This document shows positions 1 to 64,000 of a stretch of 64,000 nt of DNA, in pieces; positions within the stretch are counted from its first letter, which is position 1, and the number at the start of each line of letters is the position of its first letter. Origin of the DNA: Escherichia coli (lineage in GTDB: Bacteria > Pseudomonadota > Gammaproteobacteria > Enterobacterales > Enterobacteriaceae); the NCBI RefSeq assembly GCF_044324785.1, contig NZ_CP172127.1; one strand, given 5' to 3'. The notes beneath the pieces were generated by a model. It saw only the letters and a program-made list of their open reading frames with translations. It made no database searches and was not told where the DNA came from. The position numbers were made by a program, and so were the translations under genes.

Positions 1-505
1 TTTTATGGCTCATGTCCGCAGTCGTACCTTGCTGGCGTTGTTCGCCGTTTACGCTCAGGCCCAGCGTTGTATTTTGCGGATCGCCGGTGAATTCCGCCGC
101 GGGAATAAACCCGGAAAGCGGACAAGAGTTATCAAACGCTTTGGCCTTTTCCCACGGCTGCCCGGCTTTCTTCATTTTTCCCTGAACATCACGCAATGTC
201 AGATCGAGCGCCACGCCGTAACCGGCAATGGCTTTACGGACATGCTCTTCCGTAGCCTGACGCAGCGTCGCGCCAATCAATACCGCCAGTTCGACTTCAT
301 GATGAACTGAACCGAAATCGGATGGGATCGCCAATGGCTGCCGCAGATCGCACAGTGCCGTTTCTGGTTTAATAAACAGCACTGGCTCTTCGGGCACTGC
401 GCTGCCCATCTCTTTAATATGTTTGGCATAGTTACTACCAACACAGACTACTTTACTCACCGGATAATCCAGCAGCGCACCTTGCCAGTTGTGATGTTGA
501 TACAT
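1..505 (-). CDS. ycgM: Fumarylacetoacetate-hydrolase-family protein YcgM, N-terminal ~168 codons (3' end beyond window start)
   Basis: Minus-strand ATG at 503-505 reads MYQHHNWQGALLDYPVSKVVCVGSNYAKH... and runs off the window edge; recognised from memory as E. coli YcgM. Confidence 0.85.
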   Translation of the reverse strand, partial: MYQHHNWQGALLDYPVSKVVCVGSNYAKHIKEMGSAVPEEPVLFIKPETALCDLRQPLAIPSDFGSVHHEVELAVLIGATLRQATEEHVRKAIAGYGVALDLTLRDVQGKMKKAGQPWEKAKAFDNSCPLSGFIPAAEFTGDPQNTTLGLSVNGEQRQQGTTADMSHK

Positions 506-576
506 AACGTTCCCCTCACCTTATCGTGGATATGAAAACCCGCGCCGACAAAGATAATGCCACCGCCGGATATCGG

Positions 577-903
577 TTATTTGTTCGTGTCGTCTGTTTT
601 CTGCCCCATGACGGAAAGATGTTGCTTCAGCAAATCTTCGGGTGGTGGCGGTAACTGCAAATAGTAACCTTGCTCGGTTAATGCCTGTTTAACCTTTTCA
701 ATATCGGCATTGACCAGTTTCTTCCGCCCATCCAGCGGCAGAATCATCGCTAACTGAGGCTGACCAAAACCTTTCATCAGTTCCTCAGGTACACGCGAAA
801 AATCGTCTTTTTTTTCGACATATAAATAGGTCTGGTCACGCTTGCTGCTTCGATAAATCACACAAAACATACTTTTACTCTTTAAGATGCCAGGTTTTGG
901 CAT
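577..903 (-). CDS. ycgL: Conserved protein YcgL, 108 aa
   Basis: ORF track 108 aa; length and synteny next to ycgM match E. coli ycgL. Confidence 0.85.
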
Positions 904-1111
904 AAGCTAACATCAATGAAACCCGCGCCACAAGCCAGCCAGCTGTAGATTTCTGCGGTTTGTTCAGTCCATACGCCCTTTATAAGTGTTCCCCCCGGCA
1001 AAAATGCCGCGCCGGGATTTAACCGAACGCAGGAAAGCCACTGGAATTCTCCTGTGATGAATTGTTATATTATAACAGTTCATCGTCCTCATTCTGAACA
1101 GGAGACTACCT

Positions 1112-1513
1112 ATGAAAATCAAGAGCATCAGTAAGGCTGTATTATTGCTTGCACTGCTAACCTCCACGAGCTTTGCTGCGGGTAAGAATGTCAATGTTGA
1201 GTTCAGAAAAGGCCATAGCAGCGCTCAGTACTCCGGCGAAATAAAGGGATACGATTACGATACATATACCTTCTATGCCAAAAAAGGTCAGAAAGTGCAT
1301 GTGAGTATCTCTAATGAAGGCGCTGATACTTACCTCTTCGGGCCAGGAATCGATGATTCTGTTGATTTATCCAGATATTCCCCAGAACTCGATAGTCACG
1401 GACAATACTCACTCCCTGCTTCTGGCAAATATGAGCTGCGAGTGCTGCAAACCCGAAACGACGCCCGTAAAAACAAAACTAAAAAATATAACGTCGATAT
1501 TCAAATTAAGTAA
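1112..1513 (+). CDS. pliG: Periplasmic inhibitor of g-type lysozyme PliG (YcgK), 133 aa with N-terminal signal peptide
   Basis: ORF track 133 aa; hydrophobic signal sequence [22 protein letters not shown]; position between ycgL and ycgJ. Confidence 0.8.
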
Positions 1514-1615
1514 ATGTCAACCGACGGGGACTCTCCCCGTCATAAACGTTAATGCCCCACTCCTCTCTGTCGCTCAAGAGGTTAATGACGAATAGAACAT
1601 AATGTAAACAAGACA

Positions 1616-1984
1616 TCACTCACGACACATAAATAACATCTTTGTGGTGGTTTGATTGATTTTTCCACTCCGCTTACCATCCACACCAAAATAACGATCA
1701 TCACGACATAATTTTTCTTTAACATCGCAAAATACACCGTTAGCGAATGTAAATTCGCTGGGATCGTAGCCTTGTAATGATTGTAAGTTTTCAGCGGCTT
1801 TTTCGCCGAGATATTTCCTTGTTAACTCTGGGGAAATGCCATCTGAGTTAACACAAATATACGGGTCGCAAACAACGCCGCACGCCGGAGATTGAAGTCC
1901 GCCAGCGTCATTTCCAGACGCCATTGATGAGAACATCATCCCCACACCTGACAATCCGATATAAAAAATACGCATCATATTCAT
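1616..1984 (-). CDS. ycgJ: Uncharacterised protein YcgJ, 122 aa, cysteine-rich with N-terminal hydrophobic segment
   Basis: ORF track 122 aa; divergent from minC as in E. coli. Confidence 0.8.
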   Translation of the reverse strand: MNMMRIFYIGLSGVGMMFSSMASGNDAGGLQSPACGVVCDPYICVNSDGISPELTRKYLGEKAAENLQSLQGYDPSEFTFANGVFCDVKEKLCRDDRYFGVDGKRSGKINQTTTKMLFMCRE

Positions 1985-2503
1985 AGCACATCCTGATAAT
2001 CCAACCGTACAACACTTATGCTCATTTCATCATCAATCCGTAATCAAAACCGCTGACCTGGACGAGTTACGATGACCTGACAGAAGTATCAGACGTCTTC
2101 TGCGGTTTCTATGATAGAGCAATTCTGTGGCGGATATTAAGATAACGGGTATCTGTTCTTTAATGATGCCGCAAAAAATGGAAAGTTAAGAAAGCCTGGC
2201 GTGGTGAAAAAATACACTTGCCTCAATACTGGATATTTAAACAGGTCTGAAGATGCTGTCACGATTAGGGTGCGGAAAAAGGAAGCGTAAATAAGAACAA
2301 TCAAAAGTACGACGGCAATGGGTTGATTGACAAGGGTATTTTTTAAGCTATGAATCAGCGCCATTTATCACAGAATAGACTTTTACTCTGAATAAATGGG
2401 AGGGTGACTTGCCTCAATATAATCCAGACTATAACATGCCTTATAGTCTTCGGAACATCATCGCGCGCTGGCGATGATTAATAGCTAATTGAGTAAGGCC
2501 AGG

Positions 2504-3199
2504 ATGTCAAACACGCCAATCGAGCTTAAAGGCAGTAGCTTCACTTTATCTGTGGTTCATCTGCATGAGGCAGAACCTAAGGTTATCCATCAGGCGCTGG
2601 AAGACAAAATCGCTCAGGCCCCCGCATTTTTAAAACATGCCCCCGTTGTACTCAACGTCAGTGCACTGGAAGACCCGGTAAACTGGTCAGCGATGCATAA
2701 GGCGGTTTCGGCAACCGGTTTGCGGGTTATTGGCGTAAGTGGCTGCAAAGATGCGCAACTTAAAGCCGAAATTGAAAAAATGGGGCTGCCTATCCTGACG
2801 GAAGGAAAGGAAAAAGCGCCGCGTCCAGCTCCCGCACCGCAGGCTCCAGCGCAAAATACAACGCCGGTCACAAAAACGCGTTTAATAGATACCCCGGTGC
2901 GTTCCGGTCAGCGTATTTATGCTCCACAATGTGATCTGATTGTTACAAGCCACGTTAGCGCTGGGGCCGAATTGATTGCCGATGGTAACATTCATGTCTA
3001 TGGCATGATGCGCGGTCGTGCGCTGGCAGGGGCAAGTGGTGATCGGGAAACGCAAATATTTTGTACGAACCTGATGGCGGAACTGGTGTCCATCGCAGGT
3101 GAATACTGGCTGAGTGATCAAATCCCAGCAGAATTTTATGGCAAAGCGGCGCGACTGCAGTTAGTCGAAAACGCTTTGACCGTTCAACCGTTAAATTGA
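2504..3199 (+). CDS. minC: Septum site-determining protein MinC
   Basis: Track ORF starts at TTG 2489; ATG at 2504 gives [14 protein letters not shown]..., the known 231-aa MinC. Confidence 0.97.
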
Positions 3200-3222
3200 T
3201 CCCTTTTTAACAAGGAATTTCT

Positions 3223-4035
3223 ATGGCACGCATTATTGTTGTTACTTCGGGCAAAGGGGGTGTTGGTAAGACAACCTCCAGCGCGGCCATCGCCACTGGT
3301 TTGGCCCAGAAGGGAAAGAAAACTGTCGTGATAGATTTTGATATCGGCCTGCGTAATCTCGACCTGATTATGGGTTGTGAACGTCGGGTCGTTTACGATT
3401 TCGTCAACGTCATTCAGGGCGATGCAACGCTAAATCAGGCGTTAATTAAAGATAAGCGTACTGAAAATCTCTATATTCTTCCGGCATCGCAAACTCGCGA
3501 TAAAGATGCCCTCACCCGTGAAGGGGTCGCCAAAGTTCTTGATGATCTGAAAGCGATGGACTTTGAATTTATTGTTTGCGACTCCCCGGCAGGGATTGAG
3601 ACCGGTGCGCTAATGGCACTCTATTTTGCAGACGAAGCCATTATTACCACCAACCCGGAAGTCTCCTCAGTACGCGACTCTGACCGTATTTTAGGCATTC
3701 TGGCGTCGAAATCACGCCGCGCAGAAAATGGCGAAGAGCCTATTAAAGAGCACCTGCTGTTAACGCGCTATAACCCAGGCCGCGTAAGCAGAGGTGACAT
3801 GCTGAGCATGGAAGATGTGCTGGAGATCCTGCGCATCAAACTCGTCGGTGTGATCCCTGAGGATCAATCAGTATTGCGCGCCTCTAACCAGGGTGAACCG
3901 GTCATTCTCGACATTAACGCCGATGCGGGTAAAGCCTACGCAGATACCGTAGAACGTCTGTTGGGAGAAGAACGTCCTTTCCGCTTCATTGAAGAAGAGA
4001 AGAAAGGCTTCCTCAAACGCTTGTTCGGAGGATAA
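3223..4035 (+). CDS. minD: Septum site-determining ATPase MinD
   Basis: 270 aa; deviant Walker A GKGGVGKT near N-terminus. Confidence 0.98.
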   Translation: MARIIVVTSGKGGVGKTTSSAAIATGLAQKGKKTVVIDFDIGLRNLDLIMGCERRVVYDFVNVIQGDATLNQALIKDKRTENLYILPASQTRDKDALTREGVAKVLDDLKAMDFEFIVCDSPAGIETGALMALYFADEAIITTNPEVSSVRDSDRILGILASKSRRAENGEEPIKEHLLLTRYNPGRVSRGDMLSMEDVLEILRIKLVGVIPEDQSVLRASNQGEPVILDINADAGKAYADTVERLLGEERPFRFIEEEKKGFLKRLFGG

Positions 4036-4038
4036 GTT

Positions 4039-4305
4039 ATGGCATTACTCGATTTCTTTCTCTCGCGGAAGAAAAACACGGCCAACATTGCAAAAGAACG
4101 GCTGCAGATTATTGTTGCTGAACGCCGTCGCAGCGATGCAGAACCGCACTATCTGCCGCAGTTGCGTAAAGATATTCTTGAGGTCATTTGTAAATACGTA
4201 CAAATTGATCCTGAGATGGTAACCGTACAGCTTGAGCAAAAAGATGGCGATATTTCTATTCTTGAGCTGAACGTGACCTTACCGGAAGCAGAAGAGCTGA
4301 AATAA
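4039..4305 (+). CDS. minE: Cell division topological specificity factor MinE
   Basis: 88 aa, [28 protein letters not shown]...; 3 nt after minD stop. Confidence 0.98.
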
Positions 4306-4332
4306 GCCCGCTGTAAAAGCGCATTTATCTTC

Positions 4333-4362
4333 AAGGCAGAGTCATCTCTGCCTTGAGTTTTT
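4333..4362 (+). terminator. Rho-independent terminator of the minCDE operon
   Basis: aaggcagag / ctctgcctt 9-bp stem with tcat loop, followed by gagttttt. Confidence 0.8.
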
Positions 4363-4574
4363 CATCCCCCTCATCCACGTTTGATAAGAGCGGCGAGTAT
4401 TCTTGCTGATGCTACTCATTGCTTCCCCCCCTTTACACCTTAATGCCGTTCCCCCCACACAGAACAAAATGTTTATACCTGGCTGAGTAAATAACCTTAT
4501 TGTTAGTATGGGTATGCTGGGAGATGATAACCCCGCAATTTCATTATTCATTGTTCTCCCATAGGATGAGGTTT

Positions 4575-4600
4575 CCCGCCGTAACTGGCGGGCTTTTTTT
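4575..4600 (+). terminator. Orphan intrinsic-terminator-like hairpin
   Basis: cccgcc-gtaact-ggcggg followed by ctttttttg; no annotated gene ends here. Confidence 0.5.
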
Positions 4601-4670
4601 GCCGCAGAATTTTCCCTTTTAACACCCTGTAAACGAAAACTGCGCCGAAGCGCAGTTTAATCGTTGATAG

Positions 4671-5114
4671 TCAGAACGACCAGTTCGCACCAGCCACCGC
4701 GTTCCACGGGGATTCCACACCGGCACCATGGCTATACCCCACCCCGAGATGCCCGCTTAACGAACTGCTGAATGAGGCTTTAATACCTGCCTGATATATT
4801 CCACGTCTGCCCGACAAATCATTGACAAAATTACCGTCATTATTCACTTTCACCCGGTTATCATCGACAAATTCTTTGCGCACAGCCATTTTCAGCCACG
4901 GCTCAACTTCCATGCCGTTCCCCAGACGCATGTTGTAACTCAGCGTTGCACCCAGTTCACGATATATACTGCGGGTATCGACTGATTTCGATTCCATGCC
5001 ATTGGATAAATGATAGTAGCGTCTAAGTGACCTTAGCTCTGCTGCAACATCATCCCGCAGGCACCAGACCAGGGGATTGATCCTGAAGAGGCAGCGCAAG
5101 TGTATTGTGTTCAC
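4671..5114 (-). pseudogene. ycgI: Autotransporter beta-barrel C-terminal remnant (ycgI-like)
   Basis: C-terminal ~90 aa (...GIKASFSSSLSGHLGVGYSHGAGVESPWNAVAGANWSF) resemble the end of an autotransporter translocator, terminal F; N-terminal part of the ORF is not protein-like and has no signal peptide or passenger. Confidence 0.65.
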
Positions 5115-5416
5115 CGCTCATCAAAGACATCATGATGAAATAATGATATCCCGCATAAGAAAGAGGCATTTTTTAAACGCAGTGCGCTGAAATGTAGTTG
5201 GATAAAAAAATCACTCTTTTCTGATAATACTGTTGTACGCTTATTTTTCGACAATGAGGCCGTCGACAAAATAAAATGACTAATGTAATCGTTGCTGATG
5301 AATATCTTCTGCTCACATAAAAATCACACAATAATATTGATAAATCAGATTATCTTACCTTTACAACATTGTATTAACAGTCAATGACACTTCTTGAATA
5401 AAAATATTGTCAATCA

Positions 5417-5590
5417 ATGAGTTATTTCTCATTTGAGATTATTCTTATTCCCGTAAAAAACATAATTCCTATCATCACAGTCACGCTCATTTTGAATTAT
5501 CTGAATAATAGCGAGCGTTCTTTAGTTAAGCAGATCTTAATTGAAGACGAAATTATTGTGTGTGCAACTTACTTAATACCGGACATCTAA
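5417..5590 (+). CDS. Candidate small hydrophobic protein, 57 aa (possibly ymgI)
   Basis: ATG 5417 to TAA 5588-5590 gives [57 protein letters not shown]; below the ORF-track size cutoff; the gene name is a guess from length and position. Confidence 0.4.
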
Positions 5591-5591
5591 G

Positions 5592-5936
5592 TTGAAGAAA
5601 AAAATACTTGCCTTCGGGCTTATCTCAGCATTGTTCTGCTCCACGCCAGCGATGGCGGATATGAATCGCACCACGAAAGGTGCATTGCTAGGCGCAGGCG
5701 TTGGTTTACTTACTGGCAATGGTGTTAATGGCGTACTGAAAGGTGCAGCTGTTGGCGCTGGTGTTGGTGCAGTAACAGAAAAAGGCCGCGACGGTAAAAA
5801 TGCGCGTAAAGGTGCAAAAGTGGGTGCCGCCGTTGGTGCTGTCACTGGCGTTCTGACCGGCAATGGCCTCGAAGGGGCGATTAAAGGTGCCGTGATTGGC
5901 GGTACGGGTGGTGCAATTCTGGGTAAAATGAAATAA
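5592..5936 (+). CDS. ymgG: Glycine-zipper protein YmgG, 114 aa, apparent TTG start
   Basis: [22 protein letters not shown] signal then G/A-rich repeats ([11 protein letters not shown]...). Confidence 0.8.
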
Positions 5937-5945
5937 GGAATGATG

Positions 5946-6275
5946 ATGAAAAAATTTGCTTTACTGGCGGGTCTGTTTGTTTTCGCACCAATGACCTGGG
6001 CGCAGGACTACAATATTAAAAACGGTTTGCCGTCAGAAACCTATATTACTTGCGCAGAAGCCAACGAAATGGCAAAAACTGACAGCGCACAGGTTGCAGA
6101 AATTGTTGCGGTAATGGGTAATGCCAGCGTTGCCAGCCGTGATTTAAAAATTGAGCAATCTCCGGAACTGAGCGCCAAAGTGGTAGAAAAACTGAATCAG
6201 GTTTGCGCTAAAGACCCGCAAATGCTGTTGATCACGGCAATTGATGACACCATGCGTGCTATCGGCAAAAAATAA
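5946..6275 (+). CDS. ymgD: Periplasmic protein YmgD, ~109 aa
   Basis: Track ORF 111 aa starting MMMKKF; third ATG matches the expected 109-aa length; signal peptide present. Confidence 0.8.
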   Translation: MKKFALLAGLFVFAPMTWAQDYNIKNGLPSETYITCAEANEMAKTDSAQVAEIVAVMGNASVASRDLKIEQSPELSAKVVEKLNQVCAKDPQMLLITAIDDTMRAIGKK

Positions 6276-6288
6276 TATTTAATATGTT

Positions 6289-6319
6289 ACCGCGTCGATG
6301 AATTCGACGCGGTATTTTA
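6289..6319. terminator. Hairpin between convergent ymgD and ycgH, candidate bidirectional terminator
   Basis: accgcgtcg / cgacgcggt 9-bp stem flanked by A/T-rich runs on both sides. Confidence 0.6.
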
Positions 6320-6330
6320 GCTAACGGGGA

Positions 6331-8979
6331 TCAGAACTTATATTTCAGGCCCACCATCACTGCGGTGTCATTGTAGCCATTATCACCCAGCTGCACGCCC
6401 ACATTACCCCAGACGCTGGCCGCCGGATTCAGATTGCCATTTACGCCAAGTTTAATTTCCCCCAGATTACGCGCCCCGTCTTGTTCAACTTTCACACCGT
6501 TCATTGAGACAGCAAAATCTTTACTGTTATGGATCCAGTTCATTTCAACAAAAGGTTCAAAGTCGTCACCGTGCGGACCGCTGTTTTTCTCCTGAGTACG
6601 AATAAAGGTGCGGAAGCCGAGTCGGGTCTGGATGTTGTTATTTGCGTCACTCTCAATACGTGAGCCATTGGCTTCCGTGTGCGCATTATGATCGACGCCC
6701 ATCCAGATAGCCTGTGCCTGTGGCTGGAAGATCCACGTATATTTCGCCGCTTCCAGACCAAAGGATTTATTCAGGGCAAAACCGTAACCCGCTTCCAGCG
6801 AGACGGTTGCACCTTTCGCGCTATAGGATTCATAGGCTAATTCATCTCCTTTCACCGAGTTTTTAAACCAGCTATATTGCGCCCAGGCGTCAATGTATGC
6901 GCCTTTTTTACTGATGTCATCGGCAAACCAGGTGGCATACAGCCCTGCGCTATAGCCTCTGACACTCCCTTTCGAACGATAATCCGACAAGCTGGAATGA
7001 GTTGAGTTGTAGTCGCGGGCATAACCAGCCATCACTCCCAAACGCCAACTGTCACTGTCGGTAAAACCACCGGTTAACAGATCCGCCCCTAACTGCGAGA
7101 CGTAGCGATGCGAGGTCGTTCTCAACTGTCCGTTGCTGTCACGCCAGGCATTATGCCCGCCAATTTGACGTAGCCAAAGTCGGCTTGAACGCTCCTGTTC
7201 AGTTACAGGATCGATGTAGCGCGTTTCACCTGCACGATCGTTCAGACGCATAACAAAAAGAGTGTTAGCGGCTGCCAGGTTGGCGACGTAACTTCCAGCT
7301 TCGGGGCGCAGAACGGGGGTAGGCGCAACAGTAGGCGCTGAACTTCCTCCGGAGTTTGTTTCACCGCCGCTCGTTGCCTGGAAGTTAGTCAGATACCAGT
7401 TTTTATTGGTCGCTTCGGTATTACCTCGGGTTAATGAATATTCGTAGGCACCGGCGAAAATCCTCGAATCCTTAATAAATTCCCCATTTGATTCCCCCTC
7501 AACGCTGATAATCTCTATCCCATTTAACGTGTAAGCCCCGCTGCCCCCAGCATTGGTAACTTTTACTCGGGTTGTTCCGGAGGTATTTCCATTAATAACA
7601 ACTTTATCAGTAGCTGAATTATCATCACCCAATTCAGTTCTGAGATGCAATACGCCATTATTACCAACGTAATTTTCAGTTATTGTTAACCTTGTTGGTT
7701 CGAAATCCTTTCCATCTGCCCGGGAAATATAGACCGTACTATTGTCAACCGTGAGCTTGCTCACCGTTGAGTCAGTTTTAATATCCCAGGTACTATTATC
7801 TGAAAGCGACAGATAGGTATGAGTGCTATCATCTGTTGAAAGATTGGCTGAACCCGTTATTTTTGAATTAGATGCATCGATGGCCAAATGACCTTTAATA
7901 TTATTAATAAAAACATCTGCAGCCGATGATACCTCACTATCCGTAATGGTCACGTTACTCGTCTCATTTTTATTGTATAGGATTTCATTTGCTGACCGTA
8001 GTGAGCTACCAGATAAAATATCTACCGTTGCTTCCTGACCATTTATGGAAGACTCCAGCACAACTCCAGCCCCCTGATGCGCGACTGCAAATGTATTTTT
8101 CAGCGTCACCGTGCCGCCATTATAAATTTTAGCAATCGCGGCGTCAGGACCCGTTGTATAAATTTCTCCCTGGTTAAATGAAACTGTCCCCTGGCGAGCA
8201 GCGATGGCATGAGCATTGTCCCCATGCGTGGTAATATCAACATCGGTTAATGTAACGCTGGCATTGGTATAATCAAGCTTGCTACCAGCCTTGACGACAG
8301 TGCCATTAGCGTAAGCGGCATAACTTTCTGTTCCGTGGGTTGTTATCTCCCCTTTTGCCATATCCAGTTTTGCTTTGGCGTTATTTTCATTACTTCCTGT
8401 ATCGGCAGTACTTTCTTCATCAAGAGAAGATACACACGCACGCGCGCTTCCGGGAGATGCACAAGCAAGAACGCCGACTGCGTGATTACCCGCAGTAACA
8501 ATAAAAGTATTACCTTCGTCAGATAAATGGGGGTTAACCGAACCGTCAGTGTTGACTCTTATTATGGTATCAGTATTCAGGTTTCCATTCGTTTGACTTA
8601 GCAAACCAATTGAGTAATCCCCCGTTGTGACAATCGTATTATTACCCTGCAAAATAACTGCACCGCCATATTCACTTACGACTGCGCTAGCTGTATATAC
8701 TGTGCTTAGAGGACTATTGCCAGAAGGATATAAACCACCCGTTGTTACAATGACGCCTTTGTTAATGGTTAAATTGCTACCCTCTCCTGCAACAGATACC
8801 CCGTAACTTCCATTACCCGTTGTTATAACTAGCGCATTATCAATATCTTTTACTTCTCCATCTTTTATTGCCACAGCATGTTTATATTCATCGTGCTGAA
8901 TAAACTGTTCAGCATATGCATTACCCACCGCCAAAGCAATAAGTCCTAAACTAAACCCGGGGAGTTTTTTCAGTTTCAT
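6331..8979 (-). CDS. ycgH: Autotransporter (type Va) adhesin-like protein, intact 882 aa (ycgH)
   Basis: Signal peptide MKLKKLPGFSLGLIALAVGNAYA, long G/T/S/N-rich passenger, C-terminal barrel ending ...VMVGLKYKF; position between ymgD and ymgF. Confidence 0.85.
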   Translation of the reverse strand: MKLKKLPGFSLGLIALAVGNAYAEQFIQHDEYKHAVAIKDGEVKDIDNALVITTGNGSYGVSVAGEGSNLTINKGVIVTTGGLYPSGNSPLSTVYTASAVVSEYGGAVILQGNNTIVTTGDYSIGLLSQTNGNLNTDTIIRVNTDGSVNPHLSDEGNTFIVTAGNHAVGVLACASPGSARACVSSLDEESTADTGSNENNAKAKLDMAKGEITTHGTESYAAYANGTVVKAGSKLDYTNASVTLTDVDITTHGDNAHAIAARQGTVSFNQGEIYTTGPDAAIAKIYNGGTVTLKNTFAVAHQGAGVVLESSINGQEATVDILSGSSLRSANEILYNKNETSNVTITDSEVSSAADVFINNIKGHLAIDASNSKITGSANLSTDDSTHTYLSLSDNSTWDIKTDSTVSKLTVDNSTVYISRADGKDFEPTRLTITENYVGNNGVLHLRTELGDDNSATDKVVINGNTSGTTRVKVTNAGGSGAYTLNGIEIISVEGESNGEFIKDSRIFAGAYEYSLTRGNTEATNKNWYLTNFQATSGGETNSGGSSAPTVAPTPVLRPEAGSYVANLAAANTLFVMRLNDRAGETRYIDPVTEQERSSRLWLRQIGGHNAWRDSNGQLRTTSHRYVSQLGADLLTGGFTDSDSWRLGVMAGYARDYNSTHSSLSDYRSKGSVRGYSAGLYATWFADDISKKGAYIDAWAQYSWFKNSVKGDELAYESYSAKGATVSLEAGYGFALNKSFGLEAAKYTWIFQPQAQAIWMGVDHNAHTEANGSRIESDANNNIQTRLGFRTFIRTQEKNSGPHGDDFEPFVEMNWIHNSKDFAVSMNGVKVEQDGARNLGEIKLGVNGNLNPAASVWGNVGVQLGDNGYNDTAVMVGLKYKF

Positions 8980-9378
8980 AGATTAACCATCCATTCATTG
9001 GATTAACAAACATTCCTGGTCAAATAACCTATGAGTTCAGATTACCAAAACGGAGGGTAAAGACAAAAACAAAAGCACAAAAAATTTAAATAGATAAACA
9101 GCGACAATATATAAATGATAAATAAGTCGGCATTATCATTTTTCACCTTATTTTCATGACATTGATCACTTTGAGGTGACGATTTTGTTTAACAAATAAC
9201 TCTTCGACATCAAAACTATTAATAGTTGCCATAGAAATTATTTCAATGATATATAAAAACAACTGTGATAACACCAGGGTTGACAACTATTTGCGCAATA
9301 ATTCCTTTCCTTCAATGATCCAGGCATTCACTGCCAGCAACCCATTCAGCCGCATACTGACAGTGAGAAACTGAAAGA

Positions 9379-9597
9379 TTAGTGCTGATCCCTGTGGCTG
9401 ACGAGTCTTTCCCTTAATCGATTAACCAGATTGATCGCCAGCCAAACAAGGGCATTAAGCAAATTTATCGTCACAAGCACTTCTCCCAGCCCGGTACTGG
9501 GTTTTGCAATAAGGATGACCAGGAGAGTGATCAGCATAAATGCAATGGAAAAGATGATATAGAGAGTGAAATAATCCAGATTATTACTATTGTTCAT
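9379..9597 (-). CDS. ymgF: Small inner-membrane division-associated protein YmgF, ~72 aa
   Basis: Track ORF 84 aa; internal Met (MNNSNNLDYFTLYIIFSIAFML...) gives the expected 72 aa; two hydrophobic helices. Confidence 0.65.
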   Translation of the reverse strand: MNNSNNLDYFTLYIIFSIAFMLITLLVILIAKPSTGLGEVLVTINLLNALVWLAINLVNRLRERLVSHRDQH

Positions 9598-9728
9598 GCT
9601 ACTAATGGCAATCCTGTCAAAACTTTCAAACAATTATAGCAAACAAAATAATGAACAATAGTAACAAGAGGCAACGAGCTAATTAGCTGTCTATAATTAC
9701 ACCGCACCATGGCCTTGCTGATCAATTT

Positions 9729-11252
9729 TCACTCAACCACAACCTTCACCTTCGGTTTAGAAAGGATAATTTTGACCAGGTCGATGTATGTAACAGGTTT
9801 ATAGAAATAATAACCCTGCTGAAATGTGATATTATTTTGGTTCAGATAATCAAGTTGTTCTTTCGTTTCGACACCTTCAGCGACGATACTGATCGAAAGT
9901 TTACGCGCCAGATCCAATACACAATCCAGAATTCGGGTTGATTCTGGGTCTGCGTTGACGCGGCCAACGAAACTGTGATCAATTTTGATATAATCAATAT
10001 GCAGGTCATGCAGATAAGAAAGCCCTGAGTAGCCAGTACCGAAATCATCCAGCGCGATGACAAAACCATTTTCATGCAGAATGTTCAACCGCTGAACCAG
10101 ACTTTCATCAACATTTAATGGCTCACGCTCGGTAACTTCCAGAACGAGGTTTAAATCGCGGCGGGTAAAACTGTCACGGTAATTTAAGCACTCGTCGACA
10201 AACGTCGGCGAAATAATATGCGAGGCGCTAAAATTAATTCCAATATGAAAACCCTCCGGCAGTTTACTCGAGATAGCGTTCATCTGTCTGGCAACCTGAT
10301 TCATCAGGCTTTGCGTAAGCGGAACGATTAATCCGGATTTTTCAGCAAGTGGAATAAATGCCGCGGGTGATATATATCCACCGTGAGGTTGTTTCCAGCG
10401 GGCTAACACCTCAACTCCCCGCAATGTCCCTTCCCGACCATTTACCACAGGTTGGTAAAAAGGGACGATCTCCCCATTATTTATTGCCCGTCGCAGGATC
10501 TCTTCAGGCGTTGCGCTTTTATTGAAATATCTATCAAGCAGGAAGGCAGCGGCGCAGGCGATTAACAGAATAAATATCAAAATCCCAAAGCCTTTATCGA
10601 TAAGTCTGTAGAAGCTAAAGAGTGGCGGCGGGTTAAAGATAATAGTGAAATGATATTTTGTGGAGTGAACCTTCTCGGTATAGGGATAATGTCCATTAAG
10701 AGTCATCACATCACCCGTAGGTCCAATAATGTCATCCGCCACGCGTAATACATACCTTACCCCTTTCAAGGGTACATTAAGCGCTCCGCGAATATGCTGA
10801 TCACTTATCGTAACCAAAATGCGCGTATCTGCAAATTGGCTCTGATAGAGCAGGATAGGTAATCTATTAACGGTGTCGATTGCCGGAGCCAACAGTAAAT
10901 TACTGTCCGGGAAAACAGGAATACGAGACAGCAGGACCCGATTCCCCGGTAAGGATGTACACCAGACCGCTCCCTGTTTGAGAATGATGATTGTGCGCAG
11001 GTGAGGTTTCAGAGCTGCTTCAGTGCCAAGCTGATATTGCTCCTCGAGGTCGCATTCCTTCCCGGCAATGTTAACCGCCGTTTGAGTCGCCTGTGACGCT
11101 TCTTCAAGTATATGATTGATATTGTTGGCGGCATATCTTGCTCCCGCCAGGTACTCTGCTTTTGCGGAATACCAGAGCTGGATGTTCAAAATAGCGACAC
11201 CGGTTATAAACAAGCATATCGCAATGAGGATGGGTATGAGTGTATTGCGCAT
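9729..11252 (-). CDS. pdeG: CSS-domain / EAL-domain c-di-GMP phosphodiesterase PdeG (YcgG), 507 aa
   Basis: N-terminal TM helix, periplasmic region with cysteines, second TM, C-terminal EAL-type domain (EVLARW, DDFGTGYS motifs). Confidence 0.85.
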   Translation of the reverse strand: MRNTLIPILIAICLFITGVAILNIQLWYSAKAEYLAGARYAANNINHILEEASQATQTAVNIAGKECDLEEQYQLGTEAALKPHLRTIIILKQGAVWCTSLPGNRVLLSRIPVFPDSNLLLAPAIDTVNRLPILLYQSQFADTRILVTISDQHIRGALNVPLKGVRYVLRVADDIIGPTGDVMTLNGHYPYTEKVHSTKYHFTIIFNPPPLFSFYRLIDKGFGILIFILLIACAAAFLLDRYFNKSATPEEILRRAINNGEIVPFYQPVVNGREGTLRGVEVLARWKQPHGGYISPAAFIPLAEKSGLIVPLTQSLMNQVARQMNAISSKLPEGFHIGINFSASHIISPTFVDECLNYRDSFTRRDLNLVLEVTEREPLNVDESLVQRLNILHENGFVIALDDFGTGYSGLSYLHDLHIDYIKIDHSFVGRVNADPESTRILDCVLDLARKLSISIVAEGVETKEQLDYLNQNNITFQQGYYFYKPVTYIDLVKIILSKPKVKVVVE

Positions 11253-11587
11253 TCACTTGTCCCGGCCAAAGGGTTTAATACATAAAAATGACATTCATTC
11301 GCTCGCGCTGGCGTCTACAGAGAGCATGGTAGAGAGCATCACAAATATCCACGCCGAAGATAAAATTTTCTCCATCTTCATCTAACCTATTAATTATTGA
11401 GCATAATGTAGGCAGAATTAAACAAATTAGGCGGGATATCAGGCGTCAAGAATGGAAAACGAGCGCTCTCCATTCTTGTTGGCTCCCTGATATTGCGGAT
11501 ATATTAAGAAAGCATAACGCCTGAAATGCTCACTTTGCACCAGCATGGTGATACATCTGATCTTTATTCTAAAGCCTTCCACAAGTT

Positions 11588-11836
11588 TTAAGAGAGCACG
11601 GATTCCCTGTCATTAATAATGATATCCGCTAGTGTAGTCTTATGCATTTCAATGTACTGCAAGATTTGCAGATAGAGATCAGAAAGAATCACACTGGTTT
11701 CATCTTTTAAACGCAAGCGTAAAGCCTGATCAATAATATGACTATCAACATATCCATGCGTCATGAACACCTCCCTCTCAAGATTTTTAAACAAAGCACA
11801 TTGAAAAATAAATCTCTCTGGGATTGAATTATTCAT
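11588..11836 (-). CDS. ymgC: YmgC, last gene of the ycgZ-ymgA-ariR-ymgC operon
   Basis: Track ORF 91 aa; internal Met MNNSIPERF... gives ~82 aa; synteny. Confidence 0.7.
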   Translation of the reverse strand: MNNSIPERFIFQCALFKNLEREVFMTHGYVDSHIIDQALRLRLKDETSVILSDLYLQILQYIEMHKTTLADIIINDRESVLS

Positions 11837-11948
11837 GTCAGCCTCGTAGGAATAGTGACCCAATAAAATTATGCTGTGTATAGTCTAAAGCGACAGACAA
11901 AAATAAGATGAATGAGTTTTCTAAAAACTTATACTTAACAATTAAAAG

Positions 11949-12215
11949 TTACATATCATCAGCTGTGTATCGCAACACGATTTCCAGTGTTTTTCTAATC
12001 ACATCAGCTTTAAGAATATCATTTGTTGTTTCCAGGGAGTGTATCAGACTTAAGATAATATTTTTATTATTAACATTATCGCCTGAAAGCATTAAATTGG
12101 TCACAGCCTGCCCTAACACAGCTGACTCTTCTTCTAACAAATTACCTGAACTACGAAAGTAACTTGATAACGCTTTATCAGTTATTGCATTATGAATAGT
12201 AGTATCTTCAAGCAT
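11949..12215 (-). CDS. ariR: Biofilm/acid-resistance connector AriR (YmgB), 88 aa
   Basis: 88 aa; third gene of the ycgZ operon. Confidence 0.8.
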
Positions 12216-12243
12216 GGTAACCTCTCATCTTACTTATGAAATT

Positions 12244-12516
12244 TTAATGTATTCTGTTTATTTTCTTACCATTGAACATACTTTTATTGTCAGCTATCGC
12301 TGTTCTTCTGTTTGGCCCTCCTGTATCACTGTTGCTAAAATCACGAATTATGCTGTCAATTAAATCTCGTCGGAAAGCATTTTCCTCAGCCGATTTCATT
12401 ACGAGTAATTGCTTAATAAGAGTCTGCAACGAAAAATTTATCTTCATGCGCAGTATATGGAGCACCGCCTGGCCAGTAATTTCATATTTTATACTTTCAT
12501 TATCAGATGTCTTCAT
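12244..12516 (-). CDS. ymgA: YmgA, 90 aa
   Basis: 90 aa; second gene of the ycgZ operon. Confidence 0.8.
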   Translation of the reverse strand: MKTSDNESIKYEITGQAVLHILRMKINFSLQTLIKQLLVMKSAEENAFRRDLIDSIIRDFSNSDTGGPNRRTAIADNKSMFNGKKINRIH

Positions 12517-12558
12517 AACGACTTCATAGCTAACCTGTTAAATACTCAGGCTGTTGCA

Positions 12559-12795
12559 TTATTCAAAAAGCAACCCAATTAGTGCATTATAATGTTTCTG
12601 TTCCTCTTCCCCTGTCGCTTGTTCCAGTCGGCAAAGAAGTTTGGCACAAAGCGACTTTCGACTCAGATTACGTCCATCTTTCAAAATCTCAGTCACAATT
12701 TCCCCGAGAGTTTCCTGCTGAGTAGGCAAGTTAGCTTTTGCAAAGTAACGAGTGATTGCTCCCGCAGAATCTGAAGTCACTGAATTTTGATGCAT
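12559..12795 (-). CDS. ycgZ: YcgZ, 78 aa
   Basis: 78 aa; divergent from bluF. Confidence 0.8.
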   Translation of the reverse strand: MHQNSVTSDSAGAITRYFAKANLPTQQETLGEIVTEILKDGRNLSRKSLCAKLLCRLEQATGEEEQKHYNALIGLLFE

Positions 12796-12850
12796 GCTAC
12801 GCCTCTGTTAAAAATGTTAATCAATGTTAAGTGAGGTAACAATAGCAAAC

Positions 12851-12870
12851 TTGTACGAAATATGTGTACA
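12851..12870. promoter_or_regulatory. TGTAC-containing inverted half-sites in the ycgZ-bluF intergenic region, candidate BluR operator
   Basis: ttgtacgaaatatgtgtaca; resembles the TGTACA half-sites of the MlrA/BluR family. Confidence 0.4.
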
Positions 12871-13108
12871 GAATGATAAATTAATTTTTTGCAATTAGTG
12901 CTAATGCATATAAAACAATGCCTTATGATATAAAATATTGCATCATTTAAATGACAACCTATACAATGTTTTTCGCCAAATCGTCTTCAACTTTTTCCAC
13001 TTTTTATCAATGTAAAGAAACGGTTATGTTTTGGTATTAAAAGAAAGACACAAGAAGATATGTCTGTTACCGTCTTACTCTCGCCTCGCCCATTACCCTG
13101 GATTGTTA

Positions 13109-14320
13109 ATGCTTACCACCCTTATTTATCGTAGCCATATACGTGACGACGAACCTGTCAAAAAAATCGAAGAAATGGTTTCGATAGCAAATCGCAGGAA
13201 CATGCAGTCTGATGTAACAGGGATCTTACTGTTTAATGGTTCTCATTTTTTCCAGCTTCTGGAAGGTCCGGAAGAACAGGTTCAACTGATATTTCGGGCT
13301 ATATGTCAGGATCCACGGCACTATAATATTGTTGAACTGTTGTGCGATTACGCGCCTGCTCGCCGTTTTGGCAAAGCAGGAATGGAATTATTTGATTTAC
13401 GCCTGCACGAGCGAGATGACGTTTTACAGGCCGTATTCGACAAGGGTACATCAAAATTTCAGCTAACTTATGATGACAGAGCGCTACAATTTTTTCGTAC
13501 TTTTGTCCTTGCAACCGAACAATCAACCTATTTCGAGATCCCTGCTGAAGACTCCTGGCTTTTTATCGCTGACGGATCTGATAAAGAACTTGATTCCTGC
13601 ACCCTTTCACCAAATATAAACGACCACTTTGCCTTTCATCCTATTGTCGATCCCTTATCGCGGCGGATAATCGCTTTTGAAGCCATTGTGCAAAAAAATG
13701 AAGACAGCCCGTCAGCTATAGCGGTTGGGCAGCGTAAAGAAGGGGAAATCTACACAGCGGATCTCAAAAGTAAGGCGCTTGCATTCGCGATGGCACACAC
13801 ACTTGACCTCGGTGACAAAATGATTTCAATCAATCTATTACCTATGACCCTGGTTAACGAGCCTGATGCAGTCTCTTTTTTACTTGATGAAATAAAGGCC
13901 AATGGCCTGGTGCCGGAACAAATCATCGTTGAATTTACCGAAAGTGAAGTCATATCTCGGTTTGATGAGTTTGCCGAAGCGGTTAAATCGTTAAAGGCTG
14001 CCGGTATCAGTGTAGCAATTGATCATTTTGGCGCAGGTTTTGCCGGTTTGTTACTCCTGTCACGCTTCCAGCCTGACAGAATTAAAATCAGTCAGGAATT
14101 GATTACCAACGTTCATAAAAGCGGGCCACGGCAGGCAATTATTCAGGCGATCATAAAATGCTGTACATCACTTGAAATTCAAGTCTCTGCTATGGGTGTG
14201 ACAACACCAGAAGAGTGGATGTGGCTTGAATCTGCAGGAATTGAGATGTTTCAGGGAGATCTGTTTGCGAAAGCTAAATTGAATGGTATCCCTTCAGTTG
14301 CGTGGCCGGAGAAAAAATAA
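13109..14320 (+). CDS. bluF: Blue-light sensing BLUF/EAL protein BluF (YcgF), 403 aa
   Basis: Track ORF extended to 13031; ATG at 13109 gives MLTTLIYRSHIRDDEPV..., BLUF domain then degenerate EAL domain. Confidence 0.9.
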   Translation: MLTTLIYRSHIRDDEPVKKIEEMVSIANRRNMQSDVTGILLFNGSHFFQLLEGPEEQVQLIFRAICQDPRHYNIVELLCDYAPARRFGKAGMELFDLRLHERDDVLQAVFDKGTSKFQLTYDDRALQFFRTFVLATEQSTYFEIPAEDSWLFIADGSDKELDSCTLSPNINDHFAFHPIVDPLSRRIIAFEAIVQKNEDSPSAIAVGQRKEGEIYTADLKSKALAFAMAHTLDLGDKMISINLLPMTLVNEPDAVSFLLDEIKANGLVPEQIIVEFTESEVISRFDEFAEAVKSLKAAGISVAIDHFGAGFAGLLLLSRFQPDRIKISQELITNVHKSGPRQAIIQAIIKCCTSLEIQVSAMGVTTPEEWMWLESAGIEMFQGDLFAKAKLNGIPSVAWPEKK

Positions 14321-14440
14321 TTTTCAGCACATTATTTCGCATGATTTCTGGAAATCATCGTGAAAATGAATACGTTATGTTTTAATTTAATCCACATTAA
14401 AAATAATGTTTCATCCAATTTAGCTGAAATCTTATTTATA

Positions 14441-14491
14441 CTTTGTACAATTTTAGCGTATATTGTACAAAGTATTATTGGGTCGTGTACA
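14441..14491. promoter_or_regulatory. Three TGTACA palindromes upstream of bluR, candidate MerR-family (BluR) operator
   Basis: ctTTGTACAAttttagcgtatatTGTACAAAgtattattgggtcgTGTACAgg; the first two copies form a perfect 10-bp inverted repeat. Confidence 0.5.
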
Positions 14492-14524
14492 GGCGACGGA
14501 GATTTATGACCGCAAGGAGGAATT

Positions 14525-15256
14525 GTGGCTTATTACAGCATTGGTGATGTTGCTGAACGTTGCGGGATTAATCCTGTCACTCTCCGGGCCTGGCAACGCC
14601 GCTACGGTTTGTTAAAACCACAGCGCAGTGAAGGCGGACACCGACTCTTTGATGAAGAAGACATACAACGCATCGAAGAGATCAAGCGTTGGATAAGTAA
14701 TGGCGTCCCTGTAGGCAAAGTTAAAGCATTACTGGAAACCACCAGCCAGGATACGGAAGATGACTGGAGCCGCCTGCAAGAAGAGATGATGTCAATTCTT
14801 CGTATGGCTAATCCTGCCAAACTACGCGCGAGAATTATTTCACTGGGTCGAGAGTACCCGGTAGATCAATTGATTAATCATGTTTACCTTCCTGTTCGTC
14901 AGCGTCTCGTGCTTGATCACAACACCTCCCGCATTATGAGCAGTATGTTTGACGGCGCATTAATTGAATACGCAGCAGCCTCACTTTTCGAAATGCGCCG
15001 TAAGCCCGGTAAAGAAGCCATTCTGATGGCGTGGAATGTTGAAGAGAGAGCACGATTGTGGCTGGAAGCATGGCGTTTATCATTGTCAGGATGGCACATT
15101 TCTGTTCTTGCTGATCCCATTGAATCGCCGCGCCCGGAACTGTTCCCAACGCAAACATTGATTGTCTGGACAGGCATGGCACCAACGAGAAGGCAAAACG
15201 AACTTTTACAACACTGGGGTGAGCAAGGTTATAAAGTCATCTTTCATGCCCCCTAA
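14525..15256 (+). CDS. bluR: MerR-family repressor BluR (YcgE), 243 aa
   Basis: N-terminal MerR HTH ([27 protein letters not shown]). Confidence 0.9.
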
Positions 15257-15476
15257 TTTTACCTTTATCCCGCCCCTTAGACAGAATCTTATAATCTGAA
15301 CCCACAACAGCGTTTGTACCGGAGCTGGTCCGTTGCAAAATGCTCACCGGGAGAATTCAGGTAATCCCCCTTTCACACTTTGTACATATCACAGCCAAAG
15401 GACAGACCAGATTGAAGTGGTAAAACCGATCGTGCACACTACGCAGTCTCACAACTAACAAGAGGTTATTATCCTG

Positions 15477-15881
15477 ATGGATCAGGTTGTTGTTTTTCAA
15501 AAGATGTTTGAGCAAGTGAGAAAAGAGCAAAACTTCTCCTGGTTTTATTCAGAATTAAAACATCACCGTATTGCACATTACATTTATTACCTGGCTACGG
15601 ATAACATCAGAATTATTACTCACGATGACACGGTTTTGTTATTAAGAGGAACCAGGAACCTGTTAAAAGTTAGTACGACCAAGAACCCTGCTAAAATAAA
15701 AGAGGCCGCATTGCTTCATATTTGCGGAAAATCAACATTTCGGGAATACTGTTCAACACTGGCAGGCGCGGGCGTTTTCCGGTGGGTTACTGATGTTAAT
15801 CATAACAAACGCAGTTACTACGCCATTGATAATACGCTTTTATATATTGAAGATGTAGAAAACAATAAACCATTAATCTAG
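15477..15881 (+). CDS. ycgX: Uncharacterised protein YcgX, 134 aa
   Basis: 134 aa; position between bluR and iraM. Confidence 0.75.
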   Translation: MDQVVVFQKMFEQVRKEQNFSWFYSELKHHRIAHYIYYLATDNIRIITHDDTVLLLRGTRNLLKVSTTKNPAKIKEAALLHICGKSTFREYCSTLAGAGVFRWVTDVNHNKRSYYAIDNTLLYIEDVENNKPLI

Positions 15882-16092
15882 CTAAAGTTGGAAGCTTAAG
15901 AAATGCTTCATAATTCAGTAAGACATTAGCATAATGGAAATAAAAGTGCAGAGACTATCCCTATGGATGATAAATACTATCTTTTTATTGCCACCCATAA
16001 ATAATCACCAGGCCAATACTATCAAATTGATATTTGAAATGTGATCACTTGACTTTCTATACGTTATTTTATAACGGTTAACAAATTTATAA

Positions 16093-16140
16093 AACCAACG
16101 GGCGTGCCATACGCCCGTTTCAATACTTAACGCACATGTG
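16093..16140. repeat. Second copy of the icd 3'-flank terminator hairpin (direct repeat with 16959-17004)
   Basis: aacgggcgtgccatacgcccgtttcaatacttaacgcacatgt versus aacgggcgtgttatacgcccgtttcaatatttaacacatgt at the icd stop. Confidence 0.8.
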
Positions 16141-16582
16141 TTTTGGTTTAGTCATCATCCGATTATATGTATTTTAGTCAGGAACGGGTTTAACCATTCC
16201 TATATAACTCAAAAATTGAAACCTTATTCTCAGGTCATGCTTATATTCATCATTATCATTATATTAAAAGGCCAATCATAATGTTTTGCAAATTGGCACA
16301 ACATAGCATAAAGGCTATGTTTTAATTACAGAATGTTCAGTCATTTGAATGTATAATATTTTAGCTAAACAAATCTAAAACGAAGTGAATAATTTAATGT
16401 TTTCACTAAATCTCATTTTGTTTAATCTCTATTGAGATTCCTTGCTTTAAATTTTTTTTATATAGGTAATGACATTAATTTTTAATTAATTTATTTTTTG
16501 GGGAGTAATATACACATATGCAAAATCAAGAAATGAACATCCAAATGAACTATATTAAACACCGTGGGATAAGACATAACAA

Positions 16583-16906
16583 ATGAAGTGGATAGTAATT
16601 GATACGGTAATTCAACCTACATGCGGCATATCTTTTTCAGCCATATGGGGTGATATGAAAATGATCATCTGGTATCAATCTACTATATTTCTCCCTCCTG
16701 GAAGTATATTTACACCGGTTAAGTCTGGTATTATCCTTAAGGATAAAGAATACCCTATTACTATTTATAACATCACACCATTCAACAAGGATTTATGGAT
16801 TTTACTCAAAAGCAGTCAAGAGTGTCCTCCAGGAGAAAGCGAAATAACAAATAAATGTTTACATAATAGTTGTATTATAAAAATATGCCCATATGGACTC
16901 AAGTAA
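16583..16906 (+). CDS. iraM: Anti-adaptor protein IraM (RpoS stabiliser), 107 aa
   Basis: 107 aa, [23 protein letters not shown]...; AT-rich; adjacent to icd. Confidence 0.85.
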
Positions 16907-16958
16907 TGGGCTTCATATAAATATGCTCGACATGCTATTAATAATATCCACATAAATA

Positions 16959-17004
16959 AAACAACGGGCGTGTTATACGCCCGTTTCAATATTTAACACA
17001 TGTA
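16959..17004 (-). terminator. icd rho-independent terminator (first copy of the repeat)
   Basis: Directly downstream of the icd stop on the minus strand: aacgggcgt-ataac-acgcccgtt then T-rich tract. Confidence 0.8.
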
Positions 17005-17008
17005 GAGA

Positions 17009-18259
17009 TTACATGTTCTTGATGATCGCATCACCAAACTCGCTGCATTTCAGCAGCTTAGCACCTTCCATCAGACGTTCGAAGTCATAGGTTACGGTCT
17101 TCGCATTGATTGCGCCTTCCATACCTTTAACAATCAGGTCTGCAGCTTCAGTCCAGCCCATATGGCGTAACATCATCTCAGCGGAGAGAATAATAGAGCC
17201 TGGGTTTACTTTGTCCTGACCGGCATATTTCGGCGCAGTACCGTGGGTGGCTTCAAACAGGGCGCATTCGTCACCGATGTTTGCGCCAGGGGCGATACCG
17301 ATACCGCCAACCTGCGCTGCCAGGGCGTCAGAAATGTAGTCACCGTTCAGGTTCATACAGGCGATAACATCATATTCAGCCGGACGCAGCAGGATCTGTT
17401 GCAGGAATGCATCAGCAATCACGTCTTTAATGACGATCTCTTTGCCGGTGTTCGGGTTTTTAACTTTCAGCCACGGGCCGCCGTCGATCAGTTCACCGCC
17501 AAACTCTTCACGCGCCAGCTGGTAGCCCCAGTCTTTAAACGCGCCTTCGGTGAACTTCATGATGTTGCCTTTGTGCACCAGGGTCACAGAGTCACGATCG
17601 TTAGCAATTGCGTATTCGATCGCTGCACGAACCAGACGTTTGGTGCCTTCTTCCGAACACGGCTTAATACCGATACCGCAATGTTCCGGGAAGCGAATTT
17701 TCTTCACGCCCATCTCTTCACGCAGGAATTTAATCACTTTCTCGGCGTCGGCAGAGTCAGCTTTCCATTCGATACCCGCATAAATGTCTTCCGAGTTTTC
17801 ACGGAAGATAACCATATCGGTCAGTTCAGGGTGTTTAACCGGGCTTGGAGTGCCCTGATAGTAACGTACCGGACGCAGGCAGATGTAGAGATCCAGTTCC
17901 TGACGCAGGGCAACGTTCAGAGAGCGAATACCGCCACCTACTGGAGTGGTCAGCGGACCTTTAATGGCAACGCGATATTCACGAATCAGATCAAGGGTTT
18001 CAGCAGGCAGCCAGACATCCTGACCATAAACCTGTGTGGATTTTTCACCGGTGTAAATTTCCATCCAGGAGATTTTACGCTCGCCTTTATAGGCTTTCTC
18101 GACTGCAGCGTCGACCACTTTCAGCATGGCTGGGGTTACATCTACACCGATTCCATCACCTTCAATGTAAGGGATAATCGGATTTTCAGGAACGTTGAGT
18201 TTGCCGTTTTGCAGGGTGATCTTCTTGCCTTGTGCCGGAACAACTACTTTACTTTCCAT
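17009..18259 (-). CDS. icd: Isocitrate dehydrogenase (NADP)
   Basis: 416 aa, [38 protein letters not shown]... Confidence 0.98.
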
Positions 18260-18430
18260 TCACCTCTCCTTCGAGCGCTACTGGTTTGCTCGTCTGCCAC
18301 CACGTTGCATATGCGTTTGCGTCCTGCGATACGGATGCTTTAGAGCAATTTTTTGTTAATGATTTGTAATTGGCTTGTCAATACTACCCTATTGTTTGCC
18401 GTCATGAAAGATGCGCGTTATTAGGCTATA

Positions 18431-19084
18431 ATGCGGCAATTCATAATCTCTGAAAATACCATGCAAAAAACTTCTTTTAGAAATCACCAGGTTAAGCGAT
18501 TCAGCTCGCAACGTTCTACCAGGCGTAAACCTGAAAACCAGCCCACGCGTGTGATCCTGTTCAATAAACCCTACGATGTTCTTCCGCAGTTCACCGATGA
18601 AGCCGGACGCAAAACATTAAAAGAATTCATCCCGGTTCAGGGCGTTTATGCGGCAGGTCGTCTTGACCGCGATAGCGAAGGGTTACTGGTGCTGACCAAT
18701 AACGGCGCGTTGCAGGCGCGTTTAACCCAGCCGGGTAAACGCACCGGGAAAATCTATTATGTGCAGGTGGAAGGCATTCCCACACAAGACGCACTTGAGG
18801 CCTTGCGCAATGGCGTGACCTTAAATGATGGCCCCACCTTGCCCGCAGGCGTGGACCTGGTTGAAGAGCCGGAGTGGTTATGGCCGCGTAATCCGCCGAT
18901 TCGTGAACGTAAAAGTATTCCCACCAGCTGGCTGAAGATTACTTTATATGAAGGACGTAATCGCCAGGTGCGCCGCATGACCGCCCATGTTGGTTTCCCC
19001 ACGCTGCGACTGATTCGCTATGCGATGGGTGATTACTCTTTGGATAATCTTGCCAACGGCGAATGGCGAGAAGCGACAGATTAA
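18431..19084 (+). CDS. rluE: 23S rRNA pseudouridine(2457) synthase RluE
   Basis: 217 aa; RsuA/RluE family; an ATG at 18461 is an alternative start. Confidence 0.9.
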
Positions 19085-19093
19085 GGACGCAAA

Positions 19094-20715
<1,622 letters not shown>

Positions 20716-20750
20716 TTATTATCTTTACTTAAAACAAGGAAGCAGTGAAC

Positions 20751-21392
20751 GTGGCAAAGAATTACTATGACATCACCCTCGCCCTGGCCGGTATTTGTCA
20801 GTCGGCACGCCTGGTGCAACAACTCGCTCACCAGGGGCATTGTGATGCCGATGCGCTACACGTCTCACTCAACAGTATTATTGATATGAACCCCAGCTCG
20901 ACGCTGGCGGTTTTTGGCGGTAGCGAAGCCAACCTGCGCGTCGGGCTGGAAACCTTGCTCGGCGTGCTCAATGCCAGCAGTCGCCAGGGCTTAAACGCTG
21001 AGTTAACCCGCTACACACTCAGCCTGATGGTGCTTGAGCGCAAACTCTCCTCAGCGAAAGGTGCGCTCGACACTCTGGGCAACCGGATCAACGGCCTGCA
21101 ACGCCAGCTCGAACACTTCGATTTACAGTCCGAAACGCTGATGAGCGCGATGGCTGCTATCTATGTTGATGTGATTAGCCCGCTTGGCCCACGCATTCAG
21201 GTCACCGGTTCCCCTGCTGTACTGCAAAGCGCACAGGTGCAGGCGAAAGTTCGCGCCACCCTGCTGGCAGGCATTCGCGCCGCCGTGCTCTGGCACCAGG
21301 TCGGCGGCGGACGTCTGCAACTGATGTTTTCTCGTAATCGCCTGACCACTCAGGCAAAACAAATTCTTGCTCATTTAACCCCGGAGTTGTGA
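20751..21392 (+). CDS. hflD: Lysogenisation regulator HflD
   Basis: GTG at 20751 gives [17 protein letters not shown]... (213 aa). Confidence 0.92.
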
Positions 21393-22766
<1,374 letters not shown>

Positions 22767-22857
22767 GCCTCAAAACAGTGCCGGATGGCGATGCTGTCCG
22801 GCCTGCTTATTAAGATTATCCACTTTTTCTTTTTTCACTTTACCTCCCCTCCCCGCT

Positions 22858-22874
22858 GGTTTATTTAATGTTTA
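22858..22874 (+). promoter_or_regulatory. PhoP box at the phoPQ promoter
   Basis: GGTTTAtttaaTGTTTA, a direct hexamer repeat with 5-nt spacer, ~60 bp upstream of the phoP ATG. Confidence 0.8.
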
Positions 22875-22935
22875 CCCCCATAACCACATAATCGCGTTAC
22901 ACTATTTTAATAATTAAGACAGGGAGAAATAAAAA

Positions 22936-23607
22936 ATGCGCGTACTGGTTGTTGAAGACAATGCGTTGTTACGTCACCATCTTAAAGTTCAGATTCAGGA
23001 TGCTGGTCATCAGGTCGATGACGCAGAAGATGCCAAAGAAGCCGATTATTATCTCAATGAACATTTACCGGATATTGCGATTGTCGATCTCGGATTGCCT
23101 GACGAGGACGGTCTGTCACTGATTCGCCGCTGGCGTAGCAATGATGTTTCACTGCCGATTCTGGTATTAACCGCCCGTGAAAGCTGGCAGGACAAAGTCG
23201 AAGTATTAAGTGCCGGTGCTGATGATTACGTGACTAAACCGTTTCATATTGAAGAGGTGATGGCGCGAATGCAGGCATTAATGCGGCGTAATAGCGGTCT
23301 GGCTTCACAGGTCATTTCGCTACCCCCGTTTCAGGTTGATCTCTCTCGCCGTGAATTATCTATTAATGACGAAGTGATCAAACTGACCGCGTTCGAATAC
23401 ACCATTATAGAAACGTTGATACGCAATAATGGCAAAGTGGTCAGCAAAGATTCGTTAATGCTACAACTCTATCCGGATGCGGAGCTGCGGGAAAGCCATA
23501 CCATTGATGTACTGATGGGACGTCTGCGCAAAAAAATTCAGGCACAATATCCGCAAGAAGTGATTACCACCGTTCGCGGCCAGGGCTATCTGTTCGAATT
23601 GCGCTGA
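22936..23607 (+). CDS. phoP: Response regulator PhoP
   Basis: 223 aa, [19 protein letters not shown]... Confidence 0.98.
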
Positions 23608-25067
23608 TGAAAAAATTACTGCGTCTTTTTTTCCCGCTCTCGCTGCGGGTACGTTTTCTGTTGGCAACGGCAGCGGTAGTACTGGTGCTTTCGCTTGCCT
23701 ACGGAATGGTCGCGCTGATCGGTTATAGCGTCAGTTTCGATAAAACTACGTTTCGGCTGTTACGTGGCGAGAGCAATCTGTTCTATACCCTTGCGAAGTG
23801 GGAAAACAATAAGTTGCATGTCGAGTTACCCGAAAATATCGACAAGCAAAGCCCCACCATGACGCTAATTTATGATGAGAACGGGCAGCTATTATGGGCG
23901 CAACGTGACGTGCCCTGGCTGATGAAGATGATCCAGCCTGACTGGCTGAAATCGAATGGTTTTCATGAAATTGAAGCGGATGTTAACGATACCAGCCTCT
24001 TGCTGAGTGGAGATCATTCGATACAGCAACAGTTGCAGGAAGTGCGGGAAGATGATGACGACGCGGAGATGACCCACTCGGTGGCGGTAAATGTCTACCC
24101 GGCAACATCGCGGATGCCAAAGTTAACCATTGTGGTGGTGGATACCATTCCGGTGGAGCTAAAAAGTTCCTATATGGTCTGGAGCTGGTTTATCTATGTG
24201 CTCTCAGCCAATCTGCTGTTAGTGATCCCGCTGCTGTGGGTCGCCGCCTGGTGGAGTTTACGCCCCATCGAAGCCCTGGCAAAAGAAGTCCGCGAACTGG
24301 AAGAACATAACCGCGAATTGCTCAATCCAGCCACAACGCGAGAACTGACCAGTCTGGTACGAAACCTGAACCGATTGTTAAAAAGTGAACGCGAACGTTA
24401 CGACAAATATCGTACAACGCTCACCGACCTGACCCATAGTCTGAAAACGCCACTGGCGGTGCTGCAAAGTACGCTGCGTTCTCTGCGTAGTGAGAAGATG
24501 AGCGTCAGTGATGCTGAGCCGGTAATGCTGGAGCAAATCAGTCGCATTTCACAGCAAATTGGCTACTACCTGCATCGTGCCAGTATGCGCGGCGGGACAT
24601 TGCTTAGCCGCGAGCTGCATCCGGTCGCCCCACTGCTGGACAATCTCACCTCGGCGCTGAACAAAGTGTATCAACGCAAAGGGGTCAATATCTCTCTCGA
24701 TATTTCGCCAGAGATCAGCTTTGTCGGTGAGCAGAACGATTTTGTCGAGGTGATGGGCAACGTGCTGGATAATGCCTGTAAATATTGCCTCGAGTTTGTC
24801 GAAATATCTGCAAGGCAAACAGACGAGCATCTCTATATTGTGGTCGAGGATGATGGCCCCGGTATTCCATTAAGCAAGCGAGAGGTCATTTTCGACCGTG
24901 GTCAACGGGTTGATACTTTACGCCCTGGGCAAGGTGTAGGGCTGGCGGTAGCCCGCGAAATCACCGAGCAATATGAGGGTAAAATCGTCGCCGGAGAGAG
25001 CATGCTGGGCGGTGCGCGGATGGAGGTGATTTTTGGTCGCCAGCATTCTGCGCCGAAAGATGAATAA
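23607..25067 (+). CDS. phoQ: Sensor histidine kinase PhoQ
   Basis: 486 aa; start overlaps phoP stop (TGATG). Confidence 0.98.
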
Positions 25068-25142
25068 ATATGTCCATACTTCACGCATTACGTTAAGCAT
25101 CCGTTATAATCGGTTGCAGATACCAGCCTGTGGATGCTTAAC

Positions 25143-26264
25143 ATGGAATACCAACTCACTCTTAACTGGCCCGATTTTCTTGAACGTCACTGGCAGAAAC
25201 GTCCGGTGGTGTTAAAACGCGGCTTTAATAATTTTATTGACCCGATCTCTCCAGACGAGTTGGCGGGTTTGGCGATGGAAAGCGAAGTCGACAGTCGACT
25301 AGTCAGTCACCAGGATGGCAAATGGCAGGTCAGCCACGGCCCGTTCGAAAGCTACGATCATCTCGGTGAAACTAACTGGTCATTGTTAGTGCAGGCAGTG
25401 AACCACTGGCATGAGCCGACCGCCGCGCTGATGCGACCGTTCCGTGAACTACCGGACTGGCGTATTGATGATCTGATGATCTCTTTTTCTGTACCTGGCG
25501 GCGGCGTCGGCCCGCATCTCGATCAGTACGACGTGTTTATCATTCAGGGTACCGGACGTCGTCGCTGGCGAGTGGGCGAAAAGCTGCAAATGAAACAGCA
25601 CTGCCCACATCCGGATCTGTTACAGGTCGATCCGTTCGAAGCCATCATCGATGAAGAGCTGGAGCCTGGCGATATCCTTTATATTCCGCCAGGATTCCCG
25701 CATGAAGGCTACGCGCTGGAAAATGCGATGAACTATTCCGTGGGTTTTCGCGCGCCAAATACGCGGGAACTGATTAGCGGATTTGCCGATTATGTGCTGC
25801 AACGTGAACTGGGCGGCAACTACTACAGCGATCCGGATGTTCCACCTCGCGCTCATCCTGCGGACGTTCTGCCGCAAGAGATGGATAAACTGCGTGAGAT
25901 GATGCTCGAATTGATCAACCAGCCGGAACACTTTAAGCAATGGTTTGGCGAGTTTATATCCCAGTCACGTCATGAACTGGATATCGCGCCGCCAGAGCCG
26001 CCTTATCAGCCGGATGAAATCTACGATGCGCTGAAACAAGGTGATGTGCTGGTGCGCCTGGGGGGGCTGCGCGTATTGCGCATTGGCGACGACGTGTATG
26101 CCAATGGTGAGAAGATCGATTCCCCGCACCGTCCGGCACTGGATGCGCTCGCCAGCAACATTGCGCTGACCGCGGAGAATTTTGGTGATGCACTGGAAGA
26201 TCCGTCATTCCTCGCGATGCTCGCAGCGCTGGTCAATAGCGGGTATTGGTTCTTCGAAGGGTAA
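25143..26264 (+). CDS. roxA: Ribosomal protein arginine hydroxylase RoxA (YcfD), JmjC/cupin family
   Basis: ATG at 25143 gives MEYQLTLNWPDFLERHWQKRPVVLKRG... (373 aa). Confidence 0.9.
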   Translation: MEYQLTLNWPDFLERHWQKRPVVLKRGFNNFIDPISPDELAGLAMESEVDSRLVSHQDGKWQVSHGPFESYDHLGETNWSLLVQAVNHWHEPTAALMRPFRELPDWRIDDLMISFSVPGGGVGPHLDQYDVFIIQGTGRRRWRVGEKLQMKQHCPHPDLLQVDPFEAIIDEELEPGDILYIPPGFPHEGYALENAMNYSVGFRAPNTRELISGFADYVLQRELGGNYYSDPDVPPRAHPADVLPQEMDKLREMMLELINQPEHFKQWFGEFISQSRHELDIAPPEPPYQPDEIYDALKQGDVLVRLGGLRVLRIGDDVYANGEKIDSPHRPALDALASNIALTAENFGDALEDPSFLAMLAALVNSGYWFFEG

Positions 26265-26280
26265 GTTTGAAGTTAAGCTG

Positions 26281-26309
26281 GATGCGGCATCACATGCCGC
26301 ATCTCTTTT
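26281..26309 (+). terminator. Hairpin between convergent roxA and pepT
   Basis: gatgcggcat-cac-atgccgcatc followed by tcttttc. Confidence 0.6.
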
Positions 26310-26312
26310 CGC

Positions 26313-27539
26313 TTACTTCCGTTGCGCCGTCAACTCGGCAATACGGACGATCACCTGCACCGCTTTTTCCATACCTTCCAGAGTCACAAACTCATGCTTA
26401 CCATGATAGTTGTAACCGCCAGTGAACAGGTTCGGGCACGGTAATCCCATAAACGACAACTGCGCGCCGTCGGTACCGCCGCGGATCGGTTTCAGTTCCG
26501 GTTCAATATCGCAGTCACGCATCGCCTGCTGGGCGATATCGAGAATATGCGGATGCTCAACCACTTTCTCGCGCATATTGTAGTAACTGTCTTCAATCAC
26601 CAATTCAATGTAGCAATCAGGATGTAACCCTTTGCCCACTTTTTTGGCGATCTCCATCATTTTACGTTTACGCGCTTCAAACTGTTTACGGTCGAAATCA
26701 CGGATGATGTAGTGCATATCGGCCCGTTCAACGGTGCCTTTCATGCTCGTCAGGTGATAGAAACCTTCATAGCCTTCTGTCATTTCCGGGCTTTCATCCG
26801 CCGGAACTTCCGCATGAATACGTGCCGCCAGCGACAGCGCATTTACCATCACTCCTTTCGCCGTGCCCGGGTGAACATTGTTACCGACAATTTTGATATT
26901 GACCGACGCGGCGTTGAAGTTTTCAAACTCCAGTTCACCTACGCCACCACCATCAACGGTGTAAGCCCAGCGGGCATCGAAGGCGTCAACATCAAAATGT
27001 TTCGCCCCTTTGCCCACTTCTTCATCCGGGGTAAAGGCGACGCGAATATCACCATGCGGAATGTTTTTTTGTTGCAATACCGCCAGCGCGGTCATGATTT
27101 CTGCAATACCTGCTTTGTCATCGGCACCTAACAAGGTTTTACCATCGGTGGTAATCAGCGTCTGACCCAGTAGCTGATGCAGCACCGGGAACATAACCGG
27201 TGATAAAACTTCATCGCCGATACCCAGCGCAATATCGCCACCGCGATAGTTTTCAACAATTTGCGGATTCACATTTTTGCCGCTGCAATCCGGTGAGGTA
27301 TCCACATGAGAAATAAAGCCAATCGCCGGGATATCGCCAGGGACGTTAGCCGGTAACGTCGCCATCAAAGTGCCCTTCTCACTTAAGGTCACATTGATAA
27401 GCCCCATCTCTTCGAGCTGCTCTTTCAGCAGATGCAATAACTTCCATTGGCCTTCCGTGCTGGGAACCTGTCTCACCCCTGCTTTTGATTGGGTATCCAG
27501 AGACACGTAGTTCAAAAATCGCTCAAGTAGTTTATCCAT
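26313..27539 (-). CDS. pepT: Peptidase T (tripeptidase)
   Basis: Internal Met [18 protein letters not shown]... gives 408 aa; M20 family. Confidence 0.95.
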
Positions 27540-27788
27540 GTAGTCACCCTCACTTTTTGTGACAACATTATTAAGAAGCAAGAAAAGACAAATATTGCGT
27601 CAGGTCACTTTTACCCCTGCAAGCGGGAATATTTATCAGCATTACCTTAATGAATATAAAGCTAAGCCAGTAATTCACAACAAAGATTGGCGATTCAAGC
27701 GGTTTGCCGTAGAATTACCGCCCTCATTAAGAGTCACCAAGGTGGTTAACCACAAACCCCGCATCGGTAAGCCATCCGTTGCGTTTAC

Positions 27789-28925
27789 ATGGGACAGAGT
27801 AAAAAATTGAATAAACAACCGAGTTCGCTTTCACCGCTGGTGCAATTGGCGGGAATTCGCAAATGCTTTGATGGTAAAGAGGTCATTCCCCAGCTGGATC
27901 TGACTATCAACAATGGCGAGTTCCTCACGCTGCTTGGCCCTTCTGGCTGCGGTAAAACAACCGTTCTTCGCCTGATTGCAGGTCTGGAAACTGTTGATTC
28001 CGGACGCATCATGCTGGATAACGAGGACATCACCCACGTTCCGGCGGAAAACCGCTATGTGAACACTGTTTTCCAAAGCTACGCACTTTTCCCCCACATG
28101 ACCGTGTTCGAAAATGTGGCCTTTGGGTTACGCATGCAAAAAACCCCCGCTGCTGAAATTACGCCCCGCGTGATGGAAGCCCTGCGGATGGTGCAGCTGG
28201 AAACCTTCGCTCAACGTAAACCGCATCAGCTTTCTGGTGGTCAACAGCAACGCGTCGCCATTGCTCGCGCGGTGGTTAACAAGCCTCGTCTGTTGTTGCT
28301 GGATGAGTCGCTCTCAGCGCTGGATTACAAACTGCGCAAACAGATGCAGAACGAGCTGAAAGCGCTACAGCGTAAGCTTGGCATTACATTCGTCTTCGTG
28401 ACTCACGACCAGGAAGAAGCACTCACCATGTCGGACAGGATTGTGGTGATGCGCGATGGTCGCATTGAGCAAGACGGCACGCCGCGTGAAATCTACGAAG
28501 AGCCGAAAAACCTGTTTGTTGCCGGGTTTATCGGTGAAATCAATATGTTTAATGCCACGGTCATCGAACGTCTCGACGAGCAGCGCGTACGCGCCAACGT
28601 TGAAGGCCGCGAGTGTAATATCTACGTTAACTTCGGCGTTGAACCGGGGCAAAAACTGCATGTTCTGCTGCGCCCGGAAGACTTACGTGTTGAAGAGATT
28701 AACGACGACAACCACGCTGAAGGGCTGATTGGTTACGTTCGCGAGCGTAACTACAAAGGCATGACGCTGGAGTCGGTTGTTGAACTGGAAAATGGCAAGA
28801 TGGTGATGGTCAGCGAATTCTTCAATGAAGACGACCCTGACTTTGACCACTCTCTCGACCAAAAAATGGCCATTAATTGGGTAGAAAGCTGGGAGGTCGT
28901 ACTGGCTGATGAAGAACACAAGTAA
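27789..28925 (+). CDS. potA: Spermidine/putrescine ABC transporter ATPase PotA
   Basis: 378 aa; Walker [10 protein letters not shown], signature LSGGQQQR. Confidence 0.97.
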
Positions 28926-28938
28926 GTTCCAGAATGTA

Positions 28939-29766
28939 GTGATTGTCACTATTGTCGGTTGGCTTGTGTTGTTTGTCTTTCTGCCCAACCTGATGATCAT
29001 TGGCACCAGCTTTTTGACCCGCGACGACGCCAGTTTCGTCAAAATGGTCTTTACGCTGGATAACTACACGCGTCTGCTCGATCCGCTCTATTTTGAAGTG
29101 CTATTGCACTCGCTGAATATGGCGCTGATCGCCACCCTCGCCTGCCTGGTGCTGGGCTATCCTTTTGCCTGGTTTCTGGCGAAGCTGCCACACAAGGTGC
29201 GTCCGCTGCTGCTGTTTCTGCTGATTGTTCCGTTCTGGACCAACTCATTGATTCGTATCTACGGGCTGAAAATTTTCCTCAGCACCAAAGGCTATCTCAA
29301 CGAGTTTTTGCTCTGGCTGGGCGTTATCGATACACCAATTCGCATCATGTTCACACCCAGTGCGGTGATTATCGGTCTGGTTTACATTCTGCTGCCGTTT
29401 ATGGTGATGCCGCTGTACTCGAGTATCGAAAAACTGGATAAGCCGTTGCTGGAGGCGGCGCGCGATCTCGGTGCCAGCAAGTTGCAGACCTTTATCCGCA
29501 TCATTATCCCACTGACGATGCCGGGAATTATTGCCGGATGTCTGCTGGTGATGCTGCCAGCGATGGGCCTGTTCTATGTGTCCGACCTGATGGGCGGTGC
29601 GAAAAACCTGCTGATCGGTAACGTCATCAAAGTACAGTTCCTCAATATTCGTGACTGGCCGTTTGGTGCAGCCACCAGCATTACGCTGACTATCGTAATG
29701 GGCCTGATGTTGCTGGTTTACTGGCGCGCTTCTCGTTTGCTGAATAAGAAGGTGGAACTCGAATGA
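28939..29766 (+). CDS. potB: Spermidine/putrescine ABC transporter permease PotB
   Basis: Track ORF from 28909 overlaps the potA 3' end; GTG at 28939 gives ~275 aa; start uncertain. Confidence 0.9.
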   Translation: MIVTIVGWLVLFVFLPNLMIIGTSFLTRDDASFVKMVFTLDNYTRLLDPLYFEVLLHSLNMALIATLACLVLGYPFAWFLAKLPHKVRPLLLFLLIVPFWTNSLIRIYGLKIFLSTKGYLNEFLLWLGVIDTPIRIMFTPSAVIIGLVYILLPFMVMPLYSSIEKLDKPLLEAARDLGASKLQTFIRIIIPLTMPGIIAGCLLVMLPAMGLFYVSDLMGGAKNLLIGNVIKVQFLNIRDWPFGAATSITLTIVMGLMLLVYWRASRLLNKKVELE

Positions 29767-30557
29767 TCGGTCGACTGCTTCGCGGCGGTTTTATGACCGC
29801 TATCTACGCGTACCTGTATATCCCAATCATTATTTTGATTGTGAACTCCTTTAACAGCTCGCGCTTTGGCATCAACTGGCAGGGTTTTACCACTAAATGG
29901 TATAGCCTGCTGATGAACAACGACAGTCTGTTGCAGGCAGCTCAGCATTCATTGACGATGGCGGTGTTTTCAGCGACGTTTGCTACGCTTATCGGTTCAC
30001 TGACTGCAGTTGCGCTGTACCGTTATCGCTTTCGCGGTAAGCCGTTCGTTAGCGGAATGCTGTTTGTGGTGATGATGTCGCCAGATATTGTGATGGCGAT
30101 TTCTCTGCTGGTGCTGTTTATGCTGCTGGGTATTCAGCTTGGCTTCTGGTCGCTGCTGTTCTCGCATATCACCTTCTGCCTGCCATTTGTGGTGGTGACG
30201 GTGTACTCGCGCCTGAAAGGTTTTGACGTGCGAATGCTGGAAGCGGCGAAAGATCTCGGTGCCAGCGAATTTACCATTCTGCGAAAAATCATTCTGCCAC
30301 TGGCAATGCCAGCGGTGGCGGCGGGCTGGGTGTTAAGCTTTACCCTGTCGATGGACGATGTGGTGGTTTCTTCGTTCGTCACCGGACCAAGTTATGAAAT
30401 TCTGCCGTTAAAAATTTATTCGATGGTTAAAGTCGGCGTATCGCCGGAAGTTAACGCGCTGGCAACCATATTACTGGTGCTGTCGCTGGTGATGGTAATT
30501 GCCAGCCAGCTTATTGCTCGTGATAAAACGAAAGGTAACACAGGGGACGTTAAATGA
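29763..30557 (+). CDS. potC: Spermidine/putrescine ABC transporter permease PotC
   Basis: 264 aa; 4-nt overlap with potB. Confidence 0.96.
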   Translation: MIGRLLRGGFMTAIYAYLYIPIIILIVNSFNSSRFGINWQGFTTKWYSLLMNNDSLLQAAQHSLTMAVFSATFATLIGSLTAVALYRYRFRGKPFVSGMLFVVMMSPDIVMAISLLVLFMLLGIQLGFWSLLFSHITFCLPFVVVTVYSRLKGFDVRMLEAAKDLGASEFTILRKIILPLAMPAVAAGWVLSFTLSMDDVVVSSFVTGPSYEILPLKIYSMVKVGVSPEVNALATILLVLSLVMVIASQLIARDKTKGNTGDVK

Positions 30558-31600
30558 AAAAATGGTCACGCCACCTGCTCGCGGCGGGTGCTCTGGCACT
30601 GGGCATGAGCGCCGCTCACGCCGATGACAACAACACGCTGTATTTCTACAACTGGACCGAGTACGTGCCGCCAGGACTGCTTGAACAGTTCACCAAAGAA
30701 ACCGGTATTAAGGTTATCTATTCGACTTACGAGTCGAACGAAACCATGTACGCGAAGCTGAAAACGTACAAAGACGGTGCCTATGACCTGGTGGTTCCTT
30801 CAACCTATTACGTCGATAAAATGCGTAAAGAAGGGATGATCCAGAAGATCGACAAGTCGAAGTTAAGCAATTTCAGCAACCTCGATCCAGACATGCTCAA
30901 CAAGCCGTTTGACCCGAATAACGACTATTCCATTCCGTATATCTGGGGTGCAACGGCGATTGGCGTTAACGGTGATGCGGTGGATCCGAAATCTGTCACC
31001 AGCTGGGCCGATCTGTGGAAACCTGAGTACAAAGGCAGCCTGCTGCTGACCGACGATGCCCGTGAAGTGTTCCAGATGGCGCTGCGCAAACTGGGCTACT
31101 CCGGTAACACTACCGATCCGAAAGAGATTGAAGCTGCATATAACGAGTTGAAAAAACTGATGCCAAACGTGGCAGCGTTTAACTCCGATAACCCGGCTAA
31201 CCCGTACATGGAAGGCGAAGTTAACCTCGGCATGATCTGGAACGGTTCTGCTTTCGTTGCACGCCAGGCGGGTACGCCAATTGATGTGGTGTGGCCGAAA
31301 GAAGGCGGCATTTTCTGGATGGACAGCCTGGCGATCCCGGCAAATGCCAAAAACAAAGAGGGCGCACTGAAATTGATCAACTTCCTGCTGCGCCCGGATG
31401 TGGCAAAACAGGTTGCTGAAACTATCGGTTATCCAACGCCAAACCTTGCGGCGCGTAAGCTGTTAAGTCCGGAAGTGGCGAACGATAAAACGCTCTACCC
31501 GGATGCTGAAACCATTAAAAATGGCGAATGGCAGAATGACGTTGGCGCAGCCAGCAGCATTTATGAAGAGTATTATCAGAAGCTGAAAGCAGGACGTTAA
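30554..31600 (+). CDS. potD: Spermidine/putrescine periplasmic binding protein PotD
   Basis: 348 aa with signal peptide; 4-nt overlap with potC. Confidence 0.97.
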   Translation: MKKWSRHLLAAGALALGMSAAHADDNNTLYFYNWTEYVPPGLLEQFTKETGIKVIYSTYESNETMYAKLKTYKDGAYDLVVPSTYYVDKMRKEGMIQKIDKSKLSNFSNLDPDMLNKPFDPNNDYSIPYIWGATAIGVNGDAVDPKSVTSWADLWKPEYKGSLLLTDDAREVFQMALRKLGYSGNTTDPKEIEAAYNELKKLMPNVAAFNSDNPANPYMEGEVNLGMIWNGSAFVARQAGTPIDVVWPKEGGIFWMDSLAIPANAKNKEGALKLINFLLRPDVAKQVAETIGYPTPNLAARKLLSPEVANDKTLYPDAETIKNGEWQNDVGAASSIYEEYYQKLKAGR

Positions 31601-31609
31601 TTCAGCAAG

Positions 31610-31638
31610 CGGGCGGTGGTATTACCGCCCGTTTTTTA
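31610..31638 (+). terminator. Rho-independent terminator after potD
   Basis: cgggcggt / accgcccg stem followed by tttttta. Confidence 0.8.
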
Positions 31639-31657
31639 TTTAGCAAGGATGTGGCTA

Positions 31658-32119
31658 ATGAGTCAGGACAGTAGAGTTTTCTTTCGTATATTCCTCGGTA
31701 TCGGTCTGGTACTGATCCTCATTTCTGTTGTTGTCTTTTATAACCAGTTCACCTATAGCAAAGACGCGATTCATACTGAAGGCGTCATTGTTGATACCGT
31801 CTGGCACTCCAGTCATTCTCATCGCACGGGTAAAAATGGTTCGTGGTATCCCGTCGTTGCCTTTCGACCGACGCCTGATTACACGCTAATTTTCAATTCG
31901 AGTATCGGCAGCGATTTTTATGAAGACAGCGAAGGCGATAAAGTTAATGTTTATTATTCTCCAGGACATCCTGAAAAGGCTGAGATAAATAACCCGTGGG
32001 TTAATTTTTTTAAATGGGGGTTTATCGGCGTTATGGGCGTTATTTTTATCTCCGTCGGTTTATTAATCAGTATGCCCTCCTCTAAAAAGACACGCAGGAA
32101 ACGGAAGTCCCGCCCATGA
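31658..32119 (+). CDS. ymfA: Inner membrane protein YmfA, ~153 aa
   Basis: Internal Met [28 protein letters not shown]...; two TM segments. Confidence 0.8.
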
Positions 32120-32901
32120 AAAAAATCATAATATTGCTCAGTTTACTGATACTCCTGCCTCTGACGGCAACCAGTAATCCATTGATTCCAATAATGAAGA
32201 CTCTTTTTACAGATGTTACAGGTACTGTACCGGATGCTGAAGAGATCGCGCATAAAGCCGAGCTTTTTCGCCAACAAACCGGGATTGCGCCGTTTATCGT
32301 GGTTGTACCTGGCGTTAATGAAGCAAACTTCAGGCAAAATGGCAAAGCGATGCTGGCGCATGCGTCATCTTCATTGAGTGATGTAAAAGGCAGCGTCCTG
32401 TTACTTTTTACCACCCGCGAGCCACGGTTAATTATGATAACCAACGGCCAGGTTGAAAGCGGTCTGGACGATAAACATCTCGGCCTTCTGGTAGAAAATC
32501 ACACTCAGGCTTATTTACATGCGGACCTCTGGTATCAGGGAATCAATAATGCATTGGCTGTTTTACAAGCACAGATATTAAAACAACCGACGCCGCCACT
32601 GACATATTATCCGCATCCCGGACAACAGCAGGAGAATGATCCTCCCGGCAGTACCACGACATTAGGTCTTTTTGCCTGGGCAGTTGCATTCATCGTCTTT
32701 ACTGCATTTTTTTACTACACGACGCGCCTTAATTATGCATTAAAGTTTGCAGTGGCGATGACTATTGCCAATATGGGTTATCAGGCTTTATGTTTGTACA
32801 TCGATAATAGCTTTGCGATTACCAGAATATCGCCGCTCTGGGCAGGGCTGATTGGTGTCTGTACGTTTATTGCCGCGTTGTTATTGACGAGTAAACGGTA
32901 A
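32116..32901 (+). CDS. ycfZ: Inner membrane protein YcfZ, 261 aa
   Basis: 261 aa; signal/TM at N-terminus, C-terminal TM helices; ATGA overlap with ymfA. Confidence 0.8.
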
Positions 32902-32929
32902 AAGAGGAAGTAAAGTGTGCGTCTATTAT

Positions 32930-33027
32930 GCCGGATGCGGCGCGAACGCCTTATCTGGCCCACAAAACCCGCAAATTCAATTAATTGCGTCCCCTTGTAG
33001 GCCTGATAAGCGTAGCGCATCAGGCAA
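32930..33027. repeat. REP/BIME element (two inverted palindromic units)
   Basis: gccggatgcggcgcgaacgccttatctggcc ... gtaggcctgataagcgtagcgcatcaggca; classic E. coli REP motifs. Confidence 0.8.
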
Positions 33028-33038
33028 TGCTTCCTGCT

Positions 33039-33860
33039 TTATAAGCCCTTCAGCAACTTTTCAACAAACTCTGGCACCACCTGGCTTGCCGGGCCGTAAT
33101 ATTTCTCGGCAAATTCATTACCGACCTGGCTTGGTTCAAGATTCAGTTCCACGGTGTGTGCGCCATGCAGTTTCGCTTCGTGAACAAACCCAGCCGCCGG
33201 ATAAACATGCCCTGATGTACCAATGGCAATGAAAATATCGGCCATTGACAACGCCATATAAATTTCATCCATGCCGAGTGGCATTTCGCCAAACCAAACG
33301 ACGTGCGGGCGCAAGGGTGCCGGGAACTGGCAACAATGGCATTTATCTTCTGGCGTAACGTCTCCGGTCCAGTCGAGAACCTGACCACTTTGCGAACAGC
33401 GAACTTTCAGCAGTTCCCCATGCATATGAATGACATTAGTATTACCTGCGCGTTCATGCAGGTTGTCGATATTCTGCGTCACCAGCAAAAAGCGATCGCC
33501 GAGGGCGTCTTGCAGTTTAGCCAGCGCAAGATGCGCGGCGTTAGGCTGAATTTCTGGCTGCTGCAGCTGTCGGCGACGGGCGTTATAAAACGCTTGCACC
33601 AGTTCAGGATCGCGATCGAAACCTTCCGGCGTTGCCACATCTTCAACCCGATGTTCTTCCCACAGGCCATCTGCGGCGCGAAAGGTACGAATACCTGATT
33701 CCGCAGAAATACCTGCCCCTGTCAGTACGAGTACTCTTGGTTTTTCCATTGCTTCCGGCACCACTTTATCTCTGAAAAAAACACGCTGACGCAAACGCTC
33801 GCGCAGACGGCGTTTATTTTTACGAAAACGACTTAACCGATGACCCCGACGCGACAGCAT
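33039..33860 (-). CDS. cobB: NAD-dependent protein deacylase CobB (sirtuin)
   Basis: 273 aa; [10 protein letters not shown] Rossmann motif, Zn cysteines. Confidence 0.95.
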
Positions 33861-33875
33861 AGCAACCTCTGTTGT

Positions 33876-34787
33876 TTAATCGGTTAGATGTAGGAAGGCC
33901 GCACCACGCATTCCTCCCGCATCACCGTGGCGCGCGCGTTCAATGCGCGGAACACGAGCTACAGGTAAGAGATGACGAGGCAGCCTGTCCGCCAGTTGCG
34001 TTGTGATTGCCGGGAAATTCGATAAGCCACCACCAATGACGACCAGGTCAGGGTCAACAATGGTCAGGATATTTCCCAGACAAACCGCTAATAAATCCAG
34101 ATAACGCTCAACGTGCGCCCTTGCCTGCTCATCACCTTGATCATAAAGCGCAATAATTTCGGGAGCCTGCAACGGTTGATGATAATAGTGTTGATACAGC
34201 CACGCAAAACCGCGACCAGACAGATAATTTTCAATGCAGCCATGCTGACCACAGCCGCAGCGGCGTAACGGGAAATCCAGCCCCATCATGGTTAACGCAT
34301 CAACCGGCAGACGCATATGGCCAAACTCGCCGGTAATATAGCTTTTACCGGTAATTGGTTTACCGTTGAAAATCAGCCCGCCGCCAACGCCGGTGCCGAG
34401 AATCAACCCCATCACCAGTGGATATTGAGTAAATTCATCATCCCAGGCTTCTGAAAGGGCAAAACAGTTGGCATCGTTATCAAGGCGTACATCGCGATCA
34501 AGACGTGCGCTCAGGTCGGCACGCAGCGGTTTACCGCTGGCAGCGGGGACATTGGCGGCATACAGCGTACCATCTTCTGTTTCCGGCATTCCCGGAATAC
34601 CGATGCCGACAGAGCCTTTACAGCCAAAACGTTGGTCAGCTTCATCTACCAGCTCACACACTGCATCTAAAAATGCGTCATAGCTGTCACGCGGTGTCGG
34701 CACCCGCTTTTCCCACTGCAACTGCCGACCGCTATCAAACACGCCAAGCGCAATTTTTGTTCCACCAATATCAAACCCGTAATACAT
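33876..34787 (-). CDS. nagK: N-acetyl-D-glucosamine kinase NagK
   Basis: Internal Met [18 protein letters not shown]... gives 303 aa; ROK family. Confidence 0.93.
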
Positions 34788-34815
34788 TGCCGCTCCTTGT
34801 TTTAATGTACTGCCT

Positions 34816-38073
<3,258 letters not shown>

Positions 38074-38214
38074 CTAAAGGGCCTCATTTTCTCATCGGCC
38101 TTGTGGCCTGATCTTTATCTGAAAAATAACCAAATACAGACAGATACGCATTACACCACGCAACTCGCCCCGCAGGATTAACAGCATGTTAAATAAAAAG
38201 AGAGTGTTGTCCTG

Positions 38215-39288
38215 ATGAAACAAAAAGAGCTATGGATTAACCAGATCAAAGGGTTATGTATTTGTCTGGTAGTGATTTATCACTCGGTCATTACCTTTTA
38301 TCCGCATCTGACCACTTTTCAGCATCCGTTATCGGAAGTCCTGAGCAAATGCTGGATCTATTTCAATCTTTACCTTGCACCCTTTCGTATGCCGGTTTTT
38401 TTCTTTATATCCGGCTATTTGATTCGCCGCTATATCGACAGCGTACCGTGGGGAAATTGTCTCGATAAACGGATCTGGAACATCTTCTGGGTGCTGGCGC
38501 TTTGGGGCGTGGTGCAGTGGCTGGCGTTAAGTGCGCTGAACCAGTGGCTGGCACCTGAGCGCGATTTAAGCAATGCCTCCAATGCCGCGTATGCCGATTC
38601 CACCGGTGAGTTCCTGCACGGGATGATCACCGCCAGCACCAGTTTGTGGTATCTGTATGCGTTAATTGTCTATTTCGTGGTATGTAAAATTTTTAGCCGT
38701 CTGGCGCTGCCACTATTCGCCTTGTTTGTACTGATGAGTGTGGCGGTTAATTTCGTTCCCACGCCGTGGTGGGGAATGAACAGTGTGATCCGCAATTTGC
38801 CTTATTACAGCCTTGGCGCATGGTTTGGCGCAACATTAATGACCTGTGTTAAAGAGGTGCCGTTGCGCCGCCATCTGCTGATGGCTTCTTTGCTGACCGT
38901 TCTGGCGGTCGGTGCCTGGTTGTTTACTATCTCGCTGCTGTTGTCGCTGGTATCGATTGTGGTGATCATGAAACTGTTTTATCAGTACGAGCAGCGTTTC
39001 GGTATGCGTTCCTCCAGCCTGCTGAATGTTATTGGTTCTAACACTATTGCCATCTACACCACCCATCGCATTCTGGTTGAAATATTCAGCTTAACTCTGC
39101 TTGCGCAAATGAACGCAGCACGCTGGTCGCCGCAAGTCGAACTGACACTCCTGCTGGTTTACCCCTTTGTTAGTTTGTTCATCTGTACTGTTGCGGGCTT
39201 GCTGGTAAGAAAACTTTCACAGCACGCATTCAGCGATCTGTTATTCTCCCCGCCTTCACTGCCCGCTGCCGTCAGTTACTCCCGCTAA
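38215..39288 (+). CDS. ycfT: Inner-membrane acyltransferase-3 family protein YcfT
   Basis: 357 aa; multiple TM helices. Confidence 0.85.
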   Translation: MKQKELWINQIKGLCICLVVIYHSVITFYPHLTTFQHPLSEVLSKCWIYFNLYLAPFRMPVFFFISGYLIRRYIDSVPWGNCLDKRIWNIFWVLALWGVVQWLALSALNQWLAPERDLSNASNAAYADSTGEFLHGMITASTSLWYLYALIVYFVVCKIFSRLALPLFALFVLMSVAVNFVPTPWWGMNSVIRNLPYYSLGAWFGATLMTCVKEVPLRRHLLMASLLTVLAVGAWLFTISLLLSLVSIVVIMKLFYQYEQRFGMRSSSLLNVIGSNTIAIYTTHRILVEIFSLTLLAQMNAARWSPQVELTLLLVYPFVSLFICTVAGLLVRKLSQHAFSDLLFSPPSLPAAVSYSR

Positions 39289-39415
39289 GCCATCGCCCCA
39301 GCCGGGGCGATTCAATTTGCTAAACCATGTCGATTACGGATAATGAACAGCATTGCTTATCAGAGATATGCCCCCATATGTTGAGGCATATCCTAACGAG
39401 AATCTGACAACCGTT

Positions 39416-42400
39416 ATGCCTGAACAATATCGTTATACGCTGCCCGTCAAAGCGGGTGAGCAGCGTCTGCTGGGCGAGTTAACTGGCGCTGCCTGCGCGA
39501 CGCTGGTAGCGGAAATTGCCGAACGTCACGCCGGACCAGTGGTGCTTATTGCGCCAGATATGCAAAATGCTCTGCGTTTGCATGATGAAATTAGCCAGTT
39601 TACCGACCAGATGGTGATGAATCTGGCGGACTGGGAAACCCTCCCTTACGACAGTTTTTCGCCTCATCAGGACATTATCTCCTCGCGCCTTTCCACCCTT
39701 TACCAGCTACCGACGATGCAGCGTGGCGTACTGATTGTTCCGGTGAATACGCTTATGCAGCGCGTTTGCCCGCACAGTTTTCTCCACGGCCATGCGCTGG
39801 TGATGAAAAAAGGTCAGCGCCTGTCACGAGATGCATTACGAACCCAACTGGACAGCGCCGGTTATCGCCATGTTGACCAGGTGATGGAGCACGGCGAATA
39901 CGCCACGCGCGGCGCGTTGCTGGATCTCTTCCCGATGGGGAGTGAGCTGCCTTATCGTCTTGATTTCTTTGATGATGAAATCGACAGCCTGCGGGTGTTT
40001 GACGTCGACAGCCAGCGCACGCTGGAGGAAGTAGAAGCGATCAATCTTCTGCCCGCACACGAATTTCCGACCGATAAAGCGGCAATTGAACTGTTCCGCA
40101 GCCAGTGGCGCGATACCTTCGAAGTGAAGCGCGATCCGGAACATATTTACCAGCAAGTGAGTAAAGGCACATTACCTGCCGGGATCGAGTACTGGCAGCC
40201 GCTATTCTTCAGCGAACCGCTGCCGCCACTGTTCAGTTATTTCCCTGCCAATACGCTGTTGGTGAATACTGGCGATCTGGAAAACAGTGCCGAACGTTTC
40301 CAGGCTGACACGCTGGCGCGTTTTGAAAATCGCGGCGTCGATCCGATGCGTCCACTGTTGCCACCACAATCGCTCTGGCTGCGGGTGGACGAGCTCTTCT
40401 CAGAGCTGAAAAACTGGCCGCGTGTGCAGCTAAAAACTGAACATTTACCGACAAAAGCAGCGAATGCCAATTTAGGTTTCCAGAAACTGCCAGACCTGGC
40501 CGTTCAGGCACAACAAAAAGCGCCGCTGGATGCGCTGCGTAAGTTCCTCGAGTCTTTCGACGGTCCGGTGGTGTTCTCGGTAGAAAGTGAAGGTCGCCGT
40601 GAAGCGCTGGGTGAACTGCTCGCGCGAATTAAAATTGCTCCGCAACGCATTATGCGTCTTGATGAAGCCAGCGACCGTGGGCGTTATCTGATGATTGGCG
40701 CAGCCGAACATGGTTTTGTCGATACGGTACGTAATCTGGCGCTGATCTGCGAAGGCGATCTGCTCGGTGAACGCGTTGCCCGCCGTCGTCAGGATTCTCG
40801 CCGCGCCATCAACCCCGATACACTGATCCGTAACCTCGCGGAGCTGCATATTGGTCAGCCGGTGGTCCATCTGGAGCACGGTGTCGGTCGTTATGCAGGA
40901 ATGACCACGCTGGAAGCGGGCGGCATTACTGGCGAGTACCTGATGCTCACCTATGCCAACGACGCCAAACTGTATGTTCCGGTGTCGTCACTGCATCTGA
41001 TTAGCCGTTACGCAGGTGGCGCGGAAGAAAACGCCCCGCTGCATAAACTTGGCGGCGATGCGTGGTCACGCGCGCGGCAGAAAGCGGCGGAAAAAGTGCG
41101 TGATGTGGCGGCAGAATTACTGGATATTTACGCGCAACGCGCCGCCAAAGAGGGCTTCGCGTTTAAACACGATCGCGAGCAGTATCAGTTGTTCTGCGAC
41201 AGCTTCCCGTTTGAAACCACGCCGGATCAGGCACAGGCCATTAATGCGGTACTTAGCGACATGTGTCAGCCGCTGGCAATGGATCGTCTGGTGTGCGGCG
41301 ATGTTGGCTTTGGTAAAACAGAAGTGGCGATGCGCGCCGCTTTCCTGGCAGTAGATAACCACAAGCAGGTGGCGGTGCTGGTGCCTACCACCCTTCTCGC
41401 GCAGCAGCATTACGACAACTTCCGCGACCGTTTCGCCAACTGGCCGGTACGTATCGAAATGATCTCCCGTTTCCGCAGCGCCAAAGAGCAGACGCAAATC
41501 CTTGCGGAAGTGGCGGAAGGGAAAATCGATATTCTGATCGGTACGCACAAACTGCTGCAAAGTGACGTCAAGTTTAAAGATTTAGGCCTGCTGATTGTCG
41601 ATGAAGAACACCGCTTCGGGGTGCGTCATAAAGAGCGCATTAAAGCGATGCGTGCGAACGTGGATATTCTGACGCTTACCGCTACGCCGATCCCACGTAC
41701 GCTGAATATGGCGATGAGCGGAATGCGCGATCTGTCGATTATTGCCACGCCGCCCGCCCGTCGTCTGGCGGTCAAAACGTTTGTCCGCGAGTATGACAGT
41801 CTGGTGGTCCGGGAGGCGATCCTGCGTGAAATTTTGCGCGGAGGACAGGTTTATTATCTCTACAATGATGTGGAAAACATCCAGAAAGCCGCCGAACGGC
41901 TGGCAGAACTGGTACCTGAAGCGCGGATTGCCATCGGTCACGGGCAGATGCGTGAGCGCGAACTGGAACGGGTGATGAATGATTTCCATCATCAACGTTT
42001 CAACGTGCTGGTTTGTACCACCATTATCGAAACCGGGATCGACATCCCGACAGCCAACACCATTATCATTGAACGCGCGGATCACTTCGGTCTGGCGCAG
42101 CTGCACCAGTTACGCGGTCGCGTCGGACGTTCGCATCATCAGGCATATGCATGGTTGCTGACACCGCATCCAAAAGCGATGACTACCGATGCACAAAAAC
42201 GTCTTGAAGCGATTGCCTCGCTGGAAGATCTCGGGGCAGGTTTTGCGCTGGCAACGCACGATCTGGAGATTCGCGGCGCGGGTGAACTGCTTGGCGAAGA
42301 ACAAAGCGGCTCAATGGAAACCATCGGTTTCGCGCTGTATATGGAGTTGCTGGAAAACGCCGTCGATGCGCTGAAAGCCGGACGCGAGCCGTCGCTGGAA

Positions 42401-42862
42401 GATCTCACCAGTCAGCAAACAGAAGTCGAGCTGCGGATGCCGTCGCTGTTGCCGGATGATTTCATTCCTGACGTGAATACGCGTTTGTCGTTCTATAAAC
42501 GTATTGCCAGCGCCAAAACGGAAAACGAACTGGAAGAGATCAAAGTTGAGCTTATCGATCGCTTCGGCCTGCTGCCGGATCCGGCGCGTACCCTGCTGGA
42601 TATTGCCCGTCTGCGCCAGCAAGCGCAGAAACTGGGGATCAGGAAGCTGGAAGGTAATGAGAAAGGCGGCGTGATCGAATTTGCCGAGAAGAATCACGTT
42701 AATCCGGCCTGGTTGATTGGTTTGCTGCAAAAACAGCCGCAGCATTACCGCCTTGATGGTCCGACGCGCCTGAAGTTTATTCAGGATTTGAGTGAGCGGA
42801 AAACGCGTATCGAATGGGTACGCCAGTTTATGCGTGAACTGGAAGAGAACGCCATCGCTTAA
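39416..42862 (+). CDS. mfd: Transcription-repair coupling factor Mfd
   Basis: Internal Met MPEQYRYTLPVKAGEQRLLGELTG... gives 1148 aa; helicase motifs. Confidence 0.97.
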   Translation: MPEQYRYTLPVKAGEQRLLGELTGAACATLVAEIAERHAGPVVLIAPDMQNALRLHDEISQFTDQMVMNLADWETLPYDSFSPHQDIISSRLSTLYQLPTMQRGVLIVPVNTLMQRVCPHSFLHGHALVMKKGQRLSRDALRTQLDSAGYRHVDQVMEHGEYATRGALLDLFPMGSELPYRLDFFDDEIDSLRVFDVDSQRTLEEVEAINLLPAHEFPTDKAAIELFRSQWRDTFEVKRDPEHIYQQVSKGTLPAGIEYWQPLFFSEPLPPLFSYFPANTLLVNTGDLENSAERFQADTLARFENRGVDPMRPLLPPQSLWLRVDELFSELKNWPRVQLKTEHLPTKAANANLGFQKLPDLAVQAQQKAPLDALRKFLESFDGPVVFSVESEGRREALGELLARIKIAPQRIMRLDEASDRGRYLMIGAAEHGFVDTVRNLALICEGDLLGERVARRRQDSRRAINPDTLIRNLAELHIGQPVVHLEHGVGRYAGMTTLEAGGITGEYLMLTYANDAKLYVPVSSLHLISRYAGGAEENAPLHKLGGDAWSRARQKAAEKVRDVAAELLDIYAQRAAKEGFAFKHDREQYQLFCDSFPFETTPDQAQAINAVLSDMCQPLAMDRLVCGDVGFGKTEVAMRAAFLAVDNHKQVAVLVPTTLLAQQHYDNFRDRFANWPVRIEMISRFRSAKEQTQILAEVAEGKIDILIGTHKLLQSDVKFKDLGLLIVDEEHRFGVRHKERIKAMRANVDILTLTATPIPRTLNMAMSGMRDLSIIATPPARRLAVKTFVREYDSLVVREAILREILRGGQVYYLYNDVENIQKAAERLAELVPEARIAIGHGQMRERELERVMNDFHHQRFNVLVCTTIIETGIDIPTANTIIIERADHFGLAQLHQLRGRVGRSHHQAYAWLLTPHPKAMTTDAQKRLEAIASLEDLGAGFALATHDLEIRGAGELLGEEQSGSMETIGFALYMELLENAVDALKAGREPSLEDLTSQQTEVELRMPSLLPDDFIPDVNTRLSFYKRIASAKTENELEEIKVELIDRFGLLPDPARTLLDIARLRQQAQKLGIRKLEGNEKGGVIEFAEKNHVNPAWLIGLLQKQPQHYRLDGPTRLKFIQDLSERKTRIEWVRQFMRELEENAIA

Positions 42863-43002
42863 TGGTAAATCGGGGGCGTTTCTGCGCCCCCATCTGCAAC
42901 ATTTACAAATTCTTTGCACTTCCCTGCACTATCCGACACTGTCACCATCCATAATTCAGGCTTATCTGTTTATTACAATAACCTTATATTTATTATGGAT
43001 TT

Positions 43003-43968
43003 TTGGTGATGATCAAAACGCGTTTTTCTCGCTGGCTAACGTTTTTTACGTTCGCCGCTGCCGTGGCGCTGGCGCTACCGGCAAAAGCCAACACCTGGCC
43101 GCTGCCGCCAGCGGGCAGTCGTCTGGTTGGCGAAAACAAATTTCATGTGGTGGAAAATGACGGTGGTTCTCTGGAAGCCATCGCCAAAAAATATAACGTC
43201 GGCTTTCTCGCTCTGTTACAGGCTAACCCCGGCGTTGATCCTTACGTACCGCGCGCGGGCAGCGTGTTAACGATCCCGTTGCAAACCCTACTTCCAGATG
43301 CGCCGCGCGAAGGCATTGTGATCAATATTGCGGAACTGCGTCTCTATTACTACCCGCCGGGTAAAAATTCGGTAACCGTGTATCCCATCGGCATTGGTCA
43401 GTTAGGTGGTGACACGCTGACGCCGACAATGGTGACCACCGTTTCAGACAAACGTGCAAACCCAACCTGGACGCCAACGGCAAACATCCGCGCCCGTTAT
43501 AAAGCACAGGGAATTGATTTGCCTGCGGTAGTTCCGGCTGGACCGGATAATCCAATGGGCCATCATGCGATTCGCCTGGCGGCCTATGGCGGCGTTTATT
43601 TGCTTCACGGTACGAACGCCGATTTCGGCATTGGCATGCGGGTAAGTTCTGGCTGTATTCGTCTGCGGGATGACGATATCAAAACACTCTTTAGCCAGGT
43701 CACCCCAGGTACCAAAGTAAATATCATCAACACCCCGATTAAAGTCTCTGCCGAACCAAACGGTGCGCGTCTGGTTGAAGTACATCAGCCGCTGTCAGAG
43801 AAGATTGATGACGATCCGCAGCTGCTGCCAATTACGCTGAATAACGCAATGCAATCATTTAAAGATGCAGCACAAACTGACGCTGAAGTGATGCAACATG
43901 TGATGGATGTCCGTTCCGGGATGCCGGTGGATGTCCGCCGTCATCAAGTGAGCCCACAAACTTTGTAA
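43003..43968 (+). CDS. ldtC: L,D-transpeptidase LdtC (YcfS)
   Basis: ~320 aa; signal peptide, LysM-like region, YkuD catalytic region (HGT...SSGCIRL). Confidence 0.9.
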   Translation: MVMIKTRFSRWLTFFTFAAAVALALPAKANTWPLPPAGSRLVGENKFHVVENDGGSLEAIAKKYNVGFLALLQANPGVDPYVPRAGSVLTIPLQTLLPDAPREGIVINIAELRLYYYPPGKNSVTVYPIGIGQLGGDTLTPTMVTTVSDKRANPTWTPTANIRARYKAQGIDLPAVVPAGPDNPMGHHAIRLAAYGGVYLLHGTNADFGIGMRVSSGCIRLRDDDIKTLFSQVTPGTKVNIINTPIKVSAEPNGARLVEVHQPLSEKIDDDPQLLPITLNNAMQSFKDAAQTDAEVMQHVMDVRSGMPVDVRRHQVSPQTL

Positions 43969-43985
43969 ATCCTGGATAAAAAAAT

Positions 43986-44017
43986 CCCCGCGACACGGCA
44001 TGTCGCGGGGAAAAAAA
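43986..44017 (-). terminator. Rho-independent terminator of bhsA
   Basis: ccccgcgaca / tgtcgcgggg 10-bp stem; on the minus strand followed by a T-run. Confidence 0.8.
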
Positions 44018-44050
44018 TCAGCAGTAGCAGGCATTAATGAGGGTTAATGC

Positions 44051-44308
44051 TTATTTATAAATTACTGCTGTTCCATGGAGGGTATTCGGACCGGTTACAG
44101 AAGTAATACGGAAAGATTTTGCGCCCATCTCATCCGCTTTTTGCGCCAGCTGCTCTTCCAGCGATCCCAGATTTGTCCCCGCGTTAGCACTGATAGTACC
44201 GACTTTTTGTTGGCCTTCTGGCGTTGACTGAACTTCGACAGCCGCAAAGCTGGCAAATGACATTGAGCTTAAAATCGCCGCAGCGATGAGGGTTTTTACG
44301 TTTTTCAT
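44051..44308 (-). CDS. bhsA: Multiple stress resistance outer-membrane protein BhsA (YcfR/ComC)
   Basis: 85 aa with signal peptide MKNVKTLIAAAILSSMSFASFA. Confidence 0.92.
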   Translation of the reverse strand: MKNVKTLIAAAILSSMSFASFAAVEVQSTPEGQQKVGTISANAGTNLGSLEEQLAQKADEMGAKSFRITSVTGPNTLHGTAVIYK

Positions 44309-44376
44309 AATAGTGGCCTTATGCAGATGAATGACGTCGCAAGCAATTACTTAACGATCGATAACTAAATGATAGA

Positions 44377-44392
44377 TGTGATCTGGATCACA
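44377..44392. promoter_or_regulatory. Near-consensus CRP-type palindrome TGTGA-N6-TCACA between bhsA and comR
   Basis: TGTGATCTGGATCACA, perfect 16-bp palindrome; ~70 bp upstream of the bhsA ATG. Confidence 0.5.
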
Positions 44393-44548
44393 TACAAGAT
44401 ATTTTTTATAACAATCATTAATTAATTTAAAAATCTTTAAATTTCAGTTAAATAGAAAGCAATTATTTTTATGGTTTGTGGACTGGTGAACGGAGGTGAT
44501 TATTTTTATAATAAACTTTCATTCACAGTCACCAGGTACAATGGCATC

Positions 44549-45181
44549 ATGGCAACTGACTCAACACAATGTGTAAAAAAAAGCCGTGGCCGCCCAAAAG
44601 TGTTCGACAGGGATGCCGCGCTTGATAAGGCCATGAAATTGTTCTGGCAGCACGGTTATGAAGCGACTTCTCTTGCGGACCTCGTCGAAGCGACCGGAGC
44701 CAAAGCGCCCACGCTATACGCGGAATTTACCAACAAAGAGGGGTTATTCCGCGCCGTACTCGACCGCTATATCGATCGTTTTGCCGCGAAGCATGAAGCA
44801 CAGCTGTTTTGTGAAGAGAAAAGCGTGGAGTCTGCGCTGGCTGACTATTTTGCTGCCATCGCCAACTGCTTTACCAGCAAAGACACCCCGGCTGGCTGCT
44901 TTATGATCAACAACTGCACCACCCTCTCCCCGGATTCCGGAGATATCGCCAATACGCTGAAATCACGCCATGCGATGCAAGAGCGCACTTTGCAGCAGTT
45001 TTTATGTCAACGACAAGCGCGCGGGGAAATCCCGACCCACTGTGACGTGACGCATCTGGCAGAATTCCTTAATTGTATTATTCAGGGGATGTCGATCAGC
45101 GCACGCGAAGGTGCATCGCTGGAAAAACTGATGCAGATTGCCCGAACGACTTTGCGTTTATGGCCGGAACTGCTGAAATAA
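44549..45181 (+). CDS. comR: TetR-family copper-responsive repressor ComR (YcfQ)
   Basis: Internal Met MATDSTQCVKKSRGRPKVFDRDAALDKAMKLFWQHGYEATSLADL... gives 210 aa; TetR HTH. Confidence 0.9.
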   Translation: MATDSTQCVKKSRGRPKVFDRDAALDKAMKLFWQHGYEATSLADLVEATGAKAPTLYAEFTNKEGLFRAVLDRYIDRFAAKHEAQLFCEEKSVESALADYFAAIANCFTSKDTPAGCFMINNCTTLSPDSGDIANTLKSRHAMQERTLQQFLCQRQARGEIPTHCDVTHLAEFLNCIIQGMSISAREGASLEKLMQIARTTLRLWPELLK

Positions 45182-45192
45182 GTCGCAAAAAA

Positions 45193-45222
45193 AGCCCCTC
45201 AGCCTGAGCGAATGAGGGGCCA
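45193..45222 (-). terminator. Rho-independent terminator of ycfJ
   Basis: gcccctca / tgaggggc stem; T-run on the minus strand after the hairpin. Confidence 0.75.
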
Positions 45223-45242
45223 AATTGCAGAGTACAGCCTTG

Positions 45243-45782
45243 TTATACTTTGTTATTCAAAATCAGTTGCCCGTTGCTATCTAGCGGGATCTGCGTACCC
45301 GGATCGCGGTCCATGCGGATTTTGCCCTGCTGATCGCCAATCTTATAGGTCACATCATAACCGAGCATTTTTTCTGACTTGTCATACACCGTTTTACAAC
45401 GCTGTTGCGTAGTCGTGTAAGTATCGCTTTCCTGGAGAGAGCCCTGGATCTGGTTACCGGCATATCCACCACCCAGCGCCCCCACAACAGTGGCGACATC
45501 TTTACCACGACCGCCACCAAACTGATGCCCTATCACGCCGCCAGCAACAGCGCCGAGCACCGACCCGGTAATGCGATTTTCATCCTGCACCGGTCGACGA
45601 TGGGTCACGGTGACGTTGCGACACTCCTGACGCGGTGTTTTAACCGTTTCCTTGATTGGGGTTGCAGAAACAACCTGAGCGTATTGCGGGCCACGTTCAA
45701 ACACGTTCAGACTGGCCACTGCCGCAACGCCCAGCGCAGCTGCGACACCAATCCCGATACCCGCCAACATTGATTTATTCAC
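45243..45782 (-). CDS. ycfJ: Glycine-zipper / Rickettsia-17kDa-antigen-family protein YcfJ
   Basis: GTG start gives ~179 aa (MNKSMLAGIGIGVAAALGVAAVA...). Confidence 0.85.
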   Translation of the reverse strand: MNKSMLAGIGIGVAAALGVAAVASLNVFERGPQYAQVVSATPIKETVKTPRQECRNVTVTHRRPVQDENRITGSVLGAVAGGVIGHQFGGGRGKDVATVVGALGGGYAGNQIQGSLQESDTYTTTQQRCKTVYDKSEKMLGYDVTYKIGDQQGKIRMDRDPGTQIPLDSNGQLILNNKV

Positions 45783-45910
45783 GGGAACACCTCCTTCTTT
45801 GCAGTTATGCCAATCATGCAAGTGAAGGAGAAAAGCAGCTATCAGACAGAAGATGAAAAGCGCGGGAATGGCTGGAAATACTTAAGGATTCGGAGGAGTC
45901 TGAAGGAATG

Positions 45911-45998
<88 letters not shown>

Positions 45999-46008
45999 TA
46001 CAAGCCGA

Positions 46009-47313
46009 TTAATGCAACTTCAAACGCGGACGGATAACGCGGTTAATACTCCCCACCAGCATCATTAATCCAGTTTTAAAGTAACCATGCAGCGCAATCT
46101 GGTGCATTCGGTATAGCGAGATGTATACAAAGCGCGCAATTCGTCCTTCAATCATCATTGAGCCGCGCGTCAGGTTACCCATCAGGCTACCGACGGTGGA
46201 GAAGTTCGACAGCGATACCAGAGAACCGTGATCTTTATACTGATAATTTTTCAGCGGCTTACCGTTCATCTGCGCCAGAATGTTGTTCATTGCGCAGGTT
46301 GCCATCTGGTGTGCGGCCTGCGCACGCGGCGGAACAAAGCCCCCTTCCGGACGCGGGCATGACGCGCAGTCGCCAATAGCGTATATGTCTGGATCGCGAG
46401 TGGTTTGCAGCGTCGGTTCCACCACCAGCTGGTTGATACGGTTGGTTTCAAGACCACCGATATCTTTCAGGAAGTCTGGCGCTTTGATCCCGGCTGCCCA
46501 CACCATCAGATCAGCCTCAATATATTCGCCATCTTTAGTATGTAGGCCGCCTTCATCAGCACTGGTGACCATGGTTTGCGTCAGCACGCGAACGCCAAGT
46601 TTCGTTAACTCATTATGGGCCGCAGCAGAGATACGTGGCGGTAATGCAGGCAAAATACGTTCGCCCGCTTCTACCAGCGTTACGTTCAGGGCTTCGTTGG
46701 TCAGACCTTTATAACCGTAGCTGTGCAGTTGCTTGACCGCGTTGTGCAATTCAGCGGAGAGTTCTACACCCGTCGCGCCGCCGCCGACTATCGCAATGTT
46801 CACTTTGCCATTCGCGCCCAGGTTGGCGGAGTATTTCAGGAACAGATTCAGCATCTCCTGGTGGAAGCGACGCGCCTGGTGCGGGTTATCGAGGAAAATG
46901 CAGTTCTCTTTGACACCTGGCGTATTGAAATCGTTGGAGGTGCTACCCAGCGCCATTACCAGGGTGTCATAGGCGATTTTACGTTCCGGAACCAGCAATT
47001 CACCTTTTTCGTCGCGCAGTTCTGCAATAGTGATTGTTTTCGCTTCACGATCAATATCAATTACGGAACCCAGCTGGAACTGGAAACCATGATTACGCGC
47101 ATGGGCCAGATAGCTCAACGCATCAACGCCTTCATCAAGCGAGCCAGTCGCCACTTCGTGCAGCAGCGGTTTCCACAGGTGGCTGTGGTTACGATCGACC
47201 AGCGTGATTTTGGCTTTTTTCTTGCGTCCCAGCTTATGCCCCAGCTGTGTTGCCATTTCCAGCCCACCAGCACCGCCGCCGACAATCACAATTTTTTTCA
47301 ATGGCGTAGTCAA
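46009..47313 (-). CDS. ndh: NADH:quinone oxidoreductase II (NDH-2)
   Basis: TTG start at 47311-47313 gives [25 protein letters not shown]... (434 aa). Confidence 0.96.
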
Positions 47314-47449
47314 CGTGACCCCCTTAAATTTATTAACCAATTGTTAATTAATGGTTATTAACATAGCTCTTAATTAACAACAGGTTACAGCAATGAAAAT
47401 GTTCTTCGCTATTGAGAATAACATGAATGGTGCATTGGTCATACCAAAA

Positions 47450-47463
47450 TTGATGTTAATCAA
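47450..47463. promoter_or_regulatory. FNR consensus site TTGAT-N4-ATCAA upstream of ndh
   Basis: TTGATgttaATCAA, perfect match; ~140 bp upstream of the ndh start; ndh is an established FNR-repressed gene. Confidence 0.75.
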
Positions 47464-47584
47464 GTTTTGTTGCTGAAAAGATAGGCGACTTTACCGGGCG
47501 AGATCAAAAAACAGAGTTTGTTGTTTATTATTTGAGCTAATTTATGAGGGTGGTATAGCGTGAGGGGTGTATGGAGGACGTTTG

Positions 47585-47634
47585 GTAGGCCTGATAAAAT
47601 GCGCATCAGGTACCGGCAAGGTTACCTGATGCGA
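47585..47634. repeat. REP-like palindromic unit
   Basis: gtaggcctgataaaatgcgcatcaggtaccggcaaggttacctgatgcgacg. Confidence 0.6.
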
Positions 47635-47643
47635 CGAGGGCAT

Positions 47644-48186
47644 TTACCCGAGGGTTTTGAACGCTTTAATACGCTGTAAATGCGGGGAGATATTCTTGAA
47701 TTTGTGCGTCTGCTCTTCGTCCCAGACAATCTCGTAATAATGATGCAGCTCTTCAGATGTCCGCTGGCTGTTAAGCGCTTCATCATTACGCGACAAAATC
47801 ACCAAACAACGATCGCGATTCTTTTCGCGGAAGTTGGTCACACACTTAGTGGCAATATCGGCATACTCTTCCGGGCGATCAATCTTGCCTTCCATGTTCT
47901 CATAAGGGAACAAATTAGGGTTGAAGATCACCTGGCGGATGTCGCAAAGAAAACCAATCCGTTCTGCCCAGTATCCGCCCAGGCCAACGCCGCAAATCAG
48001 CGGACGCTCGTCGACGTTCAGTTGCAACATTTTGTCCACTTCTTTGAGCAGATGCTGCATATCATGTTTCGGATGCCGCGTACTGTAGCTTATCAAGCGT
48101 ACATCCGGGTCAATAAACTGCAATTGTAAGACTTTCTCGTGGTTACCCGGACTGTTAGAGTCAAAACCGTGTAAATAGATAATCAT
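47644..48186 (-). CDS. ycfP: Alpha/beta-hydrolase-family protein YcfP
   Basis: Internal Met [19 protein letters not shown]... gives 180 aa. Confidence 0.88.
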
Positions 48187-48208
48187 CGCTTCCTCACATA
48201 AGCCAGGG

Positions 48209-50049
<1,841 letters not shown>

Positions 50050-50069
<20 letters not shown>

Positions 50070-50691
50070 CTTTACCTGACCAGATAATTTCGCCCGTCTG
50101 CACCAGCATCAGCTGCATTTGTAGGGTCGGAGCGTTAACGTTGCCAGAGGCGCTGGAGTACAGCACGTAATGAGCGCCGACATTGCGGGCAATGCCTATG
50201 GCTTTACTACGGGTGCCTAAACTGTCCTGCGGCGACAAACCTAACTGTTGCTTAGCCATCGACAGCTGCTGGGCGGAAACCAGGGTAAATTTACCGTTAT
50301 TAGCCAGCGCATTTCGCAGCGTTTCGGTCGCTTCTGCGGCATTCAGCGAACCGTTAGTACGGTTGTTAACGCTATCAACCAGCAGGACGCTACCCGCAGT
50401 CACGCCGTCAGCCCCAAGCATCTTACTGACCATCGGCTGCATTGCGCCATTCCAGTCATAATGGCGAATATGCGGCGCAGGCGGTGCAGTTTGATCTTCG
50501 TGCTCAATTGGGCCTGGCTGCTGCGGTATCGTCGGCACCGATGGCACTGTGGGGACAGGCTGTTGCGGCTCGGCTGGTTGTTCCGGCGCTGGTTTCACTT
50601 CTTCTACCGGCGCAGGTTCACGTTGCCCCACACACCCGGCGAGAAACATCGCCAGCGCGGTAATCAAGGCGTAGCGACTCATTTTGGTCAT
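50050..50691 (-). CDS. lpoB: Outer-membrane lipoprotein LpoB (PBP1b activator)
   Basis: [20 protein letters not shown] lipobox then proline-rich linker; 20-nt overlap with thiK. Confidence 0.92.
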
Positions 50692-50704
50692 CAAGATTCA
50701 CCCC

Positions 50705-63615: not shown

Positions 63616-64000
63616 CTAGAAACGAACCAGCGCGGAGCCCCAGGTGAATCCACCGCCAAAGGCTTCAAGCAGAACCAACTGCCCCGGCTTAATGCGCCCG
63701 TCGCGTACAGCTTCATCCAGAGCGCACGGGACAGAGGCCGCAGAGGTATTACCGTGGCGATCCAGCGTCACCACGACATTGTCCATCGACATGCCGAGTT
63801 TTTTCGCTGTTGCACTGATAATACGCAGGTTAGCCTGATGCGGAACCAGCCAGTCCAGTTGAGAACGGTCAAGATTATTCGCCGTCAGCGTCTCATCTAC
63901 GATGTGCGCCAGTTCTGTTACCGCAACCTTGAAGACTTCGTTGCCCGCCATCGTCAGATGAATTGAATTCTCTGGATTCACACGGTCAGCATTAGGCAGC
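63616..64000 (-). CDS. fabH: 3-oxoacyl-ACP synthase III FabH, C-terminal ~128 codons (5' end beyond window end)
   Basis: Minus-strand frame ending ...[18 protein letters not shown]; reading frame stays open to the window edge. Confidence 0.93.

Follow-up and report, generated by a model that had tools for sequence, protein, structure and literature searches.

The ycg/ymg region of Escherichia coli is very probably a mosaic of AT-rich accessory modules, acquired in separate events and located between the core genes minCDE and icd, beside the prophage attachment site in icd, presumably silenced by H-NS and including one module, ymgK-iraM, that would derive from an eroded icd element. We analysed this region in a chromosomal stretch of 64,000 nucleotides (hereafter, the window), where it occupies positions 4306-17008. 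The interval is the known ycg/ymg region, equivalent to K-12 b1160-b1173 together with the small ymg genes. Gene set, order and orientation are shared with the icdC-iraM...ycgI-minE segment of K-12 MG1655 and all alignments are full-length, the common genes being iraM, ymgK, ymgL, ycgX, bluR, bluF, ycgZ, ymgA, ariR, ymgC, pdeG, ymgF, the ycgH locus, ymgD, ymgG, ymgI, ymgJ and ycgI. A preliminary description of this DNA had stated that every ORF corresponds to a named E. coli gene and that there is no candidate for a new system. Both statements held: the ORFs from iraM to ycgI map one-to-one on K-12, and Pfam, NCBIfam and PADLOC scans of the interval added nothing to the named genes. The interval contains no uncharacterised system and the region is already known, its value being mainly that of a negative result; that it is AT-rich and variable and probably has a phage-linked origin has been published. 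In particular, phage-associated horizontal transfer of the region was already proposed by Tschowri et al. 2012 (PMC3509220).

Five modules may be distinguished. The first would comprise two autotransporter loci, one deleted to ycgI and the other intact with a diverged passenger allele; the second ymgJ, ymgI, ymgG and ymgD; the third ymgF and pdeG; the fourth the five-gene blue-light cassette bluR-bluF/ycgZ-ymgA-ariR plus ymgC; and the fifth a phage-derived right end, ycgX-ymgL followed by ymgK-iraM. Given its AT-richness and its many promoter-like sites (41 in the interval versus 8 in a core control of equal size), H-NS presumably binds and silences this DNA, as the literature would suggest, and expression would then depend solely on dedicated regulators likewise taken from the literature: for ycgZ-ymgABC these would be BluF/BluR, sigma-S and MarA, and for iraM PhoP. 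Regulation of IraM by H-NS was reportedly described by Battesti et al. in 2012. Strain variation arises through deletions, IS insertions, replacement of the passenger allele and prophage traffic at icd.

Base composition and variation among strains

The preliminary description had depicted the stretch from minE to icd as a patch more AT-rich than the min and icd-fab blocks on either side. GC content is indeed 41.7% at 4306-17008 versus 50.9% in the rest of the window (left flank, 46.8%; right flank, 51.3%), and a 12.7-kb sliding frame, whose GC minimum fell at starts 4301-4401, singled out precisely this interval. Genes inside the interval (n = 16) differed from those outside (n = 50) in median GC (0.394 vs 0.512; Mann-Whitney P = 3e-7), median GC3 (0.399 vs 0.533; P = 1e-7) and median CAI (0.213 vs 0.327; P = 4e-5), so that both base composition and codon usage are those expected of a horizontally acquired region. 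The patch is not uniform, however. With a 300-bp frame, segments below 40% GC account for 6,930 of the 12,703 bases inside the interval, as opposed to 3,642 of 51,297 outside, and within the interval they are confined to 5033-5730, 7545-8079, 8592-10024, 11273-13304, 14090-14641 and 15329-17164 (the last running past its right edge). The lowest GC of the window, 30.5% over 16001-17000, falls on the ymgK-iraM module, and the lowest-GC coding block is ycgZ-ymgA-ariR-ymgC (0.34-0.42), while ycgI, ymgG, bluR and the autotransporter barrel are typical in GC; between neighbouring genes, values range from 0.31 to 0.52. The interval is therefore a mosaic of low-GC islets rather than one AT-rich block. 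Low GC was also seen in the pliG-ycgJ stretch to the left of min (1423-2507).

Variation was assessed in 5,426 complete E. coli genomes, presence being defined as coverage of at least 80% of the query. The two flanks, minCDE and icd-rluE-nudJ, were found in 5,419 and 5,411 genomes (>99.7%), whereas the whole interval was covered in 3,778, which disposes of complete conservation in all E. coli. Its sub-blocks occurred in 33-90% of the genomes, independently of one another: 4306-6330 in 4,569, the autotransporter passenger allele in 1,783, the ymgF-pdeG block in 3,962, the ymgC-bluR block in 4,887 and a combined ycgX-iraM query (15301-17008) in 3,840. The ymgK-iraM module was carried by 3,879 genomes, and 1,490 (about 27%) had no match to it at all. 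In some of the other genomes, IS1, IS2 or ISEc12 lay within the interval. Strain-to-strain variation is thus concentrated here, as had been anticipated, between conserved flanks, the distribution expected of horizontally acquired DNA. No integrase, transposase or tRNA gene was found in the interval and, the terminator repeat described below aside, no repeats flank the other modules.

A contiguous low-GC stretch with core genes on both sides that adjoins a phage attachment site might also be a single 12.7-kb genomic island from one acquisition event. We regard this as highly improbable, the least likely of the readings weighed here: adjacent genes differ widely in GC, sub-blocks differ in the number of genomes that carry them, only a five-gene cassette is held in common with Citrobacter (see below), and neither an integrase nor island-wide flanking repeats were found.

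Compared with K-12, coding DNA of the interval is 97.6% identical, approximately as the core (97.8%), and intergenic DNA, which makes up 24% of the interval, is 94.2% identical; identity outside the passenger is 96.5%. The extra divergence from K-12 stems from intergenic DNA, the iraM module and the allele of the passenger. Coding sequences are as diverged as the core and most modules are shared by 70-90% of genomes; the acquisitions are therefore old and undatable from these data.

Autotransporter loci and neighbouring small genes

The preliminary description had referred to autotransporter genes in different states of decay, which holds for one of the two loci. On the minus strand at 4671-5015, ycgI is a 114-codon C-terminal beta-barrel remnant of a YpjA/EhaD-like autotransporter, matching the Pfam Autotransporter model only at positions 152-254. 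Strain NRZ14408 carries at the same place an intact gene of 1,120 aa, of which 3,047 bp are missing in both the window and K-12 with an identical junction (5015/5016 in the window). By this comparison, ycgI is the leftover of a 3,047-bp deletion.

The ycgH-locus gene (6331-8979, minus strand), on the other hand, is intact. It is an uninterrupted ORF of 882 aa encoding an AIDA-I-type autotransporter, an 'ECIAI39_1904 family' allele, with Pfam matches to AC_1 (residues 404-516), Pertactin and a full Autotransporter barrel (residues 601-860; model positions 1-254 of 255). Its N-terminus, MKLKKLPGFSLGLIALAVGNAYA, was judged by inspection to be a signal peptide. Signal peptide, passenger, autochaperone and complete barrel thus follow each other in an uninterrupted ORF, the type Va architecture and the same order of signal peptide, passenger, AC_1 and 12-strand barrel as in the AIDA-I-type adhesins YcgH, YpjA/EhaD and the 'ECIAI39_1904 family'. 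K-12 differs in having a pseudogene at this locus, frameshifted 25 codons before its end. The passenger part (~7000-8912) gave no alignment with K-12 at the DNA level, ∼1.2 kb remaining unaligned, and the protein is 61% identical overall to the conceptual translation of K-12 ycgH. From strain N3, the nearest relative, it differs by 2 aa, and the exact sequence is absent from a collection of 15 billion proteins. Against the named-adhesin equivalogs (MisL, AIDA-I, ShdA, YfaL/EhaC), this putative adhesin scored far below all curated NCBIfam cut-offs (for example, 459 vs 2,335 and 401 vs 1,297). The intact allele may be useful, as K-12 has only the pseudogene.

Between both loci, ymgJ (5130-5316, minus strand) carries a 1-base indel that shifts its frame with respect to K-12, and the plus-strand genes ymgI (5417-5590), ymgG (5592-5936), which encodes a glycine-zipper protein, and ymgD (5940-6275) are 97-99.7% identical to their K-12 counterparts. 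Beyond ycgH, on the minus strand, lie ymgF (9379-9597; NCBIfam NF041587, E = 9e-42), encoding a small division-septum-associated protein, and pdeG (9729-11252), which is intact and encodes a 507-aa phosphodiesterase with CSS-motif and EAL domains. A truncated pdeG was seen in the B2-like strain AVS0362.

The blue-light cassette

The ycgZ-ymgA-ariR-ymgC operon (11588-12795, minus strand) consists of ycgZ (12559-12795), ymgA (12244-12516), ariR (11949-12215) and ymgC (11588-11836). Divergent from it lie bluF (13109-14320) and bluR (14525-15256), both on the plus strand. Pfam assigned BLUF and a degenerate EAL domain to BluF, MerR, MlrA_helical and MlrA_C to the MerR/MlrA-like repressor BluR, and the YmgB family to AriR and YcgZ. 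A BLUF-EAL gene next to a MerR/MlrA-like repressor gene and divergent from a YmgB-family operon is the K-12 layout. All components of the BluF-BluR/YcgZ-YmgA-AriR pathway of blue-light and cold signalling (Tschowri et al. 2009, 2012; PMC3509220) are present and intact in the window, and the DNA (96.2% identical to K-12 for bluF and 99.2% for bluR) predicts no detectable functional difference. The preliminary description had counted pdeG and bluF as c-di-GMP enzymes; this fits the former, but BluF is a degenerate-EAL anti-repressor that counteracts BluR in a light- and cold-dependent manner and not a c-di-GMP enzyme (PMC3509220).

In Citrobacter freundii, we found a five-gene bluR/bluF/ycgZ/ymgA/ariR-like cassette between ychF/csc genes on one side and a fimbrial operon, gdhA and dhaKLM on the other. 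Therefore, the cassette, the one module for which other taxa were compared in this way, is also found as a unit in other chromosomal surroundings. This bears on the view that low GC is intrinsic to ancestral DNA with many small regulatory genes and extended intergenic promoter regions, horizontal acquisition being unnecessary. The large intergenic fraction, the core-like coding identity to K-12, the lack of mobility genes and the presence of most blocks in 70-90% of genomes would all agree with it. Nevertheless, we consider it very unlikely, since the coding sequences themselves are low in GC3 and CAI, the cassette has other neighbours in Citrobacter and is reportedly lacking in classical O157:H7 as well as in Salmonella and Yersinia (PMC3509220), and phage protein families include both YcgX and IraM.

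The icd attachment site and the ymgK-iraM module

The e14 prophage, phage 21-type prophages and further lambdoid prophages are known to attach at icd (Hill et al. 1989, cited in PMC6379469). K-12 e14 and a 49-kb lambdoid prophage of N3 share one insertion point to the nucleotide, which lies 165 nt away from the icd 3′ end; each brings a substitute icd 3′ end plus terminator and leaves a displaced icd end of 165-168 nt. Unlike in K-12, e14 is absent from the window and the point at which e14-type and lambdoid prophages attach, ~17173/17174 within icd, is unoccupied, as the preliminary description had noted: icd (17009-18259, minus strand) is intact (416 aa), no prophage genes lie between the end of iraM at 16906 and the icd stop codon at 17009, and its 3′ end, which equals the N3 displaced remnant at 164 of 168 positions, is not duplicated. 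Outside icd, only the terminator part of the icd 3′ region has a second copy.

This second copy stands on the far side of the ymgK-iraM module. Downstream of ycgX (15477-15881) and ymgL (15934-16044), both on the plus strand, copy 1 of the terminator repeat (16089-16139; hairpin 16097-16119) precedes the plus-strand module (16140-16955; ymgK 16281-16325, iraM 16583-16906), which is followed by copy 2 (16956-17003; hairpin 16963-16985), that is, the icd terminator itself, which begins 6 nt past the stop codon of icd. The ∼50-nt direct repeat bracketing the module aligned with a score of 69 versus a maximum of 30 in 200 shuffles, and the two copies are 88% identical to each other. The module, 93.5% identical to K-12, is present or absent as a unit: in 1,129 genomes, including CFT073, ymgL, terminator and icd follow each other with nothing between, and in iraM-less genomes copy 1 leads directly into the icd 3′ end. 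Att-like repeats and a precise empty site, sought for this module, were thus both found.

We consider ymgK-iraM to be probably an eroded remnant of an element integrated at icd. It most likely arrived as the cargo of a carrier that inserted itself at the 3′ end of icd and brought its own copy of the icd terminator, and subsequent erosion of the carrier would have left the duplicated terminator as a scar. The N3 prophage in icd, which carries its own terminator copy, exemplifies the process proposed for the duplication. At ymgK-iraM and ycgX, integrase, structural phage genes and a displaced icd 3′ remnant were not found, and hence we infer, rather than observe, membership in a prophage remnant; as no icd 3′ remnant lies beside copy 1, a prophage-fossil origin needs an extra deletion.

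Alternatively, ymgL-terminator-icd could be a secondary deletion, the two-copy arrangement being old in E. coli and lost in B2-type genomes by recombination between the copies, an account to which we give appreciable but lesser weight, at about one chance in three. The ∼50-nt repeat is a suitable substrate, the two copies have already diverged, and in AVS0362 the single copy resembles copy 1 in its left flank and copy 2 in its right flank, as expected of a crossover product. Yet chromosomal-type iraM was found in no other species representative among 100,044 genomes (by a pattern scan that may miss diverged copies), the sole match beyond E. coli being an E. albertii prophage copy, and even then the duplication presupposes a prior insertion at the icd terminator.

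IraM is a host stress regulator that is controlled by PhoPQ and stabilises RpoS. Among the small proteins of the interval, only IraM and YcgX fall into phage protein families: IraM matches phrog_4407 (E = 4e-51), and YcgX matches phrog_413 (E = 1.5e-41) and Pfam DUF1398, a phage protein family. Prophage paralogues of ycgX are ybcV and ydfO (PMC3509220). Returning to insertion at icd, there is an even chance that the right end (ycgX-ymgL and ymgK-iraM) reflects repeated integration and decay of elements targeting the icd 3′ end, with IraM as domesticated lambdoid-phage cargo bearing the terminator-duplication scar and about one fifth of E. coli genomes, including CFT073, retaining the pre-insertion allele. 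The terminator duplication offers a concrete and testable account of how a prophage attachment site became the point of entry of a general-stress-response regulator into the chromosome. IraM is 64-66% identical in aa and ∼71% in DNA to full-length homologues from 46 records of phages, chiefly Stx2 phages, in which the iraM-like gene adjoins stx2AB; in contrast to these genes of Stx2-converting lambdoid phages, chromosomal iraM has no phage neighbours, and the similarity ends at the gene ends.

An AT-rich, variable interval between minE and icd

The ycg/ymg region between minE and icd (4306-17008) is AT-rich, variable and without a new system, as the preliminary description had it, with corrections; the region itself is already known. 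The window runs in reverse orientation relative to the K-12 chromosome, in the order ycgL-pliG-ycgJ-minCDE, the interval, and icd-rluE-nudJ-mnmA through to fabH. The AT-richness claimed for the interval was borne out by a GC content of 41.7% in 4306-17008 versus 50.9% elsewhere in the window, and the GC minimum of a 12.7-kb frame slid across the whole window fell exactly on the interval. When the 16 genes inside were compared with the 50 outside, median gene GC was 0.394 versus 0.512 (P = 3e-7), median GC3 0.399 versus 0.533 (P = 1e-7) and the median Sharp-Li codon adaptation index 0.213 versus 0.327 (P = 4e-5); codon adaptation, proposed earlier as a second measure, was thus also lower inside. 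Composition within the patch was heterogeneous: six islets (5033-5730, 7545-8079, 8592-10024, 11273-13304, 14090-14641 and 15329-17164) brought the low-GC share of bases to 55%, versus 7% outside, and GC was ordinary in ycgI, ymgG, bluR and the autotransporter barrel. Promoter-like sites numbered 41 in the interval and 8 in a core control of equal size, a fivefold excess in density that base composition predicts. H-NS may silence the patch, an inference from background and from a paper title on its control of iraM (Battesti et al. 2012). Left of the min operon, pliG-ycgJ (1423-2507) forms a second, smaller low-GC stretch (∼0.41) and the min genes are therefore flanked on both sides by AT-rich DNA.

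The predicted strain-to-strain variation was evident among 5,426 complete genomes, in which presence was scored at a coverage of at least 80% of each query: the whole interval was found in 3,778 genomes, whereas the flanking minCDE and icd-rluE-nudJ were found in 5,419 and 5,411, respectively. Counts for its parts were 1,783 for the diverged passenger allele of the ycgH locus gene (7000-8979), 3,840 for ycgX-iraM, 3,962 for ymgF-pdeG, 4,569 for 4306-6330 and 4,887 for ymgC-bluR, the last being without a match in 353 genomes. Variants in other genomes included insertions of IS1, IS2 or ISEc12, deletions mediated by IS1, truncation of pdeG and disruption of the autotransporter. The nearest complete genome, strain N3, was 99.8% identical across the interval, and the remaining genomes reached at most 98%. 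Identity to K-12 was 98.9% in the left flank, 97.8% in the right flank and 96.55% in the interval minus the passenger; the surplus divergence comes from the iraM module (93.5% identity) and from intergenic sequence, which makes up 24% of the interval and is 94.2% identical; the coding DNA of the interval is core-like (97.6%).

Local differences from K-12 were also seen right of icd. The ycfZ gene (32116-32901) is only 89.2% identical, with 3 gaps, and the 1-kb bin 32001-33000 (90.4% identity, GC 0.451) constitutes a local diverged allele amid ∼97.8% core. The cobB gene (33039-33860, minus strand) has a 1-base indel near its 3′ end relative to K-12; its ORF comprises 273 aa, versus 279 aa in K-12. 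In the ndh-ycfP intergenic region the alignment breaks at 47601-47610, where K-12 has ∼59 additional bases, probably an intergenic repeat element varying between strains.

Gene content and autotransporter loci

The K-12 genes iraM through ycgI all align to the window at full length and in the same order, and the domain content of the interval genes agrees with their names, which upholds both the statement that the ORFs are already named E. coli genes and the absence of a candidate for a new system. Intact genes are pdeG, bluF, bluR, ycgZ, ymgA, ariR, ymgC, ymgF, ycgX, ymgL, ymgK and iraM, and ymgJ carries a 1-base frameshift. PADLOC yielded no defence-system candidate, its sole match being the trivial HTH of BluR. 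No tRNA or tmRNA was detected, and Rfam at gathering thresholds gave zero matches in the whole window; at E ≤ 1, tpke11 at the icd terminator (22 bits versus a cut-off of 43) and a sub-threshold snoRNA model match were taken as chance. An unnamed 69-aa ORF (4342-4551), without a match in Pfam or NCBIfam and unannotated in N3, was considered spurious. The annotations of N3 and several further genomes include a 39-aa 'hypothetical protein' that overlaps ymgJ (5050-5169, minus strand); a family search with it gave no match.

Decay of the autotransporter genes, as described earlier, holds for ycgI and not for the ycgH locus. Of a YpjA/EhaD-like autotransporter gene, intact in strain NRZ14408 (1,120 aa; positions 866-4228 of the NRZ14408 locus), ycgI (4671-5015) retains the final 114 codons, and the junction of the 3,047-bp deletion (5015/5016) is identical in the window and K-12. 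The DNA of the intact minE-adjacent gene is ∼92% identical to ypjA/ehaD, which lies at another locus, and ycgI is therefore a remnant of a ypjA paralogue. BLAST found the intact copy at 95% identity or more in ∼437 genomes, an approximate number, as the 92%-identical ypjA paralogue at its separate locus confounds the count. The ycgH locus (6331-8979, minus strand) has an uninterrupted gene; its 882-aa product is an autotransporter in which a signal peptide, an AC_1 autochaperone and a complete barrel are all present. Compared with the conceptual YcgH of K-12, itself frameshifted 25 codons before its end, the protein shows only 61% identity, and no alignment to K-12 DNA was obtained for ∼1.2 kb of the passenger. 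Two residues separate it from its N3 counterpart, and a collection of 15 billion proteins contained no exact match.

The icd attachment site and the ymgK-iraM module

The icd gene (17009-18259) is intact and separated from iraM by 102 bp. In K-12, e14 sits 165 nt from the icd 3′ end and in N3 a 49-kb lambdoid prophage (NZ_CP031609.1 3678453-3727460) occupies the same point, whereas the window has no prophage there; for these reasons, the site had been correctly called an empty e14 site. At 164 of 168 positions, the native icd 3′ end of the window is identical to the displaced icd remnant of N3. The N3 prophage encodes Avs2 at one of its ends and, adjoining the repressor region, a SIR2-family protein.

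A direct repeat of ∼50 nt that includes the hairpin of the icd terminator (AACGGGCGTGyyATACGCCCGTT) lies at 16089-16139 (copy 1) and 16956-17003 (copy 2), with no further copies in the window, and encloses ymgK-iraM (16140-16955). This module was present in 3,879 of the 5,426 genomes and unmatched in 1,490; in 1,129 genomes, including CFT073, ymgL and one terminator are immediately followed by icd or an icd remnant. As N3 exemplifies, prophages integrating at icd import a terminator of their own. IraM homologues (64-66% identical) were found in 46 phage records. Most of these are Stx2 phages, in which the gene adjoins stx2AB, and IraM and YcgX were the only small proteins of the interval with PHROG matches. 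Most likely, ymgK-iraM is residual cargo from an element formerly integrated at icd. Two absences speak against this reading, as neither an integrase nor an icd 3′ remnant survives: searches beside terminator copy 1 and for other icd-like scars across the interval returned only the ∼50-nt repeat. When the module flanks were compared with e14, the N3 prophage, Stx2 phage and E. albertii prophage DNA, only the iraM gene matched. Genome contigs searched for iraM yielded only the prophage copy of E. albertii and a contig of 558 bp from an Oceanospirillum linum assembly (NZ_MTSD02000045.1), which encodes IraM residues 1-47 at 98% identity and is probably E. coli contamination.

Origin of the patch

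Taken as a whole, the patch is probably mosaic, its parts having been acquired horizontally long ago. The blue-light cassette of five genes (bluR, bluF, ycgZ, ymgA and ariR) is present as a unit in Citrobacter freundii, with a BluR 84% identical, and lies there not between minE and icd but between ychF/csc genes on one side and a fimbrial operon, gdhA and dhaKLM on the other. Its conservation extends to Klebsiella, Enterobacter and Citrobacter, and it has been reported missing from Salmonella, Yersinia and classical O157:H7 (Tschowri et al. 2012, PMC3509220); the same authors suggested phage-associated horizontal transfer and noted prophage paralogues of ycgX.

Follow-up and report, generated by a model that had tools for sequence, protein, structure and literature searches.

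The systems closest to the element described here are stand-alone small RNAs (sRNAs) of the Hfq type, such as MicA, RybB and MgrR, sRNAs derived from 3'UTRs, such as CpxQ, SdhX and MicL, antisense pairs of the SymR/symE kind and tandem or fail-safe terminators, in which, as at rrnB T1-T2 or where an intrinsic terminator is backed up by Rho, a second terminator follows the first on the same strand. Downstream of the minCDE operon of E. coli, the hairpin termed T2 here is likewise a second same-strand terminator, with a Rho termination region between it and the operon's own terminator (T1) and convergent transcription beyond. Unlike the second terminator of rrnB, it stands ~240 nt from the first rather than adjacent to it, and constraint peaks on the 40 nt before its stem. 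No bacterium has been annotated more heavily than E. coli K-12, and still this stretch of its chromosome is unannotated, belongs to no Rfam family and goes unmentioned in the searchable literature; to our knowledge, conservation of the degree reported below is normally seen only in functional RNAs. The analysis was carried out on a window of 64,000 nt of E. coli DNA, in whose coordinates all positions are given unless otherwise stated. The reading we favour, at a probability of roughly 0.38, is that T2 forms the 3' end of an Escherichia-restricted + strand small non-coding RNA module that is silent or Rho-limited in laboratory growth.

The genes minC, minD and minE occupy 2489-4305 on the + strand in the list of open reading frames (ORFs), with minE, the last gene of the operon, at 4039-4305, as also in the RefSeq annotation of strain N3 and MG1655. 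T1, the intrinsic terminator of the operon, was found by the terminator scan at 4330-4364 (+ strand), where a 12-bp stem (4330-4357) folding at -19.8 kcal/mol is followed by T5; the original prediction that min already has a terminator of its own was therefore correct. Beyond T1 follow, on the same strand, a C-rich, G-poor tract delimited by GC skew (4363-4480), a 40-nt core, GCAATTTCATTATTCATTGTTCTCCCATAGGATGAGGTTT, that alignments show to be invariant and that contains an anti-Shine-Dalgarno-like UCUCCC (4535-4574), the T2 hairpin CCCGCC-GTAACT-GGCGGG, identified by terminator scan and folding (4575-4592), and the T2 tail of C plus T7 (4593-4600). On the minus strand lie T3, recognized from sequence, folding and alignment as the terminator hairpin of a convergent autotransporter gene or its remnant (4637-4659), and the remnant itself, a ycgI-type autotransporter beta-barrel pseudogene (4671-5114) present in the ORF list and in the annotation of N3 and MG1655. 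T3 folds at -13.7 kcal/mol on the minus strand, its region includes a 20-nt run identical between E. coli and E. albertii, and the E. albertii T3 is also predicted to be a minus-strand terminator. By coordinate mapping, the conserved core and T2 correspond to MG1655 1,223,978-1,224,043 on the complement strand. The minE-ycgI interval carries no annotated feature in N3, MG1655 or the matches listed among ~5,300 RefSeq E. coli genomes, so that the absence of an annotated gene at T2, as originally claimed, holds in all of these.

The minE-ycgI spacer of the window (4306-4670) is 100% identical to that of strain N3 and is otherwise unusually divergent, with identity of ≥99% in only 47 of 5,418 E. 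coli records and mostly of 90-95%; compared with K-12, the C-rich tract of the window has a 7-nt deletion and a 1-nt insertion. Inside the ycgI remnant, TCATTATTCACTTTCACCC (+ strand, 4839-4858) resembles the stretch TCATTATTCATTGTTCTCCC of the core (4541-4560), with 10 identical bases followed by a similar tail. The two share polarity, so that neither is a pairing partner of the other, and the likeness may be a coincidence.

A pattern scan of the + strand returned the T2 stem-loop, CCCGCCGTAACTGGCGGG (4575-4592), with six G-C pairs, or seven when the closing G-T is counted, and a tail consisting of C and then seven T residues at 4594-4600, bearing out the predicted hairpin and T-run ~270 bp past minE. 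The hairpin folds at -12.3 kcal/mol. Since the minus strand has no T-run beyond the hairpin, T2 is unidirectional, and in terms of sequence (a GC-rich stem-loop followed by a U-tract) it is an intrinsic terminator. Five terminator-like sites were counted in the 2.5-kb region against 2.5 +/- 1.7 in shuffles; the T2 motif alone is within chance, and its conservation exceeds chance.

The stem varies between lineages. Alleles of Nissle-type and MS 110-3-type strains, which we presume to belong to phylogroup B2, carry mainly G4588A plus one or two extra T, giving T8-9. On the + strand RNA, G4588A turns a stem pair into C·A with no compensating change, with a folding energy of -5.1 instead of -12.3 kcal/mol and failure in the terminator scan; on the minus-strand RNA it is a tolerated G·U wobble. 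The 40-nt body is intact in these B2-type alleles despite the damage to the stem, so that the constraint on the body is more than that on a terminator. In E. albertii, a G to T change in the stem gives -9.5 kcal/mol and the predicted terminator is retained, with T7-8 directly after the stem, changes at the junction (GC to GT or TT) having placed the U-tract against it. The T-run after the hairpin is kept in all three lineages. The B2-type alleles also carry T4641A and G4650A in T3, which on the minus strand, where T3 acts, give a U·U mismatch and a G·U wobble, respectively; G4650A is of the same + strand G-to-A type as the change in T2.

Conservation of the core and hairpin was assessed between and within species. 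Between E. coli and E. albertii, positions 4535-4591 form a 57-nt identical run in a surrounding spacer of 50-54% identity, and this run exceeds nearly all identical runs of the minCDE coding region in the same comparison. Taking the third codon positions of minCDE (77.5% identity between the two species) as the neutral benchmark, the chance of a 57-nt run is ~5e-7. Within E. coli, the 66-nt unit 4535-4600 is identical in 4,143 of 5,316 records (78%), the rest (~22%) differing by 1-3 bases, whereas its 66-nt flanks are identical in 98 and 127 of these records (~2% each). When the window was aligned with MG1655 and five diverse E. coli, positions 4380-4483 proved variable and rich in indels and ~4520-4600 nearly invariant. 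Among 42 distinct E. coli-type alleles, taken from 75 metagenome contigs and from genomes (the metagenome search pattern prescribed positions 4551-4571, which are uninformative for the alleles it retrieved), polymorphism affected 1 of 40 sites in the body (4535-4574) and 3 of 18 in the stem (4575-4592), as against 36 of 121 in the upstream flank (4363-4483) and 13 of 36 in the downstream flank (4601-4636). A second conserved patch, TGAGTAAATAAC (4484-4495, assigned to neither strand), is invariant in the 42 alleles and has one change in the E. albertii alignment. Because the sequence is invariant, no covariation is available for structure. As expected of an sRNA gene, the body is conserved above its flanks in the absence of coding constraint; judged from these alignments, purifying selection clearly acts on the T2 module, a genuine element that annotation has missed and that is confined to these two species.

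Across 5,316 E. coli genomes the T2 element has a median copy count of one, and the block is also present in E. albertii, beside an open autotransporter frame. Searches of 80 minE loci with blastn (word size 7) and nhmmer revealed no conserved block beside minE in ~70 other Enterobacteriaceae species; conservation of the hairpin across the family, proposed as a check on the original prediction, was thus borne out for E. coli and E. albertii and failed at the minE loci of other genera. In most Enterobacteriaceae (Salmonella, Klebsiella, Enterobacter, Kluyvera and others) minE is followed by convergent ORFs of ~375 and 517-572 aa, taken as rnd and fadD by size alone, and in several Citrobacter by a different convergent gene of 305 aa. 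In E. whittamii, Escherichia sp. E1V33 and one divergent "E. coli", an unrelated spacer of ~175 nt leads from minE to ymgI, ymgG and ymgD. There is a synteny break at minE (loci L010-L089), Escherichia carrying ymgI/G/D, with or without the autotransporter, where most Enterobacteriaceae have the rnd/fadD-sized ORFs. The autotransporter frame of E. albertii (3652-5826 of locus L010) is open for at least 724 aa and apparently intact, while in E. coli nothing is left of it but ycgI, the C-terminal beta-barrel remnant; both species share the three-hairpin order T1/T2/T3.

About 2% of E. coli genomes are without the T2 element, through deletion or IS1 insertion. A ~1-kb segment (4361-5326) that spans the C-rich tract, core, T2, T3, ycgI remnant and ymgJ segregates as a single block, an indel polymorphism observed at three loci (L009 2554-2560, L008 1544-2257 and L139). 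Specifically, E. coli O150:H6 strain FEX669 has a clean deletion of 4361-5326; strain 2017.02.04CC carries IS1 at ~4524 and has lost the core, and one metagenome allele has a deletion from just past the T2 T-run into ycgI. A dispersed repeat or mobile-element fragment (REP, ERIC or IS end, or phage) was rejected since the element is single-copy with no phage or genuine plasmid copy. No viral contig matched it, and the plasmid matches, all with the whole spacer and all in non-mobilizable E. coli records, some of 4.8-4.9 Mb, look for these reasons like chromosomal DNA filed as plasmid. Rfam 15 gave no family at or near its gathering score (best overlap, anti-hemB with 12.9 bits against a gathering score of 49.5, E = 9.5). 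The searchable literature returned no paper containing the sequence of the element or mentioning it; the sole paper on the locus naming ycgI with minE is a filamentation screen, which notes an unnamed ORF there.

Published transcript data from MG1655 were examined at the equivalent positions. Term-seq 3' ends at 1224224/5 correspond to T1 (Adams et al. 2021, PMC7815308 supplement), and for the T2 equivalent (~1223978) the tables, which cover LB at OD 0.4, LB at OD 2.0 and M63 and leave out 3' ends with bicyclomycin, list none (PMC7815308). By the measure of 3' ends formed in vivo, then, T2 did not behave as an intrinsic terminator in this one strain under the three conditions, and the 3' end anticipated near 4600 did not appear at 1223978. 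The original prediction was to be judged by such 3' ends and by conservation of the hairpin, and the two outcomes disagree, since conservation is strongly positive and the 3'-end data are negative.

The same study reports an "orphan" Rho termination region at MG1655 1224064 on the minus strand (Rho score 24.9, p 3.6e-67; PMC7815308, supplementary file 2), which by coordinate mapping is window ~4514 (4505-4525, + strand), 21 nt upstream of the conserved core. DirectRNA-seq reads in the 800 nt upstream and downstream of 1224064 numbered 230 and 18 in untreated cells and 293 and 571 with bicyclomycin (PMC7815308). The ~30-fold rise in reads past this point (18 to 571) shows that polymerases reach the stretch when Rho fails, the 800-nt totals being unable to tell a stop at T2 from run-on or T1 read-through from a start near 4535. 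The Term-seq and bicyclomycin data together indicate that the + strand past T1 is transcribed, that Rho normally ends this transcription just before the core and that, once Rho is inhibited, RNA covers the core or extends beyond it. The C-rich tract, with a GC skew of -0.35 to -0.57 and 44 C versus 25 G over 4363-4513, is by its composition likely to be a Rho utilisation (rut) region for transcripts passing T1. With bicyclomycin, reads were more numerous downstream (571) than upstream (293) of 1224064, which suggests more leakage at T1 than its appearance implies or an extra Rho-suppressed start nearby.

The supplements of Hfq CLASH studies, searched by coordinate and flanking-gene name, held no entry for the minE-ycgI spacer, and the same was true of other text-searchable TSS, TTS and RIL-seq supplements. 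A discrete short transcript, as expected of an sRNA, was not seen in untreated cells, where there is no Term-seq 3' end and the 800-nt window holds 18 reads, and the candidate RNA appears to be silent or nearly so in laboratory K-12 cultures. The sRNA of ~65 nt originally proposed is therefore in line with the conservation and with a conserved 5' edge (4535) at the expected start, but not with the expression evidence from K-12, which is negative. A duplex-energy target scan of the 64-kb window gave long gappy duplexes and no clear match at an initiation region.

The sigma70-like pair proposed for this transcript, a -35 TTGTTA (4500-4505) and a -10 GATGAT (4523-4528) on the + strand, is present with its 17-nt spacer, but matches the consensus at 8 of 12 positions, below the scan threshold of 9/12, and its -35 is not conserved, being polymorphic within E. 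coli and TGGTGA in E. albertii. The -10 hexamer is AATGAT in E. albertii, with only A(-11) and T(-7) conserved across species. The 5' edge of the conserved run (4535) falls 7 nt downstream of the -10-like hexamer, where a start would be expected, and polymorphism is densest in the 19 nt preceding this hexamer, as is usual for promoter spacers. A PhoP-box-like TGTTTA-N5-GGTTGA (MG1655 equivalent of 4470-4486) with a possible -10 TATTGT (4498-4503) was set aside, the -10 being polymorphic at four positions and the box poor in E. albertii. The direct repeat, TGTTTA-TGCCT-GGTTGA in K-12-type alleles, is weaker in strain N3 and E. albertii. No convincing sigma-E, sigma-32, sigma-54 or FliA motif was found by eye, and a 7-bp helix of UGGGAGA (4518-4524) with UCUCCCA (4555-4561) was rejected for its lack of conservation in E. 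albertii. On the minus strand, a promoter-like pair TTTACA-N16-AATTCT lies just upstream of the putative leader considered below; its -10 part is invariant in E. coli, and the pair is not conserved in E. albertii. The AT-rich spacer of E. albertii has on its minus strand a good sigma70-like pair of its own, ATGACA-N16-TATGAT (10/12; 3355-3382 of locus L010), facing minE, which could yield an antisense transcript.

Small ORFs overlap the conserved run on both strands. The + strand ORF of 18 aa (ATG 4508 to TAG 4564) was rejected because its start varies (ATG, GTG or GTT) and no Shine-Dalgarno sequence stands ahead of it; the frame is closed upstream by TGA at 4484-4486 and ends at TAG 4562-4564, 10 nt before the hairpin. 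A leader-peptide attenuator built on this ORF (up to 18-21 codons) was also rejected, since its start codon lacks conservation and the gene beyond it, in this window as in E. albertii, is convergent. The minus-strand ORF (4342-4560, from the strong Shine-Dalgarno GGGAG at 4560-4556 and the ATG at 4551-4549) encodes 69 aa here, 36 aa in most E. coli and 39 aa in E. albertii. It yields 27 peptide variants of 15-69 aa in 44 alleles, with frameshifts, and was rejected as a conserved protein, the peptide being hypervariable, with frameshifts and no family match. Genome annotations contain only sporadic "hypothetical protein" calls for it, and it is not in the supplement of translated novel small ORFs from K-12 ribosome profiling (Stringer et al.). 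Its N-terminus, MNNEIAGLSSP, is fixed at the nucleotide level, and strains of the species differ widely at codons 12-19 (S/R, I/V, S/P, I/T/M, R/G/W/V), a variability that could reflect neutral drift or diversifying selection. A type I toxin-antitoxin or SymR-like pair fits the geometry and was rejected on the 27 variants in 44 alleles, the frameshifts and the lack of a family.

The locus thus combines sequence constraint and a unidirectional terminator architecture with an absence of coding constraint, and we infer that an RNA is made at all. The candidate RNA would be ~66 nt long (4535-4600) and would consist of the 40-nt invariant body GCAAUUUCAUUAUUCAUUGUUCUCCCAUAGGAUGAGGUUU, the GC hairpin and the U-tail. 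Its start at ~4535 could be that of a primary transcript from the weak -10 GATGAT, probably dependent on an activator; alternatively, the RNA may be processed from min read-through that is normally absent as Rho stops polymerase ~20 nt upstream. The invariant body, with its UCUCCC stretch, would pair with target mRNAs. Such an sRNA is favoured by the 57-nt identical run within a 50-54% identical spacer and by the 4,143 of 5,316 identical records for the unit versus 98 and 127 for its flanks. It would also give a role to the T-run, kept in every lineage, tightened to the stem in E. albertii and lacking on the minus strand, and to the sharp 5' edge at the predicted +1 with its polymorphic "spacer" upstream. 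Neither overlapping ORF is under coding constraint, and the strand is transcribed, as seen from the rise from 18 to 571 reads on Rho inhibition. Against it, no transcript was observed in Term-seq under three conditions or in the Hfq CLASH supplements, the promoter is weak (8/12) with a -35 that is not conserved, and the stem is weakened in many strains (~22% of records differ, in the sampled alleles mainly by G4588A). Moreover, the element is dispensable, being missing from ~2% of genomes, covariation offers no support and the duplex scan of the 64-kb window found no target. A more specific version, which we consider rather improbable, is a Rho-gated regulatory RNA, in which transcription of the body and T2 would depend on relief of Rho termination in the C-rich tract that follows T1, the ~66-nt RNA then reporting Rho activity and base-pairing with targets. 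Relief might come under stress, through Rho antagonists or with perturbed translation, and the stable RNA might arise from min read-through or from the adjacent weak promoter; it may also be the antisense partner of the overlapping minus-strand initiation region.

The readings were ranked with the + strand sRNA, most likely condition-specific or Rho-limited, first, followed by a purely fail-safe terminator, a minus-strand leader or antisense pair and a relic or DNA site. A fail-safe role is not mutually exclusive with an sRNA. On its own, it would make T2 a third layer of min termination, T1 stopping most polymerases, Rho (~4514) those that escape into the C-rich tract and T2 the remainder, so as to shield the convergent autotransporter gene from antisense transcription with no RNA function, a reading that comes second and that we hold to be possible but doubtful. 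The order T1, C-rich tract, published Rho region and T2 is exactly the layout it predicts; reads past the Rho region increase ~30-fold with bicyclomycin; it accommodates the lack of a 3' end at T2 without bicyclomycin; and E. albertii, with its open convergent autotransporter frame, retains T1, T2 and T3. A terminator requires only a stem and a U-tract, however, and the strongest constraint is on the 40 nt upstream of the stem, whereas the stem itself bears tolerated damage (C·A in B2-type alleles, G to T in E. albertii). Furthermore, the gene to be protected is a pseudogene in most E. coli, in which the core is still invariant, and with bicyclomycin there are 571 reads downstream versus 293 upstream, totals that are silent on a stop at T2. 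The backup terminator offered as an alternative in the original prediction has consequently gained support from the Rho region between T1 and T2 and leaves the invariant 40 nt upstream unexplained; if T2 were a back-up terminator only, these would still need explaining.

Another possibility, which seems unlikely to us, is that the constrained strand is the minus strand, where a 5' leader (stem-loop 4592-4575) would precede a ribosome-binding site and first codons (GGGAG-N4-ATG, 4560-4549, to +17) and translation rather than the peptide would matter; a variant given the same joint weight is a cis-antisense pair in which a + strand RNA covers this initiation region, as in SymR/symE. The conserved run reaches from -40 to +17 about a Shine-Dalgarno/ATG of good spacing, the frame is open for at least 36 codons in most alleles, and G4588A, a C·A mismatch on the + strand, is a G·U wobble in minus-strand RNA; the TTTACA-N16-AATTCT pair just upstream, with its -10 part invariant in E. 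coli, points the same way but is not conserved in E. albertii. Third codon positions hold 10 of 15 variable sites, a pattern that fits the + frame equally because both frames share third positions. This reading is further weakened by the lack of protein-level constraint, of a family and of an entry in the list of Stringer et al., by the lack of any gene downstream on that strand, where only antisense minE follows, and by the conserved T-run, which as a minus-strand A-run would be left without a role. Least probable, in our estimate, is a relic or DNA-level element, i.e. a leftover gene 3' end and terminator from insertion or rearrangement of the autotransporter islet, or a protein-binding or recombination site. 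The position of the element at a synteny break and inside the ~1-kb indel segment (4361-5326) would suit this, as would the gene-end-like TAG of the + frame (4562-4564) 10 nt before the hairpin, but a relic is expected to decay neutrally and the block is invariant amid diverged surroundings, and the closure of the + frame by TGA 4484-4486 means that no larger gene is left. As for a DNA site, 57 invariant bases far exceed a typical protein-binding site, and the element is single-copy with no phage or genuine plasmid counterpart.

If T2 does end a true sRNA, it would be a young regulator confined to E. coli and E. albertii, beside the cell-division operon min and an autotransporter islet, and, if perhaps made only on Rho failure, a concrete case of Rho-dependent termination gating the output of a non-coding RNA. 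Compared with SymR/symE pairs, the candidate + strand RNA would likewise overlap the Shine-Dalgarno sequence, start and first codons of the minus-strand ORF and have its own start inside that ORF; in contrast to them, the ORF product here is hypervariable, not clearly hydrophobic and often frameshifted, with nothing toxin-like about it. Like the 3'UTR-derived sRNAs CpxQ, SdhX and MicL, the candidate lies downstream of an mRNA on the same strand, and its release by processing is possible, with an AA/UUU RNase E-like site at 4538/4539; those sRNAs share the terminator of the parent gene, whereas the min mRNA ends at T1, with a Rho site standing between T1 and the element. The Hfq-type sRNAs MicA, RybB and MgrR differ from the candidate in that it is known from sequence alone, has a weak promoter that is not conserved, a range limited to E. 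coli and E. albertii and no Rfam family, and has a stem damaged in B2-type alleles. The candidate is nevertheless like them in its size of ~65 nt and intergenic, stand-alone position, in its single-stranded conserved 5' body, GC hairpin, U-tail of at least seven residues and U residues just before the stem, and in being conserved from the putative +1 to the terminator while its flanks drift.

Follow-up and report, generated by a model that had tools for sequence, protein, structure and literature searches.

What occupies the AT-rich interval between minE and the ymgG-ymgD operon of Escherichia coli, and does it contain a gene that annotation has overlooked? The question was raised by a 64,000-nt stretch of E. 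coli DNA (NCBI RefSeq assembly GCF_044324785.1, contig NZ_CP172127.1), referred to here as the window. For positions 4671-5590, the initial annotation listed an autotransporter barrel remnant, a very AT-rich stretch with few open reading frames, and a 57-codon hydrophobic ORF abutting ymgG, and proposed that this last ORF could be a genuine membrane microprotein missed by size cutoffs. The minus-strand ORF (4671-5114), the AT-rich stretch and the 57-codon hydrophobic ORF were all found where it had placed them. The GC content of 200-nt windows between about 5100 and 5600 is 0.27-0.36, versus 0.45-0.55 for the flanks, which bears out the AT-richness. The described scarcity of ORFs holds only in part, as the minus strand of this stretch contains two 52-codon ORFs (the halves of a frameshifted ymgJ) and one 39-codon ORF. 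The locus is an ordinary and known one: the ycgI pseudogene, ymgJ and ymgI are all present in existing E. coli annotation, and the proposed interpretation is partly supported overall. We consider it highly probable that the interval is a composite of the ycgI deletion pseudogene and the control region of ymgGD, with ymgI lying on top of the latter as non-coding sequence.

The 57-codon ORF (5417-5590, plus strand) has an ATG start and a TAA stop at 5588-5590, and ymgG begins with TTG at 5592. The same 1-nt gap separates the stop from ymgG in all strains compared. The ORF is orthologous in position, and equal in length, to the annotated ymgI of K-12 (57 aa). Its product is identical at 53 of 57 residues (93%) to WP_000122462.1, designated “protein YmgI” in E. 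coli C, O157:H7, O145 and other strains, relative to which it carries S4F, K7E, H12P and A22V. The ORF was therefore not missed by size cutoffs, since it corresponds to an annotated gene that PGAP names “protein YmgI” and whose database homologues bear the precomputed Pfam label PF28591. Note that the allele in the window is labeled only “hypothetical protein” by PGAP, and that the local Pfam and NCBIfam profiles contained no YmgI model, PF28591 being encountered solely as the precomputed label. The hydrophobic character reported for the ORF is real (GRAVY 0.94), and the highest-scoring 19-residue Kyte-Doolittle window (2.31, residues 8-26) is a segment of about the length expected for a single-pass small membrane protein. 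Residues 8-26 include K14, N15 and two prolines, and vary between strains at P12H and V22A. The length of the ORF is not significant: when 5116-5591 is shuffled with dinucleotides preserved, 14% of the shuffles contain an ORF of at least 57 codons that begins with ATG, and 24% contain one if any start is allowed. Its hydrophobicity exceeds the expectation from composition and is reached by about 1.5% of shuffles.

The initial annotation had named a lack of conservation in related genomes as evidence against a microprotein, and none of the four non-coli Escherichia lineages compared (one representative each) has the ORF uninterrupted. Codon 3 is TAT in E. coli and the stop codon TAA in all four representatives. 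Three of these (L006-L008) include further stops in L007 and L008 and a frameshift in L007, and the fourth, E. albertii (L009), has no ATG and three stops. Homologues are confined to Escherichia and Shigella and have differing starts, and those of other species are 48-53 aa long. Variable sites are distributed over the three codon positions of ymgI as 18/21/19 (chi-square p 0.89), whereas the same count gives 10/3/49 for ymgG (p 1e-13) and 4/3/52 for ymgD (p 5e-18). Among 10 E. coli alleles, ymgI has seven non-synonymous polymorphisms and one synonymous, compared with 0 and 15, respectively, for ymgG and ymgD together (Fisher p 3e-5). The synonymous or third-position excess expected of a functional gene is thus absent from ymgI. 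The amino acid changes include E7K, P12H and F4S, and five YmgI protein variants exist among strains whose YmgG and YmgD are identical (YmgG is the same protein in 10 of 10 E. coli sampled). The ORF is intact in all 10 alleles and in large database clusters, which is expected under neutrality because there are only 8 polymorphic sites. By these comparisons, ymgI is most likely not a conserved protein-coding gene, and the claim of a genuine microprotein is left unsupported.

The ORF also overlaps the experimentally mapped promoter and 5′ untranslated region of ymgGD, which further disfavors a microprotein. The transcription start site of ymgG determined by RACE and recorded in RegulonDB (K-12 1223097; ymgG coding sequence 1222644-1222988) maps to 5482/5483 in the window, inside ymgI, and the primer of the published “ymgG-110+90” fusion matches 5482-5503. 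This start site, at codon 22-23 of ymgI, is the only one reported in the area; a promoter or start site upstream of ymgI and a ribosome-binding site of its own, as expected of a functional gene, were not found, and the 15 nt preceding its ATG (ATATTGTCAATCAATG) contain no Shine-Dalgarno-like purine run. At the ymgG promoter, the Reg-Seq data (PMC7567609 supplement) give an activator footprint from -56 to -31, with the activator unnamed, and a “repressor” site from -111 to -97. Mapped onto the plus strand of the window, these correspond to 5427-5452 and 5372-5386, respectively. Within the activator footprint, the sequence TGAGATTATTCTTA at 5434-5447 (plus strand, -49 to -36) is a perfect match to the RcsB consensus TN(G/A)GAN4TC(T/C)NA (PMC7913699). 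Of 9 aligned sequences, 8 conform to the consensus, with all their substitutions at degenerate positions, and L008 has lost it. RcsB motifs are not enriched in the window (2 found versus 2.6 expected), so the box is credible only because of its position, its location in the footprint and its conservation. In the literature, ymgGD belongs to the Rcs regulon and is induced by Rcs.

The arrangement resembles that of the RcsB-activated promoters rprA and osmC (cited in PMC7913699), where a 14-nt pseudopalindrome likewise adjoins the -35 element. The box at ymgG is centered at -42.5, with a weak -35 beside it and a good -10 further downstream, for which the candidate, judged by its position relative to the published start site, is TATCAT at 5470-5475 (plus strand, -13 to -8; TATTAT in L006-L008). 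Unlike at rprA and osmC, RcsB is the predicted occupant of the ymgG site, the Reg-Seq activator there having no name. We infer that RcsB binds the box in a class-II-like arrangement beside the weak -35, with transcription proceeding from 5482/5483, and that 5371-5591 constitutes the control region of an Rcs-regulated, stress-induced ymgG-ymgD operon. A generic sigma-70 scan missed this promoter, as expected for one that is activator-dependent and has a poor -35; the matches that it gave, at 5199-5277 and on the minus strand, did not outnumber those in shuffled sequence. Two other candidates for regulation were discarded. The palindrome TTAAGCAGATCTTAA (5526-5540) has half-site spacing one nucleotide too short for RcsB and is located downstream of the start site, where it forms the stem of the second leader hairpin. 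An FlhDC SELEX peak assigned in its listing to the interval from ymgJ to minE falls within minE and is irrelevant.

Transcripts starting at 5482/5483 carry a 5′ untranslated leader of 109-110 nt (5483-5591, plus strand). It is followed by ymgG (5592-5936, plus strand), which encodes a glycine-zipper protein of 114 aa with a signal peptide and starts with TTG (GTG in E. albertii), by ymgD (5940-6275, plus strand; 111 aa) and by a terminator-like hairpin at 6288-6314. There is 1 segregating site in 109 nt of leader among 10 E. coli, and divergence from the sister lineages is 5.5-11% in the leader versus 23-33% just upstream. Hairpins are predicted at 5484-5517 and 5519-5547, with weak and purely local comparative support, and they may contribute to the function of the leader. 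As a whole, the leader does not exceed shuffles in stability (z 0.03), and an Rfam scan of 4250-6350 at E<=1 returned nothing. A riboswitch-entropy match filed under “ymgD,ymgG” was set aside, as it is 3.5 kb away and belongs to another locus. A possible pairing site for OmrA/B, UUAAUACC, is located at 5574-5581 (plus strand), where it overlaps the weak ribosome-binding region of ymgG; the Omr seed sequence is presumably GGUAUUGA. A preprint describes repression of the ymgG -110+90 fusion by OmrA/B through the 5′ end of these RNAs, with nucleotides 3-6 not used. Taken as a mechanism, the conserved leader of 110 nt would carry the 5′ hairpins and the OmrA/B-sensitive initiation region of the UUG-started ymgG. 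The ymgI ORF, which spans -66 to +108 of the ymgGD unit, would then be open most likely by accident, given AT-rich DNA, low diversity and a recent mutation of codon 3 from TAA to TAT. The peptide would not be under selection, and YmgI protein is probably absent.

Three other readings assign some role to translation of the ORF. One holds that ymgI is a recently born, E. coli/Shigella-specific ORF, opened by the loss of ancestral stops in the ymgGD promoter and leader, such as that at codon 3 (TAA to TAT). With low-level translation, it would be either a proto-gene for a hydrophobic peptide or a uORF that tunes ymgG by terminating 1 nt before its UUG; we regard this reading as doubtful.

It is also unlikely, and somewhat more so, that the act of translation is what matters. 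Here, a leader ORF beginning at GTG 5558 or UUG 5492 and ending at UAA 5588-5590 would pass ribosomes to the ymgG UUG at 5592, by termination-reinitiation or by opening a CAACUUA/UAAGUUG helix. The single nucleotide between stop and start is typical of translational coupling, ymgG has a UUG or GTG start with only a weak GGA upstream, and in every lineage the ymgG-adjacent frame is open over the last 18 or so codons. The predicted helix pairs 5565-5571 with 5588-5594 and thereby covers the ymgG start codon, but it shows no covariation and belongs to a leader of unexceptional stability (z 0.03). Similarly, 5544-5608 is almost invariant, although this is equally explained by a region for ribosome binding and sRNA pairing. 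Where the ORF overlaps the leader, its variable sites lack codon periodicity (7/8/8), the candidate GTG is GCG in L008, and none of the internal starts has a Shine-Dalgarno sequence.

Very unlikely is the proposal that YmgI is a genuine, E. coli-specific single-pass inner-membrane microprotein, made from rare read-through or upstream-initiated transcripts and perhaps acting with YmgG and YmgD. To its credit are an annotated gene with Pfam-labeled homologues (PF28591), an ORF that is unbroken in every E. coli sampled and throughout large database clusters, and a hydrophobic window (2.31) above compositional expectation. There is also a low but non-zero RNA-seq signal, 40-200 times below that of ymgG, which rises 4-7 fold on envelope stress. 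Such microarray or RNA-seq signal for “ymgI”, however, can arise from the overlapping ymgG leader. Note that the low signal is itself hard to square with a stable 110-nt leader covering 63% of ymgI, unless shared fragments were assigned to ymgG. The supplements of acid-stress Ribo-seq studies have no entry for ymgI, and the single assay found for a ymgI knockout showed no phenotype. Deleting ymgI would remove the ymgGD promoter, and any phenotype would therefore be confounded. Against the proposal stand also the absence of purifying selection, with 7 of 8 polymorphisms changing an amino acid and no codon periodicity, the broken ORF in all four sister-lineage representatives, and the absence of a Shine-Dalgarno sequence from an ORF whose sole mapped start site is internal. 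We therefore return to ymgI as non-coding sequence superimposed on the ymgGD control region.

The left part of the interval has a separate origin. The ORF at 4671-5114 (minus strand) encodes 147 aa from a GTG start, and only part of it is autotransporter. Residues 34-125 match positions 152-254 of 255 in the Pfam Autotransporter profile PF03797 (E 5.7e-11), and all 114 residues encoded by 4671-5015 match positions 319-432 of 432 in TIGR01414 (E 1.5e-21), while residues 1-33 have no match in Pfam or NCBIfam. The initial annotation was thus right that this is a barrel terminus, although it put the genuine part at about 90 residues and the last 114 belong to it. As it had also stated, passenger and signal peptide are missing, on which profile searches and the alignment described below agree: of the features of a type Va autotransporter, the complete 12-strand barrel domain (PF03797/TIGR01414), the N-terminal Sec signal peptide and any detectable passenger domain are all absent.

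An intact counterpart was found in strain EC17CM6 (L004), in the same slot between minE and ymgJ. It encodes an AIDA-type autotransporter of 1120 aa, paralogous to ypjA, with AIDA repeats, a Pertactin domain and an Autotransporter barrel matching profile positions 1-254 of 255. The DNA of the remnant is 98% identical to the 3′ end of this gene. Window positions 4201-5015 align to L004 4133-4946, and 5015-5700 align to L004 8001-8685, leaving 3054 bp of L004 (4947-8000) missing from the window, with the junction at 5015 and an overlap of 1 nt. The lost segment held about 1006 codons of the gene, together with the 36 bp that precede its start codon (L004 7964). Being orthologous to and syntenic with a full-length gene of the family, the remnant is thus a derived pseudogene, and the suspected deletion is confirmed with an exact breakpoint. 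The window segment 5016-5114 aligns from L004 8001 onward, that is, upstream of the intact start codon, so the first 33 codons of the 147-codon ORF (5016-5114, minus strand) are spurious. The span 4671-5015 (minus strand) retains the last 114 codons and the stop codon of a beta-barrel from an AIDA-I-type autotransporter. It is the ycgI pseudogene, long annotated and described as such in the literature. It is identical in locus, strand and junction to ycgI of K-12, where the fragment is likewise downstream of minE. PGAP calls the same span “incomplete; missing N-terminus” in the closest strain, N3, and an equivalent fragment of 344-345 nt an incomplete autotransporter beta-barrel in every strain examined. 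E. coli C, A4 and p11A carry a further frameshift within the fragment; in the window the fragment remains in frame, so that the 147-codon ORF extends upstream. At least 80% of a junction-spanning query was matched in at least 4568 of 5426 complete genomes, a query that is unable to count intact alleles because the ypjA paralogue matches all of it at about 90%.

The intact allele in L004 and ypjA are 92-93% identical in passenger DNA and 88% in the 5′ flank. They are separate paralogues, the copy at the minE locus (1120 aa) being shorter than ypjA in strain USML2 (about 1526 codons). Compared with the AIDA-I-type (type Va) adhesin YpjA/EhaD, the window keeps the last 114 codons only. These alignments suggest that an AIDA-I-type adhesin gene, a paralogue of ypjA/ehaD reading leftward, formerly lay between minE and ymgGD. 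A single illegitimate deletion of 3054 bp would have removed 36 bp of the start-proximal 5′ UTR, the signal peptide, the passenger and about 60% of the barrel, joining the remaining 114 barrel codons to former upstream DNA, with the 147-codon ORF an accident of the fusion. Its unbroken 147 codons, its GTG start and the enrichment reaching from minCDE into a ycgI homologue in a UPEC library screen might suggest that this ORF yields a shortened outer-membrane barrel fragment that has its own function. This reading is effectively refuted by the existence of frameshifted alleles in E. coli C and other strains. The first 33 codons, moreover, derive from non-coding DNA, and the signal peptide is absent. 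Roughly the C-terminal 40% of the barrel profile is all that is left, which makes a closed 12-strand barrel impossible. The ycgI RNA signal is very low (0.6 to 1.6), and the authors of the screen attribute the ycgI enrichment to linkage with minC.

The same deletion would have orphaned the AT-rich 5′ flank of the adhesin gene, with ymgJ and the 39-codon ORF in it. This flank (5016-5370) makes up most of the AT-rich stretch, and over 356 nt it shares 88% identity with the sequence directly upstream of ypjA (L016 1035-1390). The 39-codon ORF (5050-5169, minus strand; “hypothetical protein”) is located just upstream of the former autotransporter start codon, and 33 of its 39 residues are identical in a paralogous ORF upstream of ypjA. 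ymgJ (5130-5316, minus strand) is frameshifted in the window, where the A-run at 5204-5210 has 7 A, compared with 6 in E. coli C. The tract is 3 nt shorter (TATAAA) in strain N3, and PGAP flags ymgJ as “frameshifted” in N3 and p11A. In E. albertii, the autotransporter in the slot between minE and ymgGD differs from that of E. coli.

The value of these results is mainly one of curation, and no new element is revealed. Both the K-12 annotation and Pfam include ymgI, yet its evolution bears the signature of non-coding DNA, and the ORF coincides with the Rcs-responsive promoter and sRNA-targeted leader of ymgGD. Changes in “ymgI” expression in microarray and RNA-seq studies probably report that leader. 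ymgJ probably has the same non-coding signature. If the newborn-ORF reading were true, ymgI would provide a tractable natural case of de novo gene birth atop a regulatory region. Together with the differing autotransporters of the slot, the exact map of the ycgI deletion points to rapid turnover of adhesin genes beside a conserved core operon.

The E. coli locus reads minC-minD-minE, ycgI', ymgJ, ymgI, ymgG and ymgD (2489-6275), where ycgI' designates an autotransporter remnant and ymgI an ORF of 57 codons. All or part of a 1.7-kb query around the finding was matched in 5424 of 5426 complete E. coli genomes, with the closest strain, N3, showing 99.1% identity. The ymgI ORF (5417-5590, plus strand) is real and adjoins ymgG, its TAA lying 1 nt 5' of the ymgG TTG start (5592), and its hydrophobic nature was confirmed (GRAVY 0.94). 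Its length is unremarkable for the composition, as 14-24% of shuffles reach at least 57 codons; its hydrophobicity is somewhat unusual (~1.5% of shuffles reach the same). The initial annotation proposed a membrane microprotein missed by size cutoffs, but PGAP already annotates the orthologous ORF, as “protein YmgI”, in strains that include E. coli C and O157:H7. Database homologues of YmgI carry the precomputed Pfam label PF28591 and come from Escherichia and Shigella only. The “homologues” of 48-53 aa called in other species have non-orthologous start codons, and no Shine-Dalgarno-like sequence was found ahead of the ymgI ATG.

Coding potential was assessed in an alignment of 5330-6290 in which ten alleles came from E. 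coli and four further Escherichia lineages were each covered by a representative genome. The ymgI frame is interrupted in all four non-coli representatives. Codon 3 is TAA in three of these (L006, L007 and L008); L007 and L008 have more stops at codons 14 and 39, and L007 also has a 1-nt deletion. The fourth, E. albertii, lacks the ATG and has stops at codons 3, 4 and 13. The most parsimonious reading is that the frame opened on the E. coli lineage. Variable sites at codon positions 1, 2 and 3 number 18, 21 and 19 in ymgI (chi-square p 0.89), versus 10, 3 and 49 in the control ymgG (p 1e-13) and 4, 3 and 52 in the control ymgD (p 5e-18). Eight sites in ymgI segregate across the ten E. coli alleles, and seven of them change an amino acid (F4S, F4L, S5L, E7K, P12H, V22A and I57N), yielding five distinct proteins. 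By comparison, all 15 segregating sites in ymgG and ymgD are synonymous, giving one protein each (Fisher p 3e-5 versus ymgI). Broken in the representatives of four sister lineages, devoid of codon periodicity and with seven of eight polymorphisms non-synonymous, the frame most likely does not encode a conserved microprotein. A YmgD homologue (63% identity) is present in Edwardsiella hoshinae, where DNA similarity reaches back to window 5667, inside ymgG; this homologue implies that ymgGD long predates the ymgI ORF.

Published work assigns the ymgG-ymgD operon to the Rcs envelope-stress regulon (PMC2731931, PMC3599342, PMC5105897). In the Reg-Seq study (PMC7567609), the RegulonDB RACE start at K-12 position 1223097 is described as the sole start site in the area, which corresponds to a 109-nt leader relative to the ymgG CDS (1222644-1222988). 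A “ymgG -110+90” fusion was built for a 2026 OmrA/B preprint; its forward primer, in the gene-specific portion, is an exact match to window 5482-5503. These two independent sources place the ymgG transcription start site (TSS) at 5482/5483, at ymgI codon 22-23, and therefore ymgI covers -66 to +108 of the ymgGD transcription unit. A TATCAT/TATTAT hexamer is located at -13 to -8. The Reg-Seq data also include an activator footprint, its factor unnamed, at -56 to -31 (PMC7567609), which maps onto window 5427-5452. Inside this footprint is a candidate RcsB box, TGAGATTATTCTTA (5434-5447, -49 to -36), that perfectly matches the consensus TN(G/A)GAN4TC(T/C)NA defined in PMC7913699. The motif by itself is not enriched in the window (2 found versus 2.6 expected); what makes this box credible is where it lies, the footprint around it, its conservation and the fact that the operon is known to be Rcs-regulated. 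The consensus is kept in eight of nine aligned sequences, E. albertii included, and substitutions in those eight all fall at degenerate positions.

Of the eight ymgI polymorphisms, seven precede the TSS (10.6 per 100 nt) and one falls in the 109 nt of the leader part. Interspecies divergence is 5.5-11% in the leader versus 23-33% in the ymgI part upstream of the TSS. Judged by this pattern of substitution, constraint on the last two-thirds of the “YmgI” frame acts on nucleotides, not on codons. That the ORF is a de novo proto-gene or a coupling uORF we regard as improbable; most probably, ymgI is incidental, confined to its lineage and superimposed on an RcsB-activated promoter and the conserved 5' leader that follows.

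Published RNA-seq values (PMC5105897), taken from table columns shown without a unit, rise with a LolCDE inhibitor from 0.67 to 2.9-5.0 for ymgI, from 25.6 to 630-679 for ymgG and from 66 to 1285-1604 for ymgD. The low ymgI values imply that transcripts covering the whole ORF are rare. Both without inhibitor (0.67, 25.6 and 66) and at the lower inhibitor dose (2.9, 630 and 1285), the values in these columns climb along the unit from ymgI through ymgG to ymgD. Such a rise is unexpected for a single transcript from 5483 and may reflect processing of the leader, initiation at an internal site or an artefact of counting. A stable 110-nt leader would cover 63% of ymgI at ymgG-like depth; the tabulated ymgI value is instead 40-200 times lower (PMC5105897). 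It is possible that fragments spanning the boundary were assigned to ymgG, that the leader is rapidly processed, or that there is a second proximal Rcs-dependent start, all of which are compatible with scarce full-length ymgI mRNA. In a microarray study “ymgI” changed 16-fold and its knockout had no butanol phenotype. Note that a ymgI probe would detect the ymgG leader too.

An Rfam search of the leader matched no family, and the 143-nt leader-plus-start region is not more stable than shuffles. Two hairpins are nevertheless predicted consistently. In the 5'-terminal hairpin (5484-5517), one GC-to-AU pair is compensatory and two one-sided changes are compatible with pairing; this hairpin would plausibly stabilize the mRNA. 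The second (5519-5547) has invariant stems and a hypervariable loop, into which the L007 deletion and the L007 and L008 “stops” fall. The covariation and loop pattern argue modestly for RNA structure in the leader. According to the OmrA/B preprint, repression of the -110+90 fusion occurs via the conserved Omr 5' end, with nt 3-6 not used. An invariant block (5544-5608) spans a candidate Omr site, a weak GGA ribosome-binding region and the ymgG start codon (TTG in E. coli, GTG in E. albertii). Using what we take to be the Omr sequence, the candidate pairing is between UUAAUACC at 5574-5581 and Omr nt 7-14.

The minus-strand ORF at 4671-5114 is also real (147 aa, GTG start). As initially described, only its C-terminal part is an autotransporter beta-domain, although this comprises 114 residues and not ~90. 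Pfam PF03797 matches ORF residues 34-125 at profile positions 152-254 of 255, and TIGR01414 matches all 114 residues of 4671-5015 at positions 319-432 of 432. Several BLAST matches broke at query position 716, equivalent to window 5015, which is the exact end of a PGAP pseudogene labelled “incomplete, missing N-terminus”. Strain EC17CM6 (L004) carries an intact gene in the minE-ymgJ slot whose 1120-aa product has six AIDA repeats, Pertactin and a complete Autotransporter domain. Alignment to this allele bore out the proposed deletion remnant and placed the junction at 5015. The left arm pairs window 4201-5015 with L004 4133-4946 (98%) and the right arm pairs 5015-5700 with L004 8001-8685 (96.5%), leaving a single overlapping base and omitting the 3054 bp of L004 4947-8000. 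With the intact gene starting at L004 7964, the loss comprises ~1006 codons and a further 36 bp 5' of the start; window 5016-5114, which supplies the initial 33 codons of the 147-aa ORF, used to lie upstream of that gene.

The L004 passenger DNA shares 92-93% identity with the true ypjA locus, and the DNA immediately 5' of ypjA resembles window 5015-5370 at 88% identity. The likeness of both passenger and 5' flank indicates that the lost gene is a ypjA paralogue, duplicated with its 5' flank. The stretch at ~5100-5600 had been called AT-rich and ORF-poor; its GC content is indeed 0.27-0.36, but its minus strand holds a frameshifted ymgJ and a 39-codon ORF. By sequence likeness, most of it is the 5' flank of the lost paralogue. 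The ymgJ poly-A tract (5204-5210) has seven A residues in the window and six in E. coli C, and is TATAAA (3 nt shorter) in N3. Changes in its length shift the frame, and in N3 and p11A the PGAP annotation marks ymgJ as “frameshifted”. As this frameshift in the window and other strains and the many protein variants indicate, ymgJ is likewise unstable. The 39-codon ORF (5050-5169, minus strand) lies just upstream of the former autotransporter start. A paralogue that shares 33 of its 39 residues occupies the corresponding place upstream of ypjA (1070-1189 of L016, the ypjA-containing locus). The ORF might be an adhesin-gene leader ORF, or simply conserved 5' UTR sequence.

The 365 bp from the minE terminator (4330-4357) to ycgI' (region 4360-4670) contain no annotated feature, and an Rfam search across 4360-4670 gave no match. 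A strong terminator-like hairpin at 4575-4592 (plus strand; CCCGCCGTAACTGGCGGG then T7), with C-rich runs on its 5' side, may mark where a small, unannotated transcript ends.

Carriage of the deletion allele, taken as a match to at least 80% of the junction-spanning 1.7-kb query, was found in at least 4568 of 5426 genomes. Other states of the slot are the intact gene of L004, a longer remnant cut by IS1203, a larger deletion (window 4361-5326) in strain MS10711 and a copy lacking the C-terminus in O157:H7. Segment 4308-5314 is entirely absent from L006, L007 and L008. In MS10711 the minE terminator is joined almost directly to the ymgGD control region, and L006-L008 are similarly compact (~178 bp from minE to the homologue of window 5315). 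From these layouts, the whole autotransporter cassette behaves as an insertion/deletion unit. In E. albertii the slot holds a different autotransporter (L009 1-1236, minus strand); over its N-terminal 380-500 residues it shares only 31-33% identity with its E. coli counterpart, a level that suggests replacement and not vertical descent. A ycgH-type autotransporter gene 3' of ymgD (6331-8979, minus strand) encodes 882 aa that include AC_1, Pertactin and a complete barrel. The window strain has it intact; in E. coli C, O157:H7 and O145 it is a pseudogene, disrupted by a frameshift or internal stop. It is the second autotransporter within this 5-kb neighbourhood whose function is present or absent by strain.

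The small ORF is the annotated ymgI and the remnant is the already known ycgI pseudogene, and a specialist would find nothing surprising in either. New for ycgI are the exact deletion map and the identification of its parent as a ypjA/ehaD paralogue. The useful yield is a curation warning on ymgI and a clean anatomy of the locus.

Follow-up and report, generated by a model that had tools for sequence, protein, structure and literature searches.

An intact ECIAI39_1904-family autotransporter gene at the ycgH locus of Escherichia coli

The described systems closest to the gene considered here are AIDA-I of E. coli 2787 (structure 4MEE), pertactin of Bordetella (P.69, 1DAB) together with IcsA (5KE1 and 3ML3), and YcgH of E. 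coli. AIDA-I shares with it, by both sequence and fold, an autochaperone, a linker helix and a 12-strand barrel, but the match to the NCBIfam model covers only aa 429-882 (score 322 bits versus a cut-off of 1,200 bits), and the passenger here is much shorter and has no detected AIDA repeat family. Pertactin and IcsA have a right-handed beta-helix passenger and a type 1 autochaperone in common with it, but they belong to a different organism and locus and show only 12-20% identity outside the autochaperone. YcgH occupies the same ymgD-ymgF locus and has an identical 23-aa signal peptide, a near-identical linker and barrel, and the same architecture, down to a pair of conserved Cys residues in the passenger, whereas its passenger has a GC content of 39% compared with 43% here and it is named as a separate family. 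From other members of the ECIAI39_1904 family the protein is structurally no different; in the majority of carriers, O104:H4 among them, the gene is frameshifted.

The gene lies on the minus strand at 6331..8979 of the window, the whole 64,000-nucleotide stretch of E. coli DNA that was analyzed, and comprises 882 codons plus a stop. In the ORF list it begins with ATG, has no internal stop and ends in VMVGLKYKF; since the DNA is 49% GC, a reading frame of this length is not attributable to chance. The Sec signal peptide (aa 1-23; 8911..8979, minus strand), read from the sequence as MKLKKLPGFSLGLIALAVGNAYA and followed by EQ, has a basic n-region (MKLKK), a hydrophobic core (mean Kyte-Doolittle hydropathy 1.76 over aa 7-19) and an A-Y-A cleavage motif, and protein alignment shows the same first 23 residues in the intact YcgH-type and most ECIAI39-type proteins. 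The passenger domain, a variable cassette delimited by DNA and protein alignments and by GC content, follows at aa 24-553 (7321..8910, minus strand), and its GC content of 43% compares with 51% in the barrel. At its C-terminal end, Pfam PF18883 (Autochaperone type 1, AC_1) marks an autochaperone domain at aa 404-516 (7432..7770, minus strand; E 6.3e-30), overlapped by a Pfam Pertactin domain at aa 406-531. The barrel (aa 600-882; 6334..7182, minus strand) is identified by PF03797 (Autotransporter beta-domain, aa 601-860, E 1.7e-41) and by NCBIfam TIGR01414 (E 1e-111), with further C-terminal matches to the NCBIfam models for AIDA-I, MisL and YfaL. Between the gene and the convergent ymgD, a terminator scan found a GC-rich terminator-like hairpin at 6288..6314 with an 11-bp stem containing 7 GC pairs. 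The initial annotation had described an intact 882-aa autotransporter with a signal peptide, a passenger and an unbroken barrel ending in KYKF, and the ORF list and Pfam matches bear this out.

Structure prediction gave a similar picture. The AlphaFold2 model (pLDDT 88, pTM 0.81) has an all-beta passenger over aa 34-531, mostly with pLDDT above 90, forming a continuous stack of beta-strands without a globular insert, then a helix at aa 559-573 and twelve barrel strands over aa 600-881. This helix, also supported by alignment to 4MEE, is the linker (7261..7305, minus strand). Foldseek concurs with both the beta-helical passenger and the 12-strand barrel that the initial annotation had proposed to look for: AIDA-I 4MEE was found with E 1.1e-24 (TM 0.95 normalized to the target, rmsd 2.5 A, 35% identity) and also by sequence over aa 430-882 (E 5e-84), while pertactin 1DAB was matched with E 1.4e-8. 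The IcsA fragments 3ML3 and 5KE1, which cover the autochaperone region, were both matched by sequence, and 3ML3 by fold as well. Judged by sequence and predicted model, the gene product thus has all the structural parts of a classical (type Va) autotransporter and belongs to the AIDA-I type.

We assign a probability of roughly 80% to the reading as a whole, in which the gene encodes a complete AIDA-I-type type Va autotransporter, the ECIAI39_1904 allele of the ycgH locus, with a putative role as a surface adhesin. Going by what is established for type Va secretion, we infer that the 23-residue signal peptide would route the protein through Sec, and that BAM would insert the C-terminal barrel (aa ~600-882) in the outer membrane with the linker helix (aa 559-573) within the pore. 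The passenger (aa 24-553) would then be threaded outward C-terminus first, and the autochaperone segment (aa 404-516) would fold first and serve as the template for a pertactin-like beta-helix stacked on the surface of the cell. By analogy with other E. coli AIDA-I-type autotransporters, the most likely role of the passenger there would be in adhesion, aggregation or biofilm formation. The Pfam scan (E <= 0.01) returned only the Autotransporter, AC_1 and Pertactin families and detected none of the ~19-residue AIDA-type repeats in the passenger, so a self-association mechanism like that of AIDA-I or Ag43 cannot be assumed.

The locus, between ymgD and ymgF, is the site of ycgH in K-12 MG1655, where ycgH is annotated as "frameshifted; internal stop". 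Relative to intact YcgH, the K-12 gene has a nonsense mutation that turns codon 507 from CAA into TAA, and it has lost 1 bp in the barrel at codon ~858, which agrees with the statement in the initial annotation that it is a pseudogene. The same annotation took the gene here to be an intact copy of K-12 ycgH, and this did not hold. When the gene was aligned to K-12 ycgH and intact homologues, it proved to be intact and to share the signal peptide and barrel, but its passenger differs: the 530 residues of aa 24-553 have 43.8% amino acid identity and ~50% DNA identity to YcgH with many indels, and passenger dS is saturated at 2.17 compared with 0.066 for the barrel. By comparison, aa 554-882 share 327 of 329 residues with intact YcgH, and the barrel is ~98% identical to that of K-12 ycgH, the two genes being 2,649 and 2,648 nt long. 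Megablast against the K-12 type accordingly aligned only 40% of the gene, corresponding to the barrel and signal peptide. The true intact YcgH, an 887-aa protein with 63% overall identity to the one here, occurs in other strains such as O157:H16 Santai, and RefSeq keeps the two apart as "autotransporter YcgH" and "ECIAI39_1904 family autotransporter adhesin".

In a search of 1.84 billion representative proteins, the YcgH type was the closest passenger found; the next relatives in that set, ~40% identical, are from Enterobacter, Providencia, Citrobacter, Yersinia and Pantoea. Within E. coli, the barrel of the window gene differs by 4 nt from that of the YcgH-type strain PKF4 versus 28 nt from that of O104:H4, which is ECIAI39-type. 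Because barrel sequence tracks the strain background and not the passenger type, the passenger acts like a cassette that moves by recombination. The pattern suggests two ancient passenger cassettes, ECIAI39_1904 and YcgH, set between a common signal peptide and barrel, that would have been recombined onto different backgrounds. A profile scan for both passenger types over one genome per species, based on only two peptide patterns, found no donor or outgroup. Its sole match was a 1.7-kb contig from a "Collinsella sp." MAG with 93% identity, which we read as E. coli contamination.

The rival that survives best, a substantial possibility although short of even odds, is that of a cryptic gene, whose reading frame is intact but whose transcription is shut off (H-NS being one candidate), so that it makes no practical contribution and has simply escaped inactivating mutation so far in this lineage. 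The presumed promoter region, the intergenic stretch from ymgF to the gene (8980..9378, minus strand), is compatible with silencing, being AT-rich (34% GC) and 96% identical to the K-12 upstream region, and a consensus scan of its minus strand gave no strong sigma-70 site. A genomic SELEX study marks the ymgF-ycgH spacer of K-12 as bound by H-NS, which favors silencing; the RpoD promoter that it also places there argues against it (PMC3946193), as does a sigma-S ChIP peak at K-12 ycgH (PMC4447067). The promoter hexamers given for the spacer, TTGACA-19-TATAAG (PMC3946193), are absent from both the window and the K-12 upstream sequence, so we draw on that paper only for the presence of a promoter and an H-NS site in the spacer. 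With its AT-rich upstream region and the H-NS mark on the K-12 spacer, the gene may therefore be silent, but functional adhesin expression in this strain is plausible. H-NS commonly silences E. coli autotransporters that do function on derepression. Searchable literature held no functional study of ycgH or ECIAI39_1904; the two names occur there in metabolic-engineering work that integrates into the K-12 pseudogene, in ChIP and SELEX tables, and in one virulence-gene survey.

The record of inactivation also bears on whether the gene is cryptic. Among the 5,426 complete genomes of E. coli covered, 1,786 have the passenger type seen here and 3,294 the YcgH type. Most carriers of the ECIAI39 type have a 1-bp frameshift, seen as a split annotation among sampled carriers, and roughly one-fifth look intact. 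Alignment of the genes from the window, N3, CH4796 and O104:H4 placed this lesion at a GGGG run (gene nt ~177-180; 8800..8803, minus strand), where O104:H4 lacks one G and its gene is split by the resulting frameshift. Phase variation at this run was considered and rejected, as the tract is too short and the 1-bp deletion goes with a distinct allele class of ~96% identity; this judgement comes from sampled rows, in which near-identical alleles lack the deletion. Lesions of no fewer than four independent kinds were observed at ycgH: the nonsense and frameshift mutations of K-12, a 1-bp deletion in B1, a frameshift in PKF4 and a large deletion in B2/ST131. Both passenger types have been inactivated independently in most lineages, including K-12-like, B1, PKF4 and B2, and the strain of the window is in the minority that retains an intact copy. 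Loss from most lineages suggests that the gene is dispensable, as expected if it were cryptic. Of the repeated gain and decay that the initial annotation had envisaged for this patch, decay is borne out by these ycgH lesions and the ycgI deletion described below, but for gain only the swapping of passenger alleles was seen.

Against a cryptic gene stands the persistence of several diverged intact alleles (those of the window, CH4796, GPT24 and the 892-aa variants), which differ by 2-3% at the DNA level and are free of stops and frameshifts; the window and CH4796 genes alone are separated by 68 substitutions, none creating a stop codon. In comparisons among intact alleles, dN/dS spans 0.43-0.65 for the passenger and 0.02-0.08 for the barrel, values below 1 that likewise speak for function. 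Passenger dN/dS against the frameshifted O104:H4 allele is 0.49-0.57, however, much like the intact-intact comparisons, which favors a cryptic gene. Because passenger dN/dS is no lower among intact alleles, purifying selection specific to intact copies is not demonstrated.

A quite improbable alternative is that the passenger of this complete autotransporter is not an adhesin but has another activity, as a protease, esterase or toxin in the manner of SPATE or GDSL autotransporters. While neither Pfam nor NCBIfam gave a match of known function for aa 24-400, leaving room for such an activity, Pfam detected no peptidase S6, subtilase or GDSL domain, and the unbroken strand stack of the model offers no globular insert in which one might reside. 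The top folds for the passenger were pertactin and IcsA, and the nearest sequence families were the adhesins AIDA-I, MisL, ShdA and YfaL/EhaC. Least probable of all, the proposal that the gene is K-12 ycgH in undamaged ancestral form draws on the same position, signal peptide and near-equal length and the ~98% barrel identity, but is refuted by the alignments of the indel-rich passenger (~50% DNA and 43.8% amino acid identity) and by the existence of the undamaged K-12-type protein as a different, 887-aa product under a second RefSeq family name.

Returning to the preferred reading of an adhesin-like allele of the ycgH locus, its two passengers raise a more tentative suggestion, which we hold to be rather unlikely: that the locus is an old, selectively maintained dimorphism, in which two cassettes are shuffled at conserved ends and each is repeatedly inactivated. 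If true, this would fit frequency-dependent or host- or immune-driven selection on a surface antigen. We found no description of such a dimorphism at the ycgH locus in searchable literature.

The gene is an ECIAI39_1904-family allele of the ycgH locus that has already been catalogued. The exact 882-aa protein is present in NCBI and UniRef as an ECIAI39_1904 family autotransporter adhesin and occurs on at least 159 contigs, and draft assemblies carry the gene at the same locus with 100% identity to the window over 8.6 kb. Strain N3 has a 99.8% identical gene that RefSeq annotates to the same family, and the copies in P0001 and P0002 are 98-99% identical to the protein here over 100% of its length. 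The 882-aa and 892-aa clusters of the family are 94% identical to it, the 892-aa members being longer by expansion of a GEVK repeat near the passenger N-terminus. The NCBIfam HMM library contains no model under the ECIAI39_1904 name, which we assume to come from a sequence-similarity rule. ECIAI39_1904 is listed among VFDB genes (PMC5654935).

The finding is real but ordinary, and its importance lies mainly in correct annotation. Comparisons made against K-12 should not equate an "intact ycgH" found in a different strain with the repaired K-12 protein, as one locus name covers two passenger types, and a strain may hold a live or dead copy of either, or a remnant. This affects virulence-gene typing, in which ECIAI39_1904 is scored as a VFDB marker, and is relevant to choosing uncharacterized E. 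coli autotransporters for tests of adhesion or biofilm formation. The locus also illustrates, cleanly and on a small scale, how surface proteins exchange passenger cassettes and how their genes are lost again and again.

In family scans, the neighboring ycgI, a 147-aa ORF (4671..5114, minus strand), covered no more of the autotransporter barrel model than its final ~115 positions. Strain CH4796 has an intact 1,122-aa autotransporter at the ycgI site, and ycgI aligns to the 3′ end of this gene, so that the barrel remnant recognized in the initial annotation has a full-length counterpart. Compared with the CH4796 gene, the deletion that left ycgI starts immediately ahead of the start codon and stops close to the 3′ end. 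On these alignments, ycgI is the barrel end, some 115 codons, of a deleted autotransporter, a paralogue of ypjA/EhaD. The intact CH4796 gene has ~92% identity to ypjA genes that other chromosomes carry at different positions, and matches to it of 95% identity or above occur in ~437 genomes.

Within the window, a single ATG-started open reading frame at the ycgH locus (6331-8979, minus strand) was found to encode 882 amino acids without internal stops, in agreement with the initial annotation of an intact gene, which did not mention the strand. The gene is flanked by ymgD and ymgF, with minCDE, the ycgI remnant and ymgJ/I/G/D on the ymgD side and ymgF, pdeG, ymgC, ariR, ymgA, ycgZ and bluF on the other, and ycgH of K-12 MG1655, flagged by RefSeq as "frameshifted; internal stop", occupies the identical position. 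Using the intact YcgH of O157:H16 Santai (887 aa, without a pseudogene flag) as the reference, we located three lesions in the K-12 gene: a nonsense change in codon 507 (CAA to TAA), loss of 1 bp at barrel codon ~858 that removes the last barrel strands, and an in-frame 15-bp deletion. Together with the RefSeq flag, the nonsense codon and the 1-bp deletion confirm that K-12 ycgH is a disrupted pseudogene, as had been stated and as is standard annotation. Between the convergent ymgD and the autotransporter gene, we noted a GC-rich hairpin (6288-6314; stem of 11 bp) that looks like a shared terminator, possibly bidirectional.

The window gene is not, as had been implied, an undamaged K-12 ycgH. 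In a megablast search of 5,426 complete E. coli genomes, K-12-type ycgH matched over only 40% of the gene, namely its last ~995 nt and first ~68 nt, and global DNA alignment with the K-12 gene gave ~98% identity at both ends versus ~50% over gene nt ~75-1750. At the protein level, the 23-aa signal peptide is identical to that of the YcgH type and the linker and barrel (aa 554-882) match at 327 of 329 residues (dS 0.066), whereas the passenger (aa 24-553) reaches only 43.8% identity, with gaps in 35 alignment columns and saturated synonymous divergence (dS ~2.2, dN/dS 0.24). Divergence sets in at the signal-peptidase site and stops where the linker begins (TPVLRPEAGSY...); GC content is 43% in the window passenger, 39% in that of K-12, and 51% in the barrel. 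RefSeq also keeps the two types apart by name, calling that of the window "ECIAI39_1904 family autotransporter adhesin" and that of K-12 "autotransporter YcgH", and intact YcgH is a different protein of 887 aa with many representatives. Judged by these sequence comparisons, the window gene is therefore the other passenger allele at ycgH and not the K-12 gene before its decay.

Passenger type does not predict how the barrel and flanks group. Within the final ~995 nt, the window differs from PKF4, a YcgH-type strain, by 4 nt and from O104:H4, which has the same passenger type as the window, by 28 nt; likewise, the barrel of GPT24 (ECIAI39 type) is nearest to that of Santai (YcgH type), 8 nt apart. 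The passenger thus appears to behave as a cassette, and either homologous recombination through the conserved ends would have moved passengers between backgrounds or gene conversion would have homogenized the barrels. Among 1.84 billion representative proteins, we found no passenger relative closer than YcgH; the next-best matches, ~40% identical, were autotransporters of Enterobacter, Providencia, Citrobacter, Yersinia and Pantoea. A one-genome-per-species scan for the passengers returned a single match, a contaminated metagenome-assembled contig: this 1.7-kb sequence (JAIJJM010000671.1, "MAG: Collinsella sp.") encodes a window-type passenger at 93% identity and almost certainly entered the bin as E. 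coli contamination.

The encoded protein has the architecture of a classical type Va autotransporter. Its N-terminus (MKLKKLPGFSLGLIALAVGNAYA, followed by EQ) looks like a Sec signal peptide, in which a basic n-region is followed by a hydrophobic core (mean Kyte-Doolittle 1.76 over aa 7-19) and then by an A-x-A cleavage motif. Its C-terminus (...VMVGLKYKF) alternates in hydrophobicity and closes with an aromatic residue, as is typical of outer-membrane barrels. Pfam identified an autotransporter beta-domain (aa 601-860, E 1.7e-41), a type 1 autochaperone (aa 404-516, E 6e-30) and a pertactin domain (aa 406-531), while in NCBIfam the TIGR01414 autotransporter barrel model matched at E 1e-111 and the C-terminal matches to the ECSE_1600 family, MisL, AIDA-I, ShdA and YfaL/EhaC all fell far under the full-length cut-offs. 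An AlphaFold2 model built from a 96-sequence alignment (mean pLDDT 88, pTM 0.81) supports the expected beta-helix passenger and 12-strand barrel, with an all-beta passenger (aa 34-531), an alpha-helix (aa 559-573) and twelve long antiparallel strands (aa 600-881). The top Foldseek match in the PDB was the AIDA-I transport unit 4MEE (E 1.1e-24, TM 0.95 on target, rmsd 2.5 Å), in agreement with a PDB sequence search (4MEE over aa 430-882, E 5e-84), followed by the barrels of Hbp, EspP, BrkA and NalP; for the passenger, matches were found to pertactin 1DAB (E 1.4e-8) as well as to the passenger and autochaperone of IcsA. By the established type Va pathway, the protein would be exported by Sec and its barrel inserted with the help of BAM, with the linker helix sitting in the pore; the passenger would then cross the outer membrane C-to-N, and the autochaperone would template beta-helix folding on the cell surface. 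Since no enzymatic domain was detected and the nearest named families (AIDA-I, MisL, ShdA, YfaL/EhaC) are adhesins, the putative role is most likely adhesion, aggregation or biofilm formation.

Two features of the passenger stood out upon inspection. The only two cysteines of the protein (aa 173 and 182, ACASPGSARAC; 8434-8463, minus strand) are invariant across both passenger types despite 44% passenger identity, and they fall within a loop that was modelled with lower confidence, suggesting a conserved loop closed by a disulphide bond. At the N-terminal tip, a GEVK motif occurring once (aa 39-45; ~8845-8865, minus strand) is expanded to GEVKNGEVKGGEVKY in 892-aa family members, a small repeat-length polymorphism.

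The window passenger type was present in 1,786 of the 5,426 complete genomes and the YcgH type in 3,294, with ≥80% of the passenger covered in 2,114 of the latter. The ~1,180 shorter YcgH-type matches were, where sampled, mostly half-deleted remnants in B2 strains (for example ST131 and ATCC 25922), which agrees with a survey reporting ECIAI39_1904 as absent from ST131 and present in ST38, ST405 and ST648 (PMC5654935). The majority of ECIAI39-type carriers belong to a ~96%-identity class, including O104:H4, O111, O103 and many others, with matches 1 bp shorter than the query. In O104:H4, the only class member examined, one G is lost from a GGGG run at gene nt ~180, so that the gene is split into a 69-aa ORF and a 773-aa ORF without a signal peptide; 773-aa products fill the largest protein clusters. 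A single full-length family name was found on 13 of 60 evenly spaced records, and all three full-length annotations checked (N3, CH4796 and GPT24) were intact and free of a pseudogene flag. As a rough estimate from these annotation names, about one carrier in five, equivalent to ~7% of all complete genomes, would hold an intact copy. The locus has been inactivated independently in at least four ways, by the K-12 lesions, by separate frameshifts in B1 and in PKF4, and by the deletion seen in B2.

The neighboring ycgI (4671-5114, minus strand) had been described as a barrel remnant, and family scans indeed showed that nothing more than the final ~115 residues of such a barrel is encoded there. 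At the matching site, CH4796 carries an intact 1,122-aa autotransporter annotated YpjA/EhaD (compared region: L003 4670-8038). Similarity between the two strains ends just before the start codon of this gene and resumes within its last ~115 codons, indicating a ~3-kb deletion in the window. The intact gene shares ~92% identity with ypjA genes that other strains carry elsewhere on the chromosome, with copies at ≥95% identity in ~437 of 5,426 complete genomes; the remnant is thus the residue of a second autotransporter, a ypjA/EhaD paralogue. Of the proposed repeated gain and decay in this patch, decay is supported for two autotransporter genes, but gain was seen only as passenger replacement.

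H-NS silencing is common among E. coli autotransporter genes. The 421 nt preceding the start codon share 96% identity with K-12 and have 34% GC, and a consensus scan found no strong sigma-70 site there. For the ymgF-ycgH spacer of K-12, a genomic SELEX study records both an RpoD promoter and an H-NS mark (PMC3946193), and a sigma-S ChIP-seq peak lies at ycgH (PMC4447067). Given the AT-rich, K-12-like upstream region, the K-12 H-NS mark and the lack of a strong sigma-70 site, the window gene may be silenced by H-NS in laboratory conditions. Between intact alleles, dN/dS was 0.02-0.08 for barrels and 0.43-0.65 for passengers, the latter no lower than against the frameshifted O104:H4 allele (0.49-0.57), and the 68 substitutions between the window and CH4796 created no new stop codons. 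These ratios and the absence of stops are mild evidence favoring maintenance of the reading frame, although the passenger values do not set intact copies apart from the frameshifted allele as regards selection.

The intact gene is a correct yet ordinary observation on a catalogued gene: NCBI and UniRef already list an identical 882-aa protein, seen on 159 contigs, under the name [quoted passage not shown], and ECIAI39_1904 is scored as a VFDB marker. We found no description in the searchable literature of the two-cassette locus structure with recombination-decoupled barrels. As a population-genetic observation this is modest, and comparable cases are known among other surface proteins. The window shares 100% identity over 8.6 kb (3331-11979) with the draft assemblies GCA_044690705.1 and GCA_045905035.1, and ~12.6 kb around the gene is nearly identical to N3. 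In 25-kb blocks, positions 1-50000 reached at most 98.4-98.8% identity to any of the 5,426 complete genomes; either the lineage of this strain is poorly represented among them or the region is mosaic. The block at 25001-50000 matched E. coli genomes at a median of 13 places each, with a maximum of 37, indicating a short repeated element within it, for example REP or IS-like.

Follow-up and report, generated by a model that had tools for sequence, protein, structure and literature searches.

A polymorphic single-copy stem-loop between ymgC and pdeG of Escherichia coli, possibly marking the 3' end of the ycgZ-ymgA-ariR-ymgC mRNA

The window analyzed here (i.e., a whole stretch of 64,000 nucleotides of E. 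coli DNA, contig NZ_CP172127.1) includes the spacer between pdeG and ymgC, the latter being the final gene of the ycgZ-ymgA-ariR-ymgC biofilm operon. An earlier note had placed an imperfect palindrome between these two genes, and this placement agrees with the list of open reading frames (ORFs) as well as with the RefSeq annotation of an identical strain. The ymgC gene lies directly upstream of the palindrome, with 95 nt between its stop codon and the hairpin described below, and the strand of the hairpin is the coding strand of both ymgC and pdeG; as these genes are co-oriented, the palindrome falls in a 3' UTR. Neither the shared direction of the two neighbors nor the presence of a U-rich stretch a short distance downstream had been recorded in the earlier note. 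On a Northern blot, ycgZ-ymgA-ariR-ymgC was detected as one discrete polycistronic mRNA (PMC3509220). The features of the locus are listed in Table 1.

Table 1. Features of the ymgC-pdeG region and parts of the hairpin in the window allele (positions refer to the window)
Feature	Position	Strand	Description
ymgC	11588-11836	-	ORF list; RefSeq annotation of identical strain N3 and of K-12 strains
47-codon ORF crossing the hairpin	11439-11582		ORF list
Near-copy of the 5' arm, direct, upstream	11517-11527	-	AUUUCAGGCGU; could replace the 5' arm in pairing with the 3' arm ACGCCUGAUAU
Whole stem-loop	11436-11493 (11432-11497 including weak closing pairs)	-	Outer helix, internal loop, inner helix, apical loop
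Outer helix, 5' arm	11486-11493	-	AUAUCAGG; pairs with 11436-11443
Internal loop, 5' side	11479-11485	-	GAGCCAA in the window allele; diversity peak, 0.12-0.18
Inner helix	11447-11478	-	14 pairs, including two G-U pairs in the window allele
Inner helix, 5' arm	11478-11465	-	CAAGAAUGGAGAGC
Inner helix, apical loop	11464-11461	-	GCUC, 4 nt
Inner helix, 3' arm	11460-11447	-	GUUUUCCAUUCUUG
Outer helix, 3' arm	11436-11443	-	CCUGAUAU; low-diversity side, pi 0.01-0.03
U-rich run	11416-11429	-	UAAUUUGUUUAAUU; read from the sequence
Small ORF, unannotated, conserved	11295-11381	-	28 codons, MKMEKILSSAWIFVMLSTMLSVDASASE; context, outside the hairpin
pdeG (ycgG)	9729-11252	-	Encodes a c-di-GMP phosphodiesterase with an EAL domain; located beyond the 3' side of the hairpin; ORF list and RefSeq

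On its upstream side, the small ORF is 55 nt away from the hairpin, and on its downstream side, 42 nt separate it from the start codon of pdeG. This ORF is intact in every undisrupted allele, with one or the other of two in-frame ATG codons retained, and it had no entry in annotation or protein collections. The 47-codon ORF was rejected as a coding sequence because a 4-nt indel between haplotypes shifts its reading frame. Elements of the IS3 family also have an insertion hot spot in this spacer. The hairpin itself was without annotation in the genomes checked, including that of MG1655, and a search of Rfam 15 found nothing that overlapped it at an E-value of 10 or below (positions 9000-14500), and nothing at the gathering score across the whole window.

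The palindrome was present, although not at the coordinates first assigned to it (11420-11490); the sequence quoted in the earlier note is located at 11431-11498. Its description as a nested imperfect palindrome was borne out, as we found a perfect 9-bp inner repeat (AAGAATGGA / TCCATTCTT, 11448-11456 / 11469-11477) along with a perfect 8-bp outer repeat (ATATCAGG / CCTGATAT, 11436-11443 / 11486-11493). The 9-bp repeat is the perfect portion of a 15-nt inner inverted repeat (11447-11461 / 11464-11478) for which a repeat search gave 87% complementarity. The window allele consequently reads as helices of 14 and 8 bp that are separated by a 7 x 3 internal loop, with five G-C pairs among the 14 pairs of the inner helix. 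The U-rich run begins 6 nt past the outer helix, after a C-rich spacer (CCCGCC); its U-richness is retained in other haplotypes, while the sequence itself is variable. The near-copy of the 5' arm forms an 11-nt inverted repeat with the 3' arm (91% complementary) and is invariant in nine E. coli alleles. As the N96-type haplotype has AUUUAAGUCGU at this site and loses the match, the alternative pairing is not conserved and was rejected.

The hairpin was present once per genome in approx. 4,950 of 5,426 complete E. coli genomes, and a 32-nt arm query of E. coli genomes matched only the two arms of this same single site. No second match was observed in the 64-kb window with up to 3 mismatches allowed, the exact arm 21-mer had no match in 100,044 species representatives, and no copy was found in a phage collection. 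Matches in a plasmid collection were all to E. coli records typed as non-mobilizable, several of which were chromosome-sized; these matches were therefore read as mislabelled chromosomal DNA. A search with the YmgC protein for orthologous loci in other species yielded 71 pattern matches, none of which was confirmed, and hence no outgroup.

Within E. coli, the majority form of the element is a K-12-type allele, found in at least 2,854 genomes, which carries an uninterrupted 25-bp helix at the same site. In this allele, the segment at 11479-11485 is replaced by the three nucleotides UGU (CGU in strain PEC1003 and in metagenome locus L070), which pair with the opposite ACG/ACA and fuse the two helices. 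Fully perfect 24-bp arms were found with a T-A pair in strain B1 and with a C-G pair in PEC1003 and L070. Interrupted alleles that share the 14-bp core are present in approx. 1,650 genomes as well as in a haplotype that is 16% diverged; in the interrupted alleles other than that of the window, the segment reads GGGCAAA, GUUUAAA or GGUUAAA. Reverse-complementing GGAGAGCG, on the 5' side of the window allele, gives exactly the 3' apex of K-12, CGCTCTCC, and the loops of different haplotypes, when compared by eye, were not reverse complements of each other. Judged by its sequence, the window allele appears to be a degraded form of the K-12-type helix. The earlier note, for its part, had missed that this allele is degenerate as compared to the 25-bp helix carried by most E. 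coli.

Folding in both orientations gave structures that were better than those of shuffled sequences, i.e., -29.4 kcal/mol for the - strand RNA of the window allele (z = -4.33; 0 of 200 shuffles as good) and -28.0 kcal/mol for the + strand RNA (z = -3.26; 1 of 200 shuffles as good). In a 70-nt sliding fold across the whole window, the hairpin ranked approx. 213th of 25,572 by raw energy (top 0.8%), and its surroundings are AT-rich. The K-12 allele, with its uninterrupted helix, reached -46.1 kcal/mol on 121 nt (z = -8.9), or -44.5 kcal/mol for the 66-nt hairpin alone; the corresponding values for the N96-type allele were -30.1 kcal/mol and z = -5.3. For the interrupted alleles, the sense fold was more stable than the antisense fold, and the outer helix of the N96-type allele was better on the antisense (+) strand. 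The palindrome is confirmed as a real, single-copy, E. coli-specific stem-loop.

Conservation of the pairing was assessed on 14 alleles representing three deep haplotypes, obtained from E. coli genomes and gut metagenomes. MAFFT put the 4-nt gap out of register with the structure, and pair counts were taken from a re-alignment with N padding. All 196 cells of the inner helix were paired across the 14 alleles, and the five pairs that vary do so in a pair-preserving manner; for the outer helix, 95.5% of the cells were paired. Pair 34-41, for example, is G-U in seven alleles, G-C in four and A-U in three. Double-sided covariation was confined to this pair, and covariation was not significant against shuffle controls, so that the covariation check set out in the earlier note gave a signal that is present but weak. 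Variable columns were significantly less frequent among paired positions (9 of 44) than among unpaired positions (10 of 14; P = 0.0008, Fisher's exact test). The stems differ at 3 to 4 of 44 positions, which is approximately the neutral rate (4-15% at third codon positions), while unpaired positions differ at 8 of 14 between the window and K-12 alleles and at 7 of 14 between the window and N96-type alleles. As the stems evolve at a near-neutral rate, the signal consists of pair-preserving change and hypervariable loops. Within the element, conservation is highest along the 3' arm, its unpaired ACG included.

The polymorphisms of the inner helix also differ in their effect on the two strands, as each of the five gives a wobble pair when read on the - strand and an A-C mismatch when read on the + strand. 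In a set of 11 alleles, 154 of 154 inner-helix cells were paired on the - strand as compared to 131 of 154 on the + strand. A hand tally, which covered the sets of 11 and 14 alleles and also took in the outermost closing pair and three pairs present in K-12 only, found approx. 8 changes that keep the sense pair, as compared to 2 to 3 that keep the antisense pair only. The asymmetry of these wobble changes is only suggestive (one-sided P of approx. 0.03 for 5/5; P = 0.055 for 8/10). Overall, the proposal of a regulatory RNA structure made in the earlier note is weakly supported, given that pairing is kept while loops diverge and that wobbles are sense-only; no regulatory role is indicated.

The stem-loop of an intrinsic terminator (G+C-rich, approx. 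5-14 bp, closing a transcription unit) has its counterpart in the 14-bp inner helix, and the hairpin resembles such terminators in its position behind the final operon gene and in having a U-rich stretch at some distance on its 3' side. Unlike in intrinsic terminators, however, this U-rich run is interrupted and starts 6 nt (window) to approx. 9 nt past the helix; it fails the terminator consensus because it is too distant from the stem. The K-12 stem of 25 bp is also atypically long for a terminator. Neither strand of the window allele or of the K-12 allele gave a terminator-like site in a consensus scan. A canonical intrinsic terminator was thus rejected, as no U-tract occurs 0-2 nt after the stem, where the next bases are CCCGCC. 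The same conclusion had been drawn in the earlier note, and its statement that neither strand has a U-tract is true of a tract adjacent to the stem. A profile of C over G as an indicator of Rho loading showed no C-rich, G-poor region upstream of the hairpin; a short C-rich stretch with 18 C and 8 G in 60 nt covers the 3' arm and the bases just downstream.

A transcript through the region, for which the earlier note had asked, is in part implied by published data. Transcripts of ymgC were detected by RT-PCR with a 3' primer whose end is at +355 (PMC1636475), which implies a sense transcript that reaches the 5' arm of the hairpin if +355 is counted from the ymgC start. The ymgC mRNA was not polyadenylated in the same study, which ties polyadenylation to Rho-independent terminators (PMC1636475); this observation fits the lack of an intrinsic terminator and sets the ymgC transcript apart from intrinsically terminated mRNAs. 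Term-seq at 37 C, on the other hand, lists no 3' end and no bicyclomycin-sensitive site in MG1655 positions 1,216,990-1,217,399, which says little because the operon is weakly expressed under those conditions. The supplements of TERMITe, a Term-seq re-analysis, do not mention these genes.

Mapping of E. coli 3' ends by Dar and Sorek in 2018 reportedly describes stem-loops in 3' UTRs that stabilize Rho-terminated or processed mRNAs, a class that functionally includes REP-type hairpins. The hairpin studied here resembles this class in that it is stable, lacks an adjacent U-tract, and is located between genes on the same strand, after an operon with a discrete mRNA. A stable sense-strand hairpin in the 3' UTR, as is expected of a protective stem-loop, was found across alleles (z from -4.3 to -8.9). 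Unlike members of the class, it has no 3' end listed in the 37 C Term-seq data, obtained while the operon was weakly expressed; unlike REP elements, its sequence is unique and single-copy, and the K-12 stem is much longer than that of the usual 3'-UTR stem-loop. Intramolecular RNase III substrates in mRNAs, e.g., the rnc leader and the rpsO-pnp intercistronic hairpin, represent another system for comparison. RNase III accommodates approx. 22 bp of double-stranded RNA (PMC6212723); this length is exceeded by the 25 contiguous bp of the K-12-type allele and also reached by a recombinant allele (L068), in contrast to the window allele with its 14 and 8 bp split by the internal loop.

We tentatively favor, as the best explanation, a 3'-UTR RNA stem-loop that marks or protects the end of the ycgZ-ymgA-ariR-ymgC mRNA, a reading that we consider quite possible. 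Transcription that passes ymgC would stop farther on through a non-intrinsic mechanism, or the RNA would be processed, and 3'-to-5' exonucleases would then trim the transcript back as far as the hairpin. The outcome would be a discrete polycistronic operon mRNA that is separate from pdeG expression; in K-12-type strains, the 25-bp helix would be long enough to serve as an RNase III substrate. In this model, we infer that the hairpin would be transcribed through, that 3' ends would map to it, and that it may affect mRNA stability or pdeG.

Several other explanations were weighed against a 3'-UTR stem-loop. Quasi-palindromes in E. coli are hot spots for template-switch mutations, and the element could represent such a DNA sequence, with no selected function, that was made and re-"corrected" by intramolecular template switching during replication. 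Template switching keeps arms complementary and makes unpaired positions mutation hot spots, which matches the neutral-rate stems and hypervariable loops observed here. The differences between window and K-12 alleles (GAGCCAA to TGT; CGCTCTCC versus GGAGAGCG) are clustered and resemble complex, single palindrome-perfecting events, alleles with perfect 24-bp arms exist (B1, PEC1003, L070), and the hairpin has neither experimental function nor annotation. Being a mutational process, however, template switching gives Watson-Crick-perfect arms and accounts neither for G-U imperfections that are confined to the sense strand of the inner helix, nor for the stepwise G-C / G-U / A-U series at pair 34-41, nor for the persistence of interrupted 14-bp-core alleles in approx. 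1,650 genomes and in the 16%-diverged haplotype; we regard this explanation as rather unlikely. A site that acts at the DNA level, i.e., a binding site for a protein or RNA polymerase in a promoter of pdeG (or of the small ORF and pdeG), appeared to be less likely still. Such a site could consist of two 12-bp half-sites (CAAGAATGGAGA / TCTCCATTCTTG) separated by a constant 8 bp, with TTGACG in the 3' arm as the -35. The idea of a protein-binding site, also raised in the earlier note, was neither borne out nor refuted. In its favor are, both at fragment resolution, binding of RNA polymerase and H-NS reported for the ymgC-pdeG spacer by genomic SELEX, which described a sigma-70 "constitutive promoter" (PMC3946193), and a sigma-S ChIP-seq peak at 1,215,900-1,216,399 (older K-12 coordinates) that spans the hairpin (PMC4447067). 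In one RNA-seq data set, the pdeG signal exceeds the ymgC signal, which implies a separate pdeG promoter, and both the high conservation of the 3' arm with its unpaired ACG and a half-site spacing that is constant around a variable spacer sequence are as expected of a DNA site. On the other hand, the promoter proposed for pdeG (TTGACG-19-TATTTT, with the -35 within the 3' arm, from MG1655 position 1,217,131 on; PMC3946193) was rejected, as other haplotypes do not keep its -10 and instead have, with unchanged spacing, TGTTTA (window) or TGCTTA (N96-type). Scanning for consensus promoters gave none on the sense strand of the window or K-12 allele, and no known operator motif was recognized in the hairpin, from which the BluR/MlrA motif GTACA is absent. 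Moreover, spacer positions adjoining the half-sites, which would be free to vary in a DNA site, are complementary in all three haplotypes (AC..GT, GT..GC, GC..GT), a property not required of a protein site.

The remaining explanations place the hairpin in other transcripts or in a mobile element. Transcripts of the operon, or internal ariR-ymgC transcripts, could run on into the small ORF and pdeG, where the hairpin would be a 5'-leader structure that modulates read-through, processing (e.g., by RNase III) or translation. The genes are co-directional without an intrinsic terminator between them, internal promoters have been reported upstream of ymgA and ymgC (PMC3946193), the conserved small ORF follows closely, and the upstream near-copy offers an alternative pairing. 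However, this pairing is lost in the N96-type haplotype, the mRNA on the Northern blot is the discrete ycgZ-ymgABC transcript rather than a longer one (PMC3509220), and neither conserved ligand-like loops nor an Rfam match were observed; we consider a leader improbable. An RNA element of the + (antisense) strand, e.g., the 3' stem-loop of a transcript that starts opposite the small ORF, is very unlikely. The + strand also folds well, including the outer helix of the N96-type allele, and it has a promoter-like site at 11338-11366; this site is missing from the K-12 allele, however, and the total of 2 sites found is not above the shuffled mean of 2.6. Furthermore, the polymorphisms of the inner helix disrupt + strand pairs, no U-tract follows on the + strand, and Term-seq lists no antisense 3' end at this location. 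Least probable of all, to the point of being largely refuted, is a mobile-element remnant, in which the arms would be the terminal inverted repeats of a miniature element or insertion sequence, or the hairpin a member of a family of repeated extragenic palindromes. In the K-12 form, arms of 24 bp enclose a centre of 6 bp, a possible core is bordered by TA dinucleotides, and IS3-family elements do insert into this spacer; nonetheless, the reading was rejected on the single-copy status of the hairpin, as there is no other copy in the window, in species representatives, in genuine plasmids or in phages.

For the favored 3'-UTR stem-loop, the locus is of interest because neither the end of the operon transcript nor the insulation of pdeG was described in the literature searched or the annotations checked; an unannotated hairpin with pair-preserving changes, located exactly at the ymgC-pdeG junction, is an obvious candidate for the 3' boundary of the operon. 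With alleles that range from interrupted stems up to a perfect helix of 24-25 bp, the locus offers a natural experiment in which the length of a hairpin, its sensitivity to RNase III and template-switch mutation can be compared. Should the element merely be a neutral quasi-palindrome, its value would be that of a clean case of palindrome-driven evolution within one species. One can also speculate, at long odds, that the hairpin is a naturally polymorphic post-transcriptional switch, in which RNase III cuts the K-12-type helix and the internal loop spares the window-, O157/WP4- and N96-types. If this were true, the ycgZ-ymgA-ariR-ymgC mRNA, whose products feed into Rcs and biofilm control, would be more stable in some E. 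coli lineages than in others, the extent of read-through to the small ORF and on to pdeG would vary as well, and the alleles would interconvert through single template-switch mutations.

The palindrome noticed earlier does lie between pdeG and ymgC, as the gene positions confirm, but it occupies 11431-11498 rather than 11420-11490, a slight offset. A repeat search also bore out its nested architecture, recovering an inner inverted repeat and a perfect 8-bp outer repeat. Relative to the K-12 map, the gene order here is the reverse complement, and the ymgC-pdeG spacer matches that of strain N3 at 100% identity. When the region was folded in both orientations, as the earlier note had proposed, the - strand RNA, i.e., the sense strand of ymgC and pdeG, folded into an outer helix of 8 bp and, across a 7 x 3 internal loop, an inner helix of 14 bp that includes two G-U pairs and is capped by the loop GCUC (-29.4 kcal/mol; z = -4.33; 0 of 200 shuffles as good), while the + strand formed just 9-12 inner pairs (-28.0 kcal/mol; z = -3.26). 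By raw energy the hairpin ranks in the top 0.8% among 70-nt windows across the 64-kb window. No Rfam family matched it in searches of the locus and of the whole window, and none of the RefSeq genomes inspected, among them MG1655 (hairpin at 1,217,091-1,217,144), has a feature annotated at this site.

Features of the ymgC-pdeG region (window coordinates unless stated)
Feature	Position	Strand	Remark
bluF	13031-14320	+	
ycgZ	12559-12795	-	
ymgA	12244-12516	-	
ariR	11949-12215	-	
ymgC	11588-11836	-	
ymgC-pdeG spacer			335 bp
Outer inverted repeat	11436-11443 / 11486-11493		perfect, 8 bp; repeat search
Inner inverted repeat	11447-11461 / 11464-11478		repeat search
Sigma-70-like site ATCACA-17-TAAAAT	11338-11366	+	antisense to small ORF
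Small ORF MKMEKILSSAWIFVMLSTMLSVDASASE	11295-11381; MG1655 1,217,205-1,217,285	-	unannotated; between hairpin and pdeG
pdeG	9729-11252	-	
N96-type spacer haplotype	2455-2787 of L100 (strain 2013C-4282)		

Sampling of 21 E. coli genomes, together with 82 metagenome contigs located through a flanking 22-mer, yielded 14 distinct hairpin sequences in three deep haplotypes. In the K-12-type allele (exact K-12 sequence in at least 2,854 genomes), UGU replaces the 7-nt internal-loop segment and pairs with the opposite ACG, giving a single fused 25-bp stem, AUAUCAGGUGUCAAGAAUGGAGAGU-UCUC-GCUCUCCAUUCUUGACGCCUGAUAU. Its predicted energy (-46.1 kcal/mol on 121 nt, z = -8.9; -44.5 kcal/mol for the 66-nt hairpin alone) is stronger than that of every 70-nt fold in the window (best, -36.6). 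Wholly perfect 24-bp arms were found with a T-A pair in strain B1 and with a C-G pair in strain PEC1003 and one metagenome locus (L070). Approx. 1,650 genomes, with either the window allele or O157/WP4-type alleles, keep the internal loop. The N96-type haplotype (19 genomes), which diverges from the window allele by 16.5% over 169 bp, retains a perfect inner helix of 14 bp, here closed by another loop (UAUU). In strain 2013C-4282, this diverged spacer adjoins a ymgC coding for exactly the K-12 protein; this locus is thus a recombination mosaic. Third codon positions of pdeG in the same strain are 13-15% different.

With the alignment held in structural register, 100% of inner-helix cells were paired across the 14 alleles; 5 of the 14 pairs were variable and all variants pair (e.g., pair 34-41 is G-U in 7, G-C in 4 and A-U in 3 alleles). 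In the outer helix 95.5% of cells were paired. Variable columns were significantly rarer at paired (9/44) than at unpaired positions (10/14; P = 0.0008, Fisher's exact test). As zero two-sided changes were counted relative to the commonest pair (G-U at 34-41) and shuffle controls were not significant, there is no classical covariation signal. Stem positions diverge at approximately the neutral rate (3-5 of 44, vs. 4-15% for third codon positions in the genes on either side), whereas unpaired positions (11479-11485 and 11461-11464) differ by 50-57% between haplotypes. The pattern is one of pair-preserving change with hypervariable loops, and the latter suggest either a hot spot for mutation associated with the palindrome or complex template-switch events that recurred.

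Read on the - strand, each of the five inner-helix polymorphisms is a wobble pair (G-U or U-G); read on the + strand, each is an A-C mismatch (cells paired, 154/154 vs. 131/154). In a hand tally extended to the outermost closing pair and the three pairs found only in K-12, approx. 8 changes preserved pairing in the sense orientation vs. 2-3 that did so in the antisense orientation only (8/10, P = 0.055). Interrupted alleles also fold better in the sense orientation; the outer helix of the N96-type allele, however, is better on the antisense strand. Overall, these comparisons favour, but do not prove, a sense-strand RNA hairpin.

The spacer occurs once per genome in approx. 4,950-4,990 of 5,426 complete E. 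coli genomes. A 32-nt arm query of E. coli genomes matched only the two arms of this site, no further arm exists in the 64-kb window with up to 3 mismatches allowed, and the exact arm 21-mer is absent from all 100,044 species-representative genomes. The phage collection held no match. Every match in the plasmid collection was to an E. coli record typed as non-mobilizable; several of these records are chromosome-sized, and the matches were therefore read as mislabelled chromosomal DNA. A YmgC-based scan confirmed no relatives outside E. coli, in agreement with the published view of ymgC, ycgG and ymgF as E. coli-specific additions. Given these searches, the hairpin is unique and specific to this lineage, and it belongs to no repeat family.

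The 28-codon small ORF, whose product looks signal-peptide-like from its sequence, is intact in all undisrupted alleles, that of the 16%-diverged haplotype among them. No haplotype differs in the first 33 nt of the ORF; K-12-type alleles lose the first ATG and keep the second, and WP4/JNE-type alleles the reverse. It is absent from the MG1655 annotation, a 15-billion-protein collection and NCBIfam. The ORF contains an insertion hot spot, CTCTCTA|CC (equivalent to window ~11330-11335), where O157:H7 strain 4276 carries a 48-bp in-frame insertion (TGAACCGCCCCGGGTTTCCTGGAGAG...) that resembles a solitary IS3-family terminal repeat, and strain JCH8249 an annotated IS3-family transposase at the identical point. 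Two different deletions truncate pdeG (in strain WP4-S17-ESBL-03 and at locus L064), one matching the ycgG2-type allele known from extraintestinal pathogenic E. coli; the L064 deletion begins approx. 25 nt past the hairpin and eliminates the small ORF. The hairpin is intact in both.

Several specific roles were rejected. The stem is followed directly by CCCGCC, with a U-rich run (11416-11429) 6 nt off, and a terminator consensus scan was negative for the window and K-12 alleles, so the earlier judgment against a canonical intrinsic terminator holds. The sole ORF across the hairpin is broken by a 4-nt indel. A pdeG promoter proposed by genomic SELEX (TTGACG-19-TATTTT; PMC3946193) has its -35 within the hairpin 3' arm, but its -10 is not kept in other haplotypes. 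A conserved attenuator was considered as a near-copy of the 5' arm upstream (11517-11527) could pair with the 3' arm, but this copy is altered in the N96-type haplotype.

We consider a hairpin in the 3' UTR of the operon mRNA the most likely reading, albeit tentatively. Northern blots showed a single polycistronic ycgZ-ymgA-ariR-ymgC mRNA (PMC3509220), and ymgC mRNA was detected with 3' primer YMGC-355R (PMC1636475), which reaches the hairpin 5' arm if its number counts from the ymgC start codon. This mRNA is reportedly not polyadenylated, a modification tied by those authors to Rho-independent terminators. The transcript end sought at the hairpin is not listed: for MG1655 grown at 37 C, the tables from Term-seq and bicyclomycin treatment have no entry in 1,216,990-1,217,399, an absence that says little given that cold and light are what induce the operon; they do place a Rho-dependent site/3' end within ariR. 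In published RIL-seq and TRIC-seq interactomes the Rcs-controlled sRNA RprA reportedly contacts ariR, ymgA and ymgC, and interactome data include a candidate sRNA from the ariR-ymgC spacer (11837-11948).

The main rival, in which template switching shaped a DNA quasi-palindrome that has no function, would account for allele differences that are clustered and palindrome-perfecting, but does not fit the wobble bias toward the sense strand, and we regard it as unlikely. The other readings are less well supported. A DNA-level role as promoter or operator, distinctly unlikely, could draw on sigma-70 SELEX and H-NS binding (PMC3946193) and a sigma-S ChIP peak (PMC4447067) on the spacer, all at fragment resolution. 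A leader role for pdeG appears quite improbable, and an antisense RNA element very improbable, the + strand sigma-70-like site being missing from the K-12 allele and such sites being no more numerous than in shuffled sequence. Origin as a mobile-element remnant is extremely improbable for this single-copy site.

As a 3'-UTR element, the hairpin would define and protect the 3' end of the operon transcript and set the operon apart from pdeG; the K-12-type helix is also long enough for RNase III, which accommodates ~22 bp (PMC6212723). The hairpin is real, unannotated, pairing-preserved and of a familiar kind, and its main value lies in its allelic series.

Follow-up and report, generated by a model that had tools for sequence, protein, structure and literature searches.

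The pair of TGTAC half-sites at positions 12852-12870, in the divergent intergenic region between ycgZ and bluF, is almost certainly the operator of BluR (YcgE), a repressor of the MerR family, in the sigma-S-dependent promoter of the operon ycgZ-ymgA-ariR-ymgC, and the model worked out for Escherichia coli K-12 applies to it. The site is already known. The TGTAC pair that had been flagged in the ycgZ promoter by a reading of the sequence alone is the published BluR binding site and adds nothing to the literature; it represents an independent rediscovery of the BluR operator, by which blue light and cold are connected to the Ymg/Rcs biofilm switch. The window (the whole stretch of 64 kb that was analysed) is E. 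coli chromosome. A 1.1-kb query around the site matched 4961 of 5426 complete genomes, with 99.9% identity to strain N3 and about 98% identity to most other matching genomes.

Open reading frames and RefSeq annotation were used to define the gene layout (Table 1), and both leave positions 12796-13108 as non-coding DNA. The arrangement given in the sequence-only reading, with ycgZ-ymgA-ariR-ymgC divergent from bluF and bluR downstream, is correct. The A+T-rich context that it described is likewise present, with 68% A+T in the ycgZ/bluF gap vs 51% in the whole window. The genes bluR, bluF and ycgZ are intact and adjacent, so that the cognate repressor and anti-repressor genes lie next to the operator. 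YcgZ scored above its NCBIfam cut-off, and BluR matched the NCBIfam MlrA model (MerR protein, MlrA-like) below the cut-off, as expected of a paralogue. A scan of positions 11500-15500 against Rfam gave no match with E below 0.2 and none that came close to a gathering score. Short open reading frames within the gap comprise 23-29 aa, and support was found for none of them.

Table 1. Features of the ycgZ/bluF/bluR region (window coordinates).
Feature	Position	Strand	Basis
pdeG	9729-11252	minus	ORF and RefSeq annotation
ymgC		minus	ORF and RefSeq annotation
ariR	11949-12215	minus	ORF and RefSeq annotation
ymgA	12244-12516	minus	ORF and RefSeq annotation
ycgZ	12559-12795	minus	ORF and RefSeq annotation
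ycgZ start codon ATG	A at 12795	minus	gap boundary
ycgZ transcription start (+1, an A; uncertainty about 1 nt)	12832	minus	mutagenic-primer numbering
ycgZ -10 hexamer TATTGT, preceded by C (gCTATTGT, sigma-S type)	12839-12844	minus	primer numbering
BluR operator, 19-bp palindrome TGTAC-N9-GTACA	12852-12870	minus	sequence, published footprint and mutagenesis, K-12 identity, conservation
Promoter-proximal half-site cGTACAa, GTACA = -24 to -20, inside the 18-bp spacer	12851-12857	minus	G-24A/C-21A primers
ycgZ -35 hexamer TACACA	12863-12868	minus	inferred from +1, -10 and stated 18-bp spacer
Promoter-distal hexamer TGTACA, -38 to -33, overlapping -35	12865-12870	minus	C-39A/T-38G/G-37A primers
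Inverted repeat TTTGCA-N5-TGCTAA (TTTGCA-attag-TGCTAA), centre near -64 of ycgZ	12888-12904		partly conserved
Third hexamer TATACA, one mismatch to TGTACA	12960-12965		cross-species alignment
Predicted bluF sigma-70 promoter: -35 AAGACA (13045-13050), 17-bp spacer, -10 TACCGT (13068-13073)	13045-13073	plus	hexamers inferred
bluF start codon ATG	13109	plus	gap boundary
bluF	13109-14320	plus	ORF and RefSeq annotation
Hexamer pair TTGTACAA-N12-TTGTACAA, hexamer starts 20 bp apart	14444-14469	plus	sequence; cross-species conservation
Third TGTACA in bluR leader, about +16 to +21, 22 bp downstream of the pair	14486-14491	plus	sequence
bluR	14525-15256	plus	ORF and RefSeq annotation
ycgX	15477-15881	plus	ORF and RefSeq annotation

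The flagged string ttgtacgaaatatgtgtaca was located exactly at 12851-12870 and reads cTGTACAcatatttcGTACAAg on the ycgZ strand; the operator itself (12870-12852 on that strand) is TGTACAcatatttcGTACA and occupies positions -38 to -20. In the published work, tag-free BluR was footprinted by DNase I on the ycgZ promoter (Tschowri, Lindenberg, Hengge 2012, PMC3509220), and the footprint covered a direct repeat GTACA...GTACA overlapping a palindrome TGTAC...GTACA across the -35 hexamer and the spacer. Both the direct repeat and the overlapping palindrome are present in the window site. Point mutations in both half-sites abolished BluR binding and led to derepression of ycgZ::lacZ to the extent seen in a bluR knockout; BluR binding and mutational derepression of ycgZ were published for K-12 derivatives only (PMC3509220). 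The mutagenic primers are given in supplement Table S1 of that paper, those for the distal half-site (C-39A/T-38G(/G-37A)) as ATCATT[AG]GTACACATATTTC and those for the proximal half-site (G-24A/C-21A) as a change of GTAC to ATAA. Except for the intended changes, the primers match the wild-type sequence of the window. The mutated bases correspond to 12871 (C-39), 12870 (T-38), 12869 (G-37), 12856 (G-24) and 12853 (C-21). The last four lie inside the two half-sites, and C-39 is the base adjoining the distal half-site. The identification of the TGTAC pair as the exact BluR operator thus fits both the footprint and the mutated bases. A comparison with the published footprint had been proposed; since that footprint coincides with the TGTAC half-sites, the contrary outcome, a footprint elsewhere in the gap with no TGTAC half-sites, was not found.

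The ycgZ transcript was reported to start 36 nt upstream of the start codon from a sigma-S-dependent promoter with an 18-bp spacer (PMC3509220). From the mutagenic-primer numbering together with the stated spacer, the start and both promoter hexamers were therefore placed as given in Table 1. This start leaves 36 intervening nt to the ycgZ ATG, in agreement with the publication, and the operator overlaps the -35 hexamer and the spacer of the sigma-S promoter. A consensus promoter scan missed this promoter. Its only match, a sigma-70-like sequence at 12811-12784, was rejected as a chance match that overlaps the ycgZ start codon.

Alignment with MG1655 showed no difference between the window and K-12 from 12836 to 12919, and the operator is identical. 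The single difference within 100 bases around the operator, G/A at 12835 (-3 of ycgZ), lies outside it. For this strain it was thus shown that the operator is unchanged and stands at the published position. Within E. coli, the 79 bp that hold promoter and operator had at least 95% identity in 4881 of 4898 matching records. The 79 bp of the mid-gap (12915-12993) reached at least 99% identity in no strain but N3; among the other 1593 matching records the identity was 80-95%, and the remaining E. coli genomes gave no megablast match to this segment. The mid-gap segment of this strain is a rare allele, and the adjoining operator region is nearly invariant in about 4900 genomes. Beyond iraM, an intact icd of 416 aa (17009-18259) was observed; the strain therefore is without the e14 prophage, which interrupts icd in K-12. 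It is also without the Avs2 and phage-tail genes that are present there in strain N3, its closest match for the ycgZ/bluF region.

The exact palindrome TGTAC-N9-GTACA occurs once in the 64-kb window, at the operator. In dinucleotide shuffles its mean number was 0.02, and 2 of 100 shuffles contained a match. When up to one mismatch was allowed, 4 matches were found vs 1.15 expected, which by itself is a weak enrichment; the real support for the site is its conservation and the published experiments, not the one-mismatch enrichment. The hexamer TGTACA is present 12 times in the window, 5 of them within roughly 740 bp of non-coding DNA around ycgZ, bluF, bluR and ycgX.

For comparison across genera, species-representative genomes were scanned with a BluR alignment, resulting in 80 loci. 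The full ycgZ/bluF/bluR arrangement is kept in 27 of these, each from another species, and includes Citrobacter, Pseudocitrobacter, Kluyvera, Enterobacter, Lelliottia, Cedecea, Klebsiella oxytoca, Pluralibacter, Phytobacter, Kosakonia and Buttiauxella. Between the two GTAC cores of the ycgZ promoter, the distance is 13 bp in 18 of the 27 other species (19 of 28 sequences with the window) and 14 bp in 3, and one half is degenerate in 6. An exact distal GTAC core 13-14 bp from the proximal core was found in 21 of the 27, or in 22 if Pluralibacter gergoviae, with GTGC as proximal core, is counted. A TGTATAACTT-like -10 follows downstream of the core pair in all 28 sequences, always at the same distance, and other genera carry TGTATAACTT aligned with the ycgZ -10. 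The proximal site is a full TGTACA in most other species and CGTACA in E. coli. The operator consensus across the 28 sequences is ttTGTACA.tTTttaTGTACAa; written as ttTGTACA-N7-TGTACAa, this cross-genus consensus may be of modest use for workers on the pathway. The sequence flanking the operator has diverged freely among these species. In the 27-species loci, TGTACA was counted 132 times in the 13.5 kb of the two regulatory regions vs 60 times in the other 322 kb, i.e. 9.8 vs 0.19 per kb, a 52-fold difference, for which the p-value exaggerates the independence of these related species. Judged from these alignments, the operator is a deep phylogenetic footprint. The bluF of Enterobacter cloacae (L032, 4592-5801) and of Cedecea neteri (L042, 4681-5858) was recovered as two tblastn segments with an early in-frame stop, and may be frameshifted or interrupted in both.

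According to the K-12 model, a BluR dimer would bind the two TGTAC/GTACA half-sites from -38 to -20, a stretch that takes in the -35 hexamer and the upstream part of the 18-bp spacer, and would thereby keep sigma-S RNA polymerase off the ycgZ promoter. At low temperature and under blue light, the BLUF-EAL protein BluF, which is encoded across the same intergenic region from the operon, would bind BluR and pull it off the DNA. With BluR removed, the operon ycgZ-ymgA-ariR-ymgC would be expressed. The footprint, the point mutations that abolish binding and cause derepression, and the way BluF acts were shown in K-12 (PMC3509220; Duval et al. 2017), and the literature for K-12 thereby upholds the earlier statement that BluR represses ycgZ and that BluF relieves this repression. 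For this strain, we infer the same BluR/BluF events as in K-12.

How BluR reads the site admits a second interpretation, in which two tandem TGTACA hexamers 13 bp apart are recognised (as a direct repeat or as hexamer units) in place of one 19-bp inverted repeat; by extension, the third hexamer of the gap and the pair at bluR would be bound in the same way, possibly cooperatively. This interpretation is rather unlikely. The direct GTACA...GTACA repeat and the palindrome were both noted in the footprinting study, and pairs at 18-20 bp spacing occur at bluR and at csgD, the latter site being weakly bound by BluR (PMC3509220). Tandem recognition is also consistent with the cross-genus alignment, where the 13-bp core distance prevails (19 of 28) and both sites are full TGTACA in most species, and with isolated conserved hexamers about 95 bp away. 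Because both half-sites are full TGTACA palindromes in most species, the inverted- and direct-repeat readings are not separable by sequence. MerR-family regulators, however, bind as dimers to dyads of about 18-20 bp, and TGTAC-N9-GTACA fits this usual size. Moreover, the proximal site of E. coli is CGTACA, so a full hexamer is not required.

A role of the paralogue MlrA at the site, as an additional or even the main regulator, would make ycgZ subject to cross-regulation by the curli activator. The helix-turn-helix motifs of MlrA and BluR differ at only four residues and GTACA is contained in the sites of both (PMC3509220), and the MlrA box of csgD was confirmed here as TTGTACA-N12-TGCACAA. The spacing at ycgZ, however, is 13 bp and not 18 bp, a bluR knockout alone fully derepresses ycgZ, with operator mutations matching that phenotype (PMC3509220), and no report of MlrA acting at ycgZ was found in the literature searched. 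Regulation by MlrA through this site is improbable. The idea that the TGTAC pair arose by chance in intergenic DNA rich in A+T, with the true operator elsewhere, can appeal to the A+T content of the region (68%) and to the promoter scan that did not pick up the real promoter, but has next to no probability, given that the published footprint and mutagenesis concern exactly these bases (PMC3509220), that an exact match is expected 0.02 times in the window, and that the site, unlike its diverging flanks, is conserved across genera.

The operator was also compared with the region upstream of bluR, as had been suggested in the sequence-only reading for deriving a shared motif. Such a motif exists: the hexamer TGTACA (extended form TTGTACAA) is common to both regions, and the spacing differs. 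The bluR transcript starts 54 nt upstream of the GTG (PMC3509220); the pair in the bluR promoter extends from about -27 to -2 of this mapped start and flanks a -10 TATATT (14459-14464). Citrobacter and other genera do not keep the additional TGTACA of the bluR leader. Between bluR and ycgX, a further TGTACA (cTTTGTACAtat) was observed at 15381-15386, which is 96 nt upstream of the start of ycgX. A pair equivalent to that of the bluR promoter was found upstream of bluR in 27 of 29 loci; either both of its hexamers are exact or one of them has a single mismatch. Where both are exact, a spacing of 19 bp is the most frequent, and the distal hexamer begins 73-88 nt upstream of the start codon; in the Enterobacter cloacae group the bluR pair has the ycgZ-like spacing of 13 bp. 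TGTACA arrangements thus comprise 13 bp at ycgZ, 19-20 bp at the promoter of the regulator bluR itself, and 18 bp at csgD (K-12). The bluR-promoter pair is a candidate autoregulatory site or MlrA-type site. Neither autoregulation by BluR/YcgE nor its binding at bluR was reported in the literature searched, which did not cover Tschowri et al. 2009, and no BluR ChIP-exo, SELEX or DAP-seq data were found there. In Pseudescherichia vulneris and Escherichia sp. ESNIH1 (loci L013 and L016, about 5936-6000), the bluF-bluR gap measures 53 nt and is without a TGTACA pair; in these two, bluR may share a transcript with bluF. A gSELEX peak of SrsR (YgfI) was reported at bluR (K-12, about 1,213,450), with gCAGgTTTTGC as SrsR box (PMC9181523); SrsR is a second, unrelated input to bluR expression.

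Pairs of this kind (consensus aagtTGTACAataAaAaaaa..TTGTACAa) were also found upstream of all 15 mlrA-like genes, mostly from Erwiniaceae, whose products are at least 54% identical to BluR and which have no bluF nearby, and upstream of mlrA-like genes of the Yersiniaceae genera Rouxiella, Rahnella and Yersinia. Upstream of all 31 Enterobacteriaceae mlrA genes examined, the pair is absent. In four Pantoea/Mixta loci (L012, L014, L019 and L065, around 6001-10600), the single mlrA-like gene of these Erwiniaceae adjoins homologues of the genes flanking E. coli mlrA, which we take to be the yehWXYZ transporter genes. Due to these shared flanking genes, the four are therefore positional orthologues of E. 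coli mlrA. Their products have 63-67% identity to BluR and 52-56% to E. coli MlrA. These data suggest that the ancestral promoter was retained by bluR rather than by mlrA, and that mlrA of the Enterobacteriaceae is the faster-evolving copy. It is tentatively proposed, with somewhat more doubt than confidence, that TGTACA could be the hexamer recognised in common by the entire MlrA/BluR clade, and that the locus might hold more operators than the one published. If so, the bluR-promoter pair would be an autoregulatory or MlrA-bound site, the third hexamer near ycgZ would be an auxiliary site, and bluR would have kept an ancestral self-controlled promoter together with the more ancestral protein sequence. 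The comparative data predict that bluR is self-controlled or cross-controlled by MlrA, which could matter modestly for the pathway.

Several other elements were recorded in the ycgZ/bluF gap. Measured from start to start, the third hexamer and the distal operator hexamer are 95 bp (about nine helical turns) apart. The third hexamer is situated upstream of both transcription starts, by about 130 bp for ycgZ and about 115 bp for bluF. Most other species have an aligned GTACA at this position, usually separated by 92-99 bp from the nearest hexamer of the operator, and CTATACAA is kept in K-12 and the window despite polymorphic surroundings. As an MlrA-type activation site it was rejected, because it is a single hexamer or has a second one at an irregular spacing of 9-42 bp. 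The inverted repeat at 12888-12904 reads TTAGCACTAATTGCAAA on the ycgZ strand. Its best form, TTAGCA-N5-TGCTAA, which occurs in several genera, was matched with 0-1 mismatch in 6 and with up to 2 mismatches in 8 of the 28 sequences (window included). The core TAGCACTTTT was seen by eye in about a dozen of the 28, and the element is absent from the Enterobacter cloacae group in this alignment. The consensus of the MarA/SoxS/Rob marbox is AYnGCACnnWnnRYYAAAY. A relationship was considered, as the conserved TAGCACTTTTTGCTAAA element resembles a marbox and would be a good match in some genera; no link between ycgZ and MarA is given by Duval 2017.

For bluF, a transcription start 30 nt upstream of the ATG was published (PMC3509220). 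The predicted sigma-70 promoter has TG at 13065-13066 and a start near 13078-13079, and its block TCTGnTAnnGT is conserved in the cross-species alignment. The ycgZ 5' leader (12813-12830) contains two copies of the motif AATGTTAA at a distance of 10 bp, and two 19-mers, ATATAAAACAATGCCTTAT and ATATAAAATATTGCATCAT, are found 20 bp apart at 12908-12946 in the polymorphic mid-gap. Besides these two pairs, the internal repeat search gave only one weak inverted repeat.

Compared with the ycgZ BluR operator of K-12 (PMC3509220), the window has the same sequence at the same position relative to the start site and the ATG, and the same neighbours. There is no difference in the operator; the window differs by the substitution at 12835 and the rare mid-gap allele. 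The csgD MlrA box (Ogasawara et al. 2010; AAAGTTGTACA-N12-TGCACAATTTT) resembles the ycgZ site in its TGTACA-type arms with T/A extensions; it belongs to a paralogous regulator and is bound weakly by BluR in vitro (PMC3509220). The hexamers of the csgD box are 18 bp apart, with a gap of 12 nt, whereas the hexamer starts at ycgZ are 13 bp apart; compared with a csgD-type MlrA box, the ycgZ site thus has the TGTACA-type arms but not the 12-nt gap. The csgD 5' leader presumably comprises about 148 nt, which would place the csgD box about 130 bp upstream of the start, where it acts in activation. The ycgZ site, in contrast, overlaps the -35 hexamer and the spacer and represses.

With canonical MerR-type operators (merT/MerR, copA/CueR, soxS/SoxR), the ycgZ site shares a palindrome of about 19 bp for a MerR-family dimer, located in a promoter with a spacer of more than 17 bp. 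The canonical dyad is centred in a spacer of 19-20 bp, whereas the ycgZ dyad is centred at 12861 (-29) and covers the -35; with an 18-bp spacer and a dyad over the -35 hexamer, the site departs from the geometry of MerR activators. Unlike these activators, BluR only represses and does so without an activating ligand (PMC3509220). A further parallel is the CarA/CarH-CarS system of Myxococcus xanthus, in which light leads to removal of a MerR-like repressor from its operator by an acidic anti-repressor; the analogy was drawn in PMC3509220. The anti-repressor folds are unrelated, SH3-like in CarS and BLUF-EAL in BluF, and the operator sequences differ.

Follow-up and report, generated by a model that had tools for sequence, protein, structure and literature searches.

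The bluF-bluR locus

The window, by which we mean the whole 64,000-nucleotide stretch of Escherichia coli DNA that was analysed, carries bluF and bluR on one strand, the ycgZ group of genes on the other and, in the spacer between bluF and bluR, a long palindrome built on TGTACA hexamers. The features on which the argument turns are the following:

11949-12795, minus strand: ariR, ymgA and ycgZ (list of open reading frames)
12852-12870, minus strand: known BluR operator in the ycgZ promoter, TGTACAcatatttcGTACA, matching the footprinted and mutated motif (PMC3509220)
13109-14320, plus strand: bluF (ycgF), encoding the BLUF-EAL anti-repressor of BluR, 5' of the candidate operator (open reading frame and annotation)
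14438-14475, strandless: candidate BluR-family operator, a 38-bp palindrome ATACTTTGTACAAT-N10-ATTGTACAAAGTAT, that is, TGTACA-N14-TGTACA
14444-14449, strandless: distal half-site TGTACA (exact match; TGTACA or TATACA across genera)
14464-14469, strandless: proximal half-site TGTACA, the most conserved element (exact match; information content near-maximal, including the preceding T)
14486-14491, strandless: third TGTACA, outside the conserved operator (exact match)
14525-15256, plus strand: bluR (ycgE), encoding a MerR/MlrA-family repressor, the putatively controlled gene (GTG start; open reading frame, with which RefSeq agrees)
15477-15881: ycgX, next after bluR (list of open reading frames)

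BluF-BluR is, to our knowledge, the only characterised pathway linking blue light to transcription in E. coli, and its output is the control of Rcs, curli, colanic acid and OmpF. The bluF start at 13109 (MLTTLIY...) is that of the 1212-bp coding sequence annotated in K-12, counted back from 14320, and the K-12 annotation is concordant with both gene calls. BluR has the domains MerR_1, MlrA_helical and MlrA_C (Pfam). A 441-bp query from the blu locus is 100% identical to strain N3, and bluF/bluR are annotated in about 4975 of 5426 complete genomes. BluF acts as the anti-repressor of BluR, and the two genes are reported not to form an operon (PMC3509220). The spacer between them, home of the palindrome, is 204 bp long and has a G+C content of 31%.

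A long palindrome directly upstream of bluR

A preliminary description of this DNA had pointed to three TGTACA copies immediately upstream of bluR, the first two of which were said to form a perfect 10-bp inverted repeat. All three are present and do lie directly upstream of the gene, starting 81, 61 and 39 nt 5' of the bluR GTG at 14525; the third had been placed correctly at 14486-14491, while the positions given for the first two were one nucleotide too high (exactly, 14444-14449 and 14464-14469). The inverted repeat is real and in fact longer, with perfect 14-nt arms (ATACTTTGTACAAT at 14438-14451 and ATTGTACAAAGTAT at 14462-14475) on either side of 10 nt. The TGTACA copies at 14444 and 14464, set within these 14-nt arms, make up the dyad of two half-sites that characterises operators of the BluR/MlrA family.

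TGTACA shows no global enrichment over the whole window (12 copies found, 12.15 expected). Dinucleotide shuffling of the whole window brought three copies into a 48-bp stretch in 2 of 2000 runs, and when the AT-rich 204-bp spacer itself was shuffled 5000 times, three copies were never obtained, two copies were obtained four times and a perfect arm of at least 14 nt once. The hexamer cluster and the long inverted repeat are far beyond chance. A scan of the window with a relaxed two-hexamer pattern matched the known ycgZ site and the bluR site and no others, a result that was left unused as evidence because a shuffled 64-kb window is expected to hold 0.71 matches; the pattern is not rare, 69 of 400 shuffles having two matches or more.

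Six of the 12 TGTACA copies in the window fall within 2.5 kb of the blu locus (12865, 14162, 14444, 14464, 14486 and 15381). The copy at 14162 is inside bluF, and that at 15381 (CTTTGTACAT, 96 nt upstream of ycgX) is an orphan, lacking a second hexamer 13 or 19-20 bp away. Within the bluR palindrome of E. coli there is also an internal TGTACA-N7-CGTATA, at 14444-14462.

Position relative to the bluR promoter

Primer extension has put the 5' end of the bluR transcript 54 nt before the start codon, at a sigma-70 promoter; the promoter of ycgZ is sigma-S dependent and that of bluR sigma-70 dependent (PMC3509220). With the start codon at 14525, this distance therefore puts the bluR +1 at 14471, from which the promoter elements can be assigned:

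14435-14440, plus strand: predicted bluR -35, TTTATA (promoter scan), overlapping the outer end of the left arm
14459-14464, plus strand: predicted bluR -10, TATATT (consensus scan), ending 6 nt before 14471
14471, plus strand: bluR transcription start, deduced from the distance published in the text (PMC3509220)

All three assignments derive from the quoted distance and not from the figure of that paper, and should be read as predictions. The consensus scan calls TTTATA-18-TATATT, with an 18-bp spacer. Relative to the deduced +1, which falls inside the right arm, the palindrome would span about -33 to +5; its half-sites would occupy roughly -27 to -22 and -7 to -2, and its dyad would be centred at about -15. 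Given this start, the palindrome lies over the promoter, where an operator of the BluR/MlrA family would be expected.

The geometry is different in most other genera, in which the predicted promoter takes the proximal half-site as its -35 and the dyad centre lies near -41, a position that is also compatible with activation and to that extent counts against repression. The third TGTACA of E. coli comes exactly 17 nt after TTGTAC, at the site of a -10-like hexamer, TAnnGT, that is conserved in other genera. The E. coli bluR promoter appears to have shifted upstream, so that the spacer of the operator now supplies the -10 TATATT.

On the minus strand, the third and second hexamers form an antisense TGTACA-18-TACAAT (14462-14491), directed toward bluF, that is promoter-like by consensus alone.

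Variation within E. coli

Of 4971 E. coli records, 3846 have the 62-mer 14434-14495 unchanged; for the 42-mer around the palindrome (14436-14477) the number is at least 4594. When five variants were aligned, both arms were invariant in the four intact strains, the changes being confined to the 10-nt spacer or the third hexamer, which reads TATACA in O157 LSU61 and TGTAGA in PMV-1, Seattle 1946 and 22AR0010. About 1100 of the 4971 records are without the exact 28-mer across the third hexamer, and these probably differ at that hexamer. It is missing in nearly all other genera as well (Superficieibacter and Pluralibacter have one, at other offsets), and a direct reading of the sequence found no partner for it 13 or 19-20 bp downstream. 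It may be an auxiliary half-site or an accidental one. The cluster of three noticed at the outset therefore stands as far as the presence of the hexamers is concerned, but the conserved element consists of two of the three.

In E. coli 2018-11-1BCC (NZ_AP027902.1), IS1A replaces bluF and the left arm, and the right arm and the third hexamer remain.

Conservation across genera

Alignment of 18 BluR homologues led to the retrieval of 80 loci from species-representative genomes, 68 of which are BluR-like (54-84% identical) and 12 of which carry more distant relatives (49-51% identical). A site was counted when it showed no more than one mismatch among its 12 core bases, a spacing of N7 or N10-15 and a location 40-130 nt 5' of the start codon. 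So defined, a TGTACA pair is found at 65 of the 68 BluR-like loci, 50-90 nt 5' of the regulator's start, and, by the same definition, upstream of none of the 12 more distant relatives, which are mostly of the MlrA type. A further site lies in the ycgZ-bluF spacer of 34 loci, and the rest of the 443 kb holds only 2 matches. Conservation is thus linked to the regulator (65/68 against 0/12), and because the pair is absent 5' of the genes of the MlrA-type relatives, it is a feature of the BluR lineage. Two of these twelve relatives were scored with the NCBIfam MlrA equivalog model (cutoff 417 bits), which L068 passes (473) and L079, from Tatumella, fails (246); also below the cutoff are E. coli BluR, at 268, and the Erwiniaceae proteins, at 294-311.

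Across the 125 nt upstream of the genes, one genus after another shows the hexamers near -80 and -60 (Citrobacter, Enterobacter, Klebsiella, Kluyvera, Buttiauxella, Leclercia, Cedecea, Pantoea, Erwinia, Mixta), in surroundings that have diverged. Judged by these alignments, the paired TGTACA palindrome is conserved across dozens of enterobacterial genera. Its spacing is N13 in 41 loci and N7 in 10, with the others between N10 and N15 (E. coli has N14), and the comparison yields a family-wide operator consensus that is also the dominant form (41 loci), namely TTGTACA, 13 A-rich nt, TTGTACA. Enterobacter and Lelliottia have TATACA-N7-TGTACA. Information content is near maximal on both hexamers and on the T before the proximal one, moderate in the central A tract and about zero in the flanks. 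Pantoea and Erwinia keep the site although bluF and ycgZ are both absent, and the constant partner of the site is therefore the regulator's own promoter.

Two of the three exceptions are Pseudescherichia vulneris and Escherichia sp. ESNIH1 (L010 and L014), which have no bluR-proximal box and keep the boxes of the ycgZ-bluF spacer. Their bluF-bluR gap is only about 65 bp, so bluR may be transcribed together with bluF, an arrangement that points to a bluF-bluR operon controlled by the operator in the ycgZ-bluF spacer.

Two further arrangements were seen in the Erwiniaceae and their neighbours. In several species of Erwinia and its relatives, the boxed BluR-like gene is followed, in the same orientation, by genes for a SnoaL-like protein, a short-chain dehydrogenase and a flavin amine oxidase (positions 2501-5656 of L039; also L036, L046, L053, L065 and L067), with bluF and ycgZ absent nearby, and this gene order, together with the TGTACA-N13-TGTACA of Erwinia, resembles light-inducible LitR regulons. 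A second palindrome, approximately ATCTCATATATGAGAT, occurs in Erwiniaceae about 35 nt upstream of the operator (L013, L016, L019, L026, L027, L030, L032 and others). It sits between the BluR-like gene and divergent genes for an XRE-type HTH protein and a GNAT acetyltransferase, and may be the operator of the XRE-type regulator.

The same architecture at ycgZ promoters

The BluR footprint at the E. coli ycgZ promoter covers TGTAC...GTACA and GTACA...GTACA, and point mutations in these GTACA motifs abolish BluR binding and derepress ycgZ-lacZ (PMC3509220). The bluR motif matches the recognition sequence so defined by footprint, point mutations and lacZ fusions (PMC3509220), and the ycgZ operator is the only match to the family two-hexamer pattern in the window besides the bluR site. 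In other genera, the ycgZ promoters read TGTACA-N7-TGTACA-N13-TGTATA(AC)TT on the ycgZ strand; more than 20 loci have TGTACA-N13-TGTATA between ycgZ and bluF, and the three-hexamer sites (L007, L010, L028, L055 and others) lie about 1550-1840 nt upstream of the bluR-like start, their third hexamer overlapping a -10-like TATAAC or TATACC. By this comparison, the E. coli ycgZ site (TGTACA-N7-cGTACA-N10-TGTTAC) is a derived form of the three-hexamer operator, so that the footprinted pair corresponds to the conserved N7 pair and N13 is also used at ycgZ. The footprinted N7 arrangement recurs at the ycgZ promoters of other genera and at the bluR promoters of Enterobacter. Since ycgZ is an established BluR target, the simplest reading is that one protein binds the ycgZ and bluR sites.

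A candidate BluR operator over the bluR core promoter

The feature is real and conserved and, on comparative grounds, very probably a functional operator. The reading that we favour, to which we give a probability of roughly 0.7, is that the palindrome at 14438-14475 is a BluR operator over bluR's own core promoter, through which BluR would exert a negative autoregulation relieved by BluF. The preliminary description had proposed regulation by BluR or by a paralogue. Of these, bluR autoregulation draws strong support from conservation at 65 of 68 loci and from the ycgZ architecture, as far as sequences can tell, and binding by the paralogue MlrA is less likely.

BluR has been described as a repressor only. 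Bound to both TGTACA half-sites, between and over the -35 and the -10, it would exclude RNA polymerase and so repress its own gene. Blue light or cold would activate BluF and take BluR off the DNA, bluR would be derepressed together with ycgZ-ymgA-ariR-ymgC, and the extra BluR made would restore repression and keep BluR low. The rationale for such feedback is that elevated BluR is reportedly toxic and that BluF acts stoichiometrically. Spacing counts against this reading, since the half-sites are separated by N14 at bluR (20 bp start to start) versus N7 (13 bp) at the footprinted ycgZ site and N12 at csgD. The coexistence of half-site registers of 13 bp and 19 bp hints at higher-order binding.

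No report of BluR autoregulation was found in the searchable literature, which excluded Tschowri et al. 2009 (Genes Dev), nor did a search of it turn up binding or reporter data for the site; PMC3509220 does not mention autoregulation. A CRISPR-interference promoter screen (PPTP-seq) is uninformative on this point because its bluR guide RNA dropped out. The work of Tschowri et al. in 2009 is said to have used ycgE-lacZ fusions and may already have included a ycgE mutant.

The bluR box would add a new site to those of a known regulator, and autoregulation is an ordinary kind of feedback. If the site is autoregulatory, (i) it creates a feedback loop that sets the BluR:BluF stoichiometry, (ii) it explains the low level of a toxic repressor and (iii) it predicts adaptation after induction by light or cold. 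On a bolder and less probable reading, a MerR lineage related to LitR and CarH and responsive to light or stress would have had the TGTACA-N13/14-TGTACA box of bluR as its ancestral, primary operator; the box would predate the bluF-ycgZ module and would be bound by a higher-order, CarH-like BluR oligomer in the 13-bp and 19-bp registers that ycgZ promoters display. Were this true, BluF-BluR would be a self-resetting photoresponse circuit, and the published view of BluR as simply a recent MlrA duplicate would have to be revised.

Other readings of the palindrome

The alternative that survives best, although it is unlikely, has MlrA as the main binder, which would couple bluR to the sigma-S, c-di-GMP and curli pathway by activation or repression. 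The MlrA box at csgD, AAAGTTGTACA(12N)TGCACAATTTT, has GTACA in common with the BluR motif, and the csgD promoter is weakly bound by BluR (PMC3509220). We confirmed this box in the K-12 sequence, which bears out the earlier statement that MlrA recognises TGTACA half-sites at csgD (the box itself being given in PMC3509220). Written as AAGTTGTACA-N12-TGCACAATTT, it resembles the ACTTTGTACA-N14-TGTACAAAGT of bluR, whose long spacing is nearer to that of the MlrA box (18 bp) than to that of the footprinted BluR site (13 bp). The helix-turn-helix motifs of the two proteins differ at only four residues, and BluR shows cross-binding at the csgD promoter. However, the site tracks BluR-like genes, those of Erwiniaceae included, and is found at 0 of 12 loci of distant relatives, one of which is a confirmed MlrA equivalog (473 bits against a cutoff of 417). 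The architecture is moreover shared with ycgZ promoters, which BluR controls, and MlrA has no reported target here, the only reported genomic-SELEX peak near bluR being that of SrsR, which recognises a different motif.

SrsR (YgfI) gives its genomic-SELEX peak between bluR and ycgF and is a reported activator of bluR (PMC9181523). It was rejected as the binder of the palindrome, its box gCAGGTTTTGC, of another motif, lying at 14033-14043 inside bluF, 400 nt upstream.

It is improbable that the hexamers are mere promoter elements (a -35-like TTGTACA and a -10-like TACAAT) or an AT-rich coincidence, with H-NS and RNA polymerase explaining their conservation. Consensus scans do return promoter-like hexamers that use the TGTACA copies, the proximal TTGTAC of other genera does lie 17 nt upstream of TAnnGT, and both the sigma-70 RNA polymerase holoenzyme and H-NS bind the bluF-bluR spacer in genomic SELEX. 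Yet nothing in a promoter calls for a palindromic hexamer to be repeated identically at a constant distance of 19 bp; the distal hexamer, which has no promoter role in other genera, is conserved equally with the proximal one; and at ycgZ promoters the pair stands in another register with respect to the -10. Binding of BluR to the motif is, in addition, experimentally established elsewhere (PMC3509220).

Least probable of all, by a little, is that the repeat acts as RNA, as a hairpin by which the bluF transcript would be terminated or stabilised and bluF separated from bluR: the 14-bp stem is predicted to be stable (-17.6 kcal/mol, z = -3.8; none of 200 shuffles gave an equally good fold), the two genes reportedly do not form an operon (PMC3509220) and the E. 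coli arms are longer than a protein site needs, but G-C pairs (2 of 14), a proper U tract (the tail being UAUUGGGU), covariation and a matching Rfam family are all lacking, which is why this was rejected as the main role. An intrinsic terminator at the palindrome was likewise discarded on its G-C pairs and tail, the terminator scan having made no call. The symmetry in other genera extends over merely 6-10 nt around a 13-nt A-rich loop, and it is the TGTACA sequence that is conserved, not the pairing. The motif is also present in places that do not follow the end of a gene (ycgZ promoters and, in Erwiniaceae, the neighbourhood of a divergent gene), and the deduced bluR start, inside the right arm, would split the hairpin.

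Comparison with known operators

The closest counterpart of the putative bluR operator is the BluR operator at ycgZ (Tschowri et al. 2012), 1.6 kb away in the same locus, where BluR acts as a repressor. Both have a (T)GTACA core and two half-sites overlapping the promoter, and in other genera the N13 and N7 architectures are common to the ycgZ and bluR sites. They differ in E. coli, where ycgZ has TGTACA-N7-cGTACA (13 bp) and bluR TGTACA-N14-TGTACA (20 bp) with perfect 14-nt arms, and BluR binding is proven at the former and predicted at the latter.

The MlrA box at csgD (Ogasawara et al. 2010) is likewise long and palindromic, its half-sites are of the TGTACA type and its flanks rich in T/A, and its left arm, AAGTTGTACA, coincides with the Erwiniaceae consensus. 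In contrast to the bluR site, it lies far upstream of the promoter, mediates activation and has N12 instead of N13/N14. It is bound by MlrA, whose own gene is without such a site.

The canonical operators of the MerR family (MerR, CueR, SoxR, ZntR) are compact dyads centred in a promoter spacer of 19-20 bp, at which a distortion of the DNA switches repression to activation. The bluR site was rejected as an operator of this activator type, its predicted spacer being 18 bp, its half-sites 20 bp apart and its dyad centre at about -15. In the BluR family, unlike in these systems, the half-sites are 19-20 bp apart, and BluR is described as a repressor only.

A mechanistic parallel comes from the class II LitR proteins of Pseudomonas (PplR1, PmlR2), which recognise a consensus T(G/A)TACA-N12-TGTA(C/T)A overlapping the -35 or the leader and which, like BluR, are repressors released by a blue-light photoreceptor acting as anti-repressor (in their case a LOV protein). 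The PplR1 gene is itself among the light-inducible genes. The G/A degeneracy of the LitR consensus is also seen in BluR sites (TATACA), and the closest solved structures for the BluR DNA-binding domain are Thermus LitR (3whp) and CarH (5c8d), CarH being also the second-best NCBIfam match. The two systems differ in their C-terminal domains (MlrA_helical and MlrA_C in BluR, a B12-type four-helix bundle in LitR), in their photoreceptors (BLUF-EAL for BluR, a short LOV protein for class II LitR) and, by 1-2 bp, in their spacing. The relation between LitR and BluR is one of mechanistic resemblance and homology of the DNA-binding domain, not of membership, and the comparative data connect regulators of the BluR type with the TGTACA-N12-TGTACA operators that LitR proteins use in Pseudomonas.

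Follow-up and report, generated by a model that had tools for sequence, protein, structure and literature searches.

Results

The interval between ycgX and icd

We analyzed a stretch of 64,000 nucleotides of Escherichia coli DNA (contig NZ_CP172127.1), referred to here as the window, in which the genes bluF, bluR, ycgX (plus strand), ymgL, iraM (plus strand), icd (minus strand) and rluE follow one another. The features around iraM are collected in Table 1. The gene is convergent with icd, and its product is full-length, scoring 170.5 bits against the NCBIfam model NF007393 (cutoff 121) and matching PHROG 4407 with E = 4e-51. It is 93-95% identical to the common IraM of E. coli, and Pfam PF11183 is found on its relatives. 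In K-12, IraM binds RssB and stabilizes RpoS (PMC4045071).

Two direct copies of the icd terminator enclose iraM, and the 814 bp between them (the islet) contain only this gene and its upstream region. An earlier note on this DNA, made from the sequence alone, had drawn attention to the AT-richness of iraM between the copies and to an icd gene without adjoining phage genes. Both observations hold. The unique DNA between the copies has 29.4% G+C, compared to 49.1% for the whole window, and the gene calls of the window place no phage gene between icd and rluE, nor between icd and ycgX. Among the open reading frames and genes of the window, no integrase, excisionase or arm-type binding site was found at 16141-16954.

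Table 1. Coordinates of the genes, terminator copies and other features of the iraM-icd interval in the window
Feature	Position	Strand	Basis
ycgX (DUF1398), host gene of the left flank	15477..15881	+	Gene calls; matching genomes
ymgL, small ORF, host flank directly left of T_dist	15934..16044	+	ORF list; ymgL annotation in matching genomes
T_dist, distal terminator copy	16089..16140	-	Hairpin AACGGGCGTGCCATACGCCCGTT, then U-tract on the minus strand; repeat search, folding, terminator prediction
AT-rich iraM upstream region, 26% G+C	16141..16582	+	Composition; colinear, at 68-71% identity, with the region 5' of the ymgB-like gene in the long form
ymgK, small annotated ORF in the iraM upstream region	16282-16326		Annotation from K-12
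PhoP-box-like direct repeat TGTTTA-N5-TATTGA	16419..16435	+	Read from the sequence
22-codon ORF, 5' stump of the deleted ymgB/ariR-like gene	16518..16586	+	ORF list; ~12 initial codons alignable to the 5' end of the intact gene
iraM, RssB anti-adaptor, 107 aa	16583..16906	+	NCBIfam NF007393, PHROG 4407, Pfam PF11183 on relatives, RefSeq annotation
T_prox, proximal terminator copy	16955..17003	-	Repeat search, folding, terminator prediction
Stretch carried in the attP region of free icd-integrating phages	16956..17172	-	Matches of 28 phage records; phage 21 annotation
icd, intact, 416 aa, without inserted prophage	17009..18259	-	Gene calls and annotations

The two terminator copies form one family of direct repeats, which in ungapped comparison covers 16092-16134 and 16958-17000 (43 nt, 88% identity, spacing 866). 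When two small indels are allowed, the gapped alignment extends to 16089-16140 and 16955-17003, and the repeat unit is a module of 48-51 nt made up of the icd intrinsic terminator and its short flanks. These limits confirm the earlier description of a hairpin and flank 3' of the icd stop codon that recur as a direct repeat about 870 bp away. A 35-nt pattern with at most three mismatches matched only the two repeat sites in the 64-kb window, where none were expected (100 shuffles). Folding predicts a G+C-rich hairpin of 9-10 bp in each copy, and both copies are predicted intrinsic terminators on the minus strand, the direction of icd, with GTTTTATTTA as the proximal and GGTTTTATAA as the distal tail. 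Since the differences between the two window copies are confined to the loop and the tail, the stem is intact. The end of T_prox is 5 nt from the icd stop codon (17009-17011). This copy is the working icd terminator, and on the plus strand it probably terminates iraM as well. T_dist is read as the original icd terminator, now apart from icd; its left flank runs into the ymgL/ycgX host DNA exactly as in strains with an empty site (junction alignment, below). The flanks outside the repeat are no more similar than shuffled sequence (local alignment, 300 shuffles), and an icd remnant adjoining T_dist in the window was rejected by the same comparison.

Other kinds of repeat were considered and discarded. 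The repeat scan of the window gave no inverted repeats at the islet ends except the terminator hairpins themselves. A transposable element or MITE with target-site duplication is at odds with the lack of terminal inverted repeats, with a duplication of 48-51 nt, and with a module that occurs only beside icd. The module is present at 1-4 places per E. coli genome (median 2), every one of them beside icd or in prophages inserted in icd; these numbers, and the two copies in the window, do not fit a dispersed REP/ERIC-like repeat. Searched against Rfam, the module matched no family at threshold, with sub-threshold noise only over the hairpin. Our literature search found no paper describing the duplicated terminator.

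Occupied and empty sites among E. coli genomes

We surveyed 5426 complete E. coli genomes for the state of the locus. The two-copy islet with iraM is present in 3862 of them. Another 1037, Nissle 1917 included, have an exact empty site, in which ymgL, a single terminator copy and icd adjoin one another without iraM, and 19 have a longer form of the locus, described below. As read from the sequences, the empty site differs from the islet by an exact indel of the 866-bp unit. The proposal that iraM is a small islet is borne out by these counts. T_dist is neither universal nor identical within the species, so that the finding named in the earlier note as refuting its reading does not hold. The reported absence of iraM from CFT073 (PMC4045071) agrees with the empty sites.

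The left edges of the copies differ by a single base. The empty sites and the T_dist of K-12 have five A at this edge, and T_prox, like phage 21 and the Sakai prophage Sp8, reads ATAAAAC, with only four. In the junction alignment, the empty sites combine the host-type left edge with a T_prox-type remainder. The four-A versus five-A edge is consistent with a phage-derived T_prox, a small point that concerns a single base in a homopolymer.

Individual strains show further rearrangements at this position. In E. coli GPEC1352 (NZ_CM142780.1, 780-1500), which has no iraM, IS200C lies inside the A-tract directly left of the single icd terminator hairpin (TTTATA / IS200 / AAAAACAACGGG). The insertion edge corresponds to window position ~16089/16955, where the junction of iraM and the segment carried by phages end as well. 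The terminator tail is altered in some of the empty-site strains, such as E. coli strain 884 (3198-3245), where GTTACCGTTTTTAACACATGCAGAAA instead of GTTTCAATATTTAACACATGTAGAGA is accompanied by a phage-like icd 3' end; such tails would fit a repeated replacement of the stretch by phage-borne copies. In O157:H7 Sakai (NC_002695.2 1618292-1665532), Sp8 is at icd and the entire iraM-ycgX-bluRF-ymg region is missing. On its far side, Sp8 is followed by ompT, IS elements and minE, in this order. O157:H7 is thus without iraM and without the blue-light module at this locus.

The icd end carried by phages

The terminator module, together with part of icd, is also carried by phages. Matches to 28 Escherichia phage records, including phage 21, ev017, 1H12 and 4A7, run from window position 16956 to 17167/17172 (query positions 27-238/243). 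The phage-carried stretch consists of the terminator and the last ~160 bp of icd, and it adjoins int; in phage 21, the annotated features of this stretch are int, the arm sites of attP, a terminator and a pseudogene resembling ICDH (last 53 aa). Sp8 has int, three arm-type repeats, an identical hairpin and an icd 3' end, and its similarity to the window starts at ATAAAAC. The left edge of the repeat (16955/16956) is thus at one and the same place as the end of the phage-borne host-like segment and the end of the icd terminator U-tract. From these matches, we infer that the phage-carried stretch corresponds to the original extent of the duplication.

The likeness of the locus to phage 21, ev017, 1H12, 4A7 and Sp8 lies in an attP with int and arm sites, in the same hairpin (23/23 nt) with the last 53 icd codons, and in a host-like segment that stops at the ATAAAAC edge, as the repeat does. 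These elements differ from the islet in being complete phages, and none of those examined has iraM beside attP. The cargo of phage 21 at this place is sitABCD, an iron/manganese transporter whose sitA lies in the attP-adjoining arm (4635-5212). In the empty-site strain MS15046 (3243-6334), which has no iraM, icdC is followed by sitABCD. Because phage 21 has sitA beside attP and MS15046 has icdC and then sitABCD, sitABCD at the icd locus was apparently brought by a prophage of the phage 21 kind and takes the place that iraM has in the islet.

The earlier note had suggested looking for an 11-bp att core inside the repeat. The crossover core is found instead ~160 bp into icd (~17167-17172), where it is left on the proximal side only; it is not present beside both repeat copies, the right flank of T_dist in the window being without similarity to icd. 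The missing core beside T_dist would reflect a later deletion.

A connection of the repeat to the e14 prophage itself had also been considered. According to the summary in PMC6379469 of the work of Hill, Gray and Brody (1989), the insertion of e14 into icd duplicates the icd 3' end in K-12. The order in K-12 is ycgX, ymgL, distal copy, iraM, proximal copy, icdC and e14. Since K-12 has e14 as well as both terminator copies, with iraM beyond the icdC boundary, the repeat does not depend on e14, iraM is not part of that prophage, and the connection is not upheld. In K-12, e14 inserted later and separately, within the duplication around iraM, which is older. A diverged homologous hairpin is also present on the e14-borne icd end in K-12.

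As an arrangement, e14/icdC of K-12 is nevertheless much like the locus in the window: the target gene is the same, the element brings a replacement icd 3' end with its terminator, and the original icd end of the host is moved to the far side as a direct repeat. The displaced copy in K-12 keeps ~163-168 bp of icd, and the 15-kb element with its integrase is still there, whereas in the window the displaced copy has lost its icd part, integrase and phage structural genes are absent, and only 814 bp are left. A set of 29 'viral' contigs of IMG/VR starts ~1.1 kb upstream of the chromosomal iraM, and these are predictions of icd prophages that overrun icdC into the host. Such overrunning predictions may be the source of the description of iraM as part of e14.

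A long form of the locus that retains icd codons

A relative of IraM with 73% identity led to a metagenome-derived contig (L016) and from it to the 19 complete genomes with the long form, such as WL297 (L034), in which ~6.5 kb lie between ycgX and icd. In order, the long form contains ~215 bp of unmatched DNA, an upstream region like that of the window, an intact gene of the YmgB/AriR family (75-84 aa in L034/L016; 40% identical to the chromosomal AriR), iraM with its own hairpin, a trkG and Rz fragment (89.5% match to lambdoid phages), the remnant of an IS5, an ORF of 455 aa and an e14-type att arm. This arm, with 85% identity over 80 nt, is directly beside the T_prox of the long form. A later, unrelated integration could be the source of the trkG and att-arm part, as it is of e14 in K-12.

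In 17 of the 19 long forms, the distal copy is followed, in register, by TTA CAT ATT CTT GAT, the stop codon and last four codons of icd. The remnant, at the correct 15-nt spacing, contributes a run of 13/13 nt to a 66-nt alignment in which the distal copy and its flank are 81.8% identical to T_prox and the start of icd. The presence of these codons beside the distal copy indicates, therefore, that the duplication once reached into the icd coding sequence, which is the hallmark of integration by an element with a surrogate icd end. Among the origins put forward in the earlier note, an old site-specific integration that left its footprint finds its evidence in this remnant, in the empty site, and in the phage-borne module with the same left boundary.

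Alternatively, a small circular DNA (~866 bp; one terminator module and iraM) might have integrated directly at the icd terminator, without an icd-targeting phage, by a single homologous crossover or through an unknown hairpin-directed recombinase, and the 48-nt duplication would then be the whole of the original event. This would account for a repeat that in the window ends 5 nt before the icd stop codon, for a T_dist without an adjoining icd fragment, and for the exactness of the indel relative to the empty sites; in a strain without iraM, IS200C likewise entered the A-tract that borders the hairpin on the left. The long form, in which the duplication once entered the icd coding sequence, weakens this explanation, and so do a left boundary that is the same as that of the phage-borne segment and a module that is never found away from icd. 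A homology of 48 bp is short for efficient RecA-dependent recombination, which also counts against it, and we know of no such recombinase or matching circle. We regard the small circle as a distinctly improbable origin.

Between the long form and the short form of the window, the islet is diverged by 20-30% and the flanks by 4-5% (IraM 73% identical, upstream DNA 68-71%, flanks 95-96%). Divergence of the islet so far above that of the flanks means that the two forms may be separate acquisitions instead of successive stages of a single one. When window positions 15476-16130 are compared to the long-form locus L029 (8782-9226), identity drops steadily toward the islet: it is 99-100% in bluR, 92% in the 5' half and 83% in the 3' half of ycgX, and ~69% in the ymgL spacer. 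The YcgX proteins of the two forms are only 89-90% identical. With the islet at its centre, the gradient resembles that of a divergent haplotype of some age or of an introgression.

Reduction of the islet

A three-way alignment of the window, K-12 and WL297 reveals that the islet of the window is colinear with the long form and that the short form is interrupted by deletions. The first removed the icd remnant and ~215 bp that follow the distal copy. The second removed the body of the ymgB-like gene and left the 22-codon ORF. The third extends from the hairpin of iraM itself to T_prox, and the A-tracts at its two breakpoints (CAAAAAC and AAAAAAC) point to microhomology as the cause. Because the intact ymgB-like gene is truncated in it, the short form is the derived one.

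The stop codon of the ymgB-like stump overlaps the start codon of iraM (ATGA), and the 22-codon ORF is conserved in K-12; it could couple its translation to that of iraM. The PhoP-box-like direct repeat is conserved in K-12 and in the long form (there as TGTTTA-N5-TGTTGA). Its occurrence in all three forms implies that it was originally part of the unit of ymgB-like gene and iraM. Given the PhoP control of iraM, we take this repeat to be a putative PhoP site.

Unequal evolution of the two copies

We compared the two copies at 31 short-form loci, those of the window, K-12 and the 29 prophage calls that overrun the locus. The stem of the T_prox hairpin is constant in all 31, with a single loop substitution in one locus. 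That substitutions spare the stem, as the earlier note had stated, is true of the window, where they fall in the loop and tail only; elsewhere the stem of T_dist is altered, and across the set it carries substitutions in 26 of the 31 loci, with a true mismatch in K-12. This pattern of constraint would fit a working terminator beside a displaced relic.

A CC loop, CAATAC and a CG insertion are common to the distal copies of all 31 loci, and the short-form distal copies therefore descend from one ancestor. The distal copy of the long form has CAATAC, as in the short form, but it keeps a TT loop. Where T_dist has CAATAC, the sequence is CAATAT or TAATAT in every T_prox, at all empty sites and in all phage copies.

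These sequences bear on the possibility that related elements targeting icd, each with a ymgB-like gene and iraM as cargo, integrated independently to give the short and the long form, and that the iraM-less sites were never occupied. The divergence of the islet, far above that of the flanks, speaks for this, and a site-specific insertion would recreate identical junctions every time. We consider it unlikely. The forms are colinear from the promoter region through iraM, CAATAC is common to the T_dist of both and absent from all other copies, and the divergence climbs gradually through ycgX, like that of an old haplotype eroded by recombination. Independent integrations are a variant of the best explanation, with which they stand in no contradiction.

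The commonest changes in the T_dist stem are C-to-T, which preserve G-U pairing on the plus-strand RNA only, and T_dist may therefore still terminate ycgX-ymgL. It may have been retained as the terminator of these genes, a weak indication that derives from two substitution events. The same changes are compatible with a second terminator that arose as a useful local duplication or by gene conversion, insulating iraM or terminating ycgX-ymgL, and that is no relic of an insertion. Such an origin would explain neither why the empty site is exact and the insert foreign in composition nor why T_dist adjoins icd codons in the long form and the module matches that of phages, and it is hard to reconcile with the true mismatch in the T_dist stem of K-12. 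We consider it most improbable.

Relatives of iraM in phages

Lambdoid and Stx prophages have relatives of IraM with 55-73% identity, placed between Q or stxAB on one side and nanS-p or a holin gene on the other. They are read against the late genes, the phage records annotate them as anti-adapter protein, and they lie near the lysis genes, away from att. The DNA similarity of the window iraM to the phage copies is limited to the coding sequence, the flanks being unshared, and the terminator module is absent beside the phage copies. The 29 viral-contig matches that do have the module were set aside as prophage calls overrunning the chromosomal locus; they are not phage copies of iraM. The ymgB-like protein had no tblastn match in the phage collection, and among the phages and prophages searched none was found in which an icd-type attP adjoins the ymgB-like gene, the iraM allele of the window or the promoter region of that allele.

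As a small AT-rich gene of the same protein family, iraM resembles the phage morons, such as iraL in CFT073 and the genes for IraM-like proteins in Stx and lambdoid prophages, which have their own promoter and terminator and are embedded in phage DNA, read against the late genes. It differs from them in being chromosomal, fixed in most E. coli and without flanking DNA in common, and in its apparent expression from a region inherited from the deleted ymgB-like gene.

Two database matches were discounted. An 'IraM' of 73% identity (P0016) proved to be a frameshifted K-12 copy. A 558-bp contig of low coverage in the Oceanospirillum linum ATCC 11336 assembly (NZ_MTSD02000045.1) codes for the N-terminal 47 residues of IraM (98% identity) and is almost certainly E. 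coli contamination.

Strains without iraM and outgroups

The flanks of the window, K-12, Sakai and the empty-site strains are nearly equidistant from one another (97.3-98.6% identity), apart from the two empty-site strains, which are 99.3% identical to each other. Genomes with the long form stand furthest apart in either flank (95.4-96.5% identity, compared to 97.3-99.3% for the remaining strains) and still have iraM at icd. In a search of the GTDB species representatives with the IraM profile, the only matches were a prophage copy in E. albertii and the contaminant contig, with none at icd; the E. coli representative is also without iraM. Relatives of YcgX in Escherichia sp. E10V10 and E. albertii are at other loci or in prophages, and the outgroup contigs identified through RluE end at the icd stop codon.

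It is possible, and we propose it tentatively, that the iraM-less E. coli (~19%) are secondary losses by recombination between the terminator copies, with the 48-nt scar acting as a built-in excision device. The support is indirect: the lineage with the most divergent flanks, that of the long form, has iraM, and the hybrid edge of the empty sites would be the expected product of a crossover between the copies. A site that was never occupied would show the same empty-site sequence, and recombination at the locus is evidently frequent.

Discussion

The two terminator copies around iraM are probably the attL/attR-type duplication that arose when a temperate element specific for icd, of the phage 21/e14 type, integrated long ago; the element would since have been reduced to iraM. 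Because the window has no integrase, arm-type sites or icd fragment beside T_dist, the case rests on other genomes. The small circle, independent integrations and local duplication were rated lower because the icd codons beside the distal copy and the boundary shared with phages are left unexplained. The reading offered in the earlier note was essentially right, save for the link to e14 and the att core within the repeat, and the empty sites, the phage module and the long form now stand as evidence for it.

The history that we propose would run as follows. Elements of the phage 21/e14 type recombine ~160 bp inside the icd 3' end and bring a substitute for this stretch together with the icd terminator. 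Integration of such an element would have left the phage-borne icd end and terminator on the working icd, T_prox then being of phage origin, and the original icd 3' end and terminator of the host would have been displaced to the ycgX side as T_dist. A single phage integration would thereby have brought iraM in, although the gene may instead have joined the remnant at a later time. T_dist would then have lost its icd fragment, and at least three deletions would have whittled the element down to 814 bp, comprising the promoter region, the ymgB-like stump and iraM.

IraM is one of the three classical anti-adaptors that set the stability of RpoS in E. coli. If the secondary loss outlined above is true, it removed a PhoP-linked stabilizer of RpoS from a major lineage of extraintestinal pathogens, leaving these strains to rely on prophage-borne relatives such as iraL. 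The gene has been placed on the e14 prophage (PMC4045071). The presence of the repeat and of iraM in genomes without e14, and their position outside e14 in K-12, is contrary to this placement. The copy number of the terminator (0, 1 or 2) offers a simple typing marker for this lineage-variable locus, and the iraM upstream region is identified as the heritage of a deleted ymgB-like gene.

The scar is of a well-known type, a further example at a well-known gene, and entails no new mechanism. iraM would most simply be the last surviving cargo of an older prophage at the same icd attachment site, which provides a concrete history for how a phage gene may become fixed in a core stress network.
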